From Angustibacter luteus (GTDB taxonomy: Bacteria > Actinomycetota > Actinomycetes > Actinomycetales > Angustibacteraceae): a DNA stretch of 64,000 nucleotides. The notes below the pieces were generated by a model. That model saw only the letters and a program-made list of their open reading frames with translations. It searched no databases and had not been told where the DNA came from. Made by a program: the position numbers and the translations under genes. The stretch spans positions 310,001 through 374,000 of the forward strand of contig NZ_BAABFP010000008.1 in NCBI RefSeq assembly GCF_039541115.1, in the 5' to 3' direction. This document shows, one piece after another, positions 1-64,000 of this stretch (its first letter is position 1; each line of letters starts with the position of its first letter).

Positions 1-28
1 GAACCCGCGAGTCAGGCCTGCGCGGTGC

Positions 29-454
29 TCACGACTCCAGCAGCAGGGTGACCGGGCCGTCGCCGACGAGCTCGACCCGCATGTGCGCGCCGAACTCGCC
101 CGTCGCCACCCTCAGCCCGCGCTCGCGCAGCGCCGCGACGACGTCCGCGACCAGCGGTTCGGCGACCGGGCCCGGCGCGGCCGCCGACCACGACGGCCGC
201 CGGCCCTTGCGGGTGTCCGCGTAGAGCGTGAACTGGCTGACCACGAGCACCTGGGCGCCGACGTCCAGCGCCGACCGCTCGTCGTCCATGATGCGCAGCT
301 CGGCGACCTTGCGGGCGATCGTGGCCACCTGGTCCGGCCCGTCGCCGTGGGTGACCCCCACGAGCACCAGCAGCCCCTGGCCCTCGATGCTGCCGACCAC
401 CTCGCCGGCGACCCGCACCCGGGCCCCGTCGACCCGCTGCACGACCGCGCGCAC
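29..454 (-). CDS. dtd: D-aminoacyl-tRNA deacylase
   Basis: MRAVVQRV N-terminus, VSQFTL and GDGPVT motifs. Confidence 0.96.
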
Positions 455-464
455 GCCCGCGACC

Positions 465-1412
465 TCAGCCGAGCGGGAGCGCCCGCACGGCGCCCACCGG
501 TTGGCCGTGGCCCAGGACGGGGGCGGCCCGCAGCGCGTCGAGCGCGGACGCCGGGACGCCGGCCACGCGCAGCGCCTCGGCCATCACCACCGGGCGGGCC
601 CGCTGGCCGCCGTCCGCGATCTTCAGCGCCACGGCGTGGCCGTCGTCCAGCGCCGCCGCGTACACCGCCTCGGCGCCGTCCTTGGCGATCAGCCCCGGGA
701 CCGCCCGGATCAGCGCCGTCACGTCCCGCCGGGTTCCGCCCAGGTACTCGGGGTGCGCTCGCACGGCGGCGGCGACCCGGCCGGCCTCGGACGCCGCCGG
801 GGCCACGGCCATCGCCTGGAAGCTGCGGGCCAGTCCGGTCAGCGACTGCGCCATCACGGGCGCACCGCAGCCGTCGACCCCGGTCGCCGTCACGGGCTCC
901 CCGGCCAGCTCGGCCAGGGTCTGGGCGATGGCCTGCTGCAGCGGGTGGTCCGGGTCCCGGTAGGTCGCCAGGTCCCAGCCCGCGGCCACGCAGGTGGCCA
1001 GCATCGCGGCGTGCTTGCCCGAGCAGTTCTGCGCCAGCGGCACCGGCTCCAGGCCGGTCGCCAGCCAGGCCCGGCGCTCGACGTCGTCGTACGGCAGGTC
1101 CGCGGTGTTCTGCAGGGAGGTCTCGTCGAGGCCAGCCGAACCCAGGATCCGCTGCACGGCGCTCAGGTGGAACGGCTCGCCGGAGTGGCTGGCGGCGGCC
1201 AGGGCGAGCAGCTCACCGTCCAGGTCGAGGCCGTGGCGCAGCATGGCGACGGCCTGCGCGAGCTTGTTCGACGACCGGGCGAAGATCTGCTCCTGGGGGT
1301 CGCCGGCGGCCGCCAGCACGTCGCCGTCCGGACCGAGGACGACCACGCTGCCGTAGTGCACGGACTCGACGAAGCCGGAGCGCACGACGTGCGCGAGAGG
1401 TGTGGCGGGCAT
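465..1412 (-). CDS. L-asparaginase II family protein
   Basis: RSSNK, ASHSGE, NCSGKH, DGCGAP and AKDGAE motifs. Confidence 0.9.
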
Positions 1413-1430
1413 GCGCCGAACCTACGGGAC

Positions 1431-2468
1431 TCAGCCCCGGTCGGCGGTGGCCACCCCGACGAGCTCGCGGGCTTCGCTGGCGGCGACCACCCGGTCCCGA
1501 CCGGCCGCCTTGGCCCGGTACAGGGCCCGGTCGGCCTCGCGCAGGGTGGTGCGCGGCTCGTTGCCCTGCTCGTGGCAGCTGACCCCGGCGGACCAGGTGA
1601 TGTCGGGGTGCAGCAGGCTCCACTGGCCACGCAGGCGGGCCATCACGGACGCGGCGCCGAGGCCGTGCGAGCTCACCTGCGGCAGCACGAGGACGAACTC
1701 CTCGCCGCCGTAGCGGGCCACCAGGTCCGAGCCGCGCACGCAGCCGCTCAGGGTCTGCGCGAAGTCGACCAGCACCTGGTCGCCGAAGGCGTGCCCGCCG
1801 CCGTCGTTGACCTGCTTGAAGTGGTCCAGGTCCACGACCACGACCACGTCCCCGCCGCTGAGCCGGGACATCGAGGCCTCCAGCGCGCGCCGGTTCGGCA
1901 GTCCGGTCAGCGGGTCCGTCTCAGCCTGGTGGGCCAGTCCTTCGGTGCGCACCTTGCTGGCGGAGGTCGCCAGCGCGAGCACCTCGGCCAGCACCCCCCA
2001 GACCAGGCCGGCGAGCGCGAGCCGGACGATCTTCTCCGGTCCCAGCGAGCCCTGCAGCACGACCCAGACCCCGGCCGCCGGGAGCATCAGCAGCAGACCG
2101 GCGTGCACCCGGCCGACCAGGCCGACGTACATGAACCAGAGCGTGAGGAAGCCGGTGTACGCCGACCCCACACTGGGGGCCACCGTGCCGAGCACCGCCA
2201 GCATGACCAGACCGGCCGCCGGGTAGACGACCAGCATCCTGGTCCGCCAGCGGTCCCAGGGCAGCCACGTCGTGGCGGTGGCGCACCCGGCAGTGAGCAC
2301 GCCGAGCACGGCACTGCTCAGCGACGCCCGGTCGGCGCCGGCCACCCACCACCCGGTGGCCGCGACCAGCAGTCCCTGCAGCGCCAGCAGCCAGCGCCCG
2401 AGGCGTGCGGCATCGGACGTCCCACGGACGTCGACGACCGCCTCCACGCGTTGCCGGAGCCATTGCAC
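1431..2468 (-). CDS. Membrane-bound diguanylate cyclase (GGDEF)
   Basis: Several TM helices, then DPLTGLPNRR, DLDHFKQVND, an RGSD I-site and RYGGEEF. Confidence 0.92.
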   Translation of the reverse strand: MQWLRQRVEAVVDVRGTSDAARLGRWLLALQGLLVAATGWWVAGADRASLSSAVLGVLTAGCATATTWLPWDRWRTRMLVVYPAAGLVMLAVLGTVAPSVGSAYTGFLTLWFMYVGLVGRVHAGLLLMLPAAGVWVVLQGSLGPEKIVRLALAGLVWGVLAEVLALATSASKVRTEGLAHQAETDPLTGLPNRRALEASMSRLSGGDVVVVVDLDHFKQVNDGGGHAFGDQVLVDFAQTLSGCVRGSDLVARYGGEEFVLVLPQVSSHGLGAASVMARLRGQWSLLHPDITWSAGVSCHEQGNEPRTTLREADRALYRAKAAGRDRVVAASEARELVGVATADRG

Positions 2469-2504
2469 ACCCGGACCATCGTCCGGTCAGGCCCCGCGCT
2501 TGAG

Positions 2505-2897
2505 TCAGCGGGCGTAGTCGTCGTCGAGCCGCACGATGTCGGACTCGTCGAAGTCACCGAAGGCGATCTCCAGCAGTCGGCCGGGCGCGTCGCCCGAGTT
2601 GCCCATCCGGTGCGTCGCGCCGCACGGCACCCACACCTGCTCACCGGGCTTCGCGACCCAGCTCTCGTCGTCCACGGTGATGTCGATCGGCACGTCCAGG
2701 ACCTGCCAGAACTCCCCGCGGTGGCCGTGCTTCTGCAGGCTGAGCCGGTGCCCGGGCTCCACCGTGATGATCTTCACGGTGACCGGGAGGTTCGACACCA
2801 GCTGCTGGAACTGCCCCCACGGCCGGTTCACGACGAACGACCCGGGGCGCGGGTCGTTCGTGGTCGGCTCGTTCGTGGTCGGCTCGCTCGTCGTCAT
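2505..2897 (-). CDS. Mannose-6-phosphate isomerase type II C-terminal cupin domain protein
   Basis: RPWG, LSLQKH.HRGEFW, HRMGN and FDESDIVRLDDDYAR motifs; start placed at ATG 2897. Confidence 0.88.
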   Translation of the reverse strand: MTTSEPTTNEPTTNDPRPGSFVVNRPWGQFQQLVSNLPVTVKIITVEPGHRLSLQKHGHRGEFWQVLDVPIDITVDDESWVAKPGEQVWVPCGATHRMGNSGDAPGRLLEIAFGDFDESDIVRLDDDYAR

Positions 2898-2904
2898 CTG
2901 GTGC

Positions 2905-3252
2905 TCACCAGGGTCCGTAGGGGCCGCTCGAGGTACCGCGGCCGCCACCCTGCACCTGCTTGAGGGCGGGCTTGACGTCGACGTGGTAGACCGCGGCGGC
3001 CACGAACGCGACGATGGACAGGATCTGCAGGGGGCCGAGGATCGACTGCCAGCTCGGCGGCAGCGGCGTGGACACGAAGCCCAGCGCCGTCGCGACGCCC
3101 AGGATGATCAGCCAACGCTGCTTGGTCATCTTGCCGGCGGCCACGAACGCGTCCGGTCGACGCCGGGCGGCGTCCACCAGGGCCACGACCTCGACGACCA
3201 GGGCCGCCATGGCGAGCGCGATGAACACGATCGTCTGCGCGGATCCCAACAT
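2905..3252 (-). CDS. DUF2516 family membrane protein
   Basis: DAFVAAGKMTK..WL and VYHVDVKPAL...GPYGPW; usual position downstream of an hbhA-like gene. Confidence 0.88.
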   Translation of the reverse strand: MLGSAQTIVFIALAMAALVVEVVALVDAARRRPDAFVAAGKMTKQRWLIILGVATALGFVSTPLPPSWQSILGPLQILSIVAFVAAAVYHVDVKPALKQVQGGGRGTSSGPYGPW

Positions 3253-3300
3253 GCGGGAGAGTCTAAGGGACGTCGCGCCGCCCCCGGGACCGGAACGGAC

Positions 3301-3334
3301 GACGGCGCCCCGACCAGCAGGTCGGAGCGCCGTC
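3301..3334 (-). terminator. Stem-loop downstream of the HBHA-like gene
   Basis: gacggcgccccgacc / ggtcggagcgccgtc inverted repeat (1 mismatch), about 40 nt after the stop. Confidence 0.6.
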
Positions 3335-3371
3335 TTCCCGGGCCGGAGGAGCCCAGCTGTGCAGCGAGAGG

Positions 3372-3962
3372 TCAGTCGCCGACCTTCTCGGCTGCGGCCT
3401 CGGTGGCCTTGACGGCCTTCGTCGCGGTCTTGCGCGCGCTGGTCGCGGTGGCCTTGGTGGTGCTCTTGGCGGTGGTGGCGCGCTTCTTGGCGGTCGTCGT
3501 GGTGCGCTTGACGGCCTTCTTGGTGGCCGGCGCGGCCACGGGGGCCTCACGCTTGGCGGTGGTGAACGTGGCCTTGGCGGCGGTGCGGGTCTCGTCGGCG
3601 GCCTTGCGGGCCGTGGTGACGGCGGCCTTGCCGCGGGACAGGGTGACCTTGCCCTGGGCGAGCAGGTCCTGGGTGGCCTTCTGCTGGCGGATCCGGGTGA
3701 CCAGCTTCTCGCCGCGGGCGGCGAGGTCGCCGTAGGTCTCCTCGGCCTTGCCGGCGATCTCGATCGACTTGCTCACGGCCTGGGTGGGGACCTGCTTGGC
3801 CTTGCCCTGCAGGGCCTTGACGTCGACCTCGAGCTGGACGCCGGAGGCCTGCGCGCGCACGGCGCGGACCTTCTCGACGACGAGGTCGGTGGCGCCGACG
3901 AGGGCGAGCACCGGGGTGGTGTCGGTGACGGTCTTGCGGATGTCGTTGACCAGGGTCGTCAC
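3372..3962 (-). CDS. Heparin-binding hemagglutinin (HBHA)-like protein
   Basis: ALVGATDL and YGDLAARGEKLV motifs, Lys/Ala/Thr-rich tail; synteny HTH-hbhA-DUF2516. Confidence 0.75.
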   Translation of the reverse strand: MTTLVNDIRKTVTDTTPVLALVGATDLVVEKVRAVRAQASGVQLEVDVKALQGKAKQVPTQAVSKSIEIAGKAEETYGDLAARGEKLVTRIRQQKATQDLLAQGKVTLSRGKAAVTTARKAADETRTAAKATFTTAKREAPVAAPATKKAVKRTTTTAKKRATTAKSTTKATATSARKTATKAVKATEAAAEKVGD

Positions 3963-3973
3963 GAGCTGCTCCT

Positions 3974-4504
3974 TCAGGTGGTGGGCTTGCGCGTCGTGCG
4001 CGCGGTGGAGGTCTTCTTGGCCGTGCTCTTCTTGGCGGTGGTCTTCGTGGCGGCCTTGGCGGTCGCCTTCTTTGTGGCGGTCGGCTTCGTCGACGCCGCC
4101 TTCGTGGTGGCCCGCTGGCGCGGGGCGGCCGGTGGCGCGGCGTCCGCCGGCGTGCGGTCGTTCTCCGAGCAGAAGGACTCGTAGATGTCGAGCAGCACGC
4201 GCTTCTGCCGCTCGTTCAGGCCGAGGTCGCCGAGGATGGCGGCCTTCACCTCCACCTGGGTGGCTTCCTGCTCGTCCAGGATCCCGGCCCGCACGTACAG
4301 CGACTCCGCCGAGATCCGCAGCCCCTTCGCCAGCGACTGCAGGATCTCTGCGCTGGGCTTCTTGAGCCCGCGCTCGATCTGGCTGAGGTAGGGGTTGCTG
4401 ACGCCCGCCGCTTCGCCGAGCTGGCGCAGCGAGAGCTTCGCGCTGTGCCGCTGCTCCTTGAGGTACTCCCCCAGGTCAGCGCGGATGGACGTCATGCTTG
4501 CCAT
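3974..4504 (-). CDS. XRE-family HTH regulator (Rv0474-like) with Lys/Ala/Thr-rich tail
   Basis: LSLRQL..AAGVSNPYLSQIERG..KPSAEIL motif; start at ATG 4504 or 4495. Confidence 0.9.
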   Translation of the reverse strand: MASMTSIRADLGEYLKEQRHSAKLSLRQLGEAAGVSNPYLSQIERGLKKPSAEILQSLAKGLRISAESLYVRAGILDEQEATQVEVKAAILGDLGLNERQKRVLLDIYESFCSENDRTPADAAPPAAPRQRATTKAASTKPTATKKATAKAATKTTAKKSTAKKTSTARTTRKPTT

Positions 4505-4509
4505 CGTGC

Positions 4510-4525
4510 TTGCTCTAGTTAGCAA
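4510..4525. promoter_or_regulatory. Possible operator TTGCT-N6-AGCAA
   Basis: AT-rich inverted repeat just upstream of the HTH gene start. Confidence 0.4.
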
Positions 4526-4587
4526 ATGCAACCCGAGGCGGGCGTGAAGCCGCTCACATCGCCCACCGCGAGCCGCTTCGTGGTTCG

Positions 4588-5142
4588 ATGACGCCTGTGC
4601 AGCCGAGCGCCCAGGACCAGGCCGTCACCACGCCCCGTTGGCGCCGGGCGGTGATCCGCCTCGCGTCGCTGCAGCCTCGGGGAAATCCCAGCGGACTCGT
4701 CTACGGGATGATCGTTGCCTCCGTCGTGGTCACCGCCGAGGTGCACTACGAGGCCTCGCACGTCCAGGTCGTCGTCGCGACCGCGGCCACCGTCGTCGTC
4801 TACTGGTTGACCCACGTCTACTGCCACCTGATCGGCGAGTCGATGGGGGGCAGCACCCGGCGCCTGCGCTGGCAGGCCGCGCGGCACACGCTCGGCTCCG
4901 AGGCCACGGTCCTGTGGGGTGGCGGCATCGAGGTGCTGGCCATCACCGTCGCCTACCTGCTCGGCCTGGACTCCTCCTCGGGCGACTGGGTCGTCATCGC
5001 GGTCACCACGACCCTGCTCTTCTGCTGGGGCGTGGTGATCGGCGTCCGGAACGAGGCGCGCGGGCGGTTCGTGCTGCTCGACGCCGTGTTCGCTGCCTCG
5101 CTGGGCGCCATGGTCGCCGGGCTCAAGCTGCTGCTCAAGTAG
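4588..5142 (+). CDS. Hypothetical integral membrane protein
   Basis: 5-6 hydrophobic segments; VYGMIV and VYWLTHVY patterns; coding-like codon use. Confidence 0.75.
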   Translation: MTPVQPSAQDQAVTTPRWRRAVIRLASLQPRGNPSGLVYGMIVASVVVTAEVHYEASHVQVVVATAATVVVYWLTHVYCHLIGESMGGSTRRLRWQAARHTLGSEATVLWGGGIEVLAITVAYLLGLDSSSGDWVVIAVTTTLLFCWGVVIGVRNEARGRFVLLDAVFAASLGAMVAGLKLLLK

Positions 5143-5151
5143 CGCGAGCGC

Positions 5152-5727
5152 TCACTCGGCGGTCAGCACGTCCTCGACCCGGGCCTCGCCCTCGCGGTAG
5201 CGACGCGCCACCTCGGTGGACATCAGGTCCATCACGGCCTGCACCTGGTGCCGGGTGTCGCTGACCGCCTGCTCCAGCTCGACCAGGTGCTCGATCGCCC
5301 GCACGATCGCCTCGTCCGTCAGTGCGGACGGGTCGCTCGCCTGGACGTCGGCCACCGCCTGCTCGGCGGCGCGGCGGTGCTCCCCCACCCGCGAGGGGTC
5401 GGTGGTCAGGTGCCGGCCCAGACCGTGGTCGGCGCGCGGCGCGTCGGCGAGCGCCTGGGACAGGTCGCGGGCCAGCTCGGCGTCGGTGCGCTCACCCTCG
5501 ACGGGCCCGTCCTGCGGCAGCTCGCGCTGCTGCTGCTCGGCGCGCAGCAGGTCCAGGCGGCCCTGCAGCAGGCGCCGGGCGAAGCTGAGGTCGACCTCCT
5601 CCTGCTCGGCGAGGTGCCGGCGCTCGCGCAGGTCCTCGAACGGCAGGCCCTGCAGGTCGTCGGCGAAGCCGTCGGCCAGCACGCGGTCGATCGGACGGCG
5701 GCCGCCGGGGTGGGACTCGGTGGTCAT
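5152..5727 (-). CDS. rsiG: RsiG/AmfC anti-sigma factor (c-di-GMP binding)
   Basis: Two E-x3-S-x2-R-x3-Q-x3-D motifs (EVDLSFARRLLQGRLD; EQAVSDTRHQVQAVMD); C-terminal RRYREGEARVEDVL; synteny near dtd/ygfZ. Confidence 0.85.
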   Translation of the reverse strand: MTTESHPGGRRPIDRVLADGFADDLQGLPFEDLRERRHLAEQEEVDLSFARRLLQGRLDLLRAEQQQRELPQDGPVEGERTDAELARDLSQALADAPRADHGLGRHLTTDPSRVGEHRRAAEQAVADVQASDPSALTDEAIVRAIEHLVELEQAVSDTRHQVQAVMDLMSTEVARRYREGEARVEDVLTAE

Positions 5728-5744
5728 GAAACCTCTGCTCGCAC

Positions 5745-6584
5745 TCAGGATCGCGCGCGTCGGTCGCGCACAGCGAGCAGGCTACGCGCTTCGGCGGTGG
5801 TGATGGCAGGTCTCTGCATCAGATCGGCGAGCGCGGCGGCCCGGGCGACCAGCTCGGCGTTGTCCCGGACCGGCCGGCCCTTGGCGTACATGAGGTTGTC
5901 CTCCATGCCGACCCGCAGGTGGCCACCCATCCCGAGGGCCGCCGCGGCGATCGGCAGGTGCGCCCGCCCGATGCCGGTGGCCGACCACGAGGTCACCTCG
6001 GCGGGCAGCGCCTGCACGCCCGCCACCAGGGCCTCGACGGTGCCCGGCATCCCGCCGGGGACGCCGGTGACGAAGTCGACGTGCACCTTGCCGCCGTAGG
6101 GCAGGCCGTAGGTGTCGAGCAGCCGGCGCAGCGCGGCCACGTGCCCGAGGTCGAACAGCTCGAACTCCGGGACGACCTCGCGCTCCTGGGCCTGCTGGTA
6201 GAGCTGGCCCATGAACGGGTACGGGTTGAGGAACACGTCGTCCCCGAAGTTCGTGGTGCCGCAGGTCAGCGAGCAGGAGTCCGGCTCGGCGTCGAGCACC
6301 TTGAGCCGGCTCTCCAGCGGGTCGTGCACGCTGCCGCCGGTGGACAGCTGGACGATCAGGTCGGTCTGCTCGCGCAGGGCCTGGACGGTGTCGTGCAGCC
6401 GCTGCGGGTCCAGCGTCGGGCGGTGCTCGTCGTCCCGGATGTGCACGTGGACCAGGGACGCCCCGGCTGCCTCGCAGGCCTTGGCCTCGGCCACGAGCTC
6501 GTCGAGCGTCGTCGGCAGCTTCGGGACGTCGTCCTTGGCGGTCTCCGCGCCGGTGGGCGCGACGGTGATCAGGGTGCCGGGCAT
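5745..6584 (-). CDS. 3-keto-5-aminohexanoate cleavage enzyme (BKACE/DUF849) family
   Basis: ITVAPTG, VHVHIRD, STGG and RVGMEDN motifs; start at 6584 or 6593. Confidence 0.92.
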   Translation of the reverse strand: MPGTLITVAPTGAETAKDDVPKLPTTLDELVAEAKACEAAGASLVHVHIRDDEHRPTLDPQRLHDTVQALREQTDLIVQLSTGGSVHDPLESRLKVLDAEPDSCSLTCGTTNFGDDVFLNPYPFMGQLYQQAQEREVVPEFELFDLGHVAALRRLLDTYGLPYGGKVHVDFVTGVPGGMPGTVEALVAGVQALPAEVTSWSATGIGRAHLPIAAAALGMGGHLRVGMEDNLMYAKGRPVRDNAELVARAAALADLMQRPAITTAEARSLLAVRDRRARS

Positions 6585-6607
6585 GGCGGCCATCCTGCCA
6601 TCCCCCT

Positions 6608-6670
6608 CCCCGCGGTGATCATGCACGTTCGCCCACGCCACCGGGGCGAACGTGCATGATCACCGCGGGG
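6608..6670. repeat. Perfect 27-bp inverted repeat (REP-like palindrome, GATCATGCAC core)
   Basis: ccccgcggtgatcatgcacgttcgccc (6608-6634) / gggcgaacgtgcatgatcaccgcgggg (6644-6670), 9-nt loop, no U-tract. Confidence 0.9.
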
Positions 6671-6681
6671 TTGGGGTGCCG

Positions 6682-7713
6682 TCAGGGGGAGACGACGACC
6701 TCTTGGGCCGCGCTGACGCCGTCGACCAGCAGCACGGCGTCGACGGGCAGGTTGCGCTTGACCACCGCGAGCGCGATGGGTCCCAGCTCGTGGTGGCGCG
6801 CGGACGTCGTCACCCGGCCGACCGCCCGGCCCTCCAGCTCGACGGCGGAGTCGGACGGCGGCAGCAGGTGCGCGGACCCGTCCAGGTGCAGCATGACCAG
6901 CCGGCGCGGCGGGCGGCCGAGGTTGTGCACCCGGGCCACCGTCTCCTGCCCGCGGTAGCAGCCCTTGGTGAGGTGGACGGCCGTGCGCAACCAGTCCACC
7001 TCGTGCGGGATCGTGCGGTGGTCGGTCTCCAGACCCAGCCGCGGTCGCCAGGCCGCGACGCGCAGCGCCTCGGCCGCCCAGGTCCCAGCCAGCGGCCGGT
7101 CGCCGACCGCGTCGGCCAGGTCACCGCGCGGCACCAGCAGCTCACGCCACTGCCGTCCGGACGCCGGGTGCTCGGCGTCCGCCACGGCCGCGTACGACAC
7201 GCTGCCTGGCGCCACGGTGGGCCACGGGTCGAGCCAGACCACGGGTTCGCCGTCCACGCCCTCGCGGCCGATCGGCTCACCCAGCACCGCGACGTCCGCG
7301 CTGCGGTCGGTGATCTCGACCCGGAGCATGAACTGCATGCTGCGCAGCCAGCCGACCAGGGCGTCGCCGGTACCCGGCTCGGCCGTGATCCAGGTGGTCT
7401 CGCCGTCGTCGACGACGTGCAGGGCGTGCTCGACGTGCCCCTTGGGGCTGAGGATCAGGGCCTCGGTGGAGGTCCGCGGTGCCAGGCCGGTCAGCGCCTG
7501 GGTGGTGATCGAGTGCAGCCAGGACAGCCGGTCCGGGCCGGTGACGGTGACCACCGCGCGGTGCGAGAGGTCGACCACGGCCAGCCCCTCGTCGAGCAGG
7601 CGCTGCTCGCGGGTGGGGTCGCCGTAGTGCCAGGCGACACCGGCGTCGGGACCCTCCGCGGCCACCGCGCCGGAGCGGTGCAGCAGCGGGTTGTCGCCGG
7701 TCTGGACGCTCAT
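6682..7713 (-). CDS. ygfZ: YgfZ/GcvT folate-binding protein
   Basis: WHYGDP, KGCYRGQETVAR signature; ATG 7713 overlaps the upstream stop. Confidence 0.93.
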   Translation of the reverse strand: MSVQTGDNPLLHRSGAVAAEGPDAGVAWHYGDPTREQRLLDEGLAVVDLSHRAVVTVTGPDRLSWLHSITTQALTGLAPRTSTEALILSPKGHVEHALHVVDDGETTWITAEPGTGDALVGWLRSMQFMLRVEITDRSADVAVLGEPIGREGVDGEPVVWLDPWPTVAPGSVSYAAVADAEHPASGRQWRELLVPRGDLADAVGDRPLAGTWAAEALRVAAWRPRLGLETDHRTIPHEVDWLRTAVHLTKGCYRGQETVARVHNLGRPPRRLVMLHLDGSAHLLPPSDSAVELEGRAVGRVTTSARHHELGPIALAVVKRNLPVDAVLLVDGVSAAQEVVVSP

Positions 7714-8201
7714 TCGACCCGCTTCAGCTGGGCCGAGGCGTGCGACTGCATCGGCTGCCCGACGGCCGCCATGTCCATGACCCACATCAGGTCGCCGTCG
7801 ACCAGGCCGTACATCCGGGTCGCGGCGGTGTACTCCTTGGCGGTGGGCGTGCGCGCCACCAGGTCGGTCTCCAGGGTGACCCGGGCGCCGTCCGCCGTGC
7901 CGACGTAGATCTCCACGTAGCCGGTCGGGTGGGTCAGCAGCACCTCGAGGTCGCCGCCGTCGCCGATCCGCCAGAAGCCGGTCTCGCTAGCCAGCGGGCG
8001 CACCTTGGCGCCGTCGTCGTCCAGCAGCCAGGCCTGGGAGCGGTAGTGCAGGAACGGGCGGCCGTCGTGCCGGAACTCGACCTCCTGGCCGAAGTTCGCC
8101 GACTCGATCGTCGGGTACCCGACCACGCCGGCACCCTCCCAGCGGCCGATCAACCAGGCCAGCGGGACGAGCGGGGTGGGCAGGTCGGCGTCCAGCTGCA
8201 C
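7710..8201 (-). CDS. FABP-like/nitrobindin (DUF1794) protein
   Basis: PLAWLIGRWEG, ETGFWR, and C-terminal SHASAQL with the conserved His. Confidence 0.9.
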   Translation of the reverse strand: MQLDADLPTPLVPLAWLIGRWEGAGVVGYPTIESANFGQEVEFRHDGRPFLHYRSQAWLLDDDGAKVRPLASETGFWRIGDGGDLEVLLTHPTGYVEIYVGTADGARVTLETDLVARTPTAKEYTAATRMYGLVDGDLMWVMDMAAVGQPMQSHASAQLKRVE

Positions 8202-8206
8202 GGCGG

Positions 8207-8314
8207 TCAGCTCTGCCCGCGGTAGAGCCGGTAGACGACGAAGCCGCTGAACCAGACGATGACCAGGGCACTGGCCGCCAGCAGGCTGGTGTAGAAGATC
8301 TCGAGACCACTCAC
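8207..8314 (-). CDS. Small 35-aa single-TM protein (not in ORF track)
   Basis: Hand translation GTG..TGA: MSGLEIFYTSLLAASALVIVWFSGFVVYRLYRGQS; strong GC3 bias; stop 5 nt before the nitrobindin start. Confidence 0.75.
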   Translation of the reverse strand: MSGLEIFYTSLLAASALVIVWFSGFVVYRLYRGQS

Positions 8315-8350
8315 GGTTCGATCGTAACCGCCCCCGGATAGCGTGCCCTC

Positions 8351-8713
8351 ATGGAGCGCTCACTCGTGGTCAAGGTCACCGCCGGCGCGGACGCACCCGA
8401 GCGGTGCGCACAGGCTTTCACGGTCGCGGCGACGGCCGTCGCGGCAGGCGCGGAGGTGAGCCTGTGGCTGACCGGCGAGGCCAGCTGGTTCGCGCTGCCC
8501 GGCCGGGCCGAGCAGTTCGAGCTGCCGCACGCGGCGCCGCTGGACGGCCTGCTCGCCGCCGTGCTGGCCGAGGGCCGGGTGACCTTGTGCACGCAGTGCG
8601 CCGCCCGCCGCGAGATCACCGGGGACGACGTCCTGCCGGGAGTGCGCATCGCGGGCGCCGCCGCCTTCGTCGAGGAGTCCCTCATGGACGGCGCGCAGGC
8701 CCTCGTCTACTGA
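8351..8713 (+). CDS. DsrE family sulfur-relay protein
   Basis: ERCAQAFTVA, LWLTGE and CTQCAARR motifs. Confidence 0.88.
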   Translation: MERSLVVKVTAGADAPERCAQAFTVAATAVAAGAEVSLWLTGEASWFALPGRAEQFELPHAAPLDGLLAAVLAEGRVTLCTQCAARREITGDDVLPGVRIAGAAAFVEESLMDGAQALVY

Positions 8714-9315
8714 CCGCCGATGATCGCCCGGGCCAGCACGTCCACGGTCGGCACCAGCTGCTTCGTGGTCCGGACGTAGTCGGAGTTCGAGCGCCCGTAG
8801 GGGTCGTCGATGTCGTCCAGCTCACCGCGGGCGGGCCGGACCTGCCCGCGACGCTCGACCGCGACGCGAGGCAGCTCGCGCACGCGCGACGCCGGGTCCT
8901 GGGGCAGGCCGGCGAGGTCCGCGCCCTCCAGCAGCCGCCCCAGCTCGCGCAACGTGAAGGAGTAGCGCAACGCCCGGGGCACGAGCTGCGCCACCCGGGA
9001 CCGGTGGGTCCGGTCGGCGGTCACCACGAGATCGGCCCCCTCGACCATGGCCGCGGTCAGCGAGCGGGCGCGGAACCCGTTGGCCTCACCACCCAGCCCG
9101 GCCAGCTGGCGCTGCGCCTGCTCCGTCATCGCCTGGTCCTCGAGGGCCCTGATGCCGGCGGACTCCACGGACACCTGCTCGGCCCGGACTCCAGCCTCAG
9201 CCAGGTAACCGCGCAGCAGCGCCTCCGCGAGGGGCGAGCGACAGACGTTCCCGGTGCACACGACCAGCACGCGCGCGGGCGCCGTCCGAGCCTCGCCCAG
9301 ATCCCGATGGGACAC
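8707..9315 (-). CDS. Low-molecular-weight protein-tyrosine phosphatase
   Basis: VCTGNVCRS P-loop, SAG, DIDDPY; start uncertain (GTG 9315). Confidence 0.9.
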   Translation of the reverse strand: MSHRDLGEARTAPARVLVVCTGNVCRSPLAEALLRGYLAEAGVRAEQVSVESAGIRALEDQAMTEQAQRQLAGLGGEANGFRARSLTAAMVEGADLVVTADRTHRSRVAQLVPRALRYSFTLRELGRLLEGADLAGLPQDPASRVRELPRVAVERRGQVRPARGELDDIDDPYGRSNSDYVRTTKQLVPTVDVLARAIIGGQ

Positions 9316-9447
9316 CTGACGCCTCCGCCTTCCGAGACCGACCTCGCTCGCGCCTGCATGCTTCCGGTCCACGATCGTAGGTCGCCCGCGCAGCGCGGCG
9401 CTGGACCCTTGTGGGTGGAGCCTGGGCAGATCTCGTGAACGGCCGGC

Positions 9448-9891
9448 TCAGGCCCGGGGTTCGCGAATGACCGCCTCGGCCGCCGTGGCCGTCGCCCCCG
9501 CAGGGACGTCCTTGACGATGACGGCGCCGGCGCCGATCCGCGCACCGTCGCCGATCGTGATCCGGCCGATGATCTTCGCACCGGCGCCGATGTACACGTC
9601 GTCGCCGATCGTCGGCGCGCCGGCCCGGGGGTGCCCAGGGAAGTCGTTCTTGCCGATGGTCACGTGCTGGTAGATCACTGCGCGGCTGCCGATCCGCGCG
9701 TACGGGGCGATGAAGACGCCGGCCGGCTTGTGCGGGAACCTCGGCTCGTCGGCGAACTCCGCCAGCAGCGAGATGTACCCGCCCAGCTGCTCCAGGTACC
9801 GCTTGTAGATGGCCGTCTGCAGGCGGCCCCACGGGGTACGGCGGTTCCGGCCCACGAGCCGGGCGCGGAAGGTCCACAGGCCACCGTTCAT
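9448..9891 (-). CDS. Serine O-acetyltransferase-like hexapeptide-repeat transferase
   Basis: FPH..GVFI, IYQHVTIG, PTIGDDVYIGAGAKIIG...IGAGAVIVKDVP; start placed at ATG 9891. Confidence 0.85.
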   Translation of the reverse strand: MNGGLWTFRARLVGRNRRTPWGRLQTAIYKRYLEQLGGYISLLAEFADEPRFPHKPAGVFIAPYARIGSRAVIYQHVTIGKNDFPGHPRAGAPTIGDDVYIGAGAKIIGRITIGDGARIGAGAVIVKDVPAGATATAAEAVIREPRA

Positions 9892-9970
9892 CCGGACCCA
9901 GGCGGCTAGCAGCACGGCCCGAGCGTAGTGCCTCCCGCTGCTGCCGCAGGCGGGCCAGCCGCAGAAACGC

Positions 9971-10774
9971 TCAGCCCAGGGCCAGGCGCAGCACGACGTA
10001 GGCGACCATCCCGGACGACGCGAGCGGTGCCGCCGACAGGGCGAGCCAGCCGGGGGCGCGTCCGGCCGCCGGGAGCACCGAGAGCAGGCGGTGCAGCACC
10101 AGGGCGACGGCCGCGCAGAGGCCGCCGCAGACGGCCCCAGCGAGGGCGGTGCCGTCGTCCAGCGCGGTGCCCAGCAGGGCACCGACGGCCGCGGCCACCA
10201 CCATCGCGAGCCCCATGATCAACCGCGACGACACCGGCGCCAGCAGCACGAGCAGGGCCACCGCCACGCAGACGGCCCAGGTCAGCACACCCGCCGCGCC
10301 GGCCGGTGCGTCCACCAGGGCGAGCACGGCGCTGACCGAGCCCAGCACGACCACGCCCGCGATGGTGCCGGACACGGACTCGACCAGCCGGGGTCGACCG
10401 TCCCTACGCAGCAGCTGGTGGACGAACTCCGCCACGACCGCACCGGCGAGCGCCAGCGCGAGCCACTCGAGCCGCGGCTCGGCGTCCGCCAGGGCCACCG
10501 ACAGCACGGCGGCGGTGCCAGCCAGCGCCAGCACCGTCGTGGTGCCGCGCGGGGACGGCAGGTCCACCAGAGCCGGCCACCCCCAGGCCAGCAGGCCCAC
10601 GGTGACCAGCGCGGCGACGACCAGCCCCACGGAGCCGGCGTAGGCACCGAGGGCGAGCAGCCCGGCGAGGACGGTGCTCATCCCCGCCGTCCAGTACCGG
10701 ATCGCGCCGGTCGGCGTCGCAGGCAGGCTGGGCACGATGTCGCGCTCGCCGGTGGCGTCGTCGGTGCCGGTCAC
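9971..10774 (-). CDS. Conserved multi-pass membrane protein
   Basis: About 9 hydrophobic segments; LAWGWP.L..LPSPRG and HQLLRRDGRPRLVES; start at 10774 or 10822. Confidence 0.75.
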   Translation of the reverse strand: MTGTDDATGERDIVPSLPATPTGAIRYWTAGMSTVLAGLLALGAYAGSVGLVVAALVTVGLLAWGWPALVDLPSPRGTTTVLALAGTAAVLSVALADAEPRLEWLALALAGAVVAEFVHQLLRRDGRPRLVESVSGTIAGVVVLGSVSAVLALVDAPAGAAGVLTWAVCVAVALLVLLAPVSSRLIMGLAMVVAAAVGALLGTALDDGTALAGAVCGGLCAAVALVLHRLLSVLPAAGRAPGWLALSAAPLASSGMVAYVVLRLALG

Positions 10775-10814
10775 GGCGTCATCCTGCCAGGTCGCCGGGG
10801 GGCGCACGGACGCC

Positions 10815-11054
10815 TCATCCACCGGCGAACGGGGGCAGCACCTCGACGGTCTGCCCGTCCACCAGCGTCCGGTCGTCGCGCACGACCTGGCCGTCCACGA
10901 GCACGGAGCTGCGGCGCACCACCTCGGCCAGCGGCCCGGGCCGCGCGCACAACGCGGCGACGACCTCCCGGACGGACGCCGCGACGAGCCGCTCGTCGTC
11001 CGTGCCCGCGGCGTCCCGGGCGCCCGCCCAATACCGCACCGTCACCTCGGCCAC
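10815..11054 (-). CDS. MoaD/ThiS family sulfur carrier
   Basis: VRYWAGAR start, C-terminal VEVLPPFAGG di-glycine. Confidence 0.93.
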   Translation of the reverse strand: MAEVTVRYWAGARDAAGTDDERLVAASVREVVAALCARPGPLAEVVRRSSVLVDGQVVRDDRTLVDGQTVEVLPPFAGG

Positions 11055-11225
11055 GCCGCCCGCTCCCTCCGTGTCGTGCTCGTTTCGGCCAGCACACGCC
11101 CGTGCTCAACGTCTCACCCCGCGGGACGAGACTCCACCGGCTGGGACGCCGTGCCCTATCCTGAGCCAGTCGGCCATCGTCGCCCGACCCCAAGGGTCGC
11201 GCGGGCGCCGTCAGTCTTACAGCAC

Positions 11226-11261
11226 CACTGCACGATGGCATCAGCACTGCACGATGGCATC
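11226..11261 (+). repeat. Perfect 17-bp direct repeat in the glnR upstream region
   Basis: cactgcacgatggcatc at 11226-11242 and 11245-11261. Confidence 0.9.
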
Positions 11262-11298
11262 GCCGGCCCGATCCGACGCCGGAAGGAGGGCCTGACTC

Positions 11299-12027
11299 GT
11301 GGCGAGACTGCTGCTGCTGACCAACGACCTCGCGCCCAGCGCTGAGGTCGTCCCCGCCCTGGGGCTGCTGGCCCACCAGATCCGCGTGCTGCCCGCCGAG
11401 GCGTCCGCGCTGGTCGAGACCCCGCCCACGGACGCCGTGCTCGTCGACGCCCGCCGCGACCTCGCCCCGGCCCGCTCGCTGTGCCGCCTGATGCGCACCA
11501 CCGGCCTGTCGGTGCCGCTGCTGCTGGTGGTCACCGAGGGCGGCCTGGCGGCCGTGAGCGCCGAGTGGGGCGCGGACGACGTGATCCTGGTCAGCGCCGG
11601 GCCGGCCGAGGTCGAGGCCCGGCTGCGGCTGGCGATCGGGCGGTCCCTGATGGTCGCCGAGACCGACCACGACCTGGCGCCCGAGATCCGCGCCGGCGAC
11701 GTGGTGATCGACGAGACGACGTACTCCGCCAAGGTGCGCGGGCGCTCACTGGACCTGACGTACAAGGAGTTCGAGCTGCTGAAGTACCTCGCGCAGCACC
11801 CGGGCCGGGTCTTCACCCGGGCCCAGCTGCTGCAGGAGGTCTGGGGCTACGACTACTACGGAGGCACCCGGACCGTCGACGTCCACGTGCGCCGGTTGCG
11901 CGCCAAGCTCGGCCCCGAGTTCGAGCAGCAGATCGGCACCGTGCGCAACGTGGGGTACCGGTTCGTCCCCCCGGGCCGCGACGGCGTCGAGTCCCGCGTC
12001 GGGGCCGACGTCCCCTCCCCCGCCTGA
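11299..12027 (+). CDS. glnR: GlnR orphan OmpR-family nitrogen regulator
   Basis: LLLLTN...[11 protein letters not shown]-terminus typical of actinobacterial Gln[39 protein letters not shown]; moaD-glnR-mshD synteny. Confidence 0.92.
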
Positions 12028-12049
12028 CGCCCCCGCCTGCCCCCCTGCG

Positions 12050-12176
12050 TGACCCCACCCGCACGACACGCTTCCGCCACCCAGTCCGGTTTCCGCCACC
12101 CGAGCCGGTTCCTGGGGAGGAAACCCGGCCCGGGCGGCGGAAAGCGGCCTGAGCGGCGGAAGCGTGGGTGGCGTTA
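12050..12176. mobile_element. Miniature inverted-repeat element (MITE/REPIN-like), non-autonomous relative of 23475-24730
   Basis: Arms 12067-12110 and 12123-12166 are inverted (37/44); left arm 38/42 identical to 23494-23535; 12125-12170 is 44/46 identical to 24675-24720; ends at the TAA of the convergent gene. Confidence 0.7.
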
Positions 12177-14060
12177 CGGGACCTGGGTGATCCGGTCCGT
12201 CTCGATCGGCGCGTACGGCGAGTGCGCCGTCAGGTAGTTCGCGAAGGCGTCGATGTCGAGCCCACCGATCAGCTTGTTCGTGCCGCCCGCGAACGAGGCG
12301 AAGTTGTCCCCGCCGTCGGACAGGAACGAGTTCGCCGCGACGCGGTACGTCGTGCCCATGGCGATCGGTGTCCCGTCCAGCGCGACGCTGCCCGGCACGA
12401 CCTTCGAGCCGGCCGGCGCCGACGCGCTGTAGGAGTACGTGAAGCCCTCGCTGACCTGCAGGATCTTCACGGCCGGGGCGTTCGCGCCCGACCACTGCTG
12501 CTCGAGCAGCGCGTAGATCTGCGCGCCCGTCAGGTCCATCGACACGACGTAGTTGTTGAACGGCTGCACCGTGAACGCGGCGCCGAAGTTCACGTCACCG
12601 TTGGCCAGCGGCACCAGGTCGGCCCGGATGCCACCCGGGTTCATGAACGCGATCTGCGGTGCCACGCCGTTGCTCACGGTCGACGCGTCGTTCTTCTGCG
12701 CGTCGGCGATCAGCCGCCCGAGCGAGGTCTCGACGTCCGCGCCGGTCTTCGGCAGCGTGACGCCACCCGCGACCTGCCCGATGACCTTGCTCTTGATGGG
12801 CGCGACCAGCGTGTTGTACGTGCTGATCAGAGCGGTCTGCGCGGCGTCCTTGGCGACGTCGCGGGTCACGATCATGTTCGAGCCCTCGACCGACGAGCGG
12901 ACGATGTCGTTCTTCTTCAGGTCGTACGTCAGCTCCGTCTCGGTGTACAGCCGACCGAAGGACGACGCGCTCGTGATGAGCCGCTGGTTGCCGTCCGGGT
13001 CAGCCTGGGAGCAGATGTACGGCTGGTGCGTATGGCCCGAGATCACCATGTCGATCTGCGGGTCCAGCCGGCGGGAGATGTCCAGGATCGCGCTGTCCCC
13101 GGTCAGCTGGGCGCCCTTGACGCCGTTCTTGGTCTCCGTGGAGCAGGTCGCGTCGTACGGCGGTGCGACGTTGTAGGTGCCGTGCTCGGCGGTGTACGTG
13201 GTGACCGCGGGCGTGCCGCCCTGGTGCACCAGCACCACGATCGCCTTGACGCCCTTCTTCTTCAGCTCGGGCACCAGCAGGTTGGCGGTGGTCGCCTCGT
13301 CGTCGAAGGTGAGCCCCGCGATGCCGGACTTGGTCACGATCGACGGGGTGTCCTTCAGGGTCATGCCGATGAACGCGACCTTGGCGCCGTCCTTGAACGT
13401 CTTGATCCAGTACGGCGGCAGGATCCGCTTCAGCGTGCCGGTGTAGCGCACGTTGGCCGCCAGGATCGGGTACTTCGCGCCGGTGAACGTGTGCGCGGCG
13501 CAGGAGTTCTGGTTGTTCGCGCCGCCCGGGCCGTCGTCGATGCAGCCGCCCTTGGCGATCCGCTGCAGCTCCTTGTAGCCCTCGTCGAACTCGTGGTTGC
13601 CCACCGAGGTGACGTCCAGGCCGAGGGAGTTCATCGCCTCGACCGTCGGCTCGTCGTGGAAGGCGGCGGACAGCAGCGGCGAGGCGCCGATCAGGTCACC
13701 CGCGGCAACGGTGAGCGAATCCTTGTGCCCCGCGCGAGCCTGCTTGAGGTGGGTGGCCAGGTACTCGACGCCACCGGCCGGGACGTTCGTGGCCGTCGCC
13801 TGGAAGGCGCCGGTCGTCGCGTTCTGCGTCTCCGTGTACCCCGTGGTGATCACCCCGCTCGAGCCCGCCGGCGCCTCCAGGTTGCCGTGGAAGTCGTTGA
13901 ACGAGAGCAGCTGGATCTGGGCCGTGGTGGGCTTGGGCGGCTTCGGTGGCTTGCCGTGACCGCCGGCGAGGGCGGTGGACGGCGACATCGTGACGGCGAG
14001 CGCGGCGGCCGAGGTGACGGCCAGGGCCTGCGCGAGCCGCAGGTGGCGACGCGATGACAT
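12174..14060 (-). CDS. Secreted bifunctional metallophosphatase/5'-nucleotidase
   Basis: Signal peptide (RRHL..., possibly Tat); FNDFHG, AGDLIG, GNHEFD, VHQG, GHTH, NPGGIR, QPF motifs. Confidence 0.93.
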   Translation of the reverse strand: MSSRRHLRLAQALAVTSAAALAVTMSPSTALAGGHGKPPKPPKPTTAQIQLLSFNDFHGNLEAPAGSSGVITTGYTETQNATTGAFQATATNVPAGGVEYLATHLKQARAGHKDSLTVAAGDLIGASPLLSAAFHDEPTVEAMNSLGLDVTSVGNHEFDEGYKELQRIAKGGCIDDGPGGANNQNSCAAHTFTGAKYPILAANVRYTGTLKRILPPYWIKTFKDGAKVAFIGMTLKDTPSIVTKSGIAGLTFDDEATTANLLVPELKKKGVKAIVVLVHQGGTPAVTTYTAEHGTYNVAPPYDATCSTETKNGVKGAQLTGDSAILDISRRLDPQIDMVISGHTHQPYICSQADPDGNQRLITSASSFGRLYTETELTYDLKKNDIVRSSVEGSNMIVTRDVAKDAAQTALISTYNTLVAPIKSKVIGQVAGGVTLPKTGADVETSLGRLIADAQKNDASTVSNGVAPQIAFMNPGGIRADLVPLANGDVNFGAAFTVQPFNNYVVSMDLTGAQIYALLEQQWSGANAPAVKILQVSEGFTYSYSASAPAGSKVVPGSVALDGTPIAMGTTYRVAANSFLSDGGDNFASFAGGTNKLIGGLDIDAFANYLTAHSPYAPIETDRITQVP

Positions 14061-14231
14061 GACACTCCCTGAGTGGATCGGATCGTCGGACGGGGTGGAT
14101 CCTCCAACTTGTCCGGCACCGTAACGTCAGTCGGGAACGTCCGACAGACGGCAGATGTCACGAAAGCAGTACGTCGGGTGGCCAACAGGTGCCAATCGGC
14201 ACCCGGACGGGTCGCGCCCTAGGCTCAGCCC

Positions 14232-15260
14232 GTGCCGACCGACCCGCCCACCGACCCGCCGACCGACTTGCCCAGCGACCCGACGTCCGAGTTCGACGTC
14301 CGTCTCGAGGTGCTCGAGAGGCTCGCCCCCGACGACCTGTCGGCGGTCACCGCACTGGTCGCCGCCGCGACCGAGGCCGACGGCCTGCACCCGCTCAGCG
14401 AGCACGTCATGCTGCACCTGCCGTCGACGGCGCCCGGCGCGGACCGGCACCTGCTGGTCTTCGCGACCCCGGCCGAGGGGGGCGCCGAGCGGCTGGCCGG
14501 CTACGGGCACCTCGACCCCACCGACGCGGTGGACGGCGCGAGCGCCGAGGTGGTCGTGCACCCCGACCTGCGCGGGCACGGCGTCGGCCGGCTGATGGTG
14601 GGCCACCTGCAGGAGCTGTCCCCGGACGGCCGGCTGCGGCTGTGGGCGCACGGGCAGCAGGCCGGGGCGCGGGCGCTGGCCGAGTCGCTCGGCTACGTGT
14701 CCGTGCGCAAGCTCTGGCAGATGCGCCGCTCGCTGCGCCAGGACGTCCCCGCCCTCGACCCGCCGCCCGGCTACACGCTGCGCGCGTTCCGGCCCGGCGC
14801 GGACGACGAGGCCTGGCTGGCGGTCAACGCCGCGGCCTTCGCGCACCACCCCGAGCAGGGCCGGTGGACGGCGCAGGACCTGGCCTTCCGGATGGCCGAG
14901 GACTGGTTCGACCCCGCCGGCTTCCTGCTGCTGGACGGCCCGGACGGCGACCTGGCGGGCTTCCACTGGACGAAGGTGCACGGGTCCGACCCGGCGGCCC
15001 GGCACGGCCACGATCGGATCGGCGAGGTGTACGTCGTCGGGGTGTCGCCCGCGCACCAGGGGCACGGGCTGGGCGCGGTGCTGACCGTCGCCGGGCTGCG
15101 CCACCTGCGCTCCCAGGGGCTGACCCAGGTGATGCTGTACGTCGACGGGGACAACGAGGCCGCCGTGCGCACCTACTCGCGCCTGGGGTTCACCCGCGCG
15201 GCCGTCGACGTCCAGTACTCGCGGCCGCTGCCGTCCGCCGCGCTCACCGACCAGCCCTGA
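14232..15260 (+). CDS. mshD: Mycothiol synthase (tandem GNAT)
   Basis: [46 protein letters not shown] motifs. Confidence 0.95.
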
Positions 15261-15299
15261 CCCGGTTGCTGACCGCCCGTCGGACGCGCGCTACCCACC

Positions 15300-15321
15300 G
15301 TTCACGAAGCGGTGGCACGAT
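15300..15321 (+). promoter_or_regulatory. Possible PHO half-site and -10 upstream of a leaderless ppk1
   Basis: GTTCAC at 15300; CACGAT at 15316-15321, 6 nt before ATG 15328; no obvious RBS. Confidence 0.4.
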
Positions 15322-15327
15322 CAGGGC

Positions 15328-17508
15328 ATGACCGTCGCGATCGAGCCCGCCGGCCGGCAGCAGCCCGCCGAGCAGGACCCCGAGCGTTTCCTGGACCGGG
15401 AGACCAGCTGGCTGCAGTTCAACGAGCGCGTGCTGCAGCTCGCCGAGGACCCGACGCTCCCGCTGCTCGAGCGCGCCCGCTTCCTGGCCATCTTCGCCAG
15501 CAACCTGGACGAGTTCTTCATGGTCCGGGTGGCCGGCCTCAAGCGTCGCATCGCCACCGGCATCGCGGTCCGCTCGGCCGCCGGCCTCGAGCCGCGCGAG
15601 GTGCTGGAGCAGATCAGCTCGCTCGCCCAGGAGCTCATGCAGCGGCACGCCCGGGTGTTCCAGGACGACGTCCGCCCGGCGCTGGCCAGCGAGGGCATCA
15701 CCGTCGTGCGCTGGGACGAGCTGAGCACCCTCGAGCAGGAGCGCCTGCAGGAGATGTTCCGCGAGCAGATCTTCCCGGTGCTGACGCCGCTGGCCGTCGA
15801 CCCGGCGCACCCGTTCCCCTACATCTCCGGGCTGTCGCTGAACCTGGCGGTGGTGGTCCGCAACACCAAGACGTTCAAGGAGCACTTCGCGCGGGTCAAG
15901 GTGCCGCCGCTGCTCCCCCGGTTCATCGCCGTCGAGGACGTCGGCGGCTCGGCCGCCGGGGTCGAGCCCGCCCTCGCCGACCCGTACAAGTCTCGGTTCG
16001 TGCCGCTCGAGGACATCATCGCCGCGCACCTGGACCAGCTGTTCCCGGGCATGGACGTGATGACCCACCACAGCTTCCGGGTCACCCGCAACGAGGACCT
16101 CGAGGTCGAGGAGGACGACGCCGAGAACCTGCTGCAGGCACTCGAGAAGGAGCTCATGCGTCGCCGGTTCGGGCCGCCGGTGCGGTTGGAGGTGGACGAC
16201 GACGTCGACGACCACGTGATGGACCTGCTGGTCCGCGAGCTCGGGGTCTCCGCGAGCGAGGTCTACCGCCTGCCCGCCCCGCTGGACCTGACCGGCCTGA
16301 ACCTGGTCGCCGACCTGGCCCGCAGCGAGCTGCGCTACCCCTCGTTCGTGGCCGGCACGCACCGGGACCTCACCGAGGGCATCGAGACCAGCAAGCCGGG
16401 CGACATCCTGGCCGCGATGCGGATGCACGACGTGCTGCTGCACCACCCGTACGACTCGTTCTCGACGTCGGTGCAGGCGTTCCTGGAGCAGGCCGCCGCC
16501 GATCCGCGGGTGCTGGCCATCAAGCAGACGCTCTACCGCACCAGCGGTGACTCGCCCATCGTGGACGCGTTGATCGACGCGGCCGAGGCGGGCAAGCAGG
16601 TGCTGGCGATCGTCGAGATCAAGGCGCGCTTCGACGAGCAGGCGAACATCAGCTGGGCGCGCAAGCTCGAGCAGGCCGGCGTGCACGTCGTCTACGGCAT
16701 CGTCGGGCTCAAGACGCACGCCAAGCTGGCACTCGTCGTCCGGCAGGAGGCCGACGGGCTACGTCGCTACTGCCACATCGGAACCGGCAACTACAACCCG
16801 AAGACCGCGCGCCTGTACGAGGACCTCGGCCTGCTCACCACCGACCCGAAGGTCGGCGAGGACCTGACTCGGCTGTTCAACCAGCTGTCCGGCTACGCGC
16901 CGCGCACCCGGTTCAAGCGGCTGCTGGTCGCGCCGCGGTCGTTGCGCAGCGGGCTGATCGAGCAGATCGACAACGAGATCGCGCACGCCGACGCCGGGCA
17001 CCCCGCGTCCATCGCCCTGAAGATGAACTCGATCGTGGACGAGTCCATCATCGACGCGCTGTACCGGGCCTCCGGTGCGGGCGTGTCCGTCGACGTCCTG
17101 GTGCGCGGCATCTGCGCGATCCGGCCGGGCGTGCCCGGCCTGAGCGAGAACATCCGGGTGCGCAGCGTGCTGGGCCGGTTCCTGGAGCACTCGCGGGTCT
17201 TCATGTTCGGCCCGGCCGACCGCGAGCCGACCGAGACGGCCTGCTGGATCGGCAGCGCGGACATGATGCACCGCAACCTGGACCGGCGCGTCGAGGCGCT
17301 GGTCCGCCTGGAGAACCCGGTGCACGTGGCCGAGCTGCGCACCCTGCTCGACACCGCCATGAGCGACGAGACGTCGTCCTTCCACCTCGGCGCGGACGGC
17401 GGGTGGACCAGGCGCCACCTGGACGAGCACGGGGTGGCGTTGCAGGACCTGCAGACCGTCGTGGCGGAGCGGCTCGGCCGGCAGCGGCGCAAGGCCCGCC
17501 GGCACTAG
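15328..17508 (+). CDS. ppk1: Polyphosphate kinase 1
   Basis: [50 protein letters not shown] motifs. Confidence 0.97.
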
Positions 17509-17543
17509 TGCGGCCGACGGCCGGCCCCTCGACGCCGAAGTCC

Positions 17544-18302
17544 CTACTGCCCCATGGCGTGCACGCCGCCGTCGACGTGCACGATCTCGCCCGTGGTGGC
17601 CGGGAACCAGTCGGACAGCAGCGCCACGCAGGCCTGAGCGGCCGGTACCGGGTCGTTGACGTCCCAGCCCAGCGGCGCCCGCGCACCCCAGGTGTCCTCG
17701 AACGCCTGGAAGCCCGGGATGGACTTGGCGGCAGTGGTCCGGATCGGGCCGGCGCTGACCAGGTTGGCGCGCACGCCCAGCGGCCCGAGATCCCTGGCGC
17801 AGTAGCGGTTCACCGCCTCGAAGGCGGCCTTGGACACGCCCATCCAGTCGTAGACCGGCCAGGCGTAGGAGCCGTCGAACGTCAGCCCCACGATGGACGA
17901 CCCACGCTGCAGCAGCGGCTGCGTCGCGACCGCCAGCGCCTTGAGCGAGTACGCCGAGGTGTGCAGCGCGGTCGCGACGTCGTCCCAGCCGGCCTCGAGG
18001 AAGTTGAACGCCCCGGCCGGCGCGAAACCGATCGAGTGCACCACGCCGTTCAGCCGGTCGGTGTGCTCGCCGACCCGCTCGGCCAGCGACGCCAGGTGGT
18101 CGGTGTCGGTGACGTCGAGCTCGAGCACCGGCGCGGCCGCGGGCAGCCGGCGAGCGATCACCTGGGTGATCTTCATCGTGCGGCCGAACGAGGTGAGCAC
18201 GACCTCCGCGCCCTGCTCCTGGGCCAGGCGGGCCACGTGGAACGCGATCGAGGAGTCGGTCAGCACTCCGGTCACGAGCAGCTTCTTGCCCTCGAGCAGC
18301 AT
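17544..18302 (-). CDS. fabI: Enoyl-ACP reductase (FabI/InhA)
   Basis: LLEGKKLLVTGV..DSSIAF, HSIGFAP, YDWMGVSKAA, AGPIRT, VHVDGG; start at ATG 18302. Confidence 0.92.
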   Translation of the reverse strand: MLLEGKKLLVTGVLTDSSIAFHVARLAQEQGAEVVLTSFGRTMKITQVIARRLPAAAPVLELDVTDTDHLASLAERVGEHTDRLNGVVHSIGFAPAGAFNFLEAGWDDVATALHTSAYSLKALAVATQPLLQRGSSIVGLTFDGSYAWPVYDWMGVSKAAFEAVNRYCARDLGPLGVRANLVSAGPIRTTAAKSIPGFQAFEDTWGARAPLGWDVNDPVPAAQACVALLSDWFPATTGEIVHVDGGVHAMGQ

Positions 18303-18418
18303 GCGACGTCCTCTCCCTGGGGTGGTCGTACCGGTCCGCTTTGCGGACAGGTTGTGGAGCATACCGAGCACCGGTGCCACCATCGGTCCATGAGGCCGAC
18401 CACGCCCCGAGGCTGCCG

Positions 18419-19390
18419 GTGACCGCGCAGGTGGTCGCCCTGCCCGCACCGGTGGACGACGGCACCGTGCGGGCCGCCGGTGCGCTGCTCTGGCGCGGGC
18501 GCGGCAAGGGGCTCGAGGTCGCCGTCGTGCACCGGCCCAAGTACGACGACTGGTCGTGGCCGAAGGGGAAGCTGGACCCGGGTGAGTCCTGGGCGGAGGC
18601 CGCGGTCCGCGAGGTGCTGGAGGAGACCGGCCTGCACGCCCGCCTGGGCATCCCCCTGCCGCTGGCCCGGTACGAGGTCGGCACCAGCCGCCCCTACCGG
18701 CGCAAGGTCGTGCAGTACTGGGCCGCGCAGGTGGTGGCCAGCGGCGGGCACCTGACCGACGAGGTGGACGAGGTGCGCTGGCTACCCGCCGACCAGGCCC
18801 GCGGTCGCCTGCACTACCGGCGCGACCAGGTGCAGCTCGACGCGCTGATCGAGGCCGACGCCCATGGCACCATCGACGCCCGGCCGCTGCTCGTCGTCCG
18901 GCACGCGAGCAGCGTGTCGCGTCGTCGGTGGAAGCAGGACGACGTCCAGCGCCCGCTCGACGAGGCTGGTCGCGAGCGCGCGAGCGAGCTGATCCCGTTG
19001 CTGTCCGCCTACCAGGTGCAACGGCTGGTGACCTCGGACGCCGAGCGCTGCGCGGCGACGCTGGCGCCGTACGCGCGGGCGACCGGTGGCCGGCTACGCG
19101 GCCGGCACGCTCTCAGCGAGGAAGGGTTCGCCGCCGACGCCGGGGGCGCCGTGAGGGTCGTGGCCAAGCTGCTGGCCAAGGGTGAGCCGGCCGCGCTGTG
19201 CACGCACCGCCCGGTGCTGCCGACCGTGCTCGGGGCCCTCGCGGAGCGGTCGGCGTCCGAGCGGGTGGCCGCCGCGCTGCGCGAGTCCGCGGGCCCCGGC
19301 CTGGTCAAGGGTGAGGTCCTGGTGGCACACGTGAGCGGTCAGGGCGAGGACGCCCGGGTCGTCGCCGTGGAACGGCACGACACGTACTGA
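18419..19390 (+). CDS. mutT1: MutT1-like NUDIX hydrolase + histidine phosphatase domain
   Basis: HRPKYDDWSWPKGK and AAVREVLEETG Nudix box; VRHA, RPLD, RC and CTH phosphatase motifs. Confidence 0.88.
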   Translation: MTAQVVALPAPVDDGTVRAAGALLWRGRGKGLEVAVVHRPKYDDWSWPKGKLDPGESWAEAAVREVLEETGLHARLGIPLPLARYEVGTSRPYRRKVVQYWAAQVVASGGHLTDEVDEVRWLPADQARGRLHYRRDQVQLDALIEADAHGTIDARPLLVVRHASSVSRRRWKQDDVQRPLDEAGRERASELIPLLSAYQVQRLVTSDAERCAATLAPYARATGGRLRGRHALSEEGFAADAGGAVRVVAKLLAKGEPAALCTHRPVLPTVLGALAERSASERVAAALRESAGPGLVKGEVLVAHVSGQGEDARVVAVERHDTY

Positions 19391-19398
19391 CTCAGCTC

Positions 19399-19508
19399 GT
19401 TCACCTGGCGCTCGCCGCAGGGCCCGGTGCCGGACGACGACCCGCCCGCAGGCGTTCACCCCCCGTTCACCTGGGTCCGGCCATCGCTTCACTCAGCCTG
19501 CTTAGCGT
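19399..19508 (+). promoter_or_regulatory. PHO-box array (PhoP/RegX3 type) and -10 of the pst operon
   Basis: GTTCAC at 19399, 19454 and 19465, CTTCAC at 19487, all in an 11-nt register; TAGCGT at 19503. Confidence 0.8.
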
Positions 19509-19565
19509 CCGTAGCGACGCGGCGCCCTGCCACGTCGCGACCTCACACGAAAGACGGACGACACT

Positions 19566-20660
19566 GTGACGATCAAGCGAGTGGGCCGGTTCGCCGGCGT
19601 GGCGCTCGTCGGCGCCCTGGCCCTGACGGCCTGCGGCTCCGACAACAACAGCAACGACGCCGCGGGGGCTGCCTCGTCCAGCTCGTGCCCCTCCGGCACG
19701 CTGAACGGCGAAGGCTCCTCGGCGCAGAAGAACGCGATCGACGAGGCCATCGCCTCCTTCGGTGACACGTGCTCGGCGGCCAAGGTCAACTACAACCCGA
19801 CCGGCTCCGGCGCGGGCATCAAGCAGTTCATCGCCGCCCAGGTCGACTTCGCCGGCTCCGACTCCGCCCTCAACGCCGACAAGGGCGAGCCGGCCGACGC
19901 GGCCAAGCGCTGCCAGGGCAACCCGGCCTGGAACCTGCCCATGGTCACCGGCCCGATCGCCGTCGCCTACAAGCTCGACGGCGTCGACAAGCTGGTCGTG
20001 ACGCCCGAGCTCGCGGCCAACATCTTCAGCGGCAAGATCACCACCTGGAACGACCCGGCGATCGCCAAGGTCAACCCGGACGCGAAGCTGCCGTCGACCG
20101 CCATCAAGGTGTTCTTCCGCTCCGACGAGTCCGGCACCACCGAGAACTTCACCAAGTGGCTGCACGCCGCTGCGCCGTCCGCCTGGACCGCCGACCCGGG
20201 CAAGAAGTGGACCGGCAAGGGCGAGGGCAAGGAGAAGTCGGCCGGCGTCACCGACGGTGTGAGCAACACCGACGGCGGCATCACCTACGTCGAGTGGTCG
20301 TACGCGAAGGACGCCAAGCTCGGCGTCGCGCAGGTCGACAACGGCGGCGGCCCGGTCGAGCTCACCGCCGACACGGTGTCCAAGTCCGTGGCGACCGCGA
20401 CCCAGGTGGGGACCGGTAACGACCTGGCCCTCAAGCTGGACTACGCGACCAAGGAGCCCGGCGCCTACCCGGTCATCCTGGTCACCTACGAGGTCGTCTG
20501 CAGCAAGGGCCTGGAGGCCGGCCAGACCGCGCTCCTGAAGTCCTTCCTGACGCACTTCTCGGGCACCGAGTTCCAGGGCACCCTGCCGGACCTCGGCTAC
20601 GCGCCGCTGCCCAGCGACCTGCAGTCCAAGGTGACCGCGGCCGTCGCCGCGATCAGCTGA
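19566..20660 (+). CDS. pstS: Phosphate ABC transporter substrate-binding lipoprotein
   Basis: LTAC lipobox; GSSAQ, GSGAG, DFAGSD, RSDESGTT motifs. Confidence 0.96.
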   Translation: MTIKRVGRFAGVALVGALALTACGSDNNSNDAAGAASSSSCPSGTLNGEGSSAQKNAIDEAIASFGDTCSAAKVNYNPTGSGAGIKQFIAAQVDFAGSDSALNADKGEPADAAKRCQGNPAWNLPMVTGPIAVAYKLDGVDKLVVTPELAANIFSGKITTWNDPAIAKVNPDAKLPSTAIKVFFRSDESGTTENFTKWLHAAAPSAWTADPGKKWTGKGEGKEKSAGVTDGVSNTDGGITYVEWSYAKDAKLGVAQVDNGGGPVELTADTVSKSVATATQVGTGNDLALKLDYATKEPGAYPVILVTYEVVCSKGLEAGQTALLKSFLTHFSGTEFQGTLPDLGYAPLPSDLQSKVTAAVAAIS

Positions 20661-20676
20661 CCCAACGCCGGTGCCA

Positions 20677-20715
20677 AGCCGCCTCTCCCGTGCCGGGAAC
20701 ACGGGAGAGGCGGCT
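20677..20715 (+). terminator. Stem-loop between pstS and pstC (attenuator or mRNA stabiliser)
   Basis: Perfect 16-bp IR agccgcctctcccgtg / cacgggagaggcggct, 7-nt loop. Confidence 0.75.
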
Positions 20716-20752
20716 GGTTTCCCTTCGGGGGCAACGATGACGAGAGGCTGCG

Positions 20753-21769
20753 ATGTCCGTAGCGACACCACCGGCTGACCTGCTCGGGGACGGCGACCCG
20801 CACGACCCGGCCTCGTCCGGGCCCGGCGACGGCGCGTCCACCGGGCGCCTGGGTGACCGGCTCTTCGCCGGCGCCGCCCGCGGGTCCGGCCTGCTGATCA
20901 TCGCCATGGTCACGCTGGTCGGCGTCTTCCTGGTCAGCCAGGCCGTCCCGTCGCTGGCCGACAACCACGCCAACTTCCTCACCTCCCGGGTCTGGGACGT
21001 GGACGGGCCGACCCTGCGGTTCGGCATCGCCGACCTGCTCTGGGTCACCGTGATCGTCGCGACGGTGGCGATGATCATCGCGGTGCCGATCGCGATCGGG
21101 GTCGCGCTCTTCCTCACGCAGTACGCCCCCAGGCGCCTGGCCAGCCCGTTCGCCGCGCTGGTCGACCTGCTCGCCGCGGTGCCGTCGATCATCTTCGGCC
21201 TGTGGGGCATCAAGATCCTCGGACCCTACGTGCTGCACGCCCAGGGTTGGATCGAGACCGCGTTCGGCTGGTTCCCGCTGTTCTCGTCGGACACCACCAT
21301 CAACTCGGCCGGCACCATCTTCCTCGCCTCGATCGTGCTGGCGATCATGATCCTGCCGATCGTCACCGCGCTGTCCCGCGAGGTGTTCGCCCAGACCCCG
21401 AACGCGCACAAGGAAGCGGCGCTCGCCCTGGGGGCCACCAAGTGGGAGGTCATCCGGACCGCCGTCCTGCCGTTCGGGCGTCCGGGAGTCATCTCCGCCG
21501 CCATGCTCGGCCTCGGTCGGGCGCTGGGCGAGACCATCGCCGTCACGATCATCGTCAGCAGCCTGGCCGGTGGGACGTCGTGGTCGTGGTCGCTGTTCAA
21601 CGGCGGCGAGACCTTCGCGAGCCGCATCGCCAACAACGCGGCCGAGTTCGACAGCCCGCAGAAGGCCGGTGCGTTCATTGCCGCCGGCCTGGTCCTGTTC
21701 ATCCTGACGTTCATCGTCAACGCGATCGCTCGAGTGGTCATCGAGCGCAGGAAGGCGTTCACCGAATGA
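20753..21769 (+). CDS. pstC: Phosphate ABC permease PstC
   Basis: [33 protein letters not shown]. Confidence 0.95.
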
Positions 21770-22677
21770 GCATCCTGACGGCCGACCCGCCGACCGCCGA
21801 GGTCGGGGACGACCAGCTGACGCACCGTTCGCGCGGGCGGCAGGTGCGCAACGCCGCCGCCACCGTGATCGTGGTGGCCTGCTTCCTGATCGCCATCGTC
21901 CCGCTGGCATGGATCCTGTTCACCGTGGTGAGCAAGGGCTTCCACCTGCTGCTCGACGTCCACTGGTGGACCAACTCCCAGCAGGGGATCACGGCTCGGC
22001 GGGTCGGCGGCGGCGCGTACCACGCGATCGTCGGCACCTTGCTGCAGGCACTGGTCACCGCGATCATCTCGGTGCCGATCGGCGTCCTGACCGCCGTCTA
22101 CCTGGTGGAGTACGGCCGCGGGAAGCTCGCGCGCGTGGTCAGCTTCATGGTGGACATCCTCACCGGCATCCCGTCGATCGTCGCCGCCCTGTTCATCTAC
22201 GCCCTCTGGGTCACCACGCTCGGGCTGAACCGGGTCGCGTTCGCCGTCTCGCTGGCCCTGGTGCTGCTGATGGTGCCGGTCGTCGTCCGGTCCACCGAGG
22301 AGATGCTCAAGCTCGTCCCGAACGAGCTGCGCGAGGCGTCCTACGCCCTCGGGGTGCCGAAGTGGCGCACGATCGTGCTGGTCGTCCTGCCGACGGCCTT
22401 CAGCGGCATCGTCACCGGCGTCCTGCTCGGCCTGGCCCGGGTGATGGGCGAGACCGCGCCGCTGCTGATCCTCGGGCCGTACGCGAAGTCCATCAACACC
22501 GACCTTTTCAACGGGTTCATGGCCGCACTGCCGACCATGATCAACCAGGACCGCACCGAGGTGCTCCAGCCCGCGCTGGACCGGGTCTGGGCCGCCGCGC
22601 TCACCCTGGTGCTCCTGATCCTCGTCCTCAGTATCGCCGGGCGGATCGTGGCTCGCCTCGGTGCCGTCAAGCAGTAG
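21766..22677 (+). CDS. pstA: Phosphate ABC permease PstA
   Basis: ATGA overlap with pst[30 protein letters not shown]. Confidence 0.95.
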
Positions 22678-22700
22678 TCACAACGGAGTCTGGAGCCACT

Positions 22701-23477
22701 ATGGCCAAGCGCATCGACGTCAAGGACCTGAACGCCTACTACGGCGGTTTCAAGGCGGTCGAGGACGTCACGATGACCGTCGAGCCGCGATCGGTGACGG
22801 CGTTCATCGGGCCGTCCGGCTGCGGCAAGTCGACCTTCCTGCGGACCCTGAACCGGATGCACGAGGTGATCCCGGGCGCCCGCGTCGAGGGGTCGATCCG
22901 GCTGGACGACCGTGACCTGTACGGGGGCGAGGTCGACCCGGTCGCCGTGCGCCGCACGGTGGGCATGGTGTTCCAGCGACCGAACCCGTTCCCGACGATG
23001 TCGATCTTCGACAACGTCGCCGCGGGCCTGAAGCTGAACGGCGTGAAGAACAAGGCCCGGGTCTCGGAGGTCGTCGAGAAGTCGCTGCGCGCCGCGAACC
23101 TGTGGACCGAGGTCAAGGACCGGCTCGCCAAGCCGGGCGCGGGGCTCTCGGGCGGTCAGCAGCAGCGGCTGTGCATCGCCCGGGCCATCGCGGTCGAGCC
23201 GCAGGTGCTGCTGATGGACGAGCCGTGCTCCGCGCTCGACCCGATCTCGACGCTGGCGATCGAGGACCTGATCAGCCAGCTGAAGTCGCGGTACACGATC
23301 GTCATCGTCACGCACAACATGCAGCAGGCTGCGCGGGTCTCGGACCGGACCGCCTTCTTCAACCTCGCGGCGACCGGCAAGCCCGGCCGGCTCATCGAGA
23401 TCGGCGACACCACGAAGATCTTCAGCAACCCCGTCGAGCGCGCCACCGAGGACTACATCTCCGGCCGCTTCGGCTAA
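22701..23477 (+). CDS. pstB: Phosphate ABC ATPase PstB
   Basis: [38 protein letters not shown]. Confidence 0.97.
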
Positions 23478-24730
23478 CCCCCACGCCCCCCCCCGCTTCC
23501 GCCACTCAGTCCGGTTTCCGCCGCCCAGGCCGGTTTCGGAGTCCGTAGACCGGCTTGGGTGGCGGAGGCCCTGTGGACGACGGTCTCGGATCGACGCGCT
23601 CGACGGCCAGGCTGGGGCTATGCCTGAGTCACGTGAGCTGCCGATGCCCTTCAGCCGCGAGCAAGCCCTGGCACGCGGCTGGACCCGCCACCAGGTCTGC
23701 CACCGGGTCCGCACCGGCCAGTGGCTCGCCCTGCGTCGGGGGTGGTACGCCGAGGCGACGCGATTTCATGAGCTGGGATCTCGCGCTCGCCACCTCGTCT
23801 CGCTAGTCGCCACCCTGCGCTACCGGGGTGCACCGGACGTCGGGAGCCACTTGTCGGCAGCGGCGGCCTGGGGCTGGCCACTCCCCTTCAACGGTTCCGG
23901 GCCGGCGACGGTGACCAGCCCCGACCTGGCGAGGTCCGGCCGCCGGCGCGCGTCGCTCGTCGTCCAGATCGCCACCTTGCCGCAACTCGACGTCCGCCAC
24001 AGGACGATCCGCATCGGCGACGACCACCACACCATCGCGCTCACCAGCCCGGCGCGAACGCTGGCCGACTGCCTCCGGCACCTCCGGCAGGAGGACGCCG
24101 TGGCGATCATGGACGCGGCGATCCGGATGGGCGACAGCAGCATCGAAGCCGTCCGCGAGGTGCTCGACCGGCAGGAGCCGTGGCCGTACCTGGCCAACGG
24201 CAGGCACGGCTTGGAGCTGGTCGACCCGCGTCGCGAGTCCTACCTGGAGAGCTACTCGTTCGTACGGCTGGCCCATCGCGGCCTCCATCCCGAGCCCCAG
24301 GTGACGATCCGCGACGCCACCGGCCGGTTCGTGGCGCGAGTGGACGGCTGGCTGGACGAGCACGCCATTGCCCTCGAGGCCGACGGTCGGGCCAAGTACC
24401 TGTCCGAGGCCGGTGACGCCCCGAGCACCGGGGACGTCGTCCGCAGCGTGCGGTCGACCATGGCCGCCCAGATGGAGCGCGAGCTGGAGCTGCGCTCGCT
24501 CGGGGTCACCGTCGTCCGCTGGGGGACCTCCGAGGCGGTGCGACACCCGGATCGGCTTGCCGGGAGGGTCGAGGCCGCCAAGCGCACGGCCAGCCGGGCC
24601 GCGTTCACCGGCACGGTCGAGAGGGCAGATCCCTGCAGCCTCCGCCACCCAACCCGCGTTTGGGGCACGGCTCACCGGCCCGAGCGGCGGAAACCGGCCT
24701 GAGCGGCGGAAGCGTGGGTGCTGGGGGTTA
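23475..24730. mobile_element. Putative inverted-repeat-bounded element carrying an AbiEi/DUF559-like gene
   Basis: Termini TAACCCCCA (23475-23483) and TGGGGGTTA (24722-24730); about 42-bp arms at 23494-23535 and 24674-24716; inner perfect 15-bp IR at 23555-23569 and 24638-24652. Confidence 0.65.
23620..24702 (+). CDS. AbiEi-like wHTH + PD-(D/E)XK (DUF559/Vsr-like) protein
   Basis: FSREQAL..G...W..LRRGWY N-terminus; SHLSAA, TSPARTLAD, ES.LES, PEPQV.I, ARVD...EADG.AKY, RE..LRSLG..VVRW. Confidence 0.8.
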   Translation: MPESRELPMPFSREQALARGWTRHQVCHRVRTGQWLALRRGWYAEATRFHELGSRARHLVSLVATLRYRGAPDVGSHLSAAAAWGWPLPFNGSGPATVTSPDLARSGRRRASLVVQIATLPQLDVRHRTIRIGDDHHTIALTSPARTLADCLRHLRQEDAVAIMDAAIRMGDSSIEAVREVLDRQEPWPYLANGRHGLELVDPRRESYLESYSFVRLAHRGLHPEPQVTIRDATGRFVARVDGWLDEHAIALEADGRAKYLSEAGDAPSTGDVVRSVRSTMAAQMERELELRSLGVTVVRWGTSEAVRHPDRLAGRVEAAKRTASRAAFTGTVERADPCSLRHPTRVWGTAHRPERRKPA

Positions 24731-25720
24731 CATGAAGAGGTGGATCACGAAGTAGCTCACGGCGGCGACGATGCCGGCGCCGGGCATGGTCAGCACCCAG
24801 GCGGTGACGATGTTCGTGGCCACACCCCAGCGGACGGCGGAGAGCCGCTTGGTCGCGCCGACGCCCATGATCGCGGTCGTGATGACGTGCGTCGTCGAGA
24901 TGGGCGCACCGAACACGCGACCGGCGATCCACAGGATCGAGGCCGCCGTGGTCTCGGCGGCGAAACCCTGCGGCGGGTCGAGGTGGATGATGCGCCGTCC
25001 CAGGGTGCGCATGATCCGCCAGCCGCCGGAGTAGGTGCCGAGGCTGATCACCGTCGCCGAGATCAGCAGCACCCAGGGCGGGATTCCGGAGCCGGTGTGG
25101 TACCCGCCGACCGTCAGGGCGAGGACGACGACACCGGCGGTCTTCGAGGCGTCCTGCAGCCCGTGGCCGAACGCCATCGCGGCCGCTGAGACGGTCTGCG
25201 CCGACCGGAAGCCACGAGCGGTCTTGCCCGGGTTCGACCGCCGGAACAGCCACAGGATGACCAGCATCAGGATGTAGCCACCGATGAGGCCGACGAAGGG
25301 CGACAGGATCATCGGGATGACGACCTTGTCCCAGACGCCGGACCACAGCACGGTCGCCGAGCCGGCGAGCGCGGCGCCCACCAGGCCACCGATCAGCGCG
25401 TGCGAGGACGAGGACGGCAGGCCGAACCACCAGGTCAGCAGGTTCCAGCCGATCGCGCCGATCAGCGCGGCGGCGCAGATCGCCAGTCCGGTCGAGCCGG
25501 ACGGCGGGTCGATGATGCCCTTGCCGACGGTGTCGGCGACCCTCTGACCGGCGAACGCACCGACGAAGTTGGCCACCGCCGCCATGCCCAGCGCCACCCG
25601 GGGGGTCAGGGCCCGGGTCGAGATCGAGGTCGCGATCGCGTTGGCCGAGTCATGGAACCCGTTGGTGTAGTTGAACACCATGGCAAGCGTGATGACCGCG
25701 ATGATCGGGAGCAGGTCCAC
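24728..25720 (-). CDS. pit: PiT family inorganic phosphate transporter
   Basis: NGFHDSANAIAT, GLPSSSSHAL, HGLQDASK, PISTTH. Confidence 0.95.
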   Translation of the reverse strand: MDLLPIIAVITLAMVFNYTNGFHDSANAIATSISTRALTPRVALGMAAVANFVGAFAGQRVADTVGKGIIDPPSGSTGLAICAAALIGAIGWNLLTWWFGLPSSSSHALIGGLVGAALAGSATVLWSGVWDKVVIPMILSPFVGLIGGYILMLVILWLFRRSNPGKTARGFRSAQTVSAAAMAFGHGLQDASKTAGVVVLALTVGGYHTGSGIPPWVLLISATVISLGTYSGGWRIMRTLGRRIIHLDPPQGFAAETTAASILWIAGRVFGAPISTTHVITTAIMGVGATKRLSAVRWGVATNIVTAWVLTMPGAGIVAAVSYFVIHLFM

Positions 25721-25725
25721 GAGGG

Positions 25726-26346
25726 TCAGGACTCCTTGACCGCGATGCTCTCGACCGTGTGCGCCACCGTCTCGAAGGCGTCGATGGCGTGCTCGAGGCC
25801 CTCGACGACGTCCTTCAGCTTCAGGATGGCGGTGGCCTTGAGGTCACCGTCGAACAGCTCGGCGAGCAGGCGGCGGTACACCTGGTCGCCCTGGTTCTCG
25901 AGCCGGTTGATCTCGATCCAGTACTCCGCGAGGTCCTTCATCGAGCGCAGCCGGGGCATCGCCTCGGCGGTCAGCTCGGACATCCGGACCAGCACCTCGA
26001 CCTGGCTGGCGACGCCCGCCGGGAGCTGGCCGATCTGGTACAGCACGATGCGGTCGACCGCGGACTCCATGTGGTCCATGCAGTCGTCCAGGTTCGAGGC
26101 CAGCGAGTAGATGTCCTCGCGGTCGAACGGCGTGATGAACGAGGAGTTCACCTTGCGCATGATCTCGTGGGTCGACTCGTCGGCGGCGTGCTCGGCGTCC
26201 TTCATCTGCCGGGCCAGGTCCTCGCGGGCCGAGGTGTCCGCGCCGAGCACCTGGGTGAGCAGCGCGCTGCCCTTGACCAGGTGCTGCGACTGGTCGGAGA
26301 ACAGGTCGTAGAAGCTGGTGTCCTTCGGGGAGAGACTGAATCTCAC
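25726..26346 (-). CDS. DUF47 / PhoU-like pit accessory protein
   Basis: EHAAD, FITPFDREDI, ENQGD, IAVKES; start at GTG 26346. Confidence 0.92.
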   Translation of the reverse strand: MRFSLSPKDTSFYDLFSDQSQHLVKGSALLTQVLGADTSAREDLARQMKDAEHAADESTHEIMRKVNSSFITPFDREDIYSLASNLDDCMDHMESAVDRIVLYQIGQLPAGVASQVEVLVRMSELTAEAMPRLRSMKDLAEYWIEINRLENQGDQVYRRLLAELFDGDLKATAILKLKDVVEGLEHAIDAFETVAHTVESIAVKES

Positions 26347-26570
26347 GTTGCTTCTCCGGGCAGATCGGCGGTCAAGGAACGGGGGGGACACGCCCCACGG
26401 ATCAGCGCGGGCGACTGACCGCGAACAGCGGCCAGGGACGATGGTAGGTGCTCCGGGGGCCTCCCTGTCACCTGGTGGTCCGCCACGCCCGCCCAGACGG
26501 GACAACACGCCGTCCCGCTGCCCTCGTTTAGGCCATGATGTGGCCGACCACACACCGACGAGGGGGGCCT

Positions 26571-27548
26571 GTGAGCGCCGCTGCGATCGAGATCCAGGGA
26601 CTTCGCAAGAGCTACCGACGGCGCGGCCGGAGCACCACCCCTGCCCTCGACGGCCTGGACCTGACCGTGGACGCCGGCGGCGTGCACGGCTTCCTGGGGC
26701 CCAACGGGTCGGGCAAGACGACCACGATCCGGGTCCTGCTCGGGCTCGCCGCGGCGGACGGCGGCACCGCCCGGATCTTCGGACGCGTCGTCCCGCGCGA
26801 GCTGCCCCTGGTGGTCGGTCACGTGGGTGCGCTGGTGGAGAACCCGCTCTTCCTTCCCGGGCTGAGCGGGCGCGTCCAGCTGCGGCTGCTCGCGCAGTCC
26901 GTCGGCGTGCCGGACACCCGGGTCGACGAGGTGCTGGAGCGCGTCGCGCTGCACGAGCGGGCGGACGAGCGGGTCAAGGGCTACTCGCTGGGCATGCGCC
27001 AGCGGCTCGGCATCGCGGCGGCCCTGCTCAAGGACCCGCGCCTGCTCATCCTGGACGAGCCGAGCAACGGCCTCGACCCGGCCGGGATGAAGGAGATGCG
27101 CGACCTGGTGCGCGCGCTCGGCGCGGACGGGCACACGGTGTTCCTGTCGTCGCACCTGCTCGGCGAGGTGCAGCAGGTCTGCGACACGGTGGCGATCCTG
27201 TCCCGCGGGCGCTGCCTGGTGCAGGGGCCGGTGCGCGACGTGCTCGCCGCGCACGCCAGTGGGGCGGTCACCGTCGTCATGACGGACGCCGACACCGCGG
27301 CTGCGAGCACCGTGCTGGCGGAGGCGGGGTACGACGTCCACCCCGGTCCGGACGGCCGGCTGCAGGTCTCGCGCCCCGACGCTGCCGACTCGACCGGGCC
27401 GGTCGACCCCGCCCAGCTGAACCGGCTGCTCGGCGAGCGCGGGCTGTGGGCCCGTGAGCTGACGCCGGTCGCGGCCGACCTGGAGAGCGCCTTCCTGGAG
27501 ATCACTCGCGGCCAGGGCCTCGGGGACGACGCCGGAGCAGCGGCGTGA
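26571..27548 (+). CDS. ABC transporter ATP-binding protein
   Basis: GPNGSGKTT, YSLGMRQR, LDEPSNGLD, SSHLL; start at GTG 26571. Confidence 0.93.
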   Translation: MSAAAIEIQGLRKSYRRRGRSTTPALDGLDLTVDAGGVHGFLGPNGSGKTTTIRVLLGLAAADGGTARIFGRVVPRELPLVVGHVGALVENPLFLPGLSGRVQLRLLAQSVGVPDTRVDEVLERVALHERADERVKGYSLGMRQRLGIAAALLKDPRLLILDEPSNGLDPAGMKEMRDLVRALGADGHTVFLSSHLLGEVQQVCDTVAILSRGRCLVQGPVRDVLAAHASGAVTVVMTDADTAAASTVLAEAGYDVHPGPDGRLQVSRPDAADSTGPVDPAQLNRLLGERGLWARELTPVAADLESAFLEITRGQGLGDDAGAAA

Positions 27549-28651
27549 GCGGCACGAACGGCGGTGTGGGCACGGTCGCCGACCCGACGGATCCGCTGGA
27601 TCCGACGGACCCACTGACGTCGCCCCGCCCGCGCGCGGCGACGGGCCGCGGCCACCTGCTGCGCGCCGAGCTGGGCCGGCTGCGCCGCCGGCGACTGGTG
27701 ATCACCTTCGTGGCACTGGGCGTGCTGGCACTGCTGGCGGCCCTGACGCTGGTGTTCGTGACGCACAGCCAGGACATCGCCGGGGCGCGGGCCGAGGCGA
27801 TGCAGCGGGCCCAGCGGGACCTCGCGTCGTCGCAGGAGTACCGCACCCAGTGCATGGCCGATCCGACGATCTCGGACTCGGACAAGGAGAGTGGCGCCTG
27901 CGGGCCGGACGGGCAGACGATCGACGACTTCGTGTACGTGGACGACCCGCGGTTCGTGGCGGCCACGGGGCTGCCGGCCATCGCGATCGGCGTCGCCATC
28001 GTGGGTGCGCTGGTGGGGGCCATGATCGGCGCGACCGCGGTGGGCGCCGACTGGTCCAGCCGGGCGATGGTCACCCTGATCACCTGGGAGCCGCGCCGGC
28101 TGCGACTGTTCGGCACCCGACTGCTCGCCATCGGGCTGTTCATGGCCGTCGTGGCCGTCGTGACGCAGGCCATCGCGCTCGGCCTGGGCGCGCTCACGGC
28201 GAGCCTGCGCGGTACCTGGACGTCGCCGCCGTTCGACCCGAACGGTTGGGGCATCCCCGAGCAGCACTTCTGGCGAGACCTGCTCTCCCTGCAGGGCCGC
28301 GGGGTGCTGGTCGTCGTCCTCGCGGCGGTGCTGGCCGCGTCGATCGCGATGCTGACCCGGCACACGGCGGGACTGCTCGGCGTGCTGCTCGGCTGGTTCG
28401 TGGTCGTGGAGAACGCGGTCCGCGTGCTGTTCTACGACCGAGGGTGGCCGCGGTGGCTGGTCGTCGAGAACATCACGGCGTTCCTGGTGCCCCGGGGCCA
28501 GCGCTTCCAGTTCGGCGAGACGCTCGACCGCGGCGAGTACGTGGCCCGCTACGTGCACGTCTCGAACCTGCACGCGCTGCTCTACCTCGGGGTGATCACT
28601 GGCGTGTTCGTCGTGATCTCCGGCGCGCTGCTGCGACGCCGGGACCTCTAG
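27545..28651 (+). CDS. ABC-2 type transporter permease
   Basis: GTGA overlap with the ATPase gene; about 6 TM; GADWSS...TWEPRR; C-terminal LRRRDL. Confidence 0.88.
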   Translation: MSGTNGGVGTVADPTDPLDPTDPLTSPRPRAATGRGHLLRAELGRLRRRRLVITFVALGVLALLAALTLVFVTHSQDIAGARAEAMQRAQRDLASSQEYRTQCMADPTISDSDKESGACGPDGQTIDDFVYVDDPRFVAATGLPAIAIGVAIVGALVGAMIGATAVGADWSSRAMVTLITWEPRRLRLFGTRLLAIGLFMAVVAVVTQAIALGLGALTASLRGTWTSPPFDPNGWGIPEQHFWRDLLSLQGRGVLVVVLAAVLAASIAMLTRHTAGLLGVLLGWFVVVENAVRVLFYDRGWPRWLVVENITAFLVPRGQRFQFGETLDRGEYVARYVHVSNLHALLYLGVITGVFVVISGALLRRRDL

Positions 28652-28654
28652 CGG

Positions 28655-28795
28655 TCAGTCCAACCCGAGGGCGTGGTCGATCTCCGCTTGGCTGAGGGGG
28701 CCGTCGTGAGAGGTGGCGGCCACCACCAGATCACCGACGAGGGTGATCTCGTCATCCAGCGGAGCGTCGCGCAGGGCGTCCTCCGTGTCGGTCAT
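28655..28795 (-). CDS. Small acidic hypothetical protein (46 aa)
   Basis: GGAGG RBS before ATG 28795; MTDTEDALRDAPLDDEITLVGDLVVAATSHDGPLSQAEIDHALGLD. Confidence 0.7.
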   Translation of the reverse strand: MTDTEDALRDAPLDDEITLVGDLVVAATSHDGPLSQAEIDHALGLD

Positions 28796-28869
28796 GGCTC
28801 CTCCCTGGGCCTTGGCCTTCGACCAGCCTACGCACGAACTCCGCGATTTCGCCGGACTTGACCAAGTCA

Positions 28870-30408
28870 TTACCCTCCGCTCGGCGAGTCGCTTCCGGAC
28901 GGCGACGGGGAGGTGGGTGACGGGGTCGGCGTGGGGGTCGGCGGGTTCACCTCGTCGCGCGGGACGAGGGTGCGGTCGATGCTCACGGAGGTGAGGCCGA
29001 GCCCACCGACCGTGACCGCGTCGTACGCCAGCAGGCGCCCGGCGTCCGGCCCCGACTTGGCGAAGTAGAGGAGCGTCGCCTCGAGCGGCACCGGGTCGCC
29101 CTCGCTGAGCCGGCGGAGCCCGTCGGCGGTCAGGCCGGCGCCGCCGGTGGAGCCCTCGACCATGGTGCGGGTGCCGTCGGCGTACGTGACGTCCCGCTTG
29201 TGCATGTGCCCGGACAAGATGAGCGGCACCTTGCCGCGCAGCGCGTCCAACCGGGTCGGGTCGTGCACCACGGCGACCTGCACGGGCTCGTCCGGGTGCG
29301 CGGCGTCGTAGCCGTCGACGACGCCCGCCAGCCGCTGCACGGACGCCGCGACCTCGTCCTTGCCGACGTCGTCCTTGCTGCCTTCGGCGGGCAGGTCCCG
29401 CGGGTCGGCGACGCCCGCGATGCGCAGCCCGAGCAGGCTGGTGACGTCGCCGTCGAGCACGGTCGCGTTCTTCTGCCGGGCCACGGCGTCCGCGATGGTC
29501 TGGCTGTCGTGGTTGCCGCGGACGAACACGTACGGCACCTTCAGCGAGCCGACCCGGTTCACGAAGCCCTCCTCCATCGGCGTCCCCCAGGTGCTCAGGT
29601 CGCCCGAGTCGACCACCAGCTCGACACCGAACTGGTCCACCAAGCGGTCGGCGAGGTCGAAGCCGATGGGGTTCAGGTGCAGGTCGCTGATGTGCAGCAC
29701 GGTCGTCACGTCGCCGCTGAGCCCGCCGCCGGGTCGGGGCAGCTGCTGGCCGACCGCGTACAGGGTCGTCACCGACTGCACGAAGTCGGACAGGCCCGAC
29801 CGGTAGGACTCCAGCCGCTCGGCCAGGGTCGACGTCCGCCGCTGCACGTACGGCGCGCTGCTGAGCAGGCCGGTGAACCGGGGCTGGGCGAGCTGCGCGC
29901 TGTCGAACGTGAGCGCCGTCGCGGCGGCCAGCACCGCCGTGGCGCCGGTGACCACCGCCATGCCGAGCGCGACCCCCCGCCGGCTGCGGGTGGCCAGGTA
30001 GCTGAGCAGCGCGGCGCCGGCGAAACCGAACAGGAGCGACCAGCCGAGTGCGCGAGCGGCGGCCCAGCGGACGTCGTCCGGTGCCTGCTCGGTCAGCTTC
30101 GTCAGCCGGGCCGGGTTGTCGATCAGCGCGCGGGCCTGGTCGAGGTCCACCGCGCGGATGGACGCCTGGACCTGCAGCGGCGTCGAGTGGGTGGGGAACT
30201 GCACGGAGCCCACCGGGGGCAGGTCCACGGTGGCGCCGGGGGTCAGGCTGGGCCGGACGTGGACGTCGACGGTCAGCGGGCCGATCTGGGCATGCGCGGC
30301 GGGGGCGACCGCGGCGCCGACCAGGAAGCCGAACAGCGCGAGCAGGCCGATGCCGACCCGGCGCGCGACGCGTCGTCCCTGCGGGGAGGTGATGGGGCGA
30401 ATCTGCAT
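28870..30408 (-). CDS. Membrane-anchored calcineurin-like metallophosphoesterase
   Basis: N-terminal TM segments; HISDLH, DSGD, RGNHD, VHDP, SGHMH motifs. Confidence 0.9.
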   Translation of the reverse strand: MQIRPITSPQGRRVARRVGIGLLALFGFLVGAAVAPAAHAQIGPLTVDVHVRPSLTPGATVDLPPVGSVQFPTHSTPLQVQASIRAVDLDQARALIDNPARLTKLTEQAPDDVRWAAARALGWSLLFGFAGAALLSYLATRSRRGVALGMAVVTGATAVLAAATALTFDSAQLAQPRFTGLLSSAPYVQRRTSTLAERLESYRSGLSDFVQSVTTLYAVGQQLPRPGGGLSGDVTTVLHISDLHLNPIGFDLADRLVDQFGVELVVDSGDLSTWGTPMEEGFVNRVGSLKVPYVFVRGNHDSQTIADAVARQKNATVLDGDVTSLLGLRIAGVADPRDLPAEGSKDDVGKDEVAASVQRLAGVVDGYDAAHPDEPVQVAVVHDPTRLDALRGKVPLILSGHMHKRDVTYADGTRTMVEGSTGGAGLTADGLRRLSEGDPVPLEATLLYFAKSGPDAGRLLAYDAVTVGGLGLTSVSIDRTLVPRDEVNPPTPTPTPSPTSPSPSGSDSPSGG

Positions 30409-30494
30409 GATCACCTCACTCTGGCGTGATCAGGGCGCGATCGCACGATGGAGACCGGCGGAGACCGGTGGGGCGGATGGTGACTTCTGGGGTT

Positions 30495-30610
30495 TGGGGT
30501 GGGCGTCGGGCTGGGAGCGCCTCACGGCGCGCGGCCGCTCGTAGCGGCTTCAGTTGGGACCCGGGGCTACCGCAGCCCGACGCCCGGGCATCCCCGAGGG
30601 GACACCACGA
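30495..30610 (-). ncRNA. Candidate structured RNA (sRNA or 5' leader)
   Basis: Perfect 13-bp closing stem 30501-30513/30573-30585 enclosing hairpins gccgc-tacga-gcggc and gcgcc-gtga-ggcgc (GNRA on the minus strand); promoter-like motif just upstream. Confidence 0.55.
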
Positions 30611-30618
30611 GTGTGCAC

Positions 30619-30644
30619 AACCAACGGGGGTTCGCGCATGTTCC
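30619..30644 (-). promoter_or_regulatory. SigR/SigH-type ECF promoter
   Basis: Minus strand GGAAC-N18-GTTG. Confidence 0.6.
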
Positions 30645-30670
30645 CGGGCCAACATTTACCTGCCCGACAC

Positions 30671-30744
30671 CGCACGATTCGCGCTTGACGTGCTCAAACG
30701 GCCCTCAAAACCACAGCAAGCGCGAATGGTGCGTGATCGCGGCG
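30671..30744. repeat. Inverted repeat (16/17) with REP-like GATCACGCAC end
   Basis: cgcacgattcgcgcttg (30671-30687) / caagcgcgaatggtgcg (30717-30733); separated from the upstream stop by a G/C tract at about 30745-30777. Confidence 0.7.
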
Positions 30745-30777
30745 AGAGGGGGTGGGGGCGGGGAGGGGGTGGGGTGG

Positions 30778-31410
30778 TCAGGTGAGGTCGGCGGCCCGCC
30801 AGGCGTGCGCCGCGGCCTCCAGGTCAGCCGCGGTCGACAGCAGGGACGCCGCGCGCCGGGTGAGCTGGACGGACTCGTCGTGGTCGGCCAGGTCGTCGGC
30901 CCGGACGGCGCGGCCGGCCGACACGACCCGGCAGAACGCCGCGGCCCGCTCGAGGGCGACGTCCAGGTCGCCCGAGTACACGCCGGTGAGCACGGCGTCG
31001 GCGAGGGTGCGGACCTCGTCGGGGCCGGGCGGCTCGGCGACCCCGGCGACGACGTCCGCGACCGGGGCGAGCGCGCGCCCGGCCTGGTAGTCCGCGGCGG
31101 CCCCGACGCCGTCCCGGCGCACCCACTCGCGCACGACGTACAGCCGCCACAACGCCCCGGGCAGGGAGCGCGCGGGGCGTTCGGACCACAGGTCCGCGAT
31201 CGTGTCCAGGCCGTGGTCGTCGACCAGCCGGACCAGCCGCGCGGTCAGCTCGGGGTCGTCGGCGCTGCGGCCGGCCTCGACGATGGCCCAGGCCGTCGCG
31301 TGCGCCGCCTCGGCCGCGGCCGCGGGGTCGGTACCGGCTTCGAACGTGTCCAGGGCGTGCGGCCCGAACATGGCGGGTCGGCGGGGTCGGTGCGGGGGCG
31401 TGCTGCTCAC
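30778..31410 (-). CDS. Conserved actinobacterial hypothetical protein
   Basis: HRPRRP N-terminus, GLD.IADLWS..PARSLPGALWRLY, AL.RAAAFCRV; start at GTG 31410. Confidence 0.75.
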   Translation of the reverse strand: MSSTPPHRPRRPAMFGPHALDTFEAGTDPAAAAEAAHATAWAIVEAGRSADDPELTARLVRLVDDHGLDTIADLWSERPARSLPGALWRLYVVREWVRRDGVGAAADYQAGRALAPVADVVAGVAEPPGPDEVRTLADAVLTGVYSGDLDVALERAAAFCRVVSAGRAVRADDLADHDESVQLTRRAASLLSTAADLEAAAHAWRAADLT

Positions 31411-31500
31411 CGGGCCAGTCTCGCACCGGGCACCCGACGCGGCCCGCCATCCGGGTGCCGCGCCAGCCCGTTCCCGGGTGCACGACGTACGCTGTGCGCC

Positions 31501-33297
31501 GTGACCGACACCACATCGACAGCGCCGTCGCCGAAGGACCTCGTCGAGGTCCTCCACGAAACCGTCAGCCGCGACCCGCAGCGGGTCCTGTTCGGACGAC
31601 GGGACGACGAGGGGTGGCGGGACGTCAGCGCCAAGGAGTTCCAGGACGACGTCACCGCGCTCGCGAAGGGCTTCGTGGCCGCCGGGGTCGGCGTCGGCGA
31701 CCGGGTCGGGATCATGTCCAAGACGCGCTACGAGTGGACGCTGTGCGACTTCGCGCTGTGGTCCATCGCGGCGATCCCGGTGCCGATCTACGAGACGTCC
31801 TCCGTCGACCAGGTCGCGTGGATCCTGTCCGACGCGCAGGCCGTGGCGTGCGTGGTCGAGACCAAGGCGCACAGCTGGCGGCTGTCGGTCGTCCGCGACC
31901 GGGCACCCGGCGTCAAGCACATCTGGCAGATCGACAAGAGCGACGAGGTGCCCGGCCTGGAGCAGCTGGTGGCGGCCGGCCGTGAGGTGTCCGACGAGGA
32001 GCTCGCGACCCGCCAGTCGGCGTTGTCCCGCAACGTGATCGCCACCCTGATCTACACGTCCGGCACGACCGGGCGCCCCAAGGGCTGCATGCTCACCCAC
32101 GGCAACTTCATCGCCGAGTGCTCCAGCGCGCTCGAGACGCTGCCGGAGCTGTTCGACCGCGATGACGCGTCGACGCTGCTGTTCCTGCCGCTGGCGCACG
32201 TGTTCGGCCGGATGATCCAGGTGGCCGTGGTGATGAAGGGCGTCAAGCTCTCGCACAGCGACCCGGCCCGGCTGGTGAAGGACCTCGCGGTCGTGCAGCC
32301 CACCTTCGTGCTGTCCGTGCCGCAGGTCTTCGAGAAGGTCTTCGAGACGGCCCGCCGCAAGGCGACGGCGGACGGGCGGGGCGGCATCTTCGACAAGGCC
32401 GCGGCCACCGCGATCGCGTACAGCGAGGCGCACGAGCACGGCAAGCCGAGCGCGATGCTGTCGATGCGGCACGCGGTGTTCGACAAGCTCGTCTACGCCA
32501 AGCTGCGGGCCGCGCTGGGCGGCAACGCGGACCTGGCCATCTCTGGCGGCGCCCCCTTGGGCGCGCGGCTGGCGCACTTCTACCGCGGCATCGGAGTCAC
32601 CGTGCTGGAGGGCTACGGCCTGACCGAGACGACGGCCGCCGCGACGGTGAACACCGCGACCGCGCAGCGGATCGGCACGGTCGGCAGGCCGCTGACCGGC
32701 TTCGAGGTGCGGCTCGGGGACGACGGCGAGGTGCAGCTGCGCGGCGGCCACGTGTTCGGGGGCTACTGGCGCAACGACGAGGCCACCCGCGCGGTGCTGG
32801 ACGCCGACGGCTGGTTCCACACCGGCGACCTGGGCAGCCTGGACGCCGACGGCTACCTGACCATCACGGGACGGCTCAAGGAGATCATCGTGACCGCCGG
32901 CGGCAAGAACGTCGCGCCCGCGGCGCTCGAGGACGTCGTCCGGGCCCACCCCATCGTCGGCCAGGCCATGGTCGTCGGGGACCAGCGCAACTTCGTGGCC
33001 GCGCTCATCACCCTGGACCAGGAGTCCCTCGACCAGTGGTTGCAGGACCAGGGTCGCCCGCCCCAGCCCGTCGCCGAGGTCGCGCACGACGAGCAGGTCC
33101 GGGCCGCCGTCCAGACCGCCGTGGACGACGCGAACGCCACGGTGTCCAGCGCCGAGCAGATCCGCCGGTTCCAGATCCTGACGACCGCGTGGACCGAGGA
33201 ATCGGGGCACCTGACGCCGACGATGAAGCTCAAGCGCAACAAGGTCATGGAGGACTTCGCGCGCGACGTGGAGTCGCTGTACTCCTCGCGGGTCTGA
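31501..33297 (+). CDS. Long-chain acyl-CoA synthetase (FadD15-like)
   Basis: YTSGTTGRPKG, LPLAHVF, EGYGLTET, GWFHTGDLG, AGGKNVAP, TPTMKLKR; start at GTG 31501. Confidence 0.95.
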   Translation: MTDTTSTAPSPKDLVEVLHETVSRDPQRVLFGRRDDEGWRDVSAKEFQDDVTALAKGFVAAGVGVGDRVGIMSKTRYEWTLCDFALWSIAAIPVPIYETSSVDQVAWILSDAQAVACVVETKAHSWRLSVVRDRAPGVKHIWQIDKSDEVPGLEQLVAAGREVSDEELATRQSALSRNVIATLIYTSGTTGRPKGCMLTHGNFIAECSSALETLPELFDRDDASTLLFLPLAHVFGRMIQVAVVMKGVKLSHSDPARLVKDLAVVQPTFVLSVPQVFEKVFETARRKATADGRGGIFDKAAATAIAYSEAHEHGKPSAMLSMRHAVFDKLVYAKLRAALGGNADLAISGGAPLGARLAHFYRGIGVTVLEGYGLTETTAAATVNTATAQRIGTVGRPLTGFEVRLGDDGEVQLRGGHVFGGYWRNDEATRAVLDADGWFHTGDLGSLDADGYLTITGRLKEIIVTAGGKNVAPAALEDVVRAHPIVGQAMVVGDQRNFVAALITLDQESLDQWLQDQGRPPQPVAEVAHDEQVRAAVQTAVDDANATVSSAEQIRRFQILTTAWTEESGHLTPTMKLKRNKVMEDFARDVESLYSSRV

Positions 33298-33307
33298 AGG
33301 GGGCGAC

Positions 33308-33664
33308 GTGCTGCGCGTGGTGCTGTACCTGGTCCAGCTGTCCCTGCTCGTGTACTGCCTGATCGACTGCATCCAGTCGGACACCAAGCGGGTGCGCAAC
33401 CTGCCGAAGATCGCCTGGATCATCCTGATCGTGCTGATCCCGCTGGCTGGTCCGATCGCCTGGCTGATCGCGGGCCGACCGGCCCGGGACGGCGGCGCCC
33501 CGCCGTGGCGACCCGGCACCACCGGCGGCCCGACCCGGCCCAGCAGCGCCCCACGCGGCCCGGACGACGACCCCGACTTCCTGCGGCGGCTGAACCCCCG
33601 CCCGCCGGCTGAGCCGGGCGACCCCAGCGACTCGGACCCACCCGCGCCGGACCAGCGCTCCTGA
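33308..33664 (+). CDS. PLDc N-terminal domain membrane protein
   Basis: YCLIDC, VRNLPK.AW, GPIAW, GPDDDPDFL. Confidence 0.85.
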   Translation: MLRVVLYLVQLSLLVYCLIDCIQSDTKRVRNLPKIAWIILIVLIPLAGPIAWLIAGRPARDGGAPPWRPGTTGGPTRPSSAPRGPDDDPDFLRRLNPRPPAEPGDPSDSDPPAPDQRS

Positions 33665-33679
33665 CGTAGCGTTCGAGGC

Positions 33680-34963
33680 GTGAGCGCGCCGTCCGTCCCC
33701 CGGTGGCGGCGGCTGGTGGTGGACACGGCGCCGCTGCGCCATCCGGCGTACCGCAGGCTGTGGCTGTCGACCGTCGTGACCACGGTCGGCGCGCAGCTCA
33801 CCGCGGTCGCGGTGCCGAAGCAGATCTTCGACGACACCGGCTCGTCGGCGTGGGTGGGGCTGAGCGGGCTGGTCGCGTTGGTGCCACTGGCCTTCTTCGC
33901 CCTGTGGGGCGGGTCCATCGCGGACGCCGTGGACCGACGCAAGATGCTGCTGCTGACCAATGCGGGCATCGCGGCGACCTCGTTCGCGCTGTTCGCCCAG
34001 TCGGCGCTGCACAACACCCAGGTCTGGCTGGTGCTGGTGCTGCTGGCCGTGCAGCAGGCGTGCTTCGGGCTGAACAGCCCGGCGCGCGGCGCGGCGATCC
34101 CGCGGCTGGTGCCGGCCGGCGAGCTGGCGGCCGCGAACGCGTTGAGTGCCACCGTGTTCGGGCTCGGCGCGGTGCTCGGACCGTTGCTGGCCGGAGCGCT
34201 GATCCCGGTGCTCGGGCTGTCCTGGCTGTACCTGATCGACAGCGTCGCGCTGCTGGCTGCGCTGTACGCCGTGTTCCGGCTGCCGGCGATGCCGCCGACG
34301 CCGCGCGAGGACGGCCAGCGGGCCACCACCGGGCTCAGCTCGGTCATCGAGGGGCTGCGGTACATCTCGCTGCACGCCGTCCTGCTGGTCTCGTTCCTGG
34401 TCGACATCATCGCGATGGTCTTCGGGATGCCGCGGGCGCTGTTCCCCGAGCTCGCGGAGCGGACGTTCGGCGACCCGCCGGGCGGGGGGATCGCCCTCGG
34501 CGTGCTGTACGCCGCGATCCCGGCCGGGGCGTTCGCCGCCGGGTTGTTCTCCGGGTCGTTCACCCGGATCCGCCGGCACGGGCAGGCCACGGCGATCGCC
34601 GTGATGGCCTGGGGGGCGGCGATCGCCGCGTTCGGGCTGTCCGGGAACCTGTGGGTGGCCGCGACCTTCCTCGCGCTGGCCGGCGCCGCGGACCTGGTGA
34701 GCATGGTGTTCCGCGGCGCGATCCTGCAGACCGCGGCGACGGACGAGATGCGCGGCCGGATGCAGGGCGTGTTCTTCCTCGTGGTGGCGGGCGGCCCGCG
34801 GCTGGCGGACCTGCTGCACGGCACGGTCGGCGACCTGGTCGGGACGGCGCGCACGATCGTGGCCGGTGGGTTGTTGGTGATCGTCCTCACCGTGCTGGTG
34901 GTGCTGCGGTTCCCCACGTTCTGGCGCTACCGGCTCGGCGCCGAGCCACCCGCGGTCGACTGA
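33680..34963 (+). CDS. MFS transporter (EntS-like)
   Basis: About 12 TM; DTAPLR...RRLW, ADAVDRR, FGMPRALFP, MRGRMQG. Confidence 0.92.
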   Translation: MSAPSVPRWRRLVVDTAPLRHPAYRRLWLSTVVTTVGAQLTAVAVPKQIFDDTGSSAWVGLSGLVALVPLAFFALWGGSIADAVDRRKMLLLTNAGIAATSFALFAQSALHNTQVWLVLVLLAVQQACFGLNSPARGAAIPRLVPAGELAAANALSATVFGLGAVLGPLLAGALIPVLGLSWLYLIDSVALLAALYAVFRLPAMPPTPREDGQRATTGLSSVIEGLRYISLHAVLLVSFLVDIIAMVFGMPRALFPELAERTFGDPPGGGIALGVLYAAIPAGAFAAGLFSGSFTRIRRHGQATAIAVMAWGAAIAAFGLSGNLWVAATFLALAGAADLVSMVFRGAILQTAATDEMRGRMQGVFFLVVAGGPRLADLLHGTVGDLVGTARTIVAGGLLVIVLTVLVVLRFPTFWRYRLGAEPPAVD

Positions 34964-35355
34964 GCCTCGGCGACGGCCGCGAGCCGGCTCATCGACCGCT
35001 CGGCGTACCCGCGCTGGTCCTCCAGGCGGTGCGCCTCCTGCTCGGGAATGGTCACCTCCAGCGCGACCCTCGTCCGCTCCGTGGGGAGCTCCTCGAGCTG
35101 CCAGGAGAACTCCAGGAACGAGACCAGGCACGAGATGGTGACCCGGCGGTCGGCGTGGTCGGTGCGCAACCGTTGCGGCATGGGGAAATCGGGGTAGTCC
35201 GCCAGCCAGTAGGTGAAGTCGTCGCCTGCGCCGTCCCCCGTCCGCACGGTCTGCATGCCGAAGAACCACTCGGGGAACCGGGTGGGGTCGTAGAGCAGCT
35301 TCCAGACGTCCTCGAGCGGGGCGTCCACGTCGACGGTCAGGGCGAACTCGGGCAT
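34927..35355 (-). CDS. SRPBCC/START family protein
   Basis: VDAPLEDVWKLL.DP.RFPEW; start at ATG 35355, overlapping the upstream stop. Confidence 0.8.
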   Translation of the reverse strand: MPEFALTVDVDAPLEDVWKLLYDPTRFPEWFFGMQTVRTGDGAGDDFTYWLADYPDFPMPQRLRTDHADRRVTISCLVSFLEFSWQLEELPTERTRVALEVTIPEQEAHRLEDQRGYAERSMSRLAAVAEAQSTAGGSAPSR

Positions 35356-38300
35356 CAGGTCATCTCCGCCGCTGCGGCCCGCGGCGCGCCGGCCAGCTCG
35401 ACCAGCTCGTCCTGCACCCGGCGCAGCTCCCACGTCGGGTCGACGAGTCCGACGACCGGCGGGCGGCCGAGGTCGACAAGGGCACCGAAGAACGCCTCCG
35501 GGACGTCGTCCGAGGGCCGGCGCAGGCGCTCCCAGCCGTCAGCGGCCTCCTTCAGCCGGCGACGCGCCAGGTCCTGGTCGCCACGGGCCAGCGCGATCAG
35601 CCCCTGCACCCGGGCCACGCGGGGCACCAGGGACCAGGGCTGGTCGGCGCGAGCGGTGGGCTCGGTCAGCGCGGCGCGCAGCTCGGTGCGCGCCTCGTCC
35701 GGGCGGTCGTCGCGGGCCAGCGCCTCGGCGCGGGCCAACCGGGCCGCCGGGCGGCTGACCTCGGCCCCGGCGTCCAGCGCTCGCTGCAGCAGGTCCGCGG
35801 CCGGCCCGAACCGGCCTCCCGCGAGCGCCACCAGCCCTTCGTCGTGCCAGGTCATCGCGCGGTAGTGGACGACGTCCAACCGCTCCACCGCGGCTTCGAG
35901 CTGCTCGACGACGGCAGCGGCCTCGGCGTGCCGGCCGAGCCGGGCCAGCAGGTGCGCCTTGCCCGACAGGCACGGGATGAGCAGGACGGGCAGGGCGGCC
36001 GTGGCCTCGACGGCTCGCTCGATGAGCTCCAGTGCGCCGTCGAAGTCACCCGCGCAGGCGGCGGCGCAGGAGGCGTTGCCCCACAGCGCCCAGGCGCGGC
36101 CGGGTAGCCGGGCGAGCATGGCGGCCGAGCCGGCGCGGCGGGCGACGTCCGCGCACTCGGCGAACCGGCCTTCGCGGACCAGGCCCAGCAGCCGGATCTC
36201 CTCGATGTCACTGACCACCAGCGGGTCGCGGTCCGGGCTCGCGGGGTCGTCGACGCCGGCCAGGGCGAGCAGCTCGGAGACCTGCGTGGGATCGCCGGCG
36301 ACCGCATGACCCCAGGCCAGCCCGAGCAGCATCTCCTTGCGGCTCAACGGGTTCGACGCGATGTCCACCAGCTCGCCGGCGTGCCGGTAGGCCTCGAGCG
36401 AGGCCGGCGGGTCGCAGGACACCGAGCGCATCAACCGGCCGCGGCGGCAGTAGGCGTCCGCCAGCTCCTCGGCGGGCAGCAGGGTGAGCGCGGTGTCGAA
36501 GGCCTCGTCCATCAGGTCCCGGCGCACGGACCAGCACCAGACCTCGTGCAGCTCCAACCACCAGGACCCGTTCCCCGGGTCCAGGTCGACCGCGCGGCGA
36601 AGCAGCTCGGCGGCCTCGGCCAGGGCGCCGACCGCCCGCGCGGCGATCCCGGCAGCGCCCCAGTGCCCGGCCGCCTCGGCCTCTCGGCCGGCCGACTCCA
36701 GGTGGTACGCGAGCTCGGTGTGGTCCTCGGGGTCGATCGCCGCGGCGACCTGGTCGTGCCGCCACGAACCGTCATCGGGTCCGGCGGCGACGTGCGCGGC
36801 CTCCTGGAGCAGCGCGTGCCGGTACCCGAGCCGGGCGTGGCGCCAGGCCAGCAGGCCGACCTCGAGCGCGGCGGCCTCGCCGGTCGGCAGGTCCTCGATG
36901 CCGAGCCGGTCCACCTCGGGCCGGGACAGCGGCCGCCGGCACACGGCCAGCAGCTCGGCCAGGCTCCGGCCGGACGGTGGCAGCGCCCCGGTCATCGCGC
37001 GCACGGCCGTGCGCAGGTTGGGTGGGGGGCCACTGCCGCCGGCGGCCAGCGCGCGGGCCGACTCGATGGCCAGCAGCGGGTTGCCCTCGGCGGCCGCGAC
37101 GACCCGTCGGGCATCGTCGTCGCCGAGCGGTCCCACCGCCCGGGCCATGGCCGCCACGTCGCGGTCGTCGACCGGACCCAGCTCGATCTCGGTCACCGGC
37201 ACGCCGCGGCCGACGAGGTCGGCCAGCAGGGCGTCGAGGTCGGTCCGGACGGGGCGGTCGCGTCGGGTGAGCACCAGCAGCACCGGCAACCGGGTGATCC
37301 GGCGTCCGACGTGCGCGGTCAGGCTCAGGCTGGCCAGGTCCGCCCGTTGCGCGTCGTCCAGCGCGAGCAGCACGGGCCGGGTGGAGCAGGACCACTCCAC
37401 GAGCCGGAGCACCGCCTCGAAGATCCGCAGCCGCTCGATCTCGGGTGCGGCCAGCGCGGCAGGCGGCTCGCGGTGGCCCAGCCGGCCGCCCAGCTCGCGG
37501 GAGAGCCGGTTGAGGTCCGCCGGCCAGGACGCCGTGGGCGGCGGGGTGGGGACCACGCCGACCAGGGCGCGGGCCAGCTCCAGCCAGGCCGCGAAGGGTG
37601 TCTGGCCACCCACGTCGATCCCGGCGCCGACCGCGGCCAGGCCCCCGCGGGCGCCCACCCGGCTCGCCACCTCGCTCACCAGGGTGGTCTTGCCGATCCC
37701 GGCCTCGCCGGACAGGACGACGACCTGTCCTCGCCCGTGGGCCGCCGCGGCCCAGACGGACGCCAGTGCGGCCAGCTCCGTCGAGCGTCCGAAGACCGTG
37801 GTGCCGGTGGTGGTGGCCGCCGCGGCGACCAGCTGGGACTGGACGGCGCGGGTGGCGGGCGAGGGAAGCACGCCAAGCTCGCGGTGCAGCCGTTCGCCGA
37901 ACTCGCGGGCGGCGAGCAGCGCGGCCGGTCGCTCCCCCGCCAGGTCCAGCAGGCGCAGCAGGTCGCGGTGGGCGGCCTCGTCCAGCGGTGCGGTGGCGCA
38001 GCGGAACCTGGCCCACTGCAACGCTTGTGGCCAGTCCTCGGCCCGCTCGGCGGCCGCCAGCCGGCGGTGGGCCAGGGCGTGGGTCGCTGCGCGGTGCTCG
38101 TCGCGAGCGGTGCGGGCCCACTCGTCGTCCACGCCGGGCAGCAGCTCACCGGACAGCCACTCGCCGGACGTCAGCCCGCTCTCGTCGTCCAGGCCGTCCA
38201 GGGCGTCCACCCACAGGCCGGGGCGGCGCAGCCCGATCGTCGTCCGGGAGCCCTCGACGACGTCGTCCGTCACCTCGCCCCACGAGCGCCGCAGCGCCCA

Positions 38301-38501
38301 CACGGCCGTGCGCAGACTGGCTCGCGCGCTGGCCTCCGGGACGTCCGGCCACAGCTGCGCGGCGACCTGCGAGCGGGGGTGCGCCCCGGGGTGCAGGGCG
38401 AGCCAGCCGACCAGCGCCCGGGCGCGCTCGCTGGTCGGCAGGTCCAGGGCCGCACCGTCGAGCTCGACGGCGACGCGGCCCACCAGCCACACCCGCAGCA
38501 T
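35355..38501 (-). CDS. SARP-type regulator: wHTH-BTAD + AAA ATPase + TPR
   Basis: LWPD...ARASLR, PLDEAAHR BTAD, GR..EL, GEAGIGKT Walker A, LDDAQ Walker B, GNPL; start at ATG 38501. Confidence 0.9.
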   Translation of the reverse strand: MLRVWLVGRVAVELDGAALDLPTSERARALVGWLALHPGAHPRSQVAAQLWPDVPEASARASLRTAVWALRRSWGEVTDDVVEGSRTTIGLRRPGLWVDALDGLDDESGLTSGEWLSGELLPGVDDEWARTARDEHRAATHALAHRRLAAAERAEDWPQALQWARFRCATAPLDEAAHRDLLRLLDLAGERPAALLAAREFGERLHRELGVLPSPATRAVQSQLVAAAATTTGTTVFGRSTELAALASVWAAAAHGRGQVVVLSGEAGIGKTTLVSEVASRVGARGGLAAVGAGIDVGGQTPFAAWLELARALVGVVPTPPPTASWPADLNRLSRELGGRLGHREPPAALAAPEIERLRIFEAVLRLVEWSCSTRPVLLALDDAQRADLASLSLTAHVGRRITRLPVLLVLTRRDRPVRTDLDALLADLVGRGVPVTEIELGPVDDRDVAAMARAVGPLGDDDARRVVAAAEGNPLLAIESARALAAGGSGPPPNLRTAVRAMTGALPPSGRSLAELLAVCRRPLSRPEVDRLGIEDLPTGEAAALEVGLLAWRHARLGYRHALLQEAAHVAAGPDDGSWRHDQVAAAIDPEDHTELAYHLESAGREAEAAGHWGAAGIAARAVGALAEAAELLRRAVDLDPGNGSWWLELHEVWCWSVRRDLMDEAFDTALTLLPAEELADAYCRRGRLMRSVSCDPPASLEAYRHAGELVDIASNPLSRKEMLLGLAWGHAVAGDPTQVSELLALAGVDDPASPDRDPLVVSDIEEIRLLGLVREGRFAECADVARRAGSAAMLARLPGRAWALWGNASCAAACAGDFDGALELIERAVEATAALPVLLIPCLSGKAHLLARLGRHAEAAAVVEQLEAAVERLDVVHYRAMTWHDEGLVALAGGRFGPAADLLQRALDAGAEVSRPAARLARAEALARDDRPDEARTELRAALTEPTARADQPWSLVPRVARVQGLIALARGDQDLARRRLKEAADGWERLRRPSDDVPEAFFGALVDLGRPPVVGLVDPTWELRRVQDELVELAGAPRAAAAEMT

Positions 38502-38552
38502 CTCGTCAGGGTAGCCCCGGAGGAGGCCGGTCGACCGGGCCTCGGCTGACGT

Positions 38553-38579
38553 TGACGATGCGCTGACGATGGCTCGACG
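38553..38579. promoter_or_regulatory. 11-nt-spaced direct repeats, candidate SARP binding site
   Basis: tgacgatg at 38553 and 38564, cgacg at 38575, in the divergent promoter region. Confidence 0.55.
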
Positions 38580-38657
38580 CACGGGGCGCGAACGTGGTCC
38601 CACCGACCCAGCAGAGCGACCTGCAGCTTGACTGCAGCCCGTCCCGGAGGTGGACCG

Positions 38658-39770
38658 ATGACCAGCACCATCAACCCGACCAGCACGACGTTCGACCCGA
38701 GCACGTTCGACCCGACCACGGTCGACGAGGCTCGGATGGAGGAGCTCGCCGGCCGCATCATCACCGACGTCGGCGCGACCGTCAGCGCGGGGCTCGTGTA
38801 CCTCGGCGACCGGCTCGGCCTGTACTCCGGCCTGGCCGAGGGGCCGGCCACCCCGGCCGAGCTCGCCGAGCGGACGGGCACGTCCGTGGTCTACGTGACG
38901 CCGTGGCTGGCCAACCAGGCCGCCGGTGGCTACGTGGAGTACGACGCGGGCAGCGGGCAGTACTCGATGACGCCCGAGCAGGTCCTCGCGTTCGTCATCG
39001 AGGACGGCCCGGCGTTCTTCCCCGGCGCGTTCCAGCTCGCGCTGGCGGTGCTGCGGGACGTCCCGGGGTTCGAGGACCGGTTCCGCAGCGGCGCCGGTTT
39101 CGGCTGGCACGAGCACGATGCCGGGCTCTTCGAGGGGACCGCGCGGTTCTTCCGCCCCGGGTACGTCGCCAACCTCGTCGACTCCTGGCTGCCCGCGCTG
39201 GACGGCGTGGTGCCGGCCCTGCGGGCCGGGGCGGACGTCGCCGACTGGGGCTGCGGCCACGGGGTGTCGACGATCCTGATGGCGCAGGCGTTCGAGCGCT
39301 CGCGGTTCACCGGGAGCGACTACCACGAGGCCTCGATCGTCGCGGCCCGGCGCAAGGCCCTCGAAGCGGGAGTGCAGGACCGGGTGCGGTTCGAGGTGGC
39401 GGATGCCGACTCCGCGCCGTCCACGCAGTACGACCTCATCACCCTCTTCGACTGCCTGCACGACATGGGTGACCCCGCCGCCGCGGCGCGGGCGGCACGG
39501 GCCGCGCTGCGTCCGGACGGCACGCTCATGGTGGTCGAACCTGCTGCGGGAGACCACATCGAGGACAACCTCAACCCCGTCGGGCGTGTCTTCTACGGCG
39601 CCTCGACGCTGGTCTGCACGCCGTCCTCGCTGTCCCAGCCGGGTGCGGCGGCGCTCGGCGCGCAGGCCGGGCCCGCCGTCCTGACCGGTCTGCTGCGGGA
39701 CGCGGGCTTCAGCCGGGTGCGCATCGCCGTGCAGACCCCCGTCAACCTCGTCATCGAAGCCAAGCACTGA
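38658..39770 (+). CDS. Rv2258c-like wHTH-fused class I SAM methyltransferase
   Basis: GDRLGLY, ELA.RTG, VADWGCGHG, FDCLHDM, LGAQAG; GGAGG RBS. Confidence 0.9.
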   Translation: MTSTINPTSTTFDPSTFDPTTVDEARMEELAGRIITDVGATVSAGLVYLGDRLGLYSGLAEGPATPAELAERTGTSVVYVTPWLANQAAGGYVEYDAGSGQYSMTPEQVLAFVIEDGPAFFPGAFQLALAVLRDVPGFEDRFRSGAGFGWHEHDAGLFEGTARFFRPGYVANLVDSWLPALDGVVPALRAGADVADWGCGHGVSTILMAQAFERSRFTGSDYHEASIVAARRKALEAGVQDRVRFEVADADSAPSTQYDLITLFDCLHDMGDPAAAARAARAALRPDGTLMVVEPAAGDHIEDNLNPVGRVFYGASTLVCTPSSLSQPGAAALGAQAGPAVLTGLLRDAGFSRVRIAVQTPVNLVIEAKH

Positions 39771-39781
39771 AGGAGACGATC

Positions 39782-40147
39782 ATGACCACCATCACCACCG
39801 CCGCCCCGGACGTCAGCTCACTCGTGCAGGGCATCGAGGGACGGGACGGCCGCGCCGTCGCCGCCTGGTACGCCCCGGACGCGACGCTCACCGTGGTCGA
39901 CCGGAACCACCCGCCGTCGCAGCCGCAGGTGTTCACGGGCACCGCGCAGATCGCGGCGCTGCTCACGGACGTGTGCTCGCGGGAGATGACGCACGAGGTC
40001 CGCGACCTCGTGGTCACCCCCGACCGGCTCGCCTTCACCGAGCACTGCACCTACGCGGACGGGACCAAGGTGCTGTGCGGCACGGTCGCCACGCTCTCCC
40101 ATGGGTTGATCACCCAGCAGACCGCGCTGCAGGTCTGGGACGAGTAG
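39782..40147 (+). CDS. SnoaL/NTF2-like protein
   Basis: YAPDA, PPSQP, C.R.MTHEV, C.Y.DG.KVLC, C-terminal WDE. Confidence 0.85.
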   Translation: MTTITTAAPDVSSLVQGIEGRDGRAVAAWYAPDATLTVVDRNHPPSQPQVFTGTAQIAALLTDVCSREMTHEVRDLVVTPDRLAFTEHCTYADGTKVLCGTVATLSHGLITQQTALQVWDE

Positions 40148-40283
40148 CCGCCGGCCCGACGCAGACCTGTTGATTCGCAACGGTTGTCCCGTTTGACGCG
40201 CACGCAGCGCACGCGATCAGTAGCGATGCGTAGGAGTTTGACCCGAATGCTTTTCACCACCGCACAAGGCTGGCACCCTCGAT

Positions 40284-40314
40284 GAGGTCCGGCGTCGTCC
40301 TGACGCCGGACCTC
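40284..40314 (+). promoter_or_regulatory. 13-bp perfect hairpin in the leader of the ScyD/ScyE gene
   Basis: gaggtccggcgtc / gacgccggacctc, 5-nt loop, 23 nt before ATG. Confidence 0.55.
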
Positions 40315-40337
40315 GTTGTCCGGCTAGGGGAGCCTCC

Positions 40338-41414
40338 ATGGCACGACGCCTACTCATCGGCAGCACCACCCTCGCGGCCGCCGCCGCGCTCGTCCTCGCG
40401 ACACCCGGCGCGGCCTCCGCGCACTCCCACTCGCACGGCCCGACGGTGACGGTGCTGAACAGCACCGTCGGCGCGCCGTTCCAGCTCGCGTACCGGCACG
40501 GCCTCGTGGTCGCGGACGGCGCGACGTCCACCGTGTCCCGGGTCAACGGCCCGGTGCTCGCCCACGGTCCGACGCCGGGCGAGGTCGCCGGCGTCGCGTT
40601 CGCGCCGGACGGCGCCATGGCCTACACGTCGCTCGACTACACCAACGGCAACGCGACGCTCACCATCACGCGCCAGGGCAAGGCACCGGTGGTGGCGGAC
40701 CTGTCCGGCTTCGAGGCCAGTCACAACCCCGACCAGAACGTCACGTACGGCGTCGACAACCCGAGCCAGTGCGTCCAGGACGCCTTCGAGCCGCTCGGCG
40801 GCGCGACCAGCCAGGGCGGCGTGGACTCGCACGCGTACTCGGTGACCAGCTGGCTGTTCGGTAGCTGGATCGTCGCCGACGCAGGCGGCAACGACCTGCT
40901 GAAGGTCGACCGTTGGGGGCACGTTTCCCTGCTCAAGGTGCTGCCCCGCCAGCCGCTGGTGGTCACGGCAGACATCGCCGCTGGGCTCGGTCTGCCGGAC
41001 TGCGTCGTCGGCGTCACGTACAACTTCGAGCCCGTGCCGACGGACGTCGAGGTCGGGCCCTGGGGGCATCTGTACGTGTCCCTGCTGCCGGGTGGCCCTG
41101 AAGGACCCCAGCTGGGCGCGCGCGGGAGCGTCTACACGGTGAACCCGTTCACGCGGTCGACGCACCGGGTGGCGACCGGCTTCCTCGGCGCGACCAACGT
41201 CGCCGTCGACCACCGCGGCACGGTCTACGTGGCCGAGCTCTTCGGCGGGCAGATCAGCACGATCCAGCACGGCAAGGTGAAGCCGTACGTCCAGCTGCCC
41301 GGGGCACTCGCCGTCGAGCTGGCCGGGGACAAGCTGTTCGCCAGCACGCTCGGCCCGACAGACGAGGAGGGCAACCCCACCGGACCCGGTTCGGTCGTCC
41401 GGATCAACCGCTGA
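40338..41414 (+). CDS. Secreted ScyD/ScyE family beta-propeller protein
   Basis: Signal peptide; ADL..FE..HNPD, DSHAY, VADAGGN, EPVPTDV..GP.G.LYV..L, YVAELFG. Confidence 0.85.
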   Translation: MARRLLIGSTTLAAAAALVLATPGAASAHSHSHGPTVTVLNSTVGAPFQLAYRHGLVVADGATSTVSRVNGPVLAHGPTPGEVAGVAFAPDGAMAYTSLDYTNGNATLTITRQGKAPVVADLSGFEASHNPDQNVTYGVDNPSQCVQDAFEPLGGATSQGGVDSHAYSVTSWLFGSWIVADAGGNDLLKVDRWGHVSLLKVLPRQPLVVTADIAAGLGLPDCVVGVTYNFEPVPTDVEVGPWGHLYVSLLPGGPEGPQLGARGSVYTVNPFTRSTHRVATGFLGATNVAVDHRGTVYVAELFGGQISTIQHGKVKPYVQLPGALAVELAGDKLFASTLGPTDEEGNPTGPGSVVRINR

Positions 41415-42807
41415 TGCGTGGCGGCCCCACCACGGCGAACTGCGCGGTGGGGCCGTCCTGCACCATCCCGCCGGTGTCTGCGGCGTGGAGCTCGAAGCGC
41501 CCGGGCTCGCCGGCGGGCAGGGTGAAGGCGAGCTCCCGGGTCTGGCCGGCCGCCAGCGGAACGCGGGCGAAGCCGACCAGCCGCCGGTCGACGTAGAGCT
41601 GCACGACGTCCTCGCCCCGACGGCCGCCGTCGTTGGTCACCAGCAACCGCGCCTGGACCTGCCCGGCGGCGGGCACCTGGTCGACGTCCACCGTCAGGTC
41701 GCGCAGCGTGAAGCTGGTGTAGGACAGGCCGTGTCCCAGTCCGTAGCGGGTCGTGGGGATCGCGACCGGCAGGTGTCCCGACGGGTTCACCAGGCCACTG
41801 AGGACACCCGCCACCGCCTGGGCTCCGAGCCGTCCGGGGAAGAACGCCTGCACGATGGCCCCCACGCGCCCGACGTACTCCCCCAGGGCGTACGGGCGTC
41901 CGGACAGCAGGACGAGGACGGTCGGCGTGCCTGTGGCCAGCACGGCCTCGACCAGCTCGTGCTGGGCACCCGGTAGCCGCAGGTCGCCCACGTCGCAGCC
42001 CTCGCCCGAGGTGCCGACCCCGAACGGCCCCGAGACGTCGCCCACGGCGAGCACGCAGACGTCGGCGGACGCCGCGAGCGCGGCGGCGGCGGGCACGCCG
42101 CTGACGTCGGCCCGCTCCGCCGAGACGCCTGCGGCACAGCGCATCTGGGCGCGCGGCCACTCCTGGCGCAGCGCCTGGACCAGGGTCTCGACTCGCCGGC
42201 CGGCGCCGACCCGCGCCGGCCCGCGACGGGGGAAGGCGTTGCTCGCGACCAGCGATCGCACCTCGTCGGCGCACGGGCCGACGACTGCGACGGAGGCCGG
42301 AGCGGGCAGCGGCAAGAGGCCGTCGTTCTCCAGCAGCACGATGGACCGCTCGGCCATCCGAGCCGCCAGGGACCGCAGCCACGGCGAGTCGAGGTCCGGC
42401 GCCCGCAGCGGCTGGACGGCATCGGGCTCGCGGCGCCGCGCCGAGACCGCGACCCCGCCGGACTCCAGCCCGGCGGTGTACGCGGCGCCCAGCGTGTCGA
42501 CCAGGTAGGCGTCCTCCCCGAGCGTCTCCTCGGTCCGGCCCCAGCGCGGGTCCCGGCAGACCTCGAGCACCGGGGCCTGCCCCTGGTGCACGCCGACGTC
42601 GGTCATGGACCGCGCGACGGCCGCCGCCAGCTCGTGCACCAGCGCGGGATCGAACGTCGCCGCCCAGCCCAGCGGCGTCGGGAACGCCGTGGCCCGCCAC
42701 GCCGCGAAGCCGGTCAGGCAGTCCGGGGGGACCGGCGCGGGAGCCGGCTGCCAGGCGTCCGGTTCAGCCAGGTCGGCCAGCGCGGTCGCCAGGTCCGTCA
42801 CGGTCAT
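41404..42807 (-). CDS. Internally deleted GH3 beta-xylosidase/glucosidase (probably inactive or degenerate)
   Basis: Retains ATFDP, RDPRWGRTEET.GED, IVLLEND, SGEGCD, GHGLSYT; lacks the KH motif and the nucleophile-Asp segment; 467 aa. Confidence 0.75.
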   Translation of the reverse strand: MTVTDLATALADLAEPDAWQPAPAPVPPDCLTGFAAWRATAFPTPLGWAATFDPALVHELAAAVARSMTDVGVHQGQAPVLEVCRDPRWGRTEETLGEDAYLVDTLGAAYTAGLESGGVAVSARRREPDAVQPLRAPDLDSPWLRSLAARMAERSIVLLENDGLLPLPAPASVAVVGPCADEVRSLVASNAFPRRGPARVGAGRRVETLVQALRQEWPRAQMRCAAGVSAERADVSGVPAAAALAASADVCVLAVGDVSGPFGVGTSGEGCDVGDLRLPGAQHELVEAVLATGTPTVLVLLSGRPYALGEYVGRVGAIVQAFFPGRLGAQAVAGVLSGLVNPSGHLPVAIPTTRYGLGHGLSYTSFTLRDLTVDVDQVPAAGQVQARLLVTNDGGRRGEDVVQLYVDRRLVGFARVPLAAGQTRELAFTLPAGEPGRFELHAADTGGMVQDGPTAQFAVVGPPRISG

Positions 42808-42892
42808 CCTGACCTCCTGTCGCGGCGTCGCTCGGCGGTCCCGTCACCCTCGGGTGGCCGGAAGTCTCGTCCGGTTGACGCAGGGTGTCAAT

Positions 42893-42913
42893 CGTTATCG
42901 ATAACGTTTTCGA
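42893..42913. promoter_or_regulatory. LacI-family operator
   Basis: Overlapping palindromes cgttatcgataacg (42893-42906) and tcgataacgttttcga (42898-42913) between the divergent GH3 and LacI genes. Confidence 0.75.
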
Positions 42914-42930
42914 ACGGATATGGTTTCGCC

Positions 42931-43938
42931 GTGACCACCGCCCGCCGCGTGACCATCCACGACGTCGCCTTCGCCGCCGGCGTGTCCGTCGCCACGGTGT
43001 CGAAGGTGGTCAACGGGCGCTACGGCGTGGCCAGCAGCACCACGGAGCGGGTGCAGGGGGTCATCGACGACCTCGGCTACGAGTCCAGCCTCGTGGCCCG
43101 CACGCTGCGGGCCCGGCGGACCGGCGTGATCGGCATCCTCGTCGCCGACTTCGAGCCGTTCAGCACCGAGCTGCTCAAGGGTGCCGCCCGGGCGGTGCGG
43201 TCCTCCGGCTACGAGCTGGTCGCCTACTCGGCCGGCGGCAGCGGCCTCGAGCAGCCGGGCTGGGAGCGGCGGTACCTGAACCGCCTCAGCGGCACGCTGA
43301 TCGACGGCGCGGTCCTGGTCACCCCGACGGTCGTGGACGTCGGGTACAGCGCCCCCGTCGTCGCGGTCGACCCGCACACCGGTCACCCGGACATGCCCAC
43401 CGTCGTCTCGGACAACCAGGACGGCGCGCTGCTGGCCACCGAGCACCTGATCTCGTTGGGGCACCGCGACATCGGCTTCCTGGCCGGGCGCAGCGACCTC
43501 GAGTCGGCGCAGCGCCGCGAGGCGGGCTTCCGGCAGGCGATGTCGAAGGCCGGCCTGACGGTGAACGAGCACTGGGTGCAGCCCGGCGACTACGAGGCCG
43601 AGCGGGCCGACCCGGCCGCGCACGCCCTGCTGGAGGGCCCGACGCGGCCCACCGCCGTGTTCGCGGCGAACGACCTGTCGGCCATCCAGACGATCACGGT
43701 CGCCCGGTCCCTCGGGCTGCGGGTGCCGCTGGACCTGTCGGTCGTCGGCTTCGACAACATCCCCGAGTCGGCCCTCTGCGACCCGGCGCTGACCACTATC
43801 GACCAGCCGATCCAGGAGATGGGCTTCCAGGCCGTGCACATGCTGCTCGAGCTCATCGGCGGCCGCGCGCTGGACGCGACGCACCTGAGCCTGCCGACCG
43901 CGCTCGTGCAGCGCGGCTCCACCGCTCCCCCGGCCTGA
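42931..43938 (+). CDS. LacI family transcriptional regulator
   Basis: VTIHDVA..AGVSVATVSKV, LGY, HL..LGHR.I, VP.DLSVVGFD; start at GTG 42931. Confidence 0.95.
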   Translation: MTTARRVTIHDVAFAAGVSVATVSKVVNGRYGVASSTTERVQGVIDDLGYESSLVARTLRARRTGVIGILVADFEPFSTELLKGAARAVRSSGYELVAYSAGGSGLEQPGWERRYLNRLSGTLIDGAVLVTPTVVDVGYSAPVVAVDPHTGHPDMPTVVSDNQDGALLATEHLISLGHRDIGFLAGRSDLESAQRREAGFRQAMSKAGLTVNEHWVQPGDYEAERADPAAHALLEGPTRPTAVFAANDLSAIQTITVARSLGLRVPLDLSVVGFDNIPESALCDPALTTIDQPIQEMGFQAVHMLLELIGGRALDATHLSLPTALVQRGSTAPPA

Positions 43939-43979
43939 CTGGCCTGACTGGTCCGACTGCTCTGACTGCTCTGACTGGT
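43935..43979. repeat. Tandem repeat, 5 x 9 bp (CTGACTG(G/C)(C/T))
   Basis: ctgactggc ctgactggt ccgactgct ctgactgct ctgactggt between convergent genes. Confidence 0.85.
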
Positions 43980-43986
43980 CGACCGA

Positions 43987-46900
43987 TCAGTGCCGGCGCT
44001 CGCGCGCGGCCCGGCGCATCCAGCCCCCACCGGCGAGCAGCAGCAGGCCCGCGAGCACCGCGCCCAGCGCGATGCCGCCCGTGTGCGGCAGGAAGGACGG
44101 CTGGTCGCCCACGCCACCCTCGCCACCCCCCGGGGCACTCGACGGAACGTCTCCCCCGCCACCGCCGGAGCCGGTCGTCGGGGTGTCGCCGCCGCCACCG
44201 GTGTCGGTCGGCGTCGGGGTCGTGGTGGTCGGGGTCGGGGTGGGGGTCGGGGTCGGCGTCGGGGGGGCGGCTTCGGTCACCGTCACGGTGACCTCGGTGG
44301 TCGCACACAGCGACAGGTCGTTGCCGGAGCAGCGCGCGTAGCTGAAGGTGTCGACCCCCACGAAGCCGGCGCGGGGGGTGTAGCGGATCCGGCCGTCGTC
44401 CAGCACCGTCGCCGTCCCGAACGAGGGCGCGACCCCGATGCCGCTCGCGGGGATCGGCGGTCCGACCGACGAGGTGGACAACAGCGGTGGCCCCGCGTCT
44501 CCGAAGTCGTTGGCCGTCACGTCGATGTCGATCGGCACGTCCTGCGGGGTGGTCGCCGAGTCGCGGGCGAGCAGCGGCAGGACGGTGACCGTCACGGTGG
44601 TCTCGGCGCACAGCGGGTCGTCCGGCGCGACGCCACCGCCCGGGGTCAGCGAGCAGATGAGGTACGTGAAGGTGTCACGACCGGTGAAGGAGCCGCCGGG
44701 CGTGTAGCGCATCCGGCCGAGCTCGGTCCGCACTCCCCCGTGGGCCGGCGCCTGCACGACGCTCGGCGGTGCCACGTCGCCACGGTCGTTCGCGAGGACG
44801 TCGACGAGCACCGGCTGCCCCGCGAACGTGGAGGCCAGGTCGCCGACCGCGACGGGGTAGACGCGCAGGTCGAGGGTGGTCTCGTCGCACAGGTCGGCGT
44901 CCGGTGCAGGGGCGCAGATCCGGTACGTGAGCTGGTCGTGGCCGGCGAACGTTCCGGTGGGGGCGTACCGCACCTGCCCGGTTGGGCCCACGCTCGCGGT
45001 GCCGTGGTCCGGTCCGCTGACGATCGTCGGGGGACCTGGGGTGCCGAGGTCGTTGGCCCGCACGTCGACCACGGTGCCACCGGTCGCGTCGAGCTCGGCG
45101 ATGTCGAGCCGGGCGATCGGGCTGACCTCCAGCAGCACCTCGGCGGTGTCGCACTCAGCGGGGGCGGCGTCACGGCAGGCCTGCACCTGCGCGCTGTCGC
45201 GGCCGGAGAAGTCCTGTGGCGGCTGGTAGCTGATCAGGGGACCACTCACCGTGAGGGTGCCCTGCGCCGGTTCGCGGAGGACCGTGAAGGTCAGTCCAGC
45301 GGGATCCTCCGACGGCTCGATGAACCCGAGCACCGGCACGCCGGCACTGGTGGACAGCACCTGGTCGTCGATGACCAGTGGTGGCGTCGGCGGCGGCCCT
45401 GCGACGACCTCGACGGTGACCGACGTCTGCCCGCAGGCGGTGCCGTCCGGGCTGCACACCTCGTACTGGAACGTGTCCGTGCCGGTGAAGCCGGCCTCGG
45501 GCGTGTACCGGATCACCCCGGGCTGGCCGTCGACCGGCTCGGCGGTGCCGTGCGCCGGTCCTGCGCCGACCACGGTGGGCGGGTCGACGTCCCCGATGTC
45601 GTTGGCGCTCACCGGGATGTCGACCGCGGTGTCGACGTCGGTCTGCGCGACGTCCGGGGCGGTCCGCGGGAAGACGGTGACCTGCACGGCTCCGGCGGCG
45701 CAGGCCAGTGGTATGCCGTTGTCGCAGGCGATCACCGTGAGCTGGTCGCGTCCGGTGAAGTCGCCCGTGGGCTCGTACCGGAAGGCGCCGTTCGGTTGGA
45801 CGGTCGCGGTGCCGTGCAACGGTTCCGTGCCGATCCGGTCGAAGGTCACGCTCTGGCCGGCGTCCGGGTCGGTGGCGGTGAGCGTCGCGTCGACGGCGCT
45901 GCGCGCGGACGTCGTCAGGACCGCGGGGTCGACGGCCGGCGGCCGGTTCGGCCGCGCCTCCACGGTCACGGTCACGTCGGCGGTGGCGCACACGGTCGGG
46001 GCGGTGGGCGCACAGATCGAGTACGTGAAGGCGTCCGAGCCCACGAAACCGGCGTCGGGCGTGTAGACCAGCACGTTGGGGTCGTCGGCGCTGCGGGTGA
46101 CAGTGCCGTTCGCCGGCGGGTCGGCGAGCTGGGGCGGCGACGTCGCACCGAGGTCGTTGGTGGTCACGGCGATCGCGATGGCGGTGTCCTGCGTCGTGCG
46201 GACTGACTCGTCGACGGCCAGCGGGTAGACCACGACGGTGATGGTTCCGGTGTCGCACAGGGACGGCGTCCCGTTGTCGCACCCGGTGACGACGAACGTG
46301 TCCTCACCGACGTAGTCGGCGGTCGGCGTGTACGTCAGCTCGCCGCTGGGCTGCACCGACACCGCGCCGTGGCTCGGCCCGGTGGTCAGGGTCACCGTGA
46401 CGGTCTGGCCCGCGTCCGGGTCGATCGCCGCCGCGGTCGCCGTGATCGGGAAGGTGGCGCGGGTGAACAGCCGCTGGTCCGGGACGACCGGCGGGTGGTT
46501 GAGCGGGGGCGCCGGCTCCACGGTCGTCGCGACGCGGGCGGAGTCTGCACTGCCGTCGTTGTTCGAGGGGTTCGGGTCGGCGGTGCTGGACGTCGACGAG
46601 ACGACGTCCAGGACCTGCCCGGACGACGGTGCGGTGCCGCTGACCGTGAAGGTGAGGCTCTGCCCGGCGGCCACCGTGCCGGGCCGCCAGGTCACCGTGC
46701 CGCCCGAGACCGTGCCGGCGTCCGAGGCGGTGACGCCCGTCAGCCCGCCGCTGACGGTGTCGACGACGACGACGTCCTCGGCGGGCTGGGAGCCGGCGTT
46801 GTGCACGGTCACCGTGTAGGTGGCGGTGGCGCCCGCGGCGACCGAGGCGGGCCCGGTCTTCGAGGTGGCGACGTCAGTGCTGGCCGGTGGACCCGGCTGG

Positions 46901-48000
46901 TTGGCGCAGCCCGGCCAGATCTGGGCGTTCCCCGGGTCCGTCACGGTGCCGGCCACGACGTTGGCGACACTGCCGGCCTGGCTGTCGAAGACCGGGCCGG
47001 TCGGTGTGCGGTCGTCGACGGTGATCGGGGACGTCGGAGCGTCGCCGACGAACACCCCCTGAGTCCGAGTCGTGCCGGCGAACAGGTACTGGCCGAGGCC
47101 GGTGACCGTGTTGTTGTTCTGCAGGTTCAAGCCGATCGTCAGGCCGCTGCTGGTCTGGTTGTAGCGCCCGTTGTTGTTCCAGGTCGACCCACCGGTGCCG
47201 GCCGAGCCGGACGCCCCGCCGACCCGCAGCAGGCCCCCGTTGACCACCGTCTGGCTGTTGTTGTCGAACTGGCCGGTGGTGCGCAGGACGCACGCGTTGG
47301 ACAACCGGCTGCCACCGTTGAACACCATGCCGCCGGTCACCGCGACCGTGCCGGCGTTGGTCAGGACGCCGTTGACGTTGAGCTGGCCGTTCGACGTGAG
47401 CGTCCCCGAGTTGACGATCGTGGAGCCGGCGTTGAGGTTGCCGCCGGCCTGCAGCGTGAGCGTCCCGGCGTTGGTGATCAGCGCCCCGCTCCCGGCGTTC
47501 ATCCCGTTCTGGAAGATGACGGTGCCGTCGGACTCGTTGCGGAGCTCGGCGGAGCCCGAGATGTTGGCGTCGCTGGTGAACGTCAGGGTCCCGTTGTTGA
47601 TGAACAGGAAGCCGTTGTTGACGCCGACCGAGCCGGTCAGCGTGGACCCGCGGTTGTAGACGGCGCCGGAGACGCCGTTGGCCCACTGCGGTCGCAGCTG
47701 GCCGCCCGGCGCGACGCAGATGACAGCGCCGGCCGGGAACGCGTTCACGCCGCCGGCGAACGTGCCGGTGCCCGTGATCAGCAGGACCTGGGTGCTGGTG
47801 AGGTTGAGGGTGTCCGTCACCGTCGTGGAGATGGTGTCCGTGGGGCTGGCGCACGCGTCGGCGTAGCTGCGGGCGGGTGGCGGCACGGCAGTGGCCGGCT
47901 GCACACCGCCGATGCCGAAGCCCGTGGCCGTCGCGCCGACCAGCAGGCCGCCGAACACCGCGACGAGAGCCGCACTCGCCGTCCGTCGTCCGTGCCTCAT
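43987..48000 (-). CDS. Large sortase-anchored surface protein (beta-helix-like N-domain, DUF11, tandem Ig/cadherin-like repeats)
   Basis: Signal peptide; Asn/Gly-rich repeats; DVATSK..YTVTVHN.G DUF11; about 8 repeats with P.HG, YTP..F.G.D.F.Y; PT linker; LPHTG + TM + basic tail. Confidence 0.88.
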   Translation of the reverse strand: MRHGRRTASAALVAVFGGLLVGATATGFGIGGVQPATAVPPPARSYADACASPTDTISTTVTDTLNLTSTQVLLITGTGTFAGGVNAFPAGAVICVAPGGQLRPQWANGVSGAVYNRGSTLTGSVGVNNGFLFINNGTLTFTSDANISGSAELRNESDGTVIFQNGMNAGSGALITNAGTLTLQAGGNLNAGSTIVNSGTLTSNGQLNVNGVLTNAGTVAVTGGMVFNGGSRLSNACVLRTTGQFDNNSQTVVNGGLLRVGGASGSAGTGGSTWNNNGRYNQTSSGLTIGLNLQNNNTVTGLGQYLFAGTTRTQGVFVGDAPTSPITVDDRTPTGPVFDSQAGSVANVVAGTVTDPGNAQIWPGCANQPGPPASTDVATSKTGPASVAAGATATYTVTVHNAGSQPAEDVVVVDTVSGGLTGVTASDAGTVSGGTVTWRPGTVAAGQSLTFTVSGTAPSSGQVLDVVSSTSSTADPNPSNNDGSADSARVATTVEPAPPLNHPPVVPDQRLFTRATFPITATAAAIDPDAGQTVTVTLTTGPSHGAVSVQPSGELTYTPTADYVGEDTFVVTGCDNGTPSLCDTGTITVVVYPLAVDESVRTTQDTAIAIAVTTNDLGATSPPQLADPPANGTVTRSADDPNVLVYTPDAGFVGSDAFTYSICAPTAPTVCATADVTVTVEARPNRPPAVDPAVLTTSARSAVDATLTATDPDAGQSVTFDRIGTEPLHGTATVQPNGAFRYEPTGDFTGRDQLTVIACDNGIPLACAAGAVQVTVFPRTAPDVAQTDVDTAVDIPVSANDIGDVDPPTVVGAGPAHGTAEPVDGQPGVIRYTPEAGFTGTDTFQYEVCSPDGTACGQTSVTVEVVAGPPPTPPLVIDDQVLSTSAGVPVLGFIEPSEDPAGLTFTVLREPAQGTLTVSGPLISYQPPQDFSGRDSAQVQACRDAAPAECDTAEVLLEVSPIARLDIAELDATGGTVVDVRANDLGTPGPPTIVSGPDHGTASVGPTGQVRYAPTGTFAGHDQLTYRICAPAPDADLCDETTLDLRVYPVAVGDLASTFAGQPVLVDVLANDRGDVAPPSVVQAPAHGGVRTELGRMRYTPGGSFTGRDTFTYLICSLTPGGGVAPDDPLCAETTVTVTVLPLLARDSATTPQDVPIDIDVTANDFGDAGPPLLSTSSVGPPIPASGIGVAPSFGTATVLDDGRIRYTPRAGFVGVDTFSYARCSGNDLSLCATTEVTVTVTEAAPPTPTPTPTPTPTTTTPTPTDTGGGGDTPTTGSGGGGGDVPSSAPGGGEGGVGDQPSFLPHTGGIALGAVLAGLLLLAGGGWMRRAARERRH

Positions 48001-48061
48001 CTGCCCCAGCCTGTGCTCGCGCTCGCTGCTCAGCCTCCCCCGTTCAGGGTGAGGGCAGGCG

Positions 48062-48083
48062 CTGTTGACCGCCGGGTCAACAG
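48062..48083. promoter_or_regulatory. Palindrome CTGTTGACC-N4-GGTCAACAG (operator or terminator)
   Basis: Perfect 9-bp IR 62 nt upstream of the surface-protein start and 12 nt after the ClC-like stop. Confidence 0.55.
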
Positions 48084-48094
48084 GGCGATTCAGG

Positions 48095-49420
48095 TCAAGA
48101 CGCGCGTTGGGCGTGCGCCACCGGGGGCAGGCCGAGCGGCGTCTGGTCCATGGCGTGGATGACGATCCAGGCGGCCGCGCAGGCCAGGACCGCGGCCGGG
48201 ACGGTGTCCAGCCCGTTCGTCCCCACAAGGAGGGCGGAGATGAGCAGGGACGCGAACAGCAGCCGGGTCATCGCCGCCATCCCAGCGGCCGCGCCGACCG
48301 CCACGGCGAGCGTCGGCGAGACGTCCAACGGCAGCCCGGCCGCGCTGGCCACGGCGACGCCGATGAAGATCGCCGGGAAGACCGGGCCTCCGCGGAAGCC
48401 GCAGCCCAGGCAGACGGCGTAGGCCACGGACTTGCCGACGAGCAGGACCAGCACGATCTCCGTCGAGGTCTGGGACACCAGGGCGGGCAGCGACGCCTGG
48501 CCGGAGAAGAGCAGGTCCTGGGAGTCCGCGCCGAGCGCGCGGGTCGCGAGGGCGATGAGTCCGACCGCGAGCCCGCCGAGCACCAGCAGGCCGGGCACGC
48601 CGAGTCCGGTGTGCCGCAGGCGTTGCAGGTGGTGCGCCCCGAAGCGGATGAGCGTGCACAGGATGGCGACGACGATGCCCACGGCGATCGCCAGCACCAG
48701 GTCCTTCAGGTGCGTGCCCTCGTACGCCGGTAGCCCACTGACCTTCAGCGTCGCCGCGTCGATGCCACCCCAGGAGCCCAGCCCGACGAACAGCAGGTAG
48801 CCGACGGCAGCGGCGACCAGACCGGGGAGCAGCAGCGGGATCGCGGCCGCGCCGAGCCCGACGCTGGCCTCGACGAGCAGGATGCCGGCGGGCAGCGGGC
48901 CGCCGAAGAGCGCGGAGATCGCCGAGAAGGAGCCGGCCACGGTGAGCGTGGCGCCCCCCGGCCCCTTGACCTTGACCAGGCGGATCATCGCGACGCCGAC
49001 GACGGACCCGAGCGCGATCAGCGGCGCCTCGGGGCCGAGGACGGCGCCGAACGCCAGCGAACCCAGCGCCGCGAGCGCGACCCCCGGGAGGTGCGAGAGC
49101 GGGGTTGGGGTGGCGTCGAGCCCGTTGATCGGTTCGTGGCCGCCGTCGCCGGGGAGCAGCACGCGCGCGGCCGCCACCAGCGCCGCACCGACGACCGGCA
49201 GCCCGACCACGAGGTACCAGGGCGGTTCGCTCGCGCCCAGGTGGTTCGGCAGGTCAACCCACAGCAGGTCCTCGAGCCAGTGGACGACCGCGAGGAAGAC
49301 GGCCGCCAGTCCGGCCGCCGGCAACCCGATGAGCGCGGCCAGCCCGACGAGCTTGAGGTAGGCGCCGCCGGACGGGGCGGTCGCCGGAGCCGGGCCGCTG
49401 GGCGTCCCTTCGGGCTCCAT
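48095..49420 (-). CDS. ClC (voltage-gated chloride channel) family protein
   Basis: About 11 TM; GAVLGPEAP, LFGGPL, FSGQ, GFRGGPVFP; GGAGG RBS before ATG 49420. Confidence 0.82.
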   Translation of the reverse strand: MEPEGTPSGPAPATAPSGGAYLKLVGLAALIGLPAAGLAAVFLAVVHWLEDLLWVDLPNHLGASEPPWYLVVGLPVVGAALVAAARVLLPGDGGHEPINGLDATPTPLSHLPGVALAALGSLAFGAVLGPEAPLIALGSVVGVAMIRLVKVKGPGGATLTVAGSFSAISALFGGPLPAGILLVEASVGLGAAAIPLLLPGLVAAAVGYLLFVGLGSWGGIDAATLKVSGLPAYEGTHLKDLVLAIAVGIVVAILCTLIRFGAHHLQRLRHTGLGVPGLLVLGGLAVGLIALATRALGADSQDLLFSGQASLPALVSQTSTEIVLVLLVGKSVAYAVCLGCGFRGGPVFPAIFIGVAVASAAGLPLDVSPTLAVAVGAAAGMAAMTRLLFASLLISALLVGTNGLDTVPAAVLACAAAWIVIHAMDQTPLGLPPVAHAQRAS

Positions 49421-49569
49421 GATCCGTCCTCCTGCTGCAGTCGCCCGGCGATTCTCCTCGGCACGTTGCCTGGTGGCGAGTCCGGTGGGCATCACCCGGG
49501 CTGGGTGAGGCGCGTCCCAGTTCGCCGACCCGGCTCAAGCGCTGCGGAGCCGGGGTCGATCCTGAGCAC

Positions 49570-50343
49570 GTGACTGTTCGCTCGCGCGCACCCCGGCTCG
49601 CCGCCGTCGTGCTGATGGCCGGAGCCCTCCTCGCGGGGTGCCAGTCGGCTCAGGACGTGGGGCCGAGCGACCCCACGACCTCGGCGCCGTCCGCGGCTGC
49701 CACGGGGACGACGTCCGGGCGACCGACCTCGTCGGCCGCCCCGTCGGCCGCAGCGGCGCCGGGGACCGCGCTGGCCGCGCTGCGGCGGCTGCCGGTGAAG
49801 GGGCGCGCGCCGAAGACCGGCTACTCGCGCGAGCAGTTCGGTCCGGCGTGGAAGGACGTGGATCGCAACGGGTGCGACACCCGCAACGACGTGCTGCGGC
49901 GCGACCTGAGGCCGTATGTGCTGAAGGCCGGGACGCACGGGTGCCTGGTGCTGCGCGGCACGCTGAAGGACCCGTACACCGCTCGCACGATTGCGTTCGT
50001 GCGCGGGGTCGGGACGTCGTCCGACGTGCAGATCGACCACGTGGTTGCCCTCTCGGACGCCTGGCAGAAGGGTGCCGGGAGGTGGACCGACGCCAAGCGC
50101 GAGGCGATCGCGAACGACCCCCTGAACCTGCTGGCGGTGGACGGGCCGACCAACGCCTCGAAGGGGGACGGTGACGCTGCGACCTGGCTGCCGCCGTCCA
50201 AGCCCTACCGGTGCTCGTACGTCGCGCGGCAGGTGGCGGTGAAACGCGCGTACGGGCTGTGGGTGACCGCCGCGGAGCGGGACGCGATCGCGCGGGTGCT
50301 CGCCACCTGCCCCGGCCAGAAGCTGCCGACCAGAGTGGGGTAG
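49570..50343 (+). CDS. Lipoprotein HNH endonuclease (DUF1524 family)
   Basis: LAGC lipobox; GYSREQFG..W.D, CDTRNDVL.RD, DPYT, IDHVV, ANDPLNL, N..KGD, WLP. Confidence 0.9.
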   Translation: MTVRSRAPRLAAVVLMAGALLAGCQSAQDVGPSDPTTSAPSAAATGTTSGRPTSSAAPSAAAAPGTALAALRRLPVKGRAPKTGYSREQFGPAWKDVDRNGCDTRNDVLRRDLRPYVLKAGTHGCLVLRGTLKDPYTARTIAFVRGVGTSSDVQIDHVVALSDAWQKGAGRWTDAKREAIANDPLNLLAVDGPTNASKGDGDAATWLPPSKPYRCSYVARQVAVKRAYGLWVTAAERDAIARVLATCPGQKLPTRVG

Positions 50344-50407
50344 TTCGGCCGTTTCGTCTCCCGGCCTTGCAGGAAACCCCTACACGGCAGGCGGTCGCGC
50401 GCCTAGC

Positions 50408-50974
50408 GTGTGCCGGGTGCCACCGCTGCTGCTGGTGCTCAACGGGCCTCCTGCCGTCGGGAAGTCGACGCTGGCCCGGCGATATGTCGCGGACCACCCC
50501 ACCTGTCTGAACCTGGACGTCGACGTGCTGCGCGGCTCGCTGGGTGGCTGGCAGAAGGACCCGCACGCGTCCGGCTTGTGGGCCAGAGCCCTCGCACTGT
50601 CCATGGCTCGGGTGCACCTGCTCGGCGGTGACAGCGTCGTCGTGCCGCAGCTGATCGCTCGGCCGCAGTTCCTGGACGCGCTCACCGATCTGGCGACCGA
50701 GACGGGCGCTCAGCTGGTGGAGGTCGTGCTCGTCGACGACCGGGGCCGGTTGGCGACGCGATTCGCGGAGCGGACGGCGCGGGCCGAGCGTCCGGAGCAC
50801 GTGGACGCCGGGTGGCTGGCCGCCGCTGGTTCGGACCGGTTGGGACCGACGCTCGAGCGGCTCGAAGCCCTGGTGGCGCAACGGTCGTGTGTCGCCCAGG
50901 TCGCGATCACCCCGGACGACGTCGAGGCGACCTACCGTTGCCTGCTGGAGGCGATCGCCGATCATGCTCGCTAG
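50408..50974 (+). CDS. P-loop kinase-like ATPase (AAA_33-like)
   Basis: LVLNGPPAVGKSTLA, LNLDVD. Confidence 0.8.
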   Translation: MCRVPPLLLVLNGPPAVGKSTLARRYVADHPTCLNLDVDVLRGSLGGWQKDPHASGLWARALALSMARVHLLGGDSVVVPQLIARPQFLDALTDLATETGAQLVEVVLVDDRGRLATRFAERTARAERPEHVDAGWLAAAGSDRLGPTLERLEALVAQRSCVAQVAITPDDVEATYRCLLEAIADHAR

Positions 50975-51800
50975 CGAGCGGCTGGGTTTCCCGGCGGACG
51001 CGCGGGTGCTCATCATCAACGCGGACGACTTCGGCATGTACCCGGCGATCAACGCGGCTGTGCTGGAGTCGATCGAGCGCGGAGTGGCTAGCTCGTGCTC
51101 GCTGATGCCGCCGTGCCCGGGCGCGGCGGAGGCCTTGCGGCTGCTCATGGCTCGACCGAACCTGCCGTTCGGCATCCACCTCACGCTGGTCAGCGAGTCG
51201 GCGCGGATGCGGTTCCGCCCGATGGCCGGCCCCGAACGGGTGCCCTCCTTGGTCGACCGCGATGGCTTCCTCATCCTGGCCGAGGATCGAGAGTCGTTGC
51301 TGCGCATCGCGATCCTGGGAGAGGTCGAGGTCGAGCTGCGAGCTCAGATCGACTCGGTGCTGCGGACCGGGCTCTCTCCGACCCATCTGGACTGGCACAG
51401 CCTCGCCGATGGTGGCCGGTCCGACATCTTCGAGCTCGGGCTCGACCTCGCCGCCCAGTACGGTCTGGCGGCGCGGGTGTGGCTGGAGCCGGGACGCCAG
51501 CTAGCACGTGGGCGTGGACTGCCCGTCGTCGACCACCCCTTCGTGGACAGCTTCAGCCTCGGCGTCGAGGGCAAGGCCGAGCGGTTCGCGGCCCTGGTGG
51601 AGGCGCTCCCTGCTGGGCTGAGCGAGTGGGCCGTGCACCCCGGTCCAGCCGGGGCAGACGCCGAACCGGCTGACGACGGGCGATGGGTGCGCGCTAGCGA
51701 TCTGGCTTGGCTGGCTTCCGCGGCGGCCGCGCAGCAGCTGCGAGACGCAGGGATCACCGTGATCGACTACCGCGGGCTCCAAGAGGCCTGGCGCGGGTGA
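50964..51800 (+). CDS. YdjC/ChbG family deacetylase
   Basis: IINADDFG, GIHLTL, PTHLDWH, EWAVHPG; start at ATG 50964. Confidence 0.88.
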   Translation: MLASERLGFPADARVLIINADDFGMYPAINAAVLESIERGVASSCSLMPPCPGAAEALRLLMARPNLPFGIHLTLVSESARMRFRPMAGPERVPSLVDRDGFLILAEDRESLLRIAILGEVEVELRAQIDSVLRTGLSPTHLDWHSLADGGRSDIFELGLDLAAQYGLAARVWLEPGRQLARGRGLPVVDHPFVDSFSLGVEGKAERFAALVEALPAGLSEWAVHPGPAGADAEPADDGRWVRASDLAWLASAAAAQQLRDAGITVIDYRGLQEAWRG

Positions 51801-51815
51801 CGCGGGTTCGCCGAG

Positions 51816-51888
51816 TGGGCCCCGTGGGGATCGAACCCACAACCCGCGGATTAAAAGTCCGCTGCTCTGCCAGTTGAGCTAGAGGCCC
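51816..51888 (-). tRNA. tRNA-Lys (anticodon TTT)
   Basis: GGGCCTCTAGCTCAACTGGCAGAGCAGCGGACTTTTAATCCGCGGGTTGTGGGTTCGATCCCCACGGGGCCCA; 73 nt, CCA not encoded. Confidence 0.97.
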
Positions 51889-51908
51889 GGGACATGAGCG
51901 TTATAACG

Positions 51909-51943
51909 GGGAGAACCCTCGGGAGAACCCTCGGGATAACTCT
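51909..51943. repeat. 12-bp tandem repeat next to the tRNA 5' end
   Basis: gggagaaccctc x2 plus a degenerate third copy gggataactct. Confidence 0.75.
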
Positions 51944-52459
51944 GGTGTCATTCACCCACGATCCGAGCACGAGTATGCCGCAGACCATGCCCGCGTCATC
52001 CCGCCGCCTGCGCGAGCAGCTTTGCTGCCCTACGGTGCACTCCCGGCTGTGGCGCGCCGCCGCAGGCGACGTAGCGCGCGTCAGTCGCAGACCTCGGATT
52101 GATGTTGCTCTCGTCCGGCGAGCGACACGATGCCGGGCCTTCTCCAGTCCCTCGCCGGGCCGCCGGAGCCAGCAGTGCAGCGCGCATCCGGCGGCCCCCT
52201 AGGCCCTGCACTTCGCCCACTTAGACGCTGCACTCCGCCCAACGTGACGCGCCTGCTACCCACCACGGCGGGACGGTTGAGCATGCTCAGCCCGTTCCAG
52301 TTCGGAGCCCTTCACACGATCGCCGAAACGTCGGCATGATCAACACAACACCCGTACTCGGAATGGCGGGCTAGGCTCGAATGACCAAAACGGCTTGCAG
52401 ACGCGGCCTGAGAACCATCCACCCAGAGCGCCAACCGCGACAGCCCCAGGAGTGATGCT

Positions 52460-52894
52460 GTGTCGAGTGAGCCCGAAGCCATTGCGGGTCTATTGAGGTC
52501 TCAGGGGCAGATGAGTTTCGTGGAGCCGGCAACCAACGCGGACATCGAGGCCTTCGAGGCGAGGCATGAGCTTCCACTGCCGTCTCAGCTCAAGCAATGG
52601 CTACTCGTTTCGGACGGTGGAGACTTCTTCCTTCCAGCAGGGTTTCAGTTGCTAGGCGTGGCACATCTTCCATTGATTGATGTTGATGACCCCGATCGAC
52701 CGGATGACAGCTACGTCGTGATCGGCGCGTTGTCGTCCGGTGACCCAGTTCTGTGTGAGAGATCAAGTGAGCGAATCTCGATCTACAACCATGAGGCCGG
52801 AAGGATCGAGGACGACGAATCCTTCCCCGACTTCTTCACCTTTCTGACCGGTTTGGTTGCCGTCGTTGGCGCCGGTGAAGACGATGTCGAGTAG
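52460..52894 (+). CDS. SMI1/KNR4 (SUKH) family immunity protein
   Basis: PAT..DI.AFE....LPLP...KQWL..SDGG; VIG..S.GD; IY.HE; F..F..FL. Confidence 0.88.
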   Translation: MSSEPEAIAGLLRSQGQMSFVEPATNADIEAFEARHELPLPSQLKQWLLVSDGGDFFLPAGFQLLGVAHLPLIDVDDPDRPDDSYVVIGALSSGDPVLCERSSERISIYNHEAGRIEDDESFPDFFTFLTGLVAVVGAGEDDVE

Positions 52895-53660
52895 GACTGC
52901 AGGAGCCAGCCGCGCGATCAAGGAGGCATGGGAGAACGAGCGGCGTCTCGTGCTCGAAGGCAAAGGAACTCGTGACTGGTCGGAAGAGCACCAGAGACAG
53001 ATCAAGGACAAGGGCAAGGCTTACGACGACCAGGGCAGGGCCTTCGAAGGCCAACACATGAAAAGTGTCTCGTCGCATCCGGAGTATCAGGACGACCCTC
53101 GAAACATCCAATTCCTCTCGCGCGAAGAACACCTCGCAGCCCATGGTGGCAATTGGAAGAATCTGACCAACGGCTACTACGACCCAGCGTCCAGGAGAAC
53201 GTTAAGCTTCGGAAACAGCCCTCCCCAACCGTGCGTCGAGATGACGCTCACGAATCCGCTGTATGTCGATCTCCTCGGCGCAGCCAGCACGCAGACTTCC
53301 GGCAGCGCGAGTAAGAATGCGGATTCTCTGACGGACGCGACTGCGGCCTCAACGGGCCGCTGGCGACAGGGGGCCCGATCACTGCAGCGCGTTGCCCAGC
53401 AGGCGTCGAAGGATCCACGCGTGCGGGCCGCGGTCGTTTCTGTCATCGCCACAGTGGCCACGGAAGCGCTCAACCGCGCCAGGTCTGCGGGGACACATCG
53501 CACCAACGGTCGCTCGACGCATCCATCCATGAGGGCGGCACCGGGCCCCGACACCGATTCTCCGTTTGTAGGCCGTCAGTCGCCCGAGGCGCATAGCGTG
53601 AGTGGATACACCAAAAGGAACGGGACCAACGTTCGGCCGTACCGACGAGGCGGGAAGTAG
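52884..53660 (+). CDS. Tox-GHH-like (teneurin C-terminal-like) HNH nuclease protein
   Basis: AIKEAWENERRLV..GKGTRDWS, FEGQHMKSV..HPEY..DPRNIQFL...EH..AHGG; overlaps the SMI1 gene by 11 nt. Confidence 0.75.
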   Translation: MSSRTAGASRAIKEAWENERRLVLEGKGTRDWSEEHQRQIKDKGKAYDDQGRAFEGQHMKSVSSHPEYQDDPRNIQFLSREEHLAAHGGNWKNLTNGYYDPASRRTLSFGNSPPQPCVEMTLTNPLYVDLLGAASTQTSGSASKNADSLTDATAASTGRWRQGARSLQRVAQQASKDPRVRAAVVSVIATVATEALNRARSAGTHRTNGRSTHPSMRAAPGPDTDSPFVGRQSPEAHSVSGYTKRNGTNVRPYRRGGK

Positions 53661-53989
53661 GACGGGGACTGCTGCACCGATCGGTGACACCTTGACGTGC
53701 GTCATATCGCCGCGTCAGCGTGCAGTCGAACGAACCAGCAAGGAGCAGCTGGAGGGAGCACTTCGGCATCGTGCAGCGTAGGTAGGCGATGGAGTTGCGT
53801 CCTTGCACCGCCTGAAGCCTGCGCGTGTACTCGACGACGTCCCCGGAAGCCTTTCCTGTAGAGGCGTCATTCCGCGGCATGGCGGCCACCTCATGTCTGG
53901 CGCCTTTCTCCGGTGGGATTCTTCCGACTCGCAGTTGGCAGACACGAGTAGTGTCGATTGCCGGGGTTCAGACGCGATTGGGGAGTGCC

Positions 53990-55258
53990 GTGGCTCGACG
54001 TGGGTTCTTCGCTGAGATCCACTACCAGAACCAGCAGGCAGAGAAGCGGAAGCGACAGCAAGCTGCGGCTTCGGCGCGCGCCCAGGCCGCAGCTCAGCGA
54101 GATCTTGAGCGTGCCCGCCGAGAGTCGGAACGTGCCATGGCTGCGGCGACGAGGGCCAGCGTGGCCGATCAGAAGCAGGCAGAGAAGCTGGCGGCCCAGC
54201 TGCATGCCGAAGAGCGCGCTGCCGAGGTTGCCGCCATGAATGCCCAACTGGCAGAGACCTACACGGAGATCGATGGGCTCTTGGCAGCGACGCTTGCGGT
54301 GGATGACTACGTGGACCTCGAGTCGTTGAGGGTCGCCTCCGTACAGCACCCGCCGTTCAGCCCTGGGCACCTGGCGACGACAACTCCGACGATGGATCCG
54401 CTGGTGTATCCGCCCGAGCCTGTGTACGAGGAACCAGCCGCCCCGAAAGGCATGTTCGCGTCGAAGAAGAAGCACGAGGATGCGATCGCGCGGGCTCAGG
54501 CCGCACATCAGGAAGCCGTCCGGCGCTGGAACGAGCACAACCAGGCCCTCTATGCCGGACATGTCGCCGAGTTCGAGCGCCGCCGGGTGGCTGAGCAACA
54601 ACGGCTGACCCAGTTGGCGGCCGCCGAGGATCGCTATCGCCAGGAATGTCAGGCCCGAGAGGAAGAGGCTCGCTCGCGAAACGAGGCGATCACTAAGTTC
54701 ATCAACGATCTCGCCTTCGACGTCCCCTCCGCGATTGAAGAGTACGTGGGCGTCGTGCTGTCCAACTCGGTCTATCCGGAGTCCTTCCCTGTTGCGCACG
54801 AGCACACGTTCGACCTAGCTACCCGCGAGCTGACCATGACGGCGATGGTCCCAGAGCCAGCCGAGGTTCCGGTCGTCAAGGAGTTCCGATACGTCAAATC
54901 GAAGGATGAGATCAGCCCCGCGCCCTTGCCGGCGCGCGAGCAGAAGGATCGGTATGCCGGCGCGGTTTGGCAGGTCGCCGTACGAACCCTCCACGAAGTA
55001 TTCGAGGCAGACCGGGCCGGCAGGATCCACTCCATCTCCTTATCAGTGGCCACCAGCCGGATCGCCCCGGCGACAGGGCTTACGGAGTCCATCCCGCTCG
55101 TCCAGGTCGCGGCCGACCGGAACGCCTTCACCTCCTTCGACCTGGCCAGAGTTGTGCCCAAGGCCACGCTGGAGCATCTCGGGGCCGCGTTGTCGAAGTC
55201 GCCGTTCGACCTCACTCCGGCAGACATCGGTCCCGGCGTACGGACTCGAAAGGTCTGA
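53990..55258 (+). CDS. Coiled-coil protein resembling the N-terminal part of long Mrr-type restriction proteins, with no nuclease domain
   Basis: Charged helical N-half; L.NS.YPE.F, P.VKEFRYVK.KDEI, VAVRTLHEVFEADR, FDLARV.P.ATL.HLGA..SKSP; GGGAG RBS before GTG 53990. Confidence 0.65.
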   Translation: MARRGFFAEIHYQNQQAEKRKRQQAAASARAQAAAQRDLERARRESERAMAAATRASVADQKQAEKLAAQLHAEERAAEVAAMNAQLAETYTEIDGLLAATLAVDDYVDLESLRVASVQHPPFSPGHLATTTPTMDPLVYPPEPVYEEPAAPKGMFASKKKHEDAIARAQAAHQEAVRRWNEHNQALYAGHVAEFERRRVAEQQRLTQLAAAEDRYRQECQAREEEARSRNEAITKFINDLAFDVPSAIEEYVGVVLSNSVYPESFPVAHEHTFDLATRELTMTAMVPEPAEVPVVKEFRYVKSKDEISPAPLPAREQKDRYAGAVWQVAVRTLHEVFEADRAGRIHSISLSVATSRIAPATGLTESIPLVQVAADRNAFTSFDLARVVPKATLEHLGAALSKSPFDLTPADIGPGVRTRKV

Positions 55259-55262
55259 CACC

Positions 55263-56720
55263 ATGCGATTCAATCCGCCGCCGGGCTGGCCAACGCCCCC
55301 GTCGGGATGGACGCCACCGGCCGGCTGGTCCCCTGACCCTTCCTGGCCGCAGCCGCCGCCCGGATGGCAACTGTGGCTCTCAGACGAAGCGGACGTCGCT
55401 GACGCACGCGAATCGTCGAACGCGCCGCCGACGATCCCACCAGCCCGGCCGGATTCCGCTACCCCAAGACCGGTCACCCCAATCTCAGCTGGCGATGCGC
55501 TCGAACCGGGCACATCCGCGCCGCCGACACCAGACTCAGGGACTGTAGAACCGTTCGCGTCCAGCTCGGACGGCGGCGAAATCTCGGCGCTACGTGCCAG
55601 GGTTGCCGAGCTAGAAGCGACCCTGGCCCAAGTGCAGTCGGGGCTGGATCCGGTGGAGTTGGACGACCAGCGCGTTTTGCAGGACGTCGGCATCTACCGC
55701 TACCACCACCCCCTCGAAGACGCGGCTGCCTACAAGGAGCGCCTGAAGGCGCTCGAGGCGCAGATGGGCGACATCATCAAGATCGGCCGTGGGGTGCTGG
55801 CAGCGGACATGTTCACCTTCTCCGGCTCGCTGGCCAAGGGCCGCAAGATGACCGCAGACCTGTCCAAGCTGATGCTGCGCGCCTACAACGCCGAAGCCGA
55901 CAACTGCGTCCGGTCGCTTCGCTCAGGCAACATCGTCACCGCGAAGAAGCGACTGGAGTCGGCCGTTACGGCGATCCAGCGCCTGGGCGCGATGATGGAA
56001 ATGCGGGTCAATCCCGACTACCACGCGCTACGGCTGCAGGAGCTCGAGCTCACCGCGGACTACCAGATGAAGGTGCAAGAAGAGCGCGAGCGAGCTCGCG
56101 AGGAGCGCGAGCAGCTTCGTGAGCAGCGGCAGGCCGAGCAGGAGCTGGCGGCCGAGCGCGCGCGACTGGACAAAGAACGCGCACACTACGAGAGCGCACT
56201 GGTGACGCTACGGGATAAGGGAGACGACACTGCTGCGGACGAACTGGCTGGTCGGCTAGCCGAGATCGACGCCGCGATCGAGGCCAACGACTACCGCATC
56301 GCCAACATCCGAGCAGGCTATGTGTACGTGATCTCCAACATCGGCGCTCTCGGACCAGACATGGTCAAGATCGGCATGACCCGCCGCCTGGAGCCTCTGG
56401 ACCGAGTGCGCGAACTCGGCGACGCATCGGTCCCGTTCCCCTATGACGTGCATGCTCTGTACTTCTCCGAGGACGCGGTCACCCTCGAGAACGAGCTACA
56501 CAAAACGTTCGCCGACCGAAAGGTGAACCTCGTCAACGAGCGACGAGAGTTCTTCTTCGCCACCCCAGCCGAGGTACAAGCAGTACTGCTGGAGAAGGCA
56601 GGCGGACTGCTGCAGTTCGTCGAGAAGCCGGAGGCACTCCAGTACTTCCAGAGTCGAACCCGCTGGCCGCAATGGGTCAACCCGCCTAATGAGACCGGCA
56701 TTCGGGGCGACCGCGAGTAG
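55263..56720 (+). CDS. DUF4041 + GIY-YIG (T5orf172/MUG113) nuclease with Pro/Trp-rich N-terminus
   Basis: MRFNPPPGWP..GW repeats; GIYRY, KLMLRAYNAEAD, LRLQELEL; AGYVYVISNIGA..KIGMTRR, ELGDASVPFPYDVH, LE.ELH, REFF. Confidence 0.88.
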   Translation: MRFNPPPGWPTPPSGWTPPAGWSPDPSWPQPPPGWQLWLSDEADVADARESSNAPPTIPPARPDSATPRPVTPISAGDALEPGTSAPPTPDSGTVEPFASSSDGGEISALRARVAELEATLAQVQSGLDPVELDDQRVLQDVGIYRYHHPLEDAAAYKERLKALEAQMGDIIKIGRGVLAADMFTFSGSLAKGRKMTADLSKLMLRAYNAEADNCVRSLRSGNIVTAKKRLESAVTAIQRLGAMMEMRVNPDYHALRLQELELTADYQMKVQEERERAREEREQLREQRQAEQELAAERARLDKERAHYESALVTLRDKGDDTAADELAGRLAEIDAAIEANDYRIANIRAGYVYVISNIGALGPDMVKIGMTRRLEPLDRVRELGDASVPFPYDVHALYFSEDAVTLENELHKTFADRKVNLVNERREFFFATPAEVQAVLLEKAGGLLQFVEKPEALQYFQSRTRWPQWVNPPNETGIRGDRE

Positions 56721-56884
56721 GTCTCTGGCTCTAGCCAATGCGCCGCCGAGGTCCGTCGCGCCGGCGCCAGGACGTGCGTCATTCCGCCGCGAGCGTCGCC
56801 CGCACTTGCCCGTACTGGTATGCGCAGGGGTATCTGCGATCTGCTGGGCCGGGGCCAAGGCTCGATGCGCTCGGATCGCGAGGG

Positions 56885-58216
56885 TCAGGGCTTCAGGTTC
56901 GTGAGCACGATCGCCGCGTATGCGCGGGCCGTCTTGTCTGCCGCGGCTGTGCTGATCCGATGGCCGCCGTGAGCTGTCTGGATGTCGATGACAACTTCGA
57001 CGTTCTGGGCGGCGGTCGCGACCGGCTTCGACCCGGGGACGTTGGCACCTTGAGGTACCAGCAGGTGCCGGTTCCCGTACGCATCGGTCCGCGTGACCGG
57101 CTCATGCGAGGTGGCCACAACCAGGTAGCCGGTGGAGATGGCGACTTGGCCGCTGTGCGTGCCGGGAGTCACCGACCACAGGCAGGTCCGCTTCGAAGCC
57201 TGCACCAGGTACACCGGTGCACCGACCAACTTCGTCACCTGCGCGGCGTTCACACCCAGGCAGGAGCCGGCGGTGGTGGACGTGTTACCGGTGTTCTGAC
57301 CCGAAGGGCGTGAGGCGGTTTGGTCGATCATCGCGACGGCCCCGAGCCACACGATCGCGAGCATGATCAAGCACCCGAGCGCCGACAGCAGCGAGGACTT
57401 CCTTCGCGACCGCGCGCTTCCCCGCGTCGTCTTGCCGGGCCGCCCCGGGCCGGCGGCGTCCCCACCACGGCGACCGGGGCCAGCTGCCCGCACCTGCGTC
57501 CGCGGCGCTGACGGCAGCGCGCGAGCCCGATTCCCCTTCCGCGGGATCGGCAGCTCAATGGTTCTGGCTGGCGCGACTGCGGCTGGCGGGAAGGTGACCG
57601 CCATGCGATTGGCCAAGCCCTGCACCTGATCCGGAGCCAGCACAGGCGGCAACCTGGCAACCCATTCCGCCAGATCGCCCACGGGAACGACGGCAACGCC
57701 TGCCACCATCTGCGGTGGCCCGAAGCCCGCGGCCCGGTCTCCGGCCAGACAGAGCACCGGCGTTACCGGCACGCCGAGGACCTGGGCGACCTCCTCGGCC
57801 ATCCGCCCAACCTTCTGCGCCTCGGCGGTCTTGCGGTTGCTGTTCCGGCTCCCGCCCTCCCCGAACGTGTGCTGCCACAGGCTGCCCTCATAGACGCTGA
57901 CCTGCCCAGCCCAATTCTTGGCATCGACCAACATGAGCCCGCCGGTCGTGACAACCAGGTGGTCCAGGTTCACGGCGGATCGGCCCGGACGTAGGAGGCG
58001 GTCGTGAAGCACCCGCGGCATTAGAGCGTCGGGCAGGTCGGCCAAAGCGGTCGCTACCCGAAGCTCCCCTTCGGCGCCTGCATCCCAGGCGCCAGCTTCC
58101 GCGAGTAGCCGCTCACTGCGCGCGCGTGCAGCCTCGGCCTCAGCTCGCAGTTCGCTGGCCCGCCTCGCTGCAGACACATTCTCAGTCACCTGAACTGCAT
58201 CGGAAACTGACGGCAA
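56885..58216 (-). CDS. NERD nuclease-domain protein with TM helix and C-terminal extracytoplasmic domain
   Basis: GAEGE, LHD, NLDHLVV..GG..VDAKNW; basic linker; TM LLSALGCLIMLAIVWLGAVAM; Cys pair in the C-domain. Confidence 0.8.
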   Translation of the reverse strand: MPSVSDAVQVTENVSAARRASELRAEAEAARARSERLLAEAGAWDAGAEGELRVATALADLPDALMPRVLHDRLLRPGRSAVNLDHLVVTTGGLMLVDAKNWAGQVSVYEGSLWQHTFGEGGSRNSNRKTAEAQKVGRMAEEVAQVLGVPVTPVLCLAGDRAAGFGPPQMVAGVAVVPVGDLAEWVARLPPVLAPDQVQGLANRMAVTFPPAAVAPARTIELPIPRKGNRARALPSAPRTQVRAAGPGRRGGDAAGPGRPGKTTRGSARSRRKSSLLSALGCLIMLAIVWLGAVAMIDQTASRPSGQNTGNTSTTAGSCLGVNAAQVTKLVGAPVYLVQASKRTCLWSVTPGTHSGQVAISTGYLVVATSHEPVTRTDAYGNRHLLVPQGANVPGSKPVATAAQNVEVVIDIQTAHGGHRISTAAADKTARAYAAIVLTNLKP

Positions 58217-58395
58217 GACCTAAGGACCTACCGAGCCCAGAAGCCCGAGAGGACCAGGTCACCTCACACCGACGAAGAGGCTTGCCCACTACTCCATGGC
58301 AACCGCACGCGCGTCATTCCGCCGCGAGGCAGACTCCAGCGATGCGCCGTCCGTCGACTCTGACGCACGCGCCTGCCTTCTCTCGGCGACAATCC

Positions 58396-58806
58396 TCAAG
58401 CCAGCTCTGAGGCAGTGTGGCCGGCAACTGCCGCCGGTTCGAACCGCAACTCGACGCGACTCCAGCAGTCGTCCCGAAGAGTCGCAACCTCAAGCCCGCA
58501 GCTCGCGCACAGGAGGTTGGGGCCGTCCAGCCCGTCGTGGGCGCAGCACCCGCTGTTGCGGCGAGGGTCTGGGTGTGGGCTCAACCCGACGCCGTCGACA
58601 GGATTGATTGTCAGGCAGCCCAGGGTGCTGGTTGGGATGTCGCCGTCCCAGCCGACTGGGTTCGGATCGACAGCGAGGGACCCGATCGGAAGGGTCGGCC
58701 GATATCCATCGGGCAGTTGTTCCGGCTCGGGCATCTCCGCAAGCTGTTCGACTGGTCGTGAAAGGTGCTCGCCGCAGCGACGGCAGATGAGGACGACGAG
58801 ACCCAT
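58396..58806 (-). CDS. Cys-rich putative Zn-binding hypothetical protein
   Basis: CRRCG, GCCAHDG.DGPNLLCASCG, DDCW; start at ATG 58806. Confidence 0.7.
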   Translation of the reverse strand: MGLVVLICRRCGEHLSRPVEQLAEMPEPEQLPDGYRPTLPIGSLAVDPNPVGWDGDIPTSTLGCLTINPVDGVGLSPHPDPRRNSGCCAHDGLDGPNLLCASCGLEVATLRDDCWSRVELRFEPAAVAGHTASELA

Positions 58807-58992
58807 GGCCCCAAGCATTGCTCATGCCAGCTCGTGGCAGCCACCACTTCCCGCCTTGCGGCGGCCGAGCCAGTGTCAATCGGCCGCCTGGCGGGCTGCC
58901 ATGTCGATGGGGATAGCGTCGACGGGTTCGCAGCCTTGCTGCGGTGGCGGTGGGCGTGGCTGGGCGTGGTGCAGTCGCCGCGCGAGGTGAGC

Positions 58993-59900
58993 ATGTCTGC
59001 CGAGAAGCTGTTGCCGTTCCAGCCGTTGACGATGACCAGCGCCCAGATCACAGCCGTCTCGTACTTAGCCCGGTACTCCGGTCACACCCACGACCTGTAC
59101 GCCCACCAGCTGCAACGCTGGTTCGCGTGGTGCGAGACCAACGCCCTGGACCCACTGGTTGGGATCCAACGCGCGCATGTCGAGCTCTTCATCCGCCACT
59201 CGGCGAGGCCGGGCTGATGGACTCCACGGTCAACACGATGATGCACGCGGTCCGTGGGTACTTCCGGTTCGCTCACATCGACGGCCTCATCCCGGGCGAT
59301 CCCGCCGTCTACGCCCGCCTGCCTAGGATCCACCGCGACGAGACCCGCACCCACGGACTGGACCGCCTCGAGCTGATCCGGTTCCTGCAGGTCGCCCAGA
59401 CGCTCAGCGTGCACCACGGGGCGCTGGCGTTCCTGCTCGGCATCAACGCCCTGCGCGCCTCCGAGGCGGCAGCAGTCCGGATCGAGGACTACGCGGACAC
59501 GCTGCGCGGCCACCGGGTGCTGCACCTGGTCGGAAGGGGATCAAGCCCGCCACCATGCCGCTGACCGTCCCGGTGCTGCGTGTCCTGGAGGCATGTCGCG
59601 GTGAACGTGCGAGCGGAGCGCTGGTTCTAAGACCGACATCGGGCAACCCGGTCGACCGACGCGACGTCGACCGCATGGTCATCCGAATCGCGAAGACCGC
59701 CGGCATCCCCAGGCATATCAGCCCGCACTCGCTACGCCATGCCGCAATCACCAACGCCCTGGACGCCGGCGTCCCTTTGCGCGATGCCCAGATCCTCGCC
59801 CGTCGCCGACCCCCGCACCACCCAGCACTACGACCGAGCGCGCGGCAAACGCGACCGCCCCGGCGTCCACGTCCTCACCGCCTACGTCGCCGGCGTCTAG
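58993..59900 (+). pseudogene. Tyrosine recombinase/integrase with three frameshifts
   Basis: Consecutive segments in different frames: YLARY..RAHVEL / ALRASE..VG / K.ATMPL..SPHSLRH..AQILAR / ADPRTTQHYDRAR; breaks near 59200, 59535 and 59803. Confidence 0.88.
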
Positions 59901-60115
59901 CCAGCGCTGATGCGGCGCGGGGGCCTGGTCCTCAGCGCCCAGAATGAAACAGGCAGCCTCCCTGGGCAGCGATGCTCGAAGTCCTTCGCTTGACCCGGGA
60001 ACACGCGGAAGTAACTATGGTCGCGTGGGTGATGACAGGATTCCCGGCGAAGCAGAACTGCTTCCCAGCGACTATGCATGTCCCGTTCCCACTTGCGAGA
60101 CGAAGCGAGAAGGCG

Positions 60116-61198
60116 TCATTCATCCGGTGCCCTGCCCGCGACACCCGACGATTCCATTGGTTTGGATTCGGTTTTCGCAATGACGCGTGCAACATGCTCG
60201 TCTGCTGCTAGCAGCGCTGCACCGTAGCCCTTCGCGCTGGAGGTGGCTGCGGCGTAGGACATCCTTGCGAGAAGCAGGCAAACGGCCACGGTGACGATGG
60301 TGGTGACATGGAAGAGTCCGCTGTATGTCAACGTGGCTGCAATACCGGCCATGGTCAGGAGAATCCATGCCAAGACCAGCGTGCAGTACATGTTCAGGCG
60401 AGTTCGGAAGTCGCTGACTTGAACAGTGAGCCGCTCAGGGATGCGCTCGTAGTTCCGAAGAATGAAGCCTTCGAGATCGCCGCCGTCAGCGAGTTTCATG
60501 CGATCCTCACGCGCCCTCAAAGTGTTGCCCAGTCTGGTCGCCATCGTTCGGTGGGCAGCCGGGAAGTTACGGGCCTCTCGCTCTACAGACTCCAGTCGAC
60601 GAAGCGCCGCAGGCTCAGCGGCCGTTCGCCAGTGCATCAGCAGGTAGTCGGCTTCCGGGTCGGGTGGCGCCTCGTTAGCGCCTGCTCGTAACCTGACTCG
60701 CCCCTTCAGCCGCCGCTTGAGCGCTTTGTCGCCACCTGCAAGCTTCCCGAACGATGACTTACGGGTCCGTCGCTCCAGGCGCTTCGCTAGCTTCCGGACT
60801 TCCGCGCCCTCGACTTTAAGGGACGTAACCCTCCGTCTCCGAAGTTGGCGAGCCCACCAACGGTCCGTCCAGTAGCCTTCCAGCAACTTGATCATTTCGA
60901 ACTCGAATGCCTGGGTCATCACCGTCGAAAACACGACCGCGAAAGCCAGGACCAAGGCGCCCCCAACGCTCGGAGTCGCCAGCTGCGATACGGCCGACGC
61001 AATCGACGGGAAATCACCATCTGGGTTCGACTGACTGAGCGCCACCATGAACGCAGCGCCTCCCGTCAAGACAATGCCCGGCATCCAAGCGCTGAGGCTC
61101 AGCTGGTCAAAAATGCGACCCAGGACGGCGGACAACTCCTTGCTGGCCGGAAGACTGACTCCTGGATTCGATGGTCGATCGCTAGACATGTTCGGCAT
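60116..61198 (-). CDS. Hypothetical membrane protein (2+2 TM)
   Basis: DQLSLSAW.P, K.LEGYW, basic coiled region, TRLGNTLRA, two C-terminal TM helices. Confidence 0.7.
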   Translation of the reverse strand: MPNMSSDRPSNPGVSLPASKELSAVLGRIFDQLSLSAWMPGIVLTGGAAFMVALSQSNPDGDFPSIASAVSQLATPSVGGALVLAFAVVFSTVMTQAFEFEMIKLLEGYWTDRWWARQLRRRRVTSLKVEGAEVRKLAKRLERRTRKSSFGKLAGGDKALKRRLKGRVRLRAGANEAPPDPEADYLLMHWRTAAEPAALRRLESVEREARNFPAAHRTMATRLGNTLRAREDRMKLADGGDLEGFILRNYERIPERLTVQVSDFRTRLNMYCTLVLAWILLTMAGIAATLTYSGLFHVTTIVTVAVCLLLARMSYAAATSSAKGYGAALLAADEHVARVIAKTESKPMESSGVAGRAPDE

Positions 61199-61408
61199 TT
61201 TGCGCGCACGAGCCCCCCATCTGTGGGAGGTAGGCCCCAGCGTGCCGACTCGTCGACCGCGCAGTTCCAGCGGCAGTCACGCGGACTGAGGGGTGGACCG
61301 TGAGACGCACTCATGCATTCTGGGCGAGCCGGGTACCTGCGTCATACCGCCGCGAGTGACCGACTTTCGCAGGTCAGGGGCACATTCGAAGCTGCCCCTG
61401 AGTCCGGC

Positions 61409-64000
61409 TCAGCGCACGACGTGCACTGTCGTGACTGTGGTGTGGGAGCCGACGCGGGTACCGATGTTCCAGTAGGCGTGGTTGCTCATCGACTGCGTGA
61501 ACGTCACACCCAAGGCCCAACGGTTCTTTCCGATGCGCTTGAAGAGGAGGCCGCCGCCCGCCGGACGGCCAGGTGAGGGAGTCGCGTAGATGAACGTCGG
61601 ACGGTTGGCCGCGGCGACCAGCACCGTGTAGGTGCGGCCGCGGTGGACGACGTAGCGACCGTCGCTCATCGACGCCCCACTGATGGCCACCGACGTGGTG
61701 CGGGCGACCAGGCGGGTGCTGCTGCGGTTGCCTGCCCGGTCCGTCGCGGTCGCGACGTAGGTGACCTGGTGTCCGCGCGTCGTCCGCGTCACCGTGCAGG
61801 CGGTGACCCCCGACAGGCTGTCGGCGGCGCGGCAGCCGGCGACCGGACCCGTGGCGAAGTATGTTGCCCCGGCTCGGACGCCGGTCACGCGGGCGGTCGG
61901 CCGGACGCTGTCGATGTTGATGCCGGTGACCACGGCCGTTGCCGCACCACCGTCGGCGGCGATGATCGTGCGGGTGACCGACTGGCCCGCGGCGTTGCGC
62001 GACAGCGTCACCGGAGCAGGGCAGGTCGCGGTCAGCGCGGCGCTGGTCTGGTGGCAGGTGAAGGTCACCGTCACCGATGTGGCGTACCACCCGTGGCGGG
62101 ATGCCTTCGTGCTCGAGACGGCGGCGGTGATCACCGGGTCGCGGCGGGCCGTGGAGGCCGAGGAGCCGGTGAACGAGGTGTCTCCGGCGTAGATCGTCGA
62201 GACCGCCCGGTCGGCGCCGTTGGGAACGCGGTGGGCGAGGGTCGCCGTCCCGCTGGTGAGGCTGGCGCTGCCGATCTTGGTCCCGGCAAGGTAGAAGTCG
62301 ACGTTCCCGGTGGGGTCGCCGGCGCCCGGCACCGTCGGGGTCACGGTCGCGGTGATGGCGTTCGGGTCTATCGACACCGAGGAGGTGGTCGCGGCCTTGC
62401 CGACGGTCAGGGCCTGGGGGGTGGCGCTGGACGCGGCGTATGTGTCCGAATCGGTCGGGGTGAAGACCGCGCCGACCGGGTGCGAGCCGACGGCCAGGCC
62501 GGAGCCGACCAGGTTCGAGCTGGTGGCGGTACCGTCCGCGGCGAGTGCGAGGGGGCTGCCGACCGGTGCTCCGTCGAGGGTGAACTGGACGGACCCGTCG
62601 TGGGTGCCGCTGACCGCGACCGTGGCGGTGGCCGCCTGGCCGAAGACGACGCCGCCGGTCGGCAGGCTCAGGGTGGTGGCCGTCGCGTTCAGTGCCACGG
62701 CCAGGTCCTGGGTCGCGGTCGGAGCGGCGGTGTAGGTGCTGCTGCCGGCCTGATCGGCGGCGATCACGCACTGACCGGCGTGATTGAAGTCGACCTGACC
62801 GCCGGTGCTGACCGTGCACGCAGGGCTGGTGGTGCTGAACGTGACCGTGTTGCCCGAGCCACCGCCCGTGGCGGTGACCACGGCGCTGCCGCCCACCGTG
62901 GCGTTCGTCGGCGGGACCGAGGTGAAGGTGATGTCCTGGCTTGCGAACGGGGCGATCACCGAGAGCGTGTTGTCGGAGTTGACCACGTAGGCCCGGTGGG
63001 TGATGCGGTCGACCTCGACGGCCGTCGGGTGGTCGCCGACCGGGACGGTGGCGAGGATGGCGTTGCTGGTCTTGTCGATCACGGAAACCGTGTTGTCGCC
63101 GTAGTTCGTGACGTAGAAGAGACCGGCGGCCGGGTCGATGGCCACATCGGAGGGCTGGGTGCCTGCGGCCAGGGTGCCGGTGATGGCGGCGGCGTCGTTG
63201 CTGATGTCCACGACGGAGATGTTCCCGGAGTTGGCGACGTAGGCACGCTGGGTCTCCGGGTCGACCGTGACCTGGGTCGGGCCGCCGAAGCCGTAGAGGG
63301 TGTCGAGCGTGGCGGTGCCGGAGATGGTCGACAGGCTCCCGCCGTACAGCGTGGTGGCGTAGGCGCGGTGGGTGGTGGGGTCCACGTCCACCGCCCAGGG
63401 GCGGCTCTCCAGGTAGCCGGTTTCGGCGATGGTCGCGGGGCTCTGCGCCGGGTCGATCACCGACATGACCTGGGACCAGTAGTTCACGACGTAGACCAGG
63501 TGGGTCGTCGGGTCTACTGCCAGGCCGCGCGGGTTCGACAGCCCGGGGATCGTGTCGACAACGGTGTTGGTGCTGGTGTCGATCACCGATACCGAGCTGC
63601 CGTCCACCCCCTCGCCGAGGAATCCGTCTACCCCGTAGTTGGTGACGTAGGCCCGGTCGAGAACGGGGTCGAGTGCGATCCGTTGCGGTGAGTCACCGAC
63701 CGGGATCGTGGCCTTGACCGTGCCCGTGCTCGTGTCGACCACCGTCACCTGGTTCGAGCTGCCGTCGACGAGGTAGACCGACTGGTGAGCGGGATCGACG
63801 ACCAGGCTGTCGTTGAGGGGATGCGCGAAGTGGATCGTGTCGACCGGCGCGTAGGACGTCGAAGCGGTCGCGGGAGTCGCCGAACCCGCCATGACAGCTC
63901 CGGCGACCAGGGCCATCGTCACCGCACCGAGCACCGCCTTCCTGCCCGAGCGTCCGAGGGCGCGAGCGGATCGGGCGGAGCGGCCGCCGTACGCAGACAG
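61409..64000 (-). CDS. Secreted YVTN/YncE beta-propeller + Ig-like (Big_3) protein, probably 5'-truncated by the window edge
   Basis: Repeated YVTN/VSVID/IPVG..P blades, then Ig-like domains; frame stays open from 63934 to the window end. Confidence 0.85.
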   Translation of the reverse strand: MSAYGGRSARSARALGRSGRKAVLGAVTMALVAGAVMAGSATPATASTSYAPVDTIHFAHPLNDSLVVDPAHQSVYLVDGSSNQVTVVDTSTGTVKATIPVGDSPQRIALDPVLDRAYVTNYGVDGFLGEGVDGSSVSVIDTSTNTVVDTIPGLSNPRGLAVDPTTHLVYVVNYWSQVMSVIDPAQSPATIAETGYLESRPWAVDVDPTTHRAYATTLYGGSLSTISGTATLDTLYGFGGPTQVTVDPETQRAYVANSGNISVVDISNDAAAITGTLAAGTQPSDVAIDPAAGLFYVTNYGDNTVSVIDKTSNAILATVPVGDHPTAVEVDRITHRAYVVNSDNTLSVIAPFASQDITFTSVPPTNATVGGSAVVTATGGGSGNTVTFSTTSPACTVSTGGQVDFNHAGQCVIAADQAGSSTYTAAPTATQDLAVALNATATTLSLPTGGVVFGQAATATVAVSGTHDGSVQFTLDGAPVGSPLALAADGTATSSNLVGSGLAVGSHPVGAVFTPTDSDTYAASSATPQALTVGKAATTSSVSIDPNAITATVTPTVPGAGDPTGNVDFYLAGTKIGSASLTSGTATLAHRVPNGADRAVSTIYAGDTSFTGSSASTARRDPVITAAVSSTKASRHGWYATSVTVTFTCHQTSAALTATCPAPVTLSRNAAGQSVTRTIIAADGGAATAVVTGINIDSVRPTARVTGVRAGATYFATGPVAGCRAADSLSGVTACTVTRTTRGHQVTYVATATDRAGNRSSTRLVARTTSVAISGASMSDGRYVVHRGRTYTVLVAAANRPTFIYATPSPGRPAGGGLLFKRIGKNRWALGVTFTQSMSNHAYWNIGTRVGSHTTVTTVHVVR

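Follow-up and report, generated by a model that had tools for sequence, protein, structure and literature searches.

In the REPIN/RAYT systems a single-copy gene is flanked by dispersed repeats, as laid out in the available text of two reports (10.1101/2021.07.10.451892; REPtrons and TIRtrons in PMC3733652). The operators of AbiEi and Rv2827c are built from 23-bp inverted half-sites in the arrangements 23+3+23 and 23+13+23, whereby each half-site is bound by one monomer (PMC3985639 and PMC7319586, available text). I-Bth0305I, whose residues of interest are E170, D196, H213, and D222, is described in the available part of its report as a dimer with a footprint of about 60 bp that cuts a pseudo-palindrome at its centre (PMC3239194). 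DUF559 is grouped with Vsr in the accessible text of PMC3424549, which says no more about it, and DUF559 genes are enriched among predicted inversion targets in the accessible text of PMC9881135. The stem-loop families of mycobacteria are presented as unexplained, with no partner gene named in the available text of PMC2267715. A literature search covering main texts (supplements apart) in journals that were mostly free of subscription found no published description of the nuclease–repeat pairing presented here.

The window of this study, i.e., the whole stretch of 64,000 nucleotides from Angustibacter luteus that was analyzed, belongs to a genome (G000) of 4.16 Mb with 72% GC, 11 contigs, and 5 N gaps. 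Between pstB and pit it carries a gene with mirror-symmetric flanks (Table 1). A preliminary description of this DNA had pointed out the symmetry, which proved to be real: the pattern of the repeat unit has 9 matches in the window versus 0.36 expected, and 0 of 100 shuffles reach 9. The tandem and reversed arrangement of the units was also described correctly, whereas their length is 19 bp and not about 20 bp. Four of the nine matches make up a gene-less copy of the same repeat at 12072–12161, which the preliminary description does not mention. The left inner dyad consists of a 19-bp half-site (23516–23534, + strand), a 14-bp variable centre, and an inverted 19-bp half-site (23549–23567, − strand). 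The right one has an inverted half-site (24674–24692, − strand) and a decayed + unit (24640–24658), which has more than 3 mismatches and therefore lies outside the pattern count, having been seen by reading the sequence. Present are furthermore the perfect 15-bp inverted repeat 23555–23569/24638–24652 that had been reported before, a 45-nt inverted repeat (89%) formed by the outer arms of the two flanks, and a 9-bp inverted repeat that includes both TAA stops (23475–23483/24722–24730). The reading frame of the gene runs through the right repeat, which encodes the tail of the protein (residues 343–360, pLDDT <50).

Table 1. Features of the window and predicted domains of the nuclease protein.
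Feature	Position	Strand	Remarks
F4 copy	6611..6667	.	Cognate to paralogue P4
Gene-less F1 copy	12072..12161	.	Between convergent genes; unit pattern, fold computation, G003 comparison
pstB, left neighbour	22701..23477	+	Pfam ABC_tran; TAA stop 23475-23477 abuts C-rich flank of repeat
C-rich outer flank	23478..23496	+	Common to paralogue-linked repeat families of the genome
Left repeat, extra outer 19-bp unit	23497..23515	+	
Left repeat, inner dyad	23516..23567	.	Family F1, 52 bp
DnaA-box-like 9-mer	23572..23580	-	Between repeat and start codon
Nuclease gene (predicted)	23620..24702	+	360-aa ORF between convergent pstB and pit
Right repeat, inner dyad	24640..24692	.	53 bp; left half-site decayed; overlaps 3' end of gene
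Right repeat, extra outer 19-bp unit	24693..24711	-	Holds TGA stop of the gene
G-rich outer flank	24712..24727	+	C-rich on minus strand
pit phosphate transporter, right neighbour	24728..25720	-	Pfam PHO4; TAA stop 24728-24730 abuts flank
F3 copy	30670..30733	.	Cognate to paralogue P3
Winged HTH (predicted)	~aa 1-52 of 360		
AbiEi C-terminal domain (predicted)	~aa 53-202		
Vsr/I-Bth0305I-like nuclease (predicted)	~aa 203-325		E210, Q227, D242, E253, D255, K259

In order to deduce what type of protein the gene encodes, an AlphaFold2 model was computed from 126 sequences (pLDDT 93), and both alignment and model show a predicted AbiEi antitoxin scaffold fused to a Vsr-like nuclease. Residues 1–202 align with the whole AbiEi antitoxin 6y8q (Z 12.3, rmsd 6.5, 182 aligned; Foldseek E 4.8e-5) and with Rv2827c (Z 8.6), and share with both the winged HTH followed by an NTase-like C-terminal domain. 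Residues 203–325 align with I-Bth0305I (3r3p; Z 10.7, rmsd 2.4, 96 aligned), 3hrl (Z 10.4), and Vsr (1cw0; Z 10.3), with which they have the nuclease fold and conserved acidic residues in common. The order of an N-terminal DNA-binding part and a C-terminal nuclease is likewise that of I-Bth0305I in the available text of PMC3239194. Pfam assigned AbiEi_4 to 91 of the 126 members, DUF559 to 12, MTES_1575 to 10, and AbiEi_1 to 7; the window protein alone matched AbiEi_4 and MTES_1575 only, both sub-threshold, it matched no NCBIfam family, and its sole match in a PDB sequence search was 3hrl (E 0.018). The winged HTH and the PD-(D/E)XK-type fold proposed earlier are thus supported by Pfam on the members, by Foldseek, and by structure alignment. 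E210 and D242 occur in 126/126 sequences, E253 and D255 in 124/126 each, Q227 in 123/126, and K259 in 117/126, and from the register of the aligned ranges E210 and D242 would correspond to E170 and D196 of I-Bth0305I. However, by the same kind of register K259 takes the apparent position of the His base of Vsr and I-Bth0305I, which counts against nuclease-driven copying; paralogues P3–P8 keep a His at this general-base position, and the Lys is a trait of the clade of the window protein. Unlike Vsr and I-Bth0305I, the gene has no neighbouring methyltransferase. Catalysis by the NTase-like middle domain was considered and rejected, as no acidic residues are found at the expected strands. Homodimer prediction for the window protein gave a score of 0.01, which is counted neither for nor against the model.

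The surroundings of the gene set it apart from the described systems. Unlike AbiE, there is neither a bicistron nor an AbiEii partner: the neighbours are pstB and pit, as had been stated before, and the AbiEii toxin family PF08843, the NTase toxin family searched, has no match in G000 (the control gives a signal in 3/14). The earlier statement that no HUH enzyme is present agrees with 0/5 genomes matching the RAYT/Y1 family PF01797 (control signal in 6/14). Also unlike AbiE, the protein has an extra C-terminal nuclease domain, a second site lies downstream of the gene, and tens of copies are spread over the genome. EDxHD homing endonucleases differ in that the present gene is free-standing and intergenic, with no Rfam intron match and no intein, and lies between two intact sites instead of interrupting one. 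The left dyad ends 52 bp before the start codon, and its inverted half-sites are located upstream as in AbiE operators; since the half-sites of AbiEi and Rv2827c monomers (about 23 bp, spanning 49–59 bp) likewise lie upstream of their own genes in the available text of PMC3985639 and PMC7319586, the left inner dyad is, by analogy with AbiEi, probably the operator of the nuclease gene.

At up to 3 mismatches the 19-bp unit has 131 matches in G000, which cluster in 33 loci (family F1), and among these one pair alone encloses a gene. Thus, the flanks are 2 of 33 dispersed copies and not element-specific ends. A profile search of G000 identified 8 full-length paralogues with 18–30% identity (one pair 51%). 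Seven of them are bracketed on both sides by repeats of their own family and the eighth on the right side only, whereby the linked families comprise 33, 19, 28, 43, 19, 10, 6, and 19 loci and F7 and F8 have a common core. Such families also include the three 16-mers with the widest spread in the genome. De novo hairpin clustering yielded 9 families of at least three members, six of them paralogue-linked. The other three, F9 (24 loci), F11 (11), and F10 (10), have no bracketed gene in the assembly, which counts against the explanation preferred below; a partner search among 15 genomes found F9 and F11 in G000 only, with no bracketed gene and no box signature, and their gene may possibly have been missed owing to the 11 contigs and 5 N gaps. 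Our own codon-based gene caller predicted 3789 genes in G000, and single-family brackets surround 6 of 2123 called genes of 600–1500 bp, namely 5 paralogues and 1 other, whereby P3 and P6 were missed by the caller and are absent from this count. The repeats sit at gene ends and not at promoters: of 212 loci from ten families, convergent spacers hold 88, tandem ones 99, and divergent ones 18, the remaining 7 being inside genes, compared to 167 convergent, 991 tandem, and 543 divergent among all spacers of at least 60 bp (convergent enrichment p 1e-29).

In order to find out whether the repeat type follows the protein, the patterns were counted in 15 genomes of the family. The F1 pattern has 55, 98, 86, and 25 matches in the four genomes whose gene is flanked by F1, 12 in G004, and 0 in the ten others. 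The pattern from the G003 flanks has 25 matches in G003 and 0 in 14 others, the one from G004 has 11 in G004 and 0 in 14 others, and the one from G007/G014 has 29, 13, and 2 within their genus and 0 in 12 others. F4, counted with a relaxed pattern, has 83, 97, and 92 matches in genomes with P4, and 1 in G003 and 3 in G001, where no P4 orthologue was found (for G003 among 10 of its 11 profile matches). The cognate counts are near-diagonal, although the genomes are kin and the counts hence not independent, so that the matrix is no statistical test. Against the pairing counts that G004 keeps its 12 F1 matches though its gene has another repeat at the flanks. In the pstB and pit trees G000 groups with G003, and a clade of F1 carriers is rejected (p 1.7e-4 and 2e-66), whereas in the nuclease tree the four F1 carriers form a clade (support 87/88, unstarred); however, this tree does not reject G000 with G003 (p 0.149). 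It does reject the pairing of G004 with G005 (p 1e-13), which the pstB tree supports at 98/97, and this conflict suggests that one allele was replaced in place together with its repeats.

The homologues whose collection the preliminary description had proposed carry their own repeat pairs. The two flanks are alike (score at least 19) at 34 of 48 loci of the order, versus 4 of 400 random genes and 6 of 2118 cross pairs; left out were pairs among 12 pstB loci and three close pairs, since shared pstB sequence inflates the score, and 4 of 52 loci with short flanks or partial matches were skipped. Further paralogues of congeners are bracketed in 16/20 and 10/12 cases. On the other side stand one paralogue lineage (L126, L138, L171) that has no brackets and a phylum sample with brackets at 12 of 25 loci. 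The protein family as such is found in 110/121 genomes of the order and 66/151 of the phylum, the latter tally including three unpublished genomes that enter no other result, and comprises 3095 clusters at 50% identity. Judged from sequence comparison, a distinct dispersed dyad repeat accompanies every paralogue or allele, and repeat type and presence track the gene; we consider the cognate pairing of protein and repeat highly probable. Rather than a jumping gene, the data point to a so far undescribed enzyme that would cut DNA and maintain a repeat family of its own. By analogy, the best reading would be a RAYT/REPIN-like system with an unrelated enzyme, which agrees with the analogy drawn earlier. 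For nuclease-driven copying and turnover of the repeats, the biochemical steps of which we infer throughout, we estimate a probability of roughly 0.55.

Comparison of orthologous sites shows gain, loss, and rewriting of repeats from one species to another. The pattern of G003, the sister species, has 15 gene-less sites, all of which were compared, and 12 of them have a syntenic pair in G000; of these, 10 hold F1 (at one of them the interval contains an extra gene), one has F2, and one is empty. The window site at 12072 carries in G003 the G003 variant in the same four-unit layout, and G000 retains three relic G003-type elements. Thus, a whole population was rewritten in place. From 20 G002 sites, drawn among the matches listed of its 98, 13 are syntenic in G000, where 3 hold F1, 7 have no repeat, and 3 have another family, which shows gain, loss, and exchange of repeats.

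Alternatively, the repeats might serve the host as scattered binding sites, for instance in chromosome organisation, as entry nicks for repair, or as an alarm for damage or phages; the protein would bind them, but ordinary recombination, without its nuclease, would spread and convert them. We regard this as unlikely, whereby it overlaps with the preferred reading and does not exclude it. It would fit that the gene is single-copy at pstB–pit in all 6 genomes of the genus (5/5 congeners) and occupies this site in two other families, that the protein family is so widespread in the order, and that 10 of the 12 sites are conserved between the sister species. It would also fit the 9-mer upstream of the nuclease gene, which resembles a DnaA box. 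This 9-mer is found within 150 nt upstream at 32/48 homologue loci versus 6/400 random genes and in front of 7/8 paralogues, is rare in the phylum sample (1/25), and also precedes dnaA, recA, ftsK, UPF0102, MatE, a DEAD helicase, an integrase, and four DUF222 genes (DUF222-HNH). However, eight parallel systems with unrelated repeats, the orphan families, and the lineage-specific turnover look like independent replicator populations, and the conserved acidic residues would imply an active nuclease.

The preliminary description had proposed a discrete mobile element running from stop codon to stop codon with its own terminal inverted repeats. This is not supported, as the flanks are members of a 33-locus dispersed family and the gene is single-copy and syntenic in the congeners. 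The outermost 9-bp inverted repeat with the TAA stops does exist at this locus, but its terminal 9-mer is not conserved among pstB–pit sites. Conserved stop-to-stop termini were rejected, since both this 9-mer and the stop pairs differ among the 9 filled sites (TAA/TAA 2, TGA/TGA 6, TAG/TGA 1). TAA stops beside repeats are enriched in general (20/232 versus 66/3557 elsewhere), which accounts for the TAA ends. The proposed check for empty sites gave a divided answer: among 17 convergent pstB–pit loci 9 are filled, 7 have gene-less spacers of 74–677 bp, and 1 is ambiguous, whereas within the genus the gene is fixed and syntenic. The latter had been named as an argument against the proposal, but RAYTs behave likewise. 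At L227 the pstB–pit spacer has 1361 bp and no tblastn match.

A broader version, in which gene and flanks form an autonomous element bounded by inverted repeats and the gene-less repeats are its MITE-like derivatives, is improbable. The gene-less spacers speak for it, as do four G003 cassettes with gene-less orthologous sites in G000, the location of P4 at clpX in three congeners and elsewhere in G000, inverted cassettes in G036 and G004, and the allele replacement at one site; as in insertion sequences with MITE derivatives, a gene lies between inverted sequences and has many short gene-less relatives. However, there is no multicopy full element, given that the paralogues are too dissimilar to be second near-identical copies, and the gene resides long at one site with no conserved terminus. 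Each gene-less copy is a full dyad of the kind seen in either flank and does not consist of a left end joined to a right end. Neither a target duplication nor a clean junction is definable at the empty sites, whose junctions are too diverged. With a single-protein query, one weak match was found in 72,556 plasmid records and none in 50,697 phages. In sequencing runs the highest share of window words was 0.11, and one contig joins 23484 to 24759, a weak hint of an empty site elsewhere; the contigs were matched to the locus at 80% and come from other organisms. The gene itself moves rarely, with infrequent swaps, inversions, losses, and one relocation of such cassettes. The system belongs to none of RAYT-REPIN, AbiE toxin–antitoxin, EDxHD homing endonucleases, and IS/MITE.

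As to the kind of signal, among the 33 F1 copies 27 have an inner span of 52 bp and 6 one of 53 bp, and the span is single-valued in F3 (59 bp, 26/26), F5 (44, 12/12), F8 (46, 17/17), F9 (63, 14/14), F11 (42, 10/10), and F2 (84, 7/7), whereas the spans of F4 and F6 vary, F4 ranging from 47 to 81 bp, which counts against a fixed span. The centre of the dyads is hypervariable, and their arms agree no more than column frequencies predict. G-U pairs on the transcribed strand are not favoured (57 versus 46, p 0.32). Because of the fixed span, the missing arm covariation, and the missing G-U bias, these data point to a double-stranded binding site for two protein monomers and not to a hairpin. Each flank had been described as able to fold on its own, and this applies to the left one (z −4.3 versus shuffles) but not to the right one (z +0.2); a hairpin as substrate is not supported by the arms and the G-U counts. 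As a test for a single-stranded hairpin of the REPIN type, applied to doublets only, arm concordance was at chance level, the span fixed, and the right flank unfolded.

C is enriched on the strand reading toward the repeat. In the last 3 codons of genes next to a repeat, 78% of the four-fold third positions are C compared to 55% in controls, and the excess fades by about 20 codons. The skew holds on start-facing sides (C 0.47/G 0.25 versus 0.34/0.35 in controls) and at divergent sites, but is absent for F10. It may stem from local re-synthesis, with selection as the alternative. An RNA-hairpin function was rejected on account of the G-U counts, the missing covariation, and the skew at start-facing sides. 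C-rich tracts after stops resemble Rho loading sites. That the protein is an orphan type IV antitoxin or regulator with an ordinary autoregulatory operator, and the repeats are RNA hairpins (terminators, Rho sites, or stabilisers) or relics of another transposase that collected next to it, would agree with these tracts, with the whole AbiEi fold and the binding of inverted repeats by AbiEi, and with the location of the repeats at 3' ends, but is very improbable in view of the two-sided brackets, the features that speak against an RNA hairpin, the C skew at start-facing and divergent sites, and the lack of any PF08843, PF01797, or Rfam match, and is largely refuted by the cognate repeat/gene matrix.

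Nuclease-driven maintenance of the repeats would mean a chromosomal, mostly vertically inherited enzyme–repeat pair that behaves at the population level like RAYT-REPIN but with other chemistry. According to the available text of the REPIN/RAYT reports, the two have in common a single-copy chromosomal gene flanked by a dispersed extragenic family of inverted doublets of about 50–100 bp with a variable spacer, several systems per genome, a repeat type that tracks the gene, and a gene of fixed location that is seldom found on plasmids and phages, apart from an allele swap and moved cassettes. Unlike REPIN/RAYT, the enzyme is not of the HUH/Tyr (Y1) type but of AbiEi plus Vsr-like fold, the half-sites here are not described as short palindromes of their own as in that text, the fixed span and the missing covariation make the signal look double-stranded, and the host belongs to the Actinomycetota, a term that the main text of PMC3733652 does not use.

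For the steps themselves (binding of the AbiEi part to its cognate repeat, repression of the gene by its own product at the left copy, a nick or cut by paired nucleases, and copying from sister repeats by host repair) we see slightly better than even odds. On double-stranded DNA, every 19-bp half-site would take up one monomer, in the manner of AbiEi at its operator, and the upstream repeat copy would serve as autorepression operator of the nuclease gene, whereby the DnaA-box-like site could couple expression to the replication state. Owing to the fixed 52-bp span, two nuclease domains would meet at the centre and nick or cut it. The host would then repair the site by copying another family member, a homing-like gene conversion that would homogenise old sites upon a change of specificity, occasionally place a copy at the end of a further gene, and at times swap, invert, or move the gene between two repeats; local re-synthesis would leave the strand-biased C halo. 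It counts against this scheme that the protein, unless kept under tight repression, would be toxic through cuts at its 33 own sites. Somewhat short of even odds, and thus tentative, is the origin that would follow: a toxin–antitoxin autorepressor captured a Vsr-type nuclease, and its operator became a repeat that copies and rewrites itself. REPIN-like intragenomic replicators would then have a second, independent origin, based on breaks in double-stranded DNA and gene conversion, with up to eight or more orthogonal systems per actinobacterial genome, a DnaA-box-like switch, and a strand-biased mutation halo in neighbouring genes.

For genomes that lack RAYT, the analysis puts forward a candidate enzyme behind their palindromic intergenic repeats, and it offers a role for a large family so far labelled only as antitoxin or DUF559 in profile libraries. 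As one genome provides eight protein–site pairs and the alleles of relatives differ at few site positions, specificity and cutting are directly testable. If confirmed, REPIN-like replicators would have arisen twice, by different chemistry, and the system would entail a local mutational bias at gene ends and represent a natural library of long-site nucleases.

At the site of P3, one of the eight nuclease paralogues of the A. luteus genome (G000), four congeners carry four different repeats (L157 versus L136, L168, and L174), and the proteins encoded there are 53–61% identical among them; the orientation of the cassette is inverted in the relative G004. One paralogue lineage has no flanking repeats (L126, L138, L171, and G000:C5:866008-866391, the latter truncated); its neighbors are apparently carotenoid genes.

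For three dispersed repeat families of G000, no partner gene was found.

Repeat families of G000 for which no partner gene was found
Family	Position	Loci	Type
F10	G000:C5:308305-308380	this and 9 further	hairpin family
F9	G000:C2:20986-21049	24–30	fixed span
F11	G000:C5:151742-151785	11–14	fixed span

F10 is distinct, with a conserved asymmetric center and variable arms, and at its 10 loci C enrichment on the strand reading toward the repeat is absent. This skew is present at F9 and F11, which bracket no gene in G000 and are restricted to this genome among the 15 compared. An F9 relic lies at G000 C8:302787, and the corresponding site holds a paralogue in G003 and G004.

Within the window, the cassette is enclosed by a phosphate cluster (15328-26346) that includes pstB and pit as well as what we take to be polyphosphate kinase-like, NUDIX-like, and PhoU/DUF47-like genes and the rest of pstSCAB. 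At 51816-59564, a tRNA gene precedes a region of low coding potential that contains short, presumably integrase-like ORFs and may be a decayed integrated element. Elsewhere, G013 harbors two tandem pstB genes (L048, contig C105) and yielded no match to the nuclease family. The genomes of L184, L185, L193, and L195 are about 6 Mb in size with 12–14 paralogues each, whose flanks at these loci appear to resemble mycobacterial repeats.

The DnaA-box-like 9-mer found upstream of many nuclease homologues also occurs at dnaA, recA, ftsK, UPF0102, MatE, DEAD helicase, integrase, ThiF, DUF4192, and four DUF222(-HNH) genes (L143–L155), which might possibly constitute a regulon.
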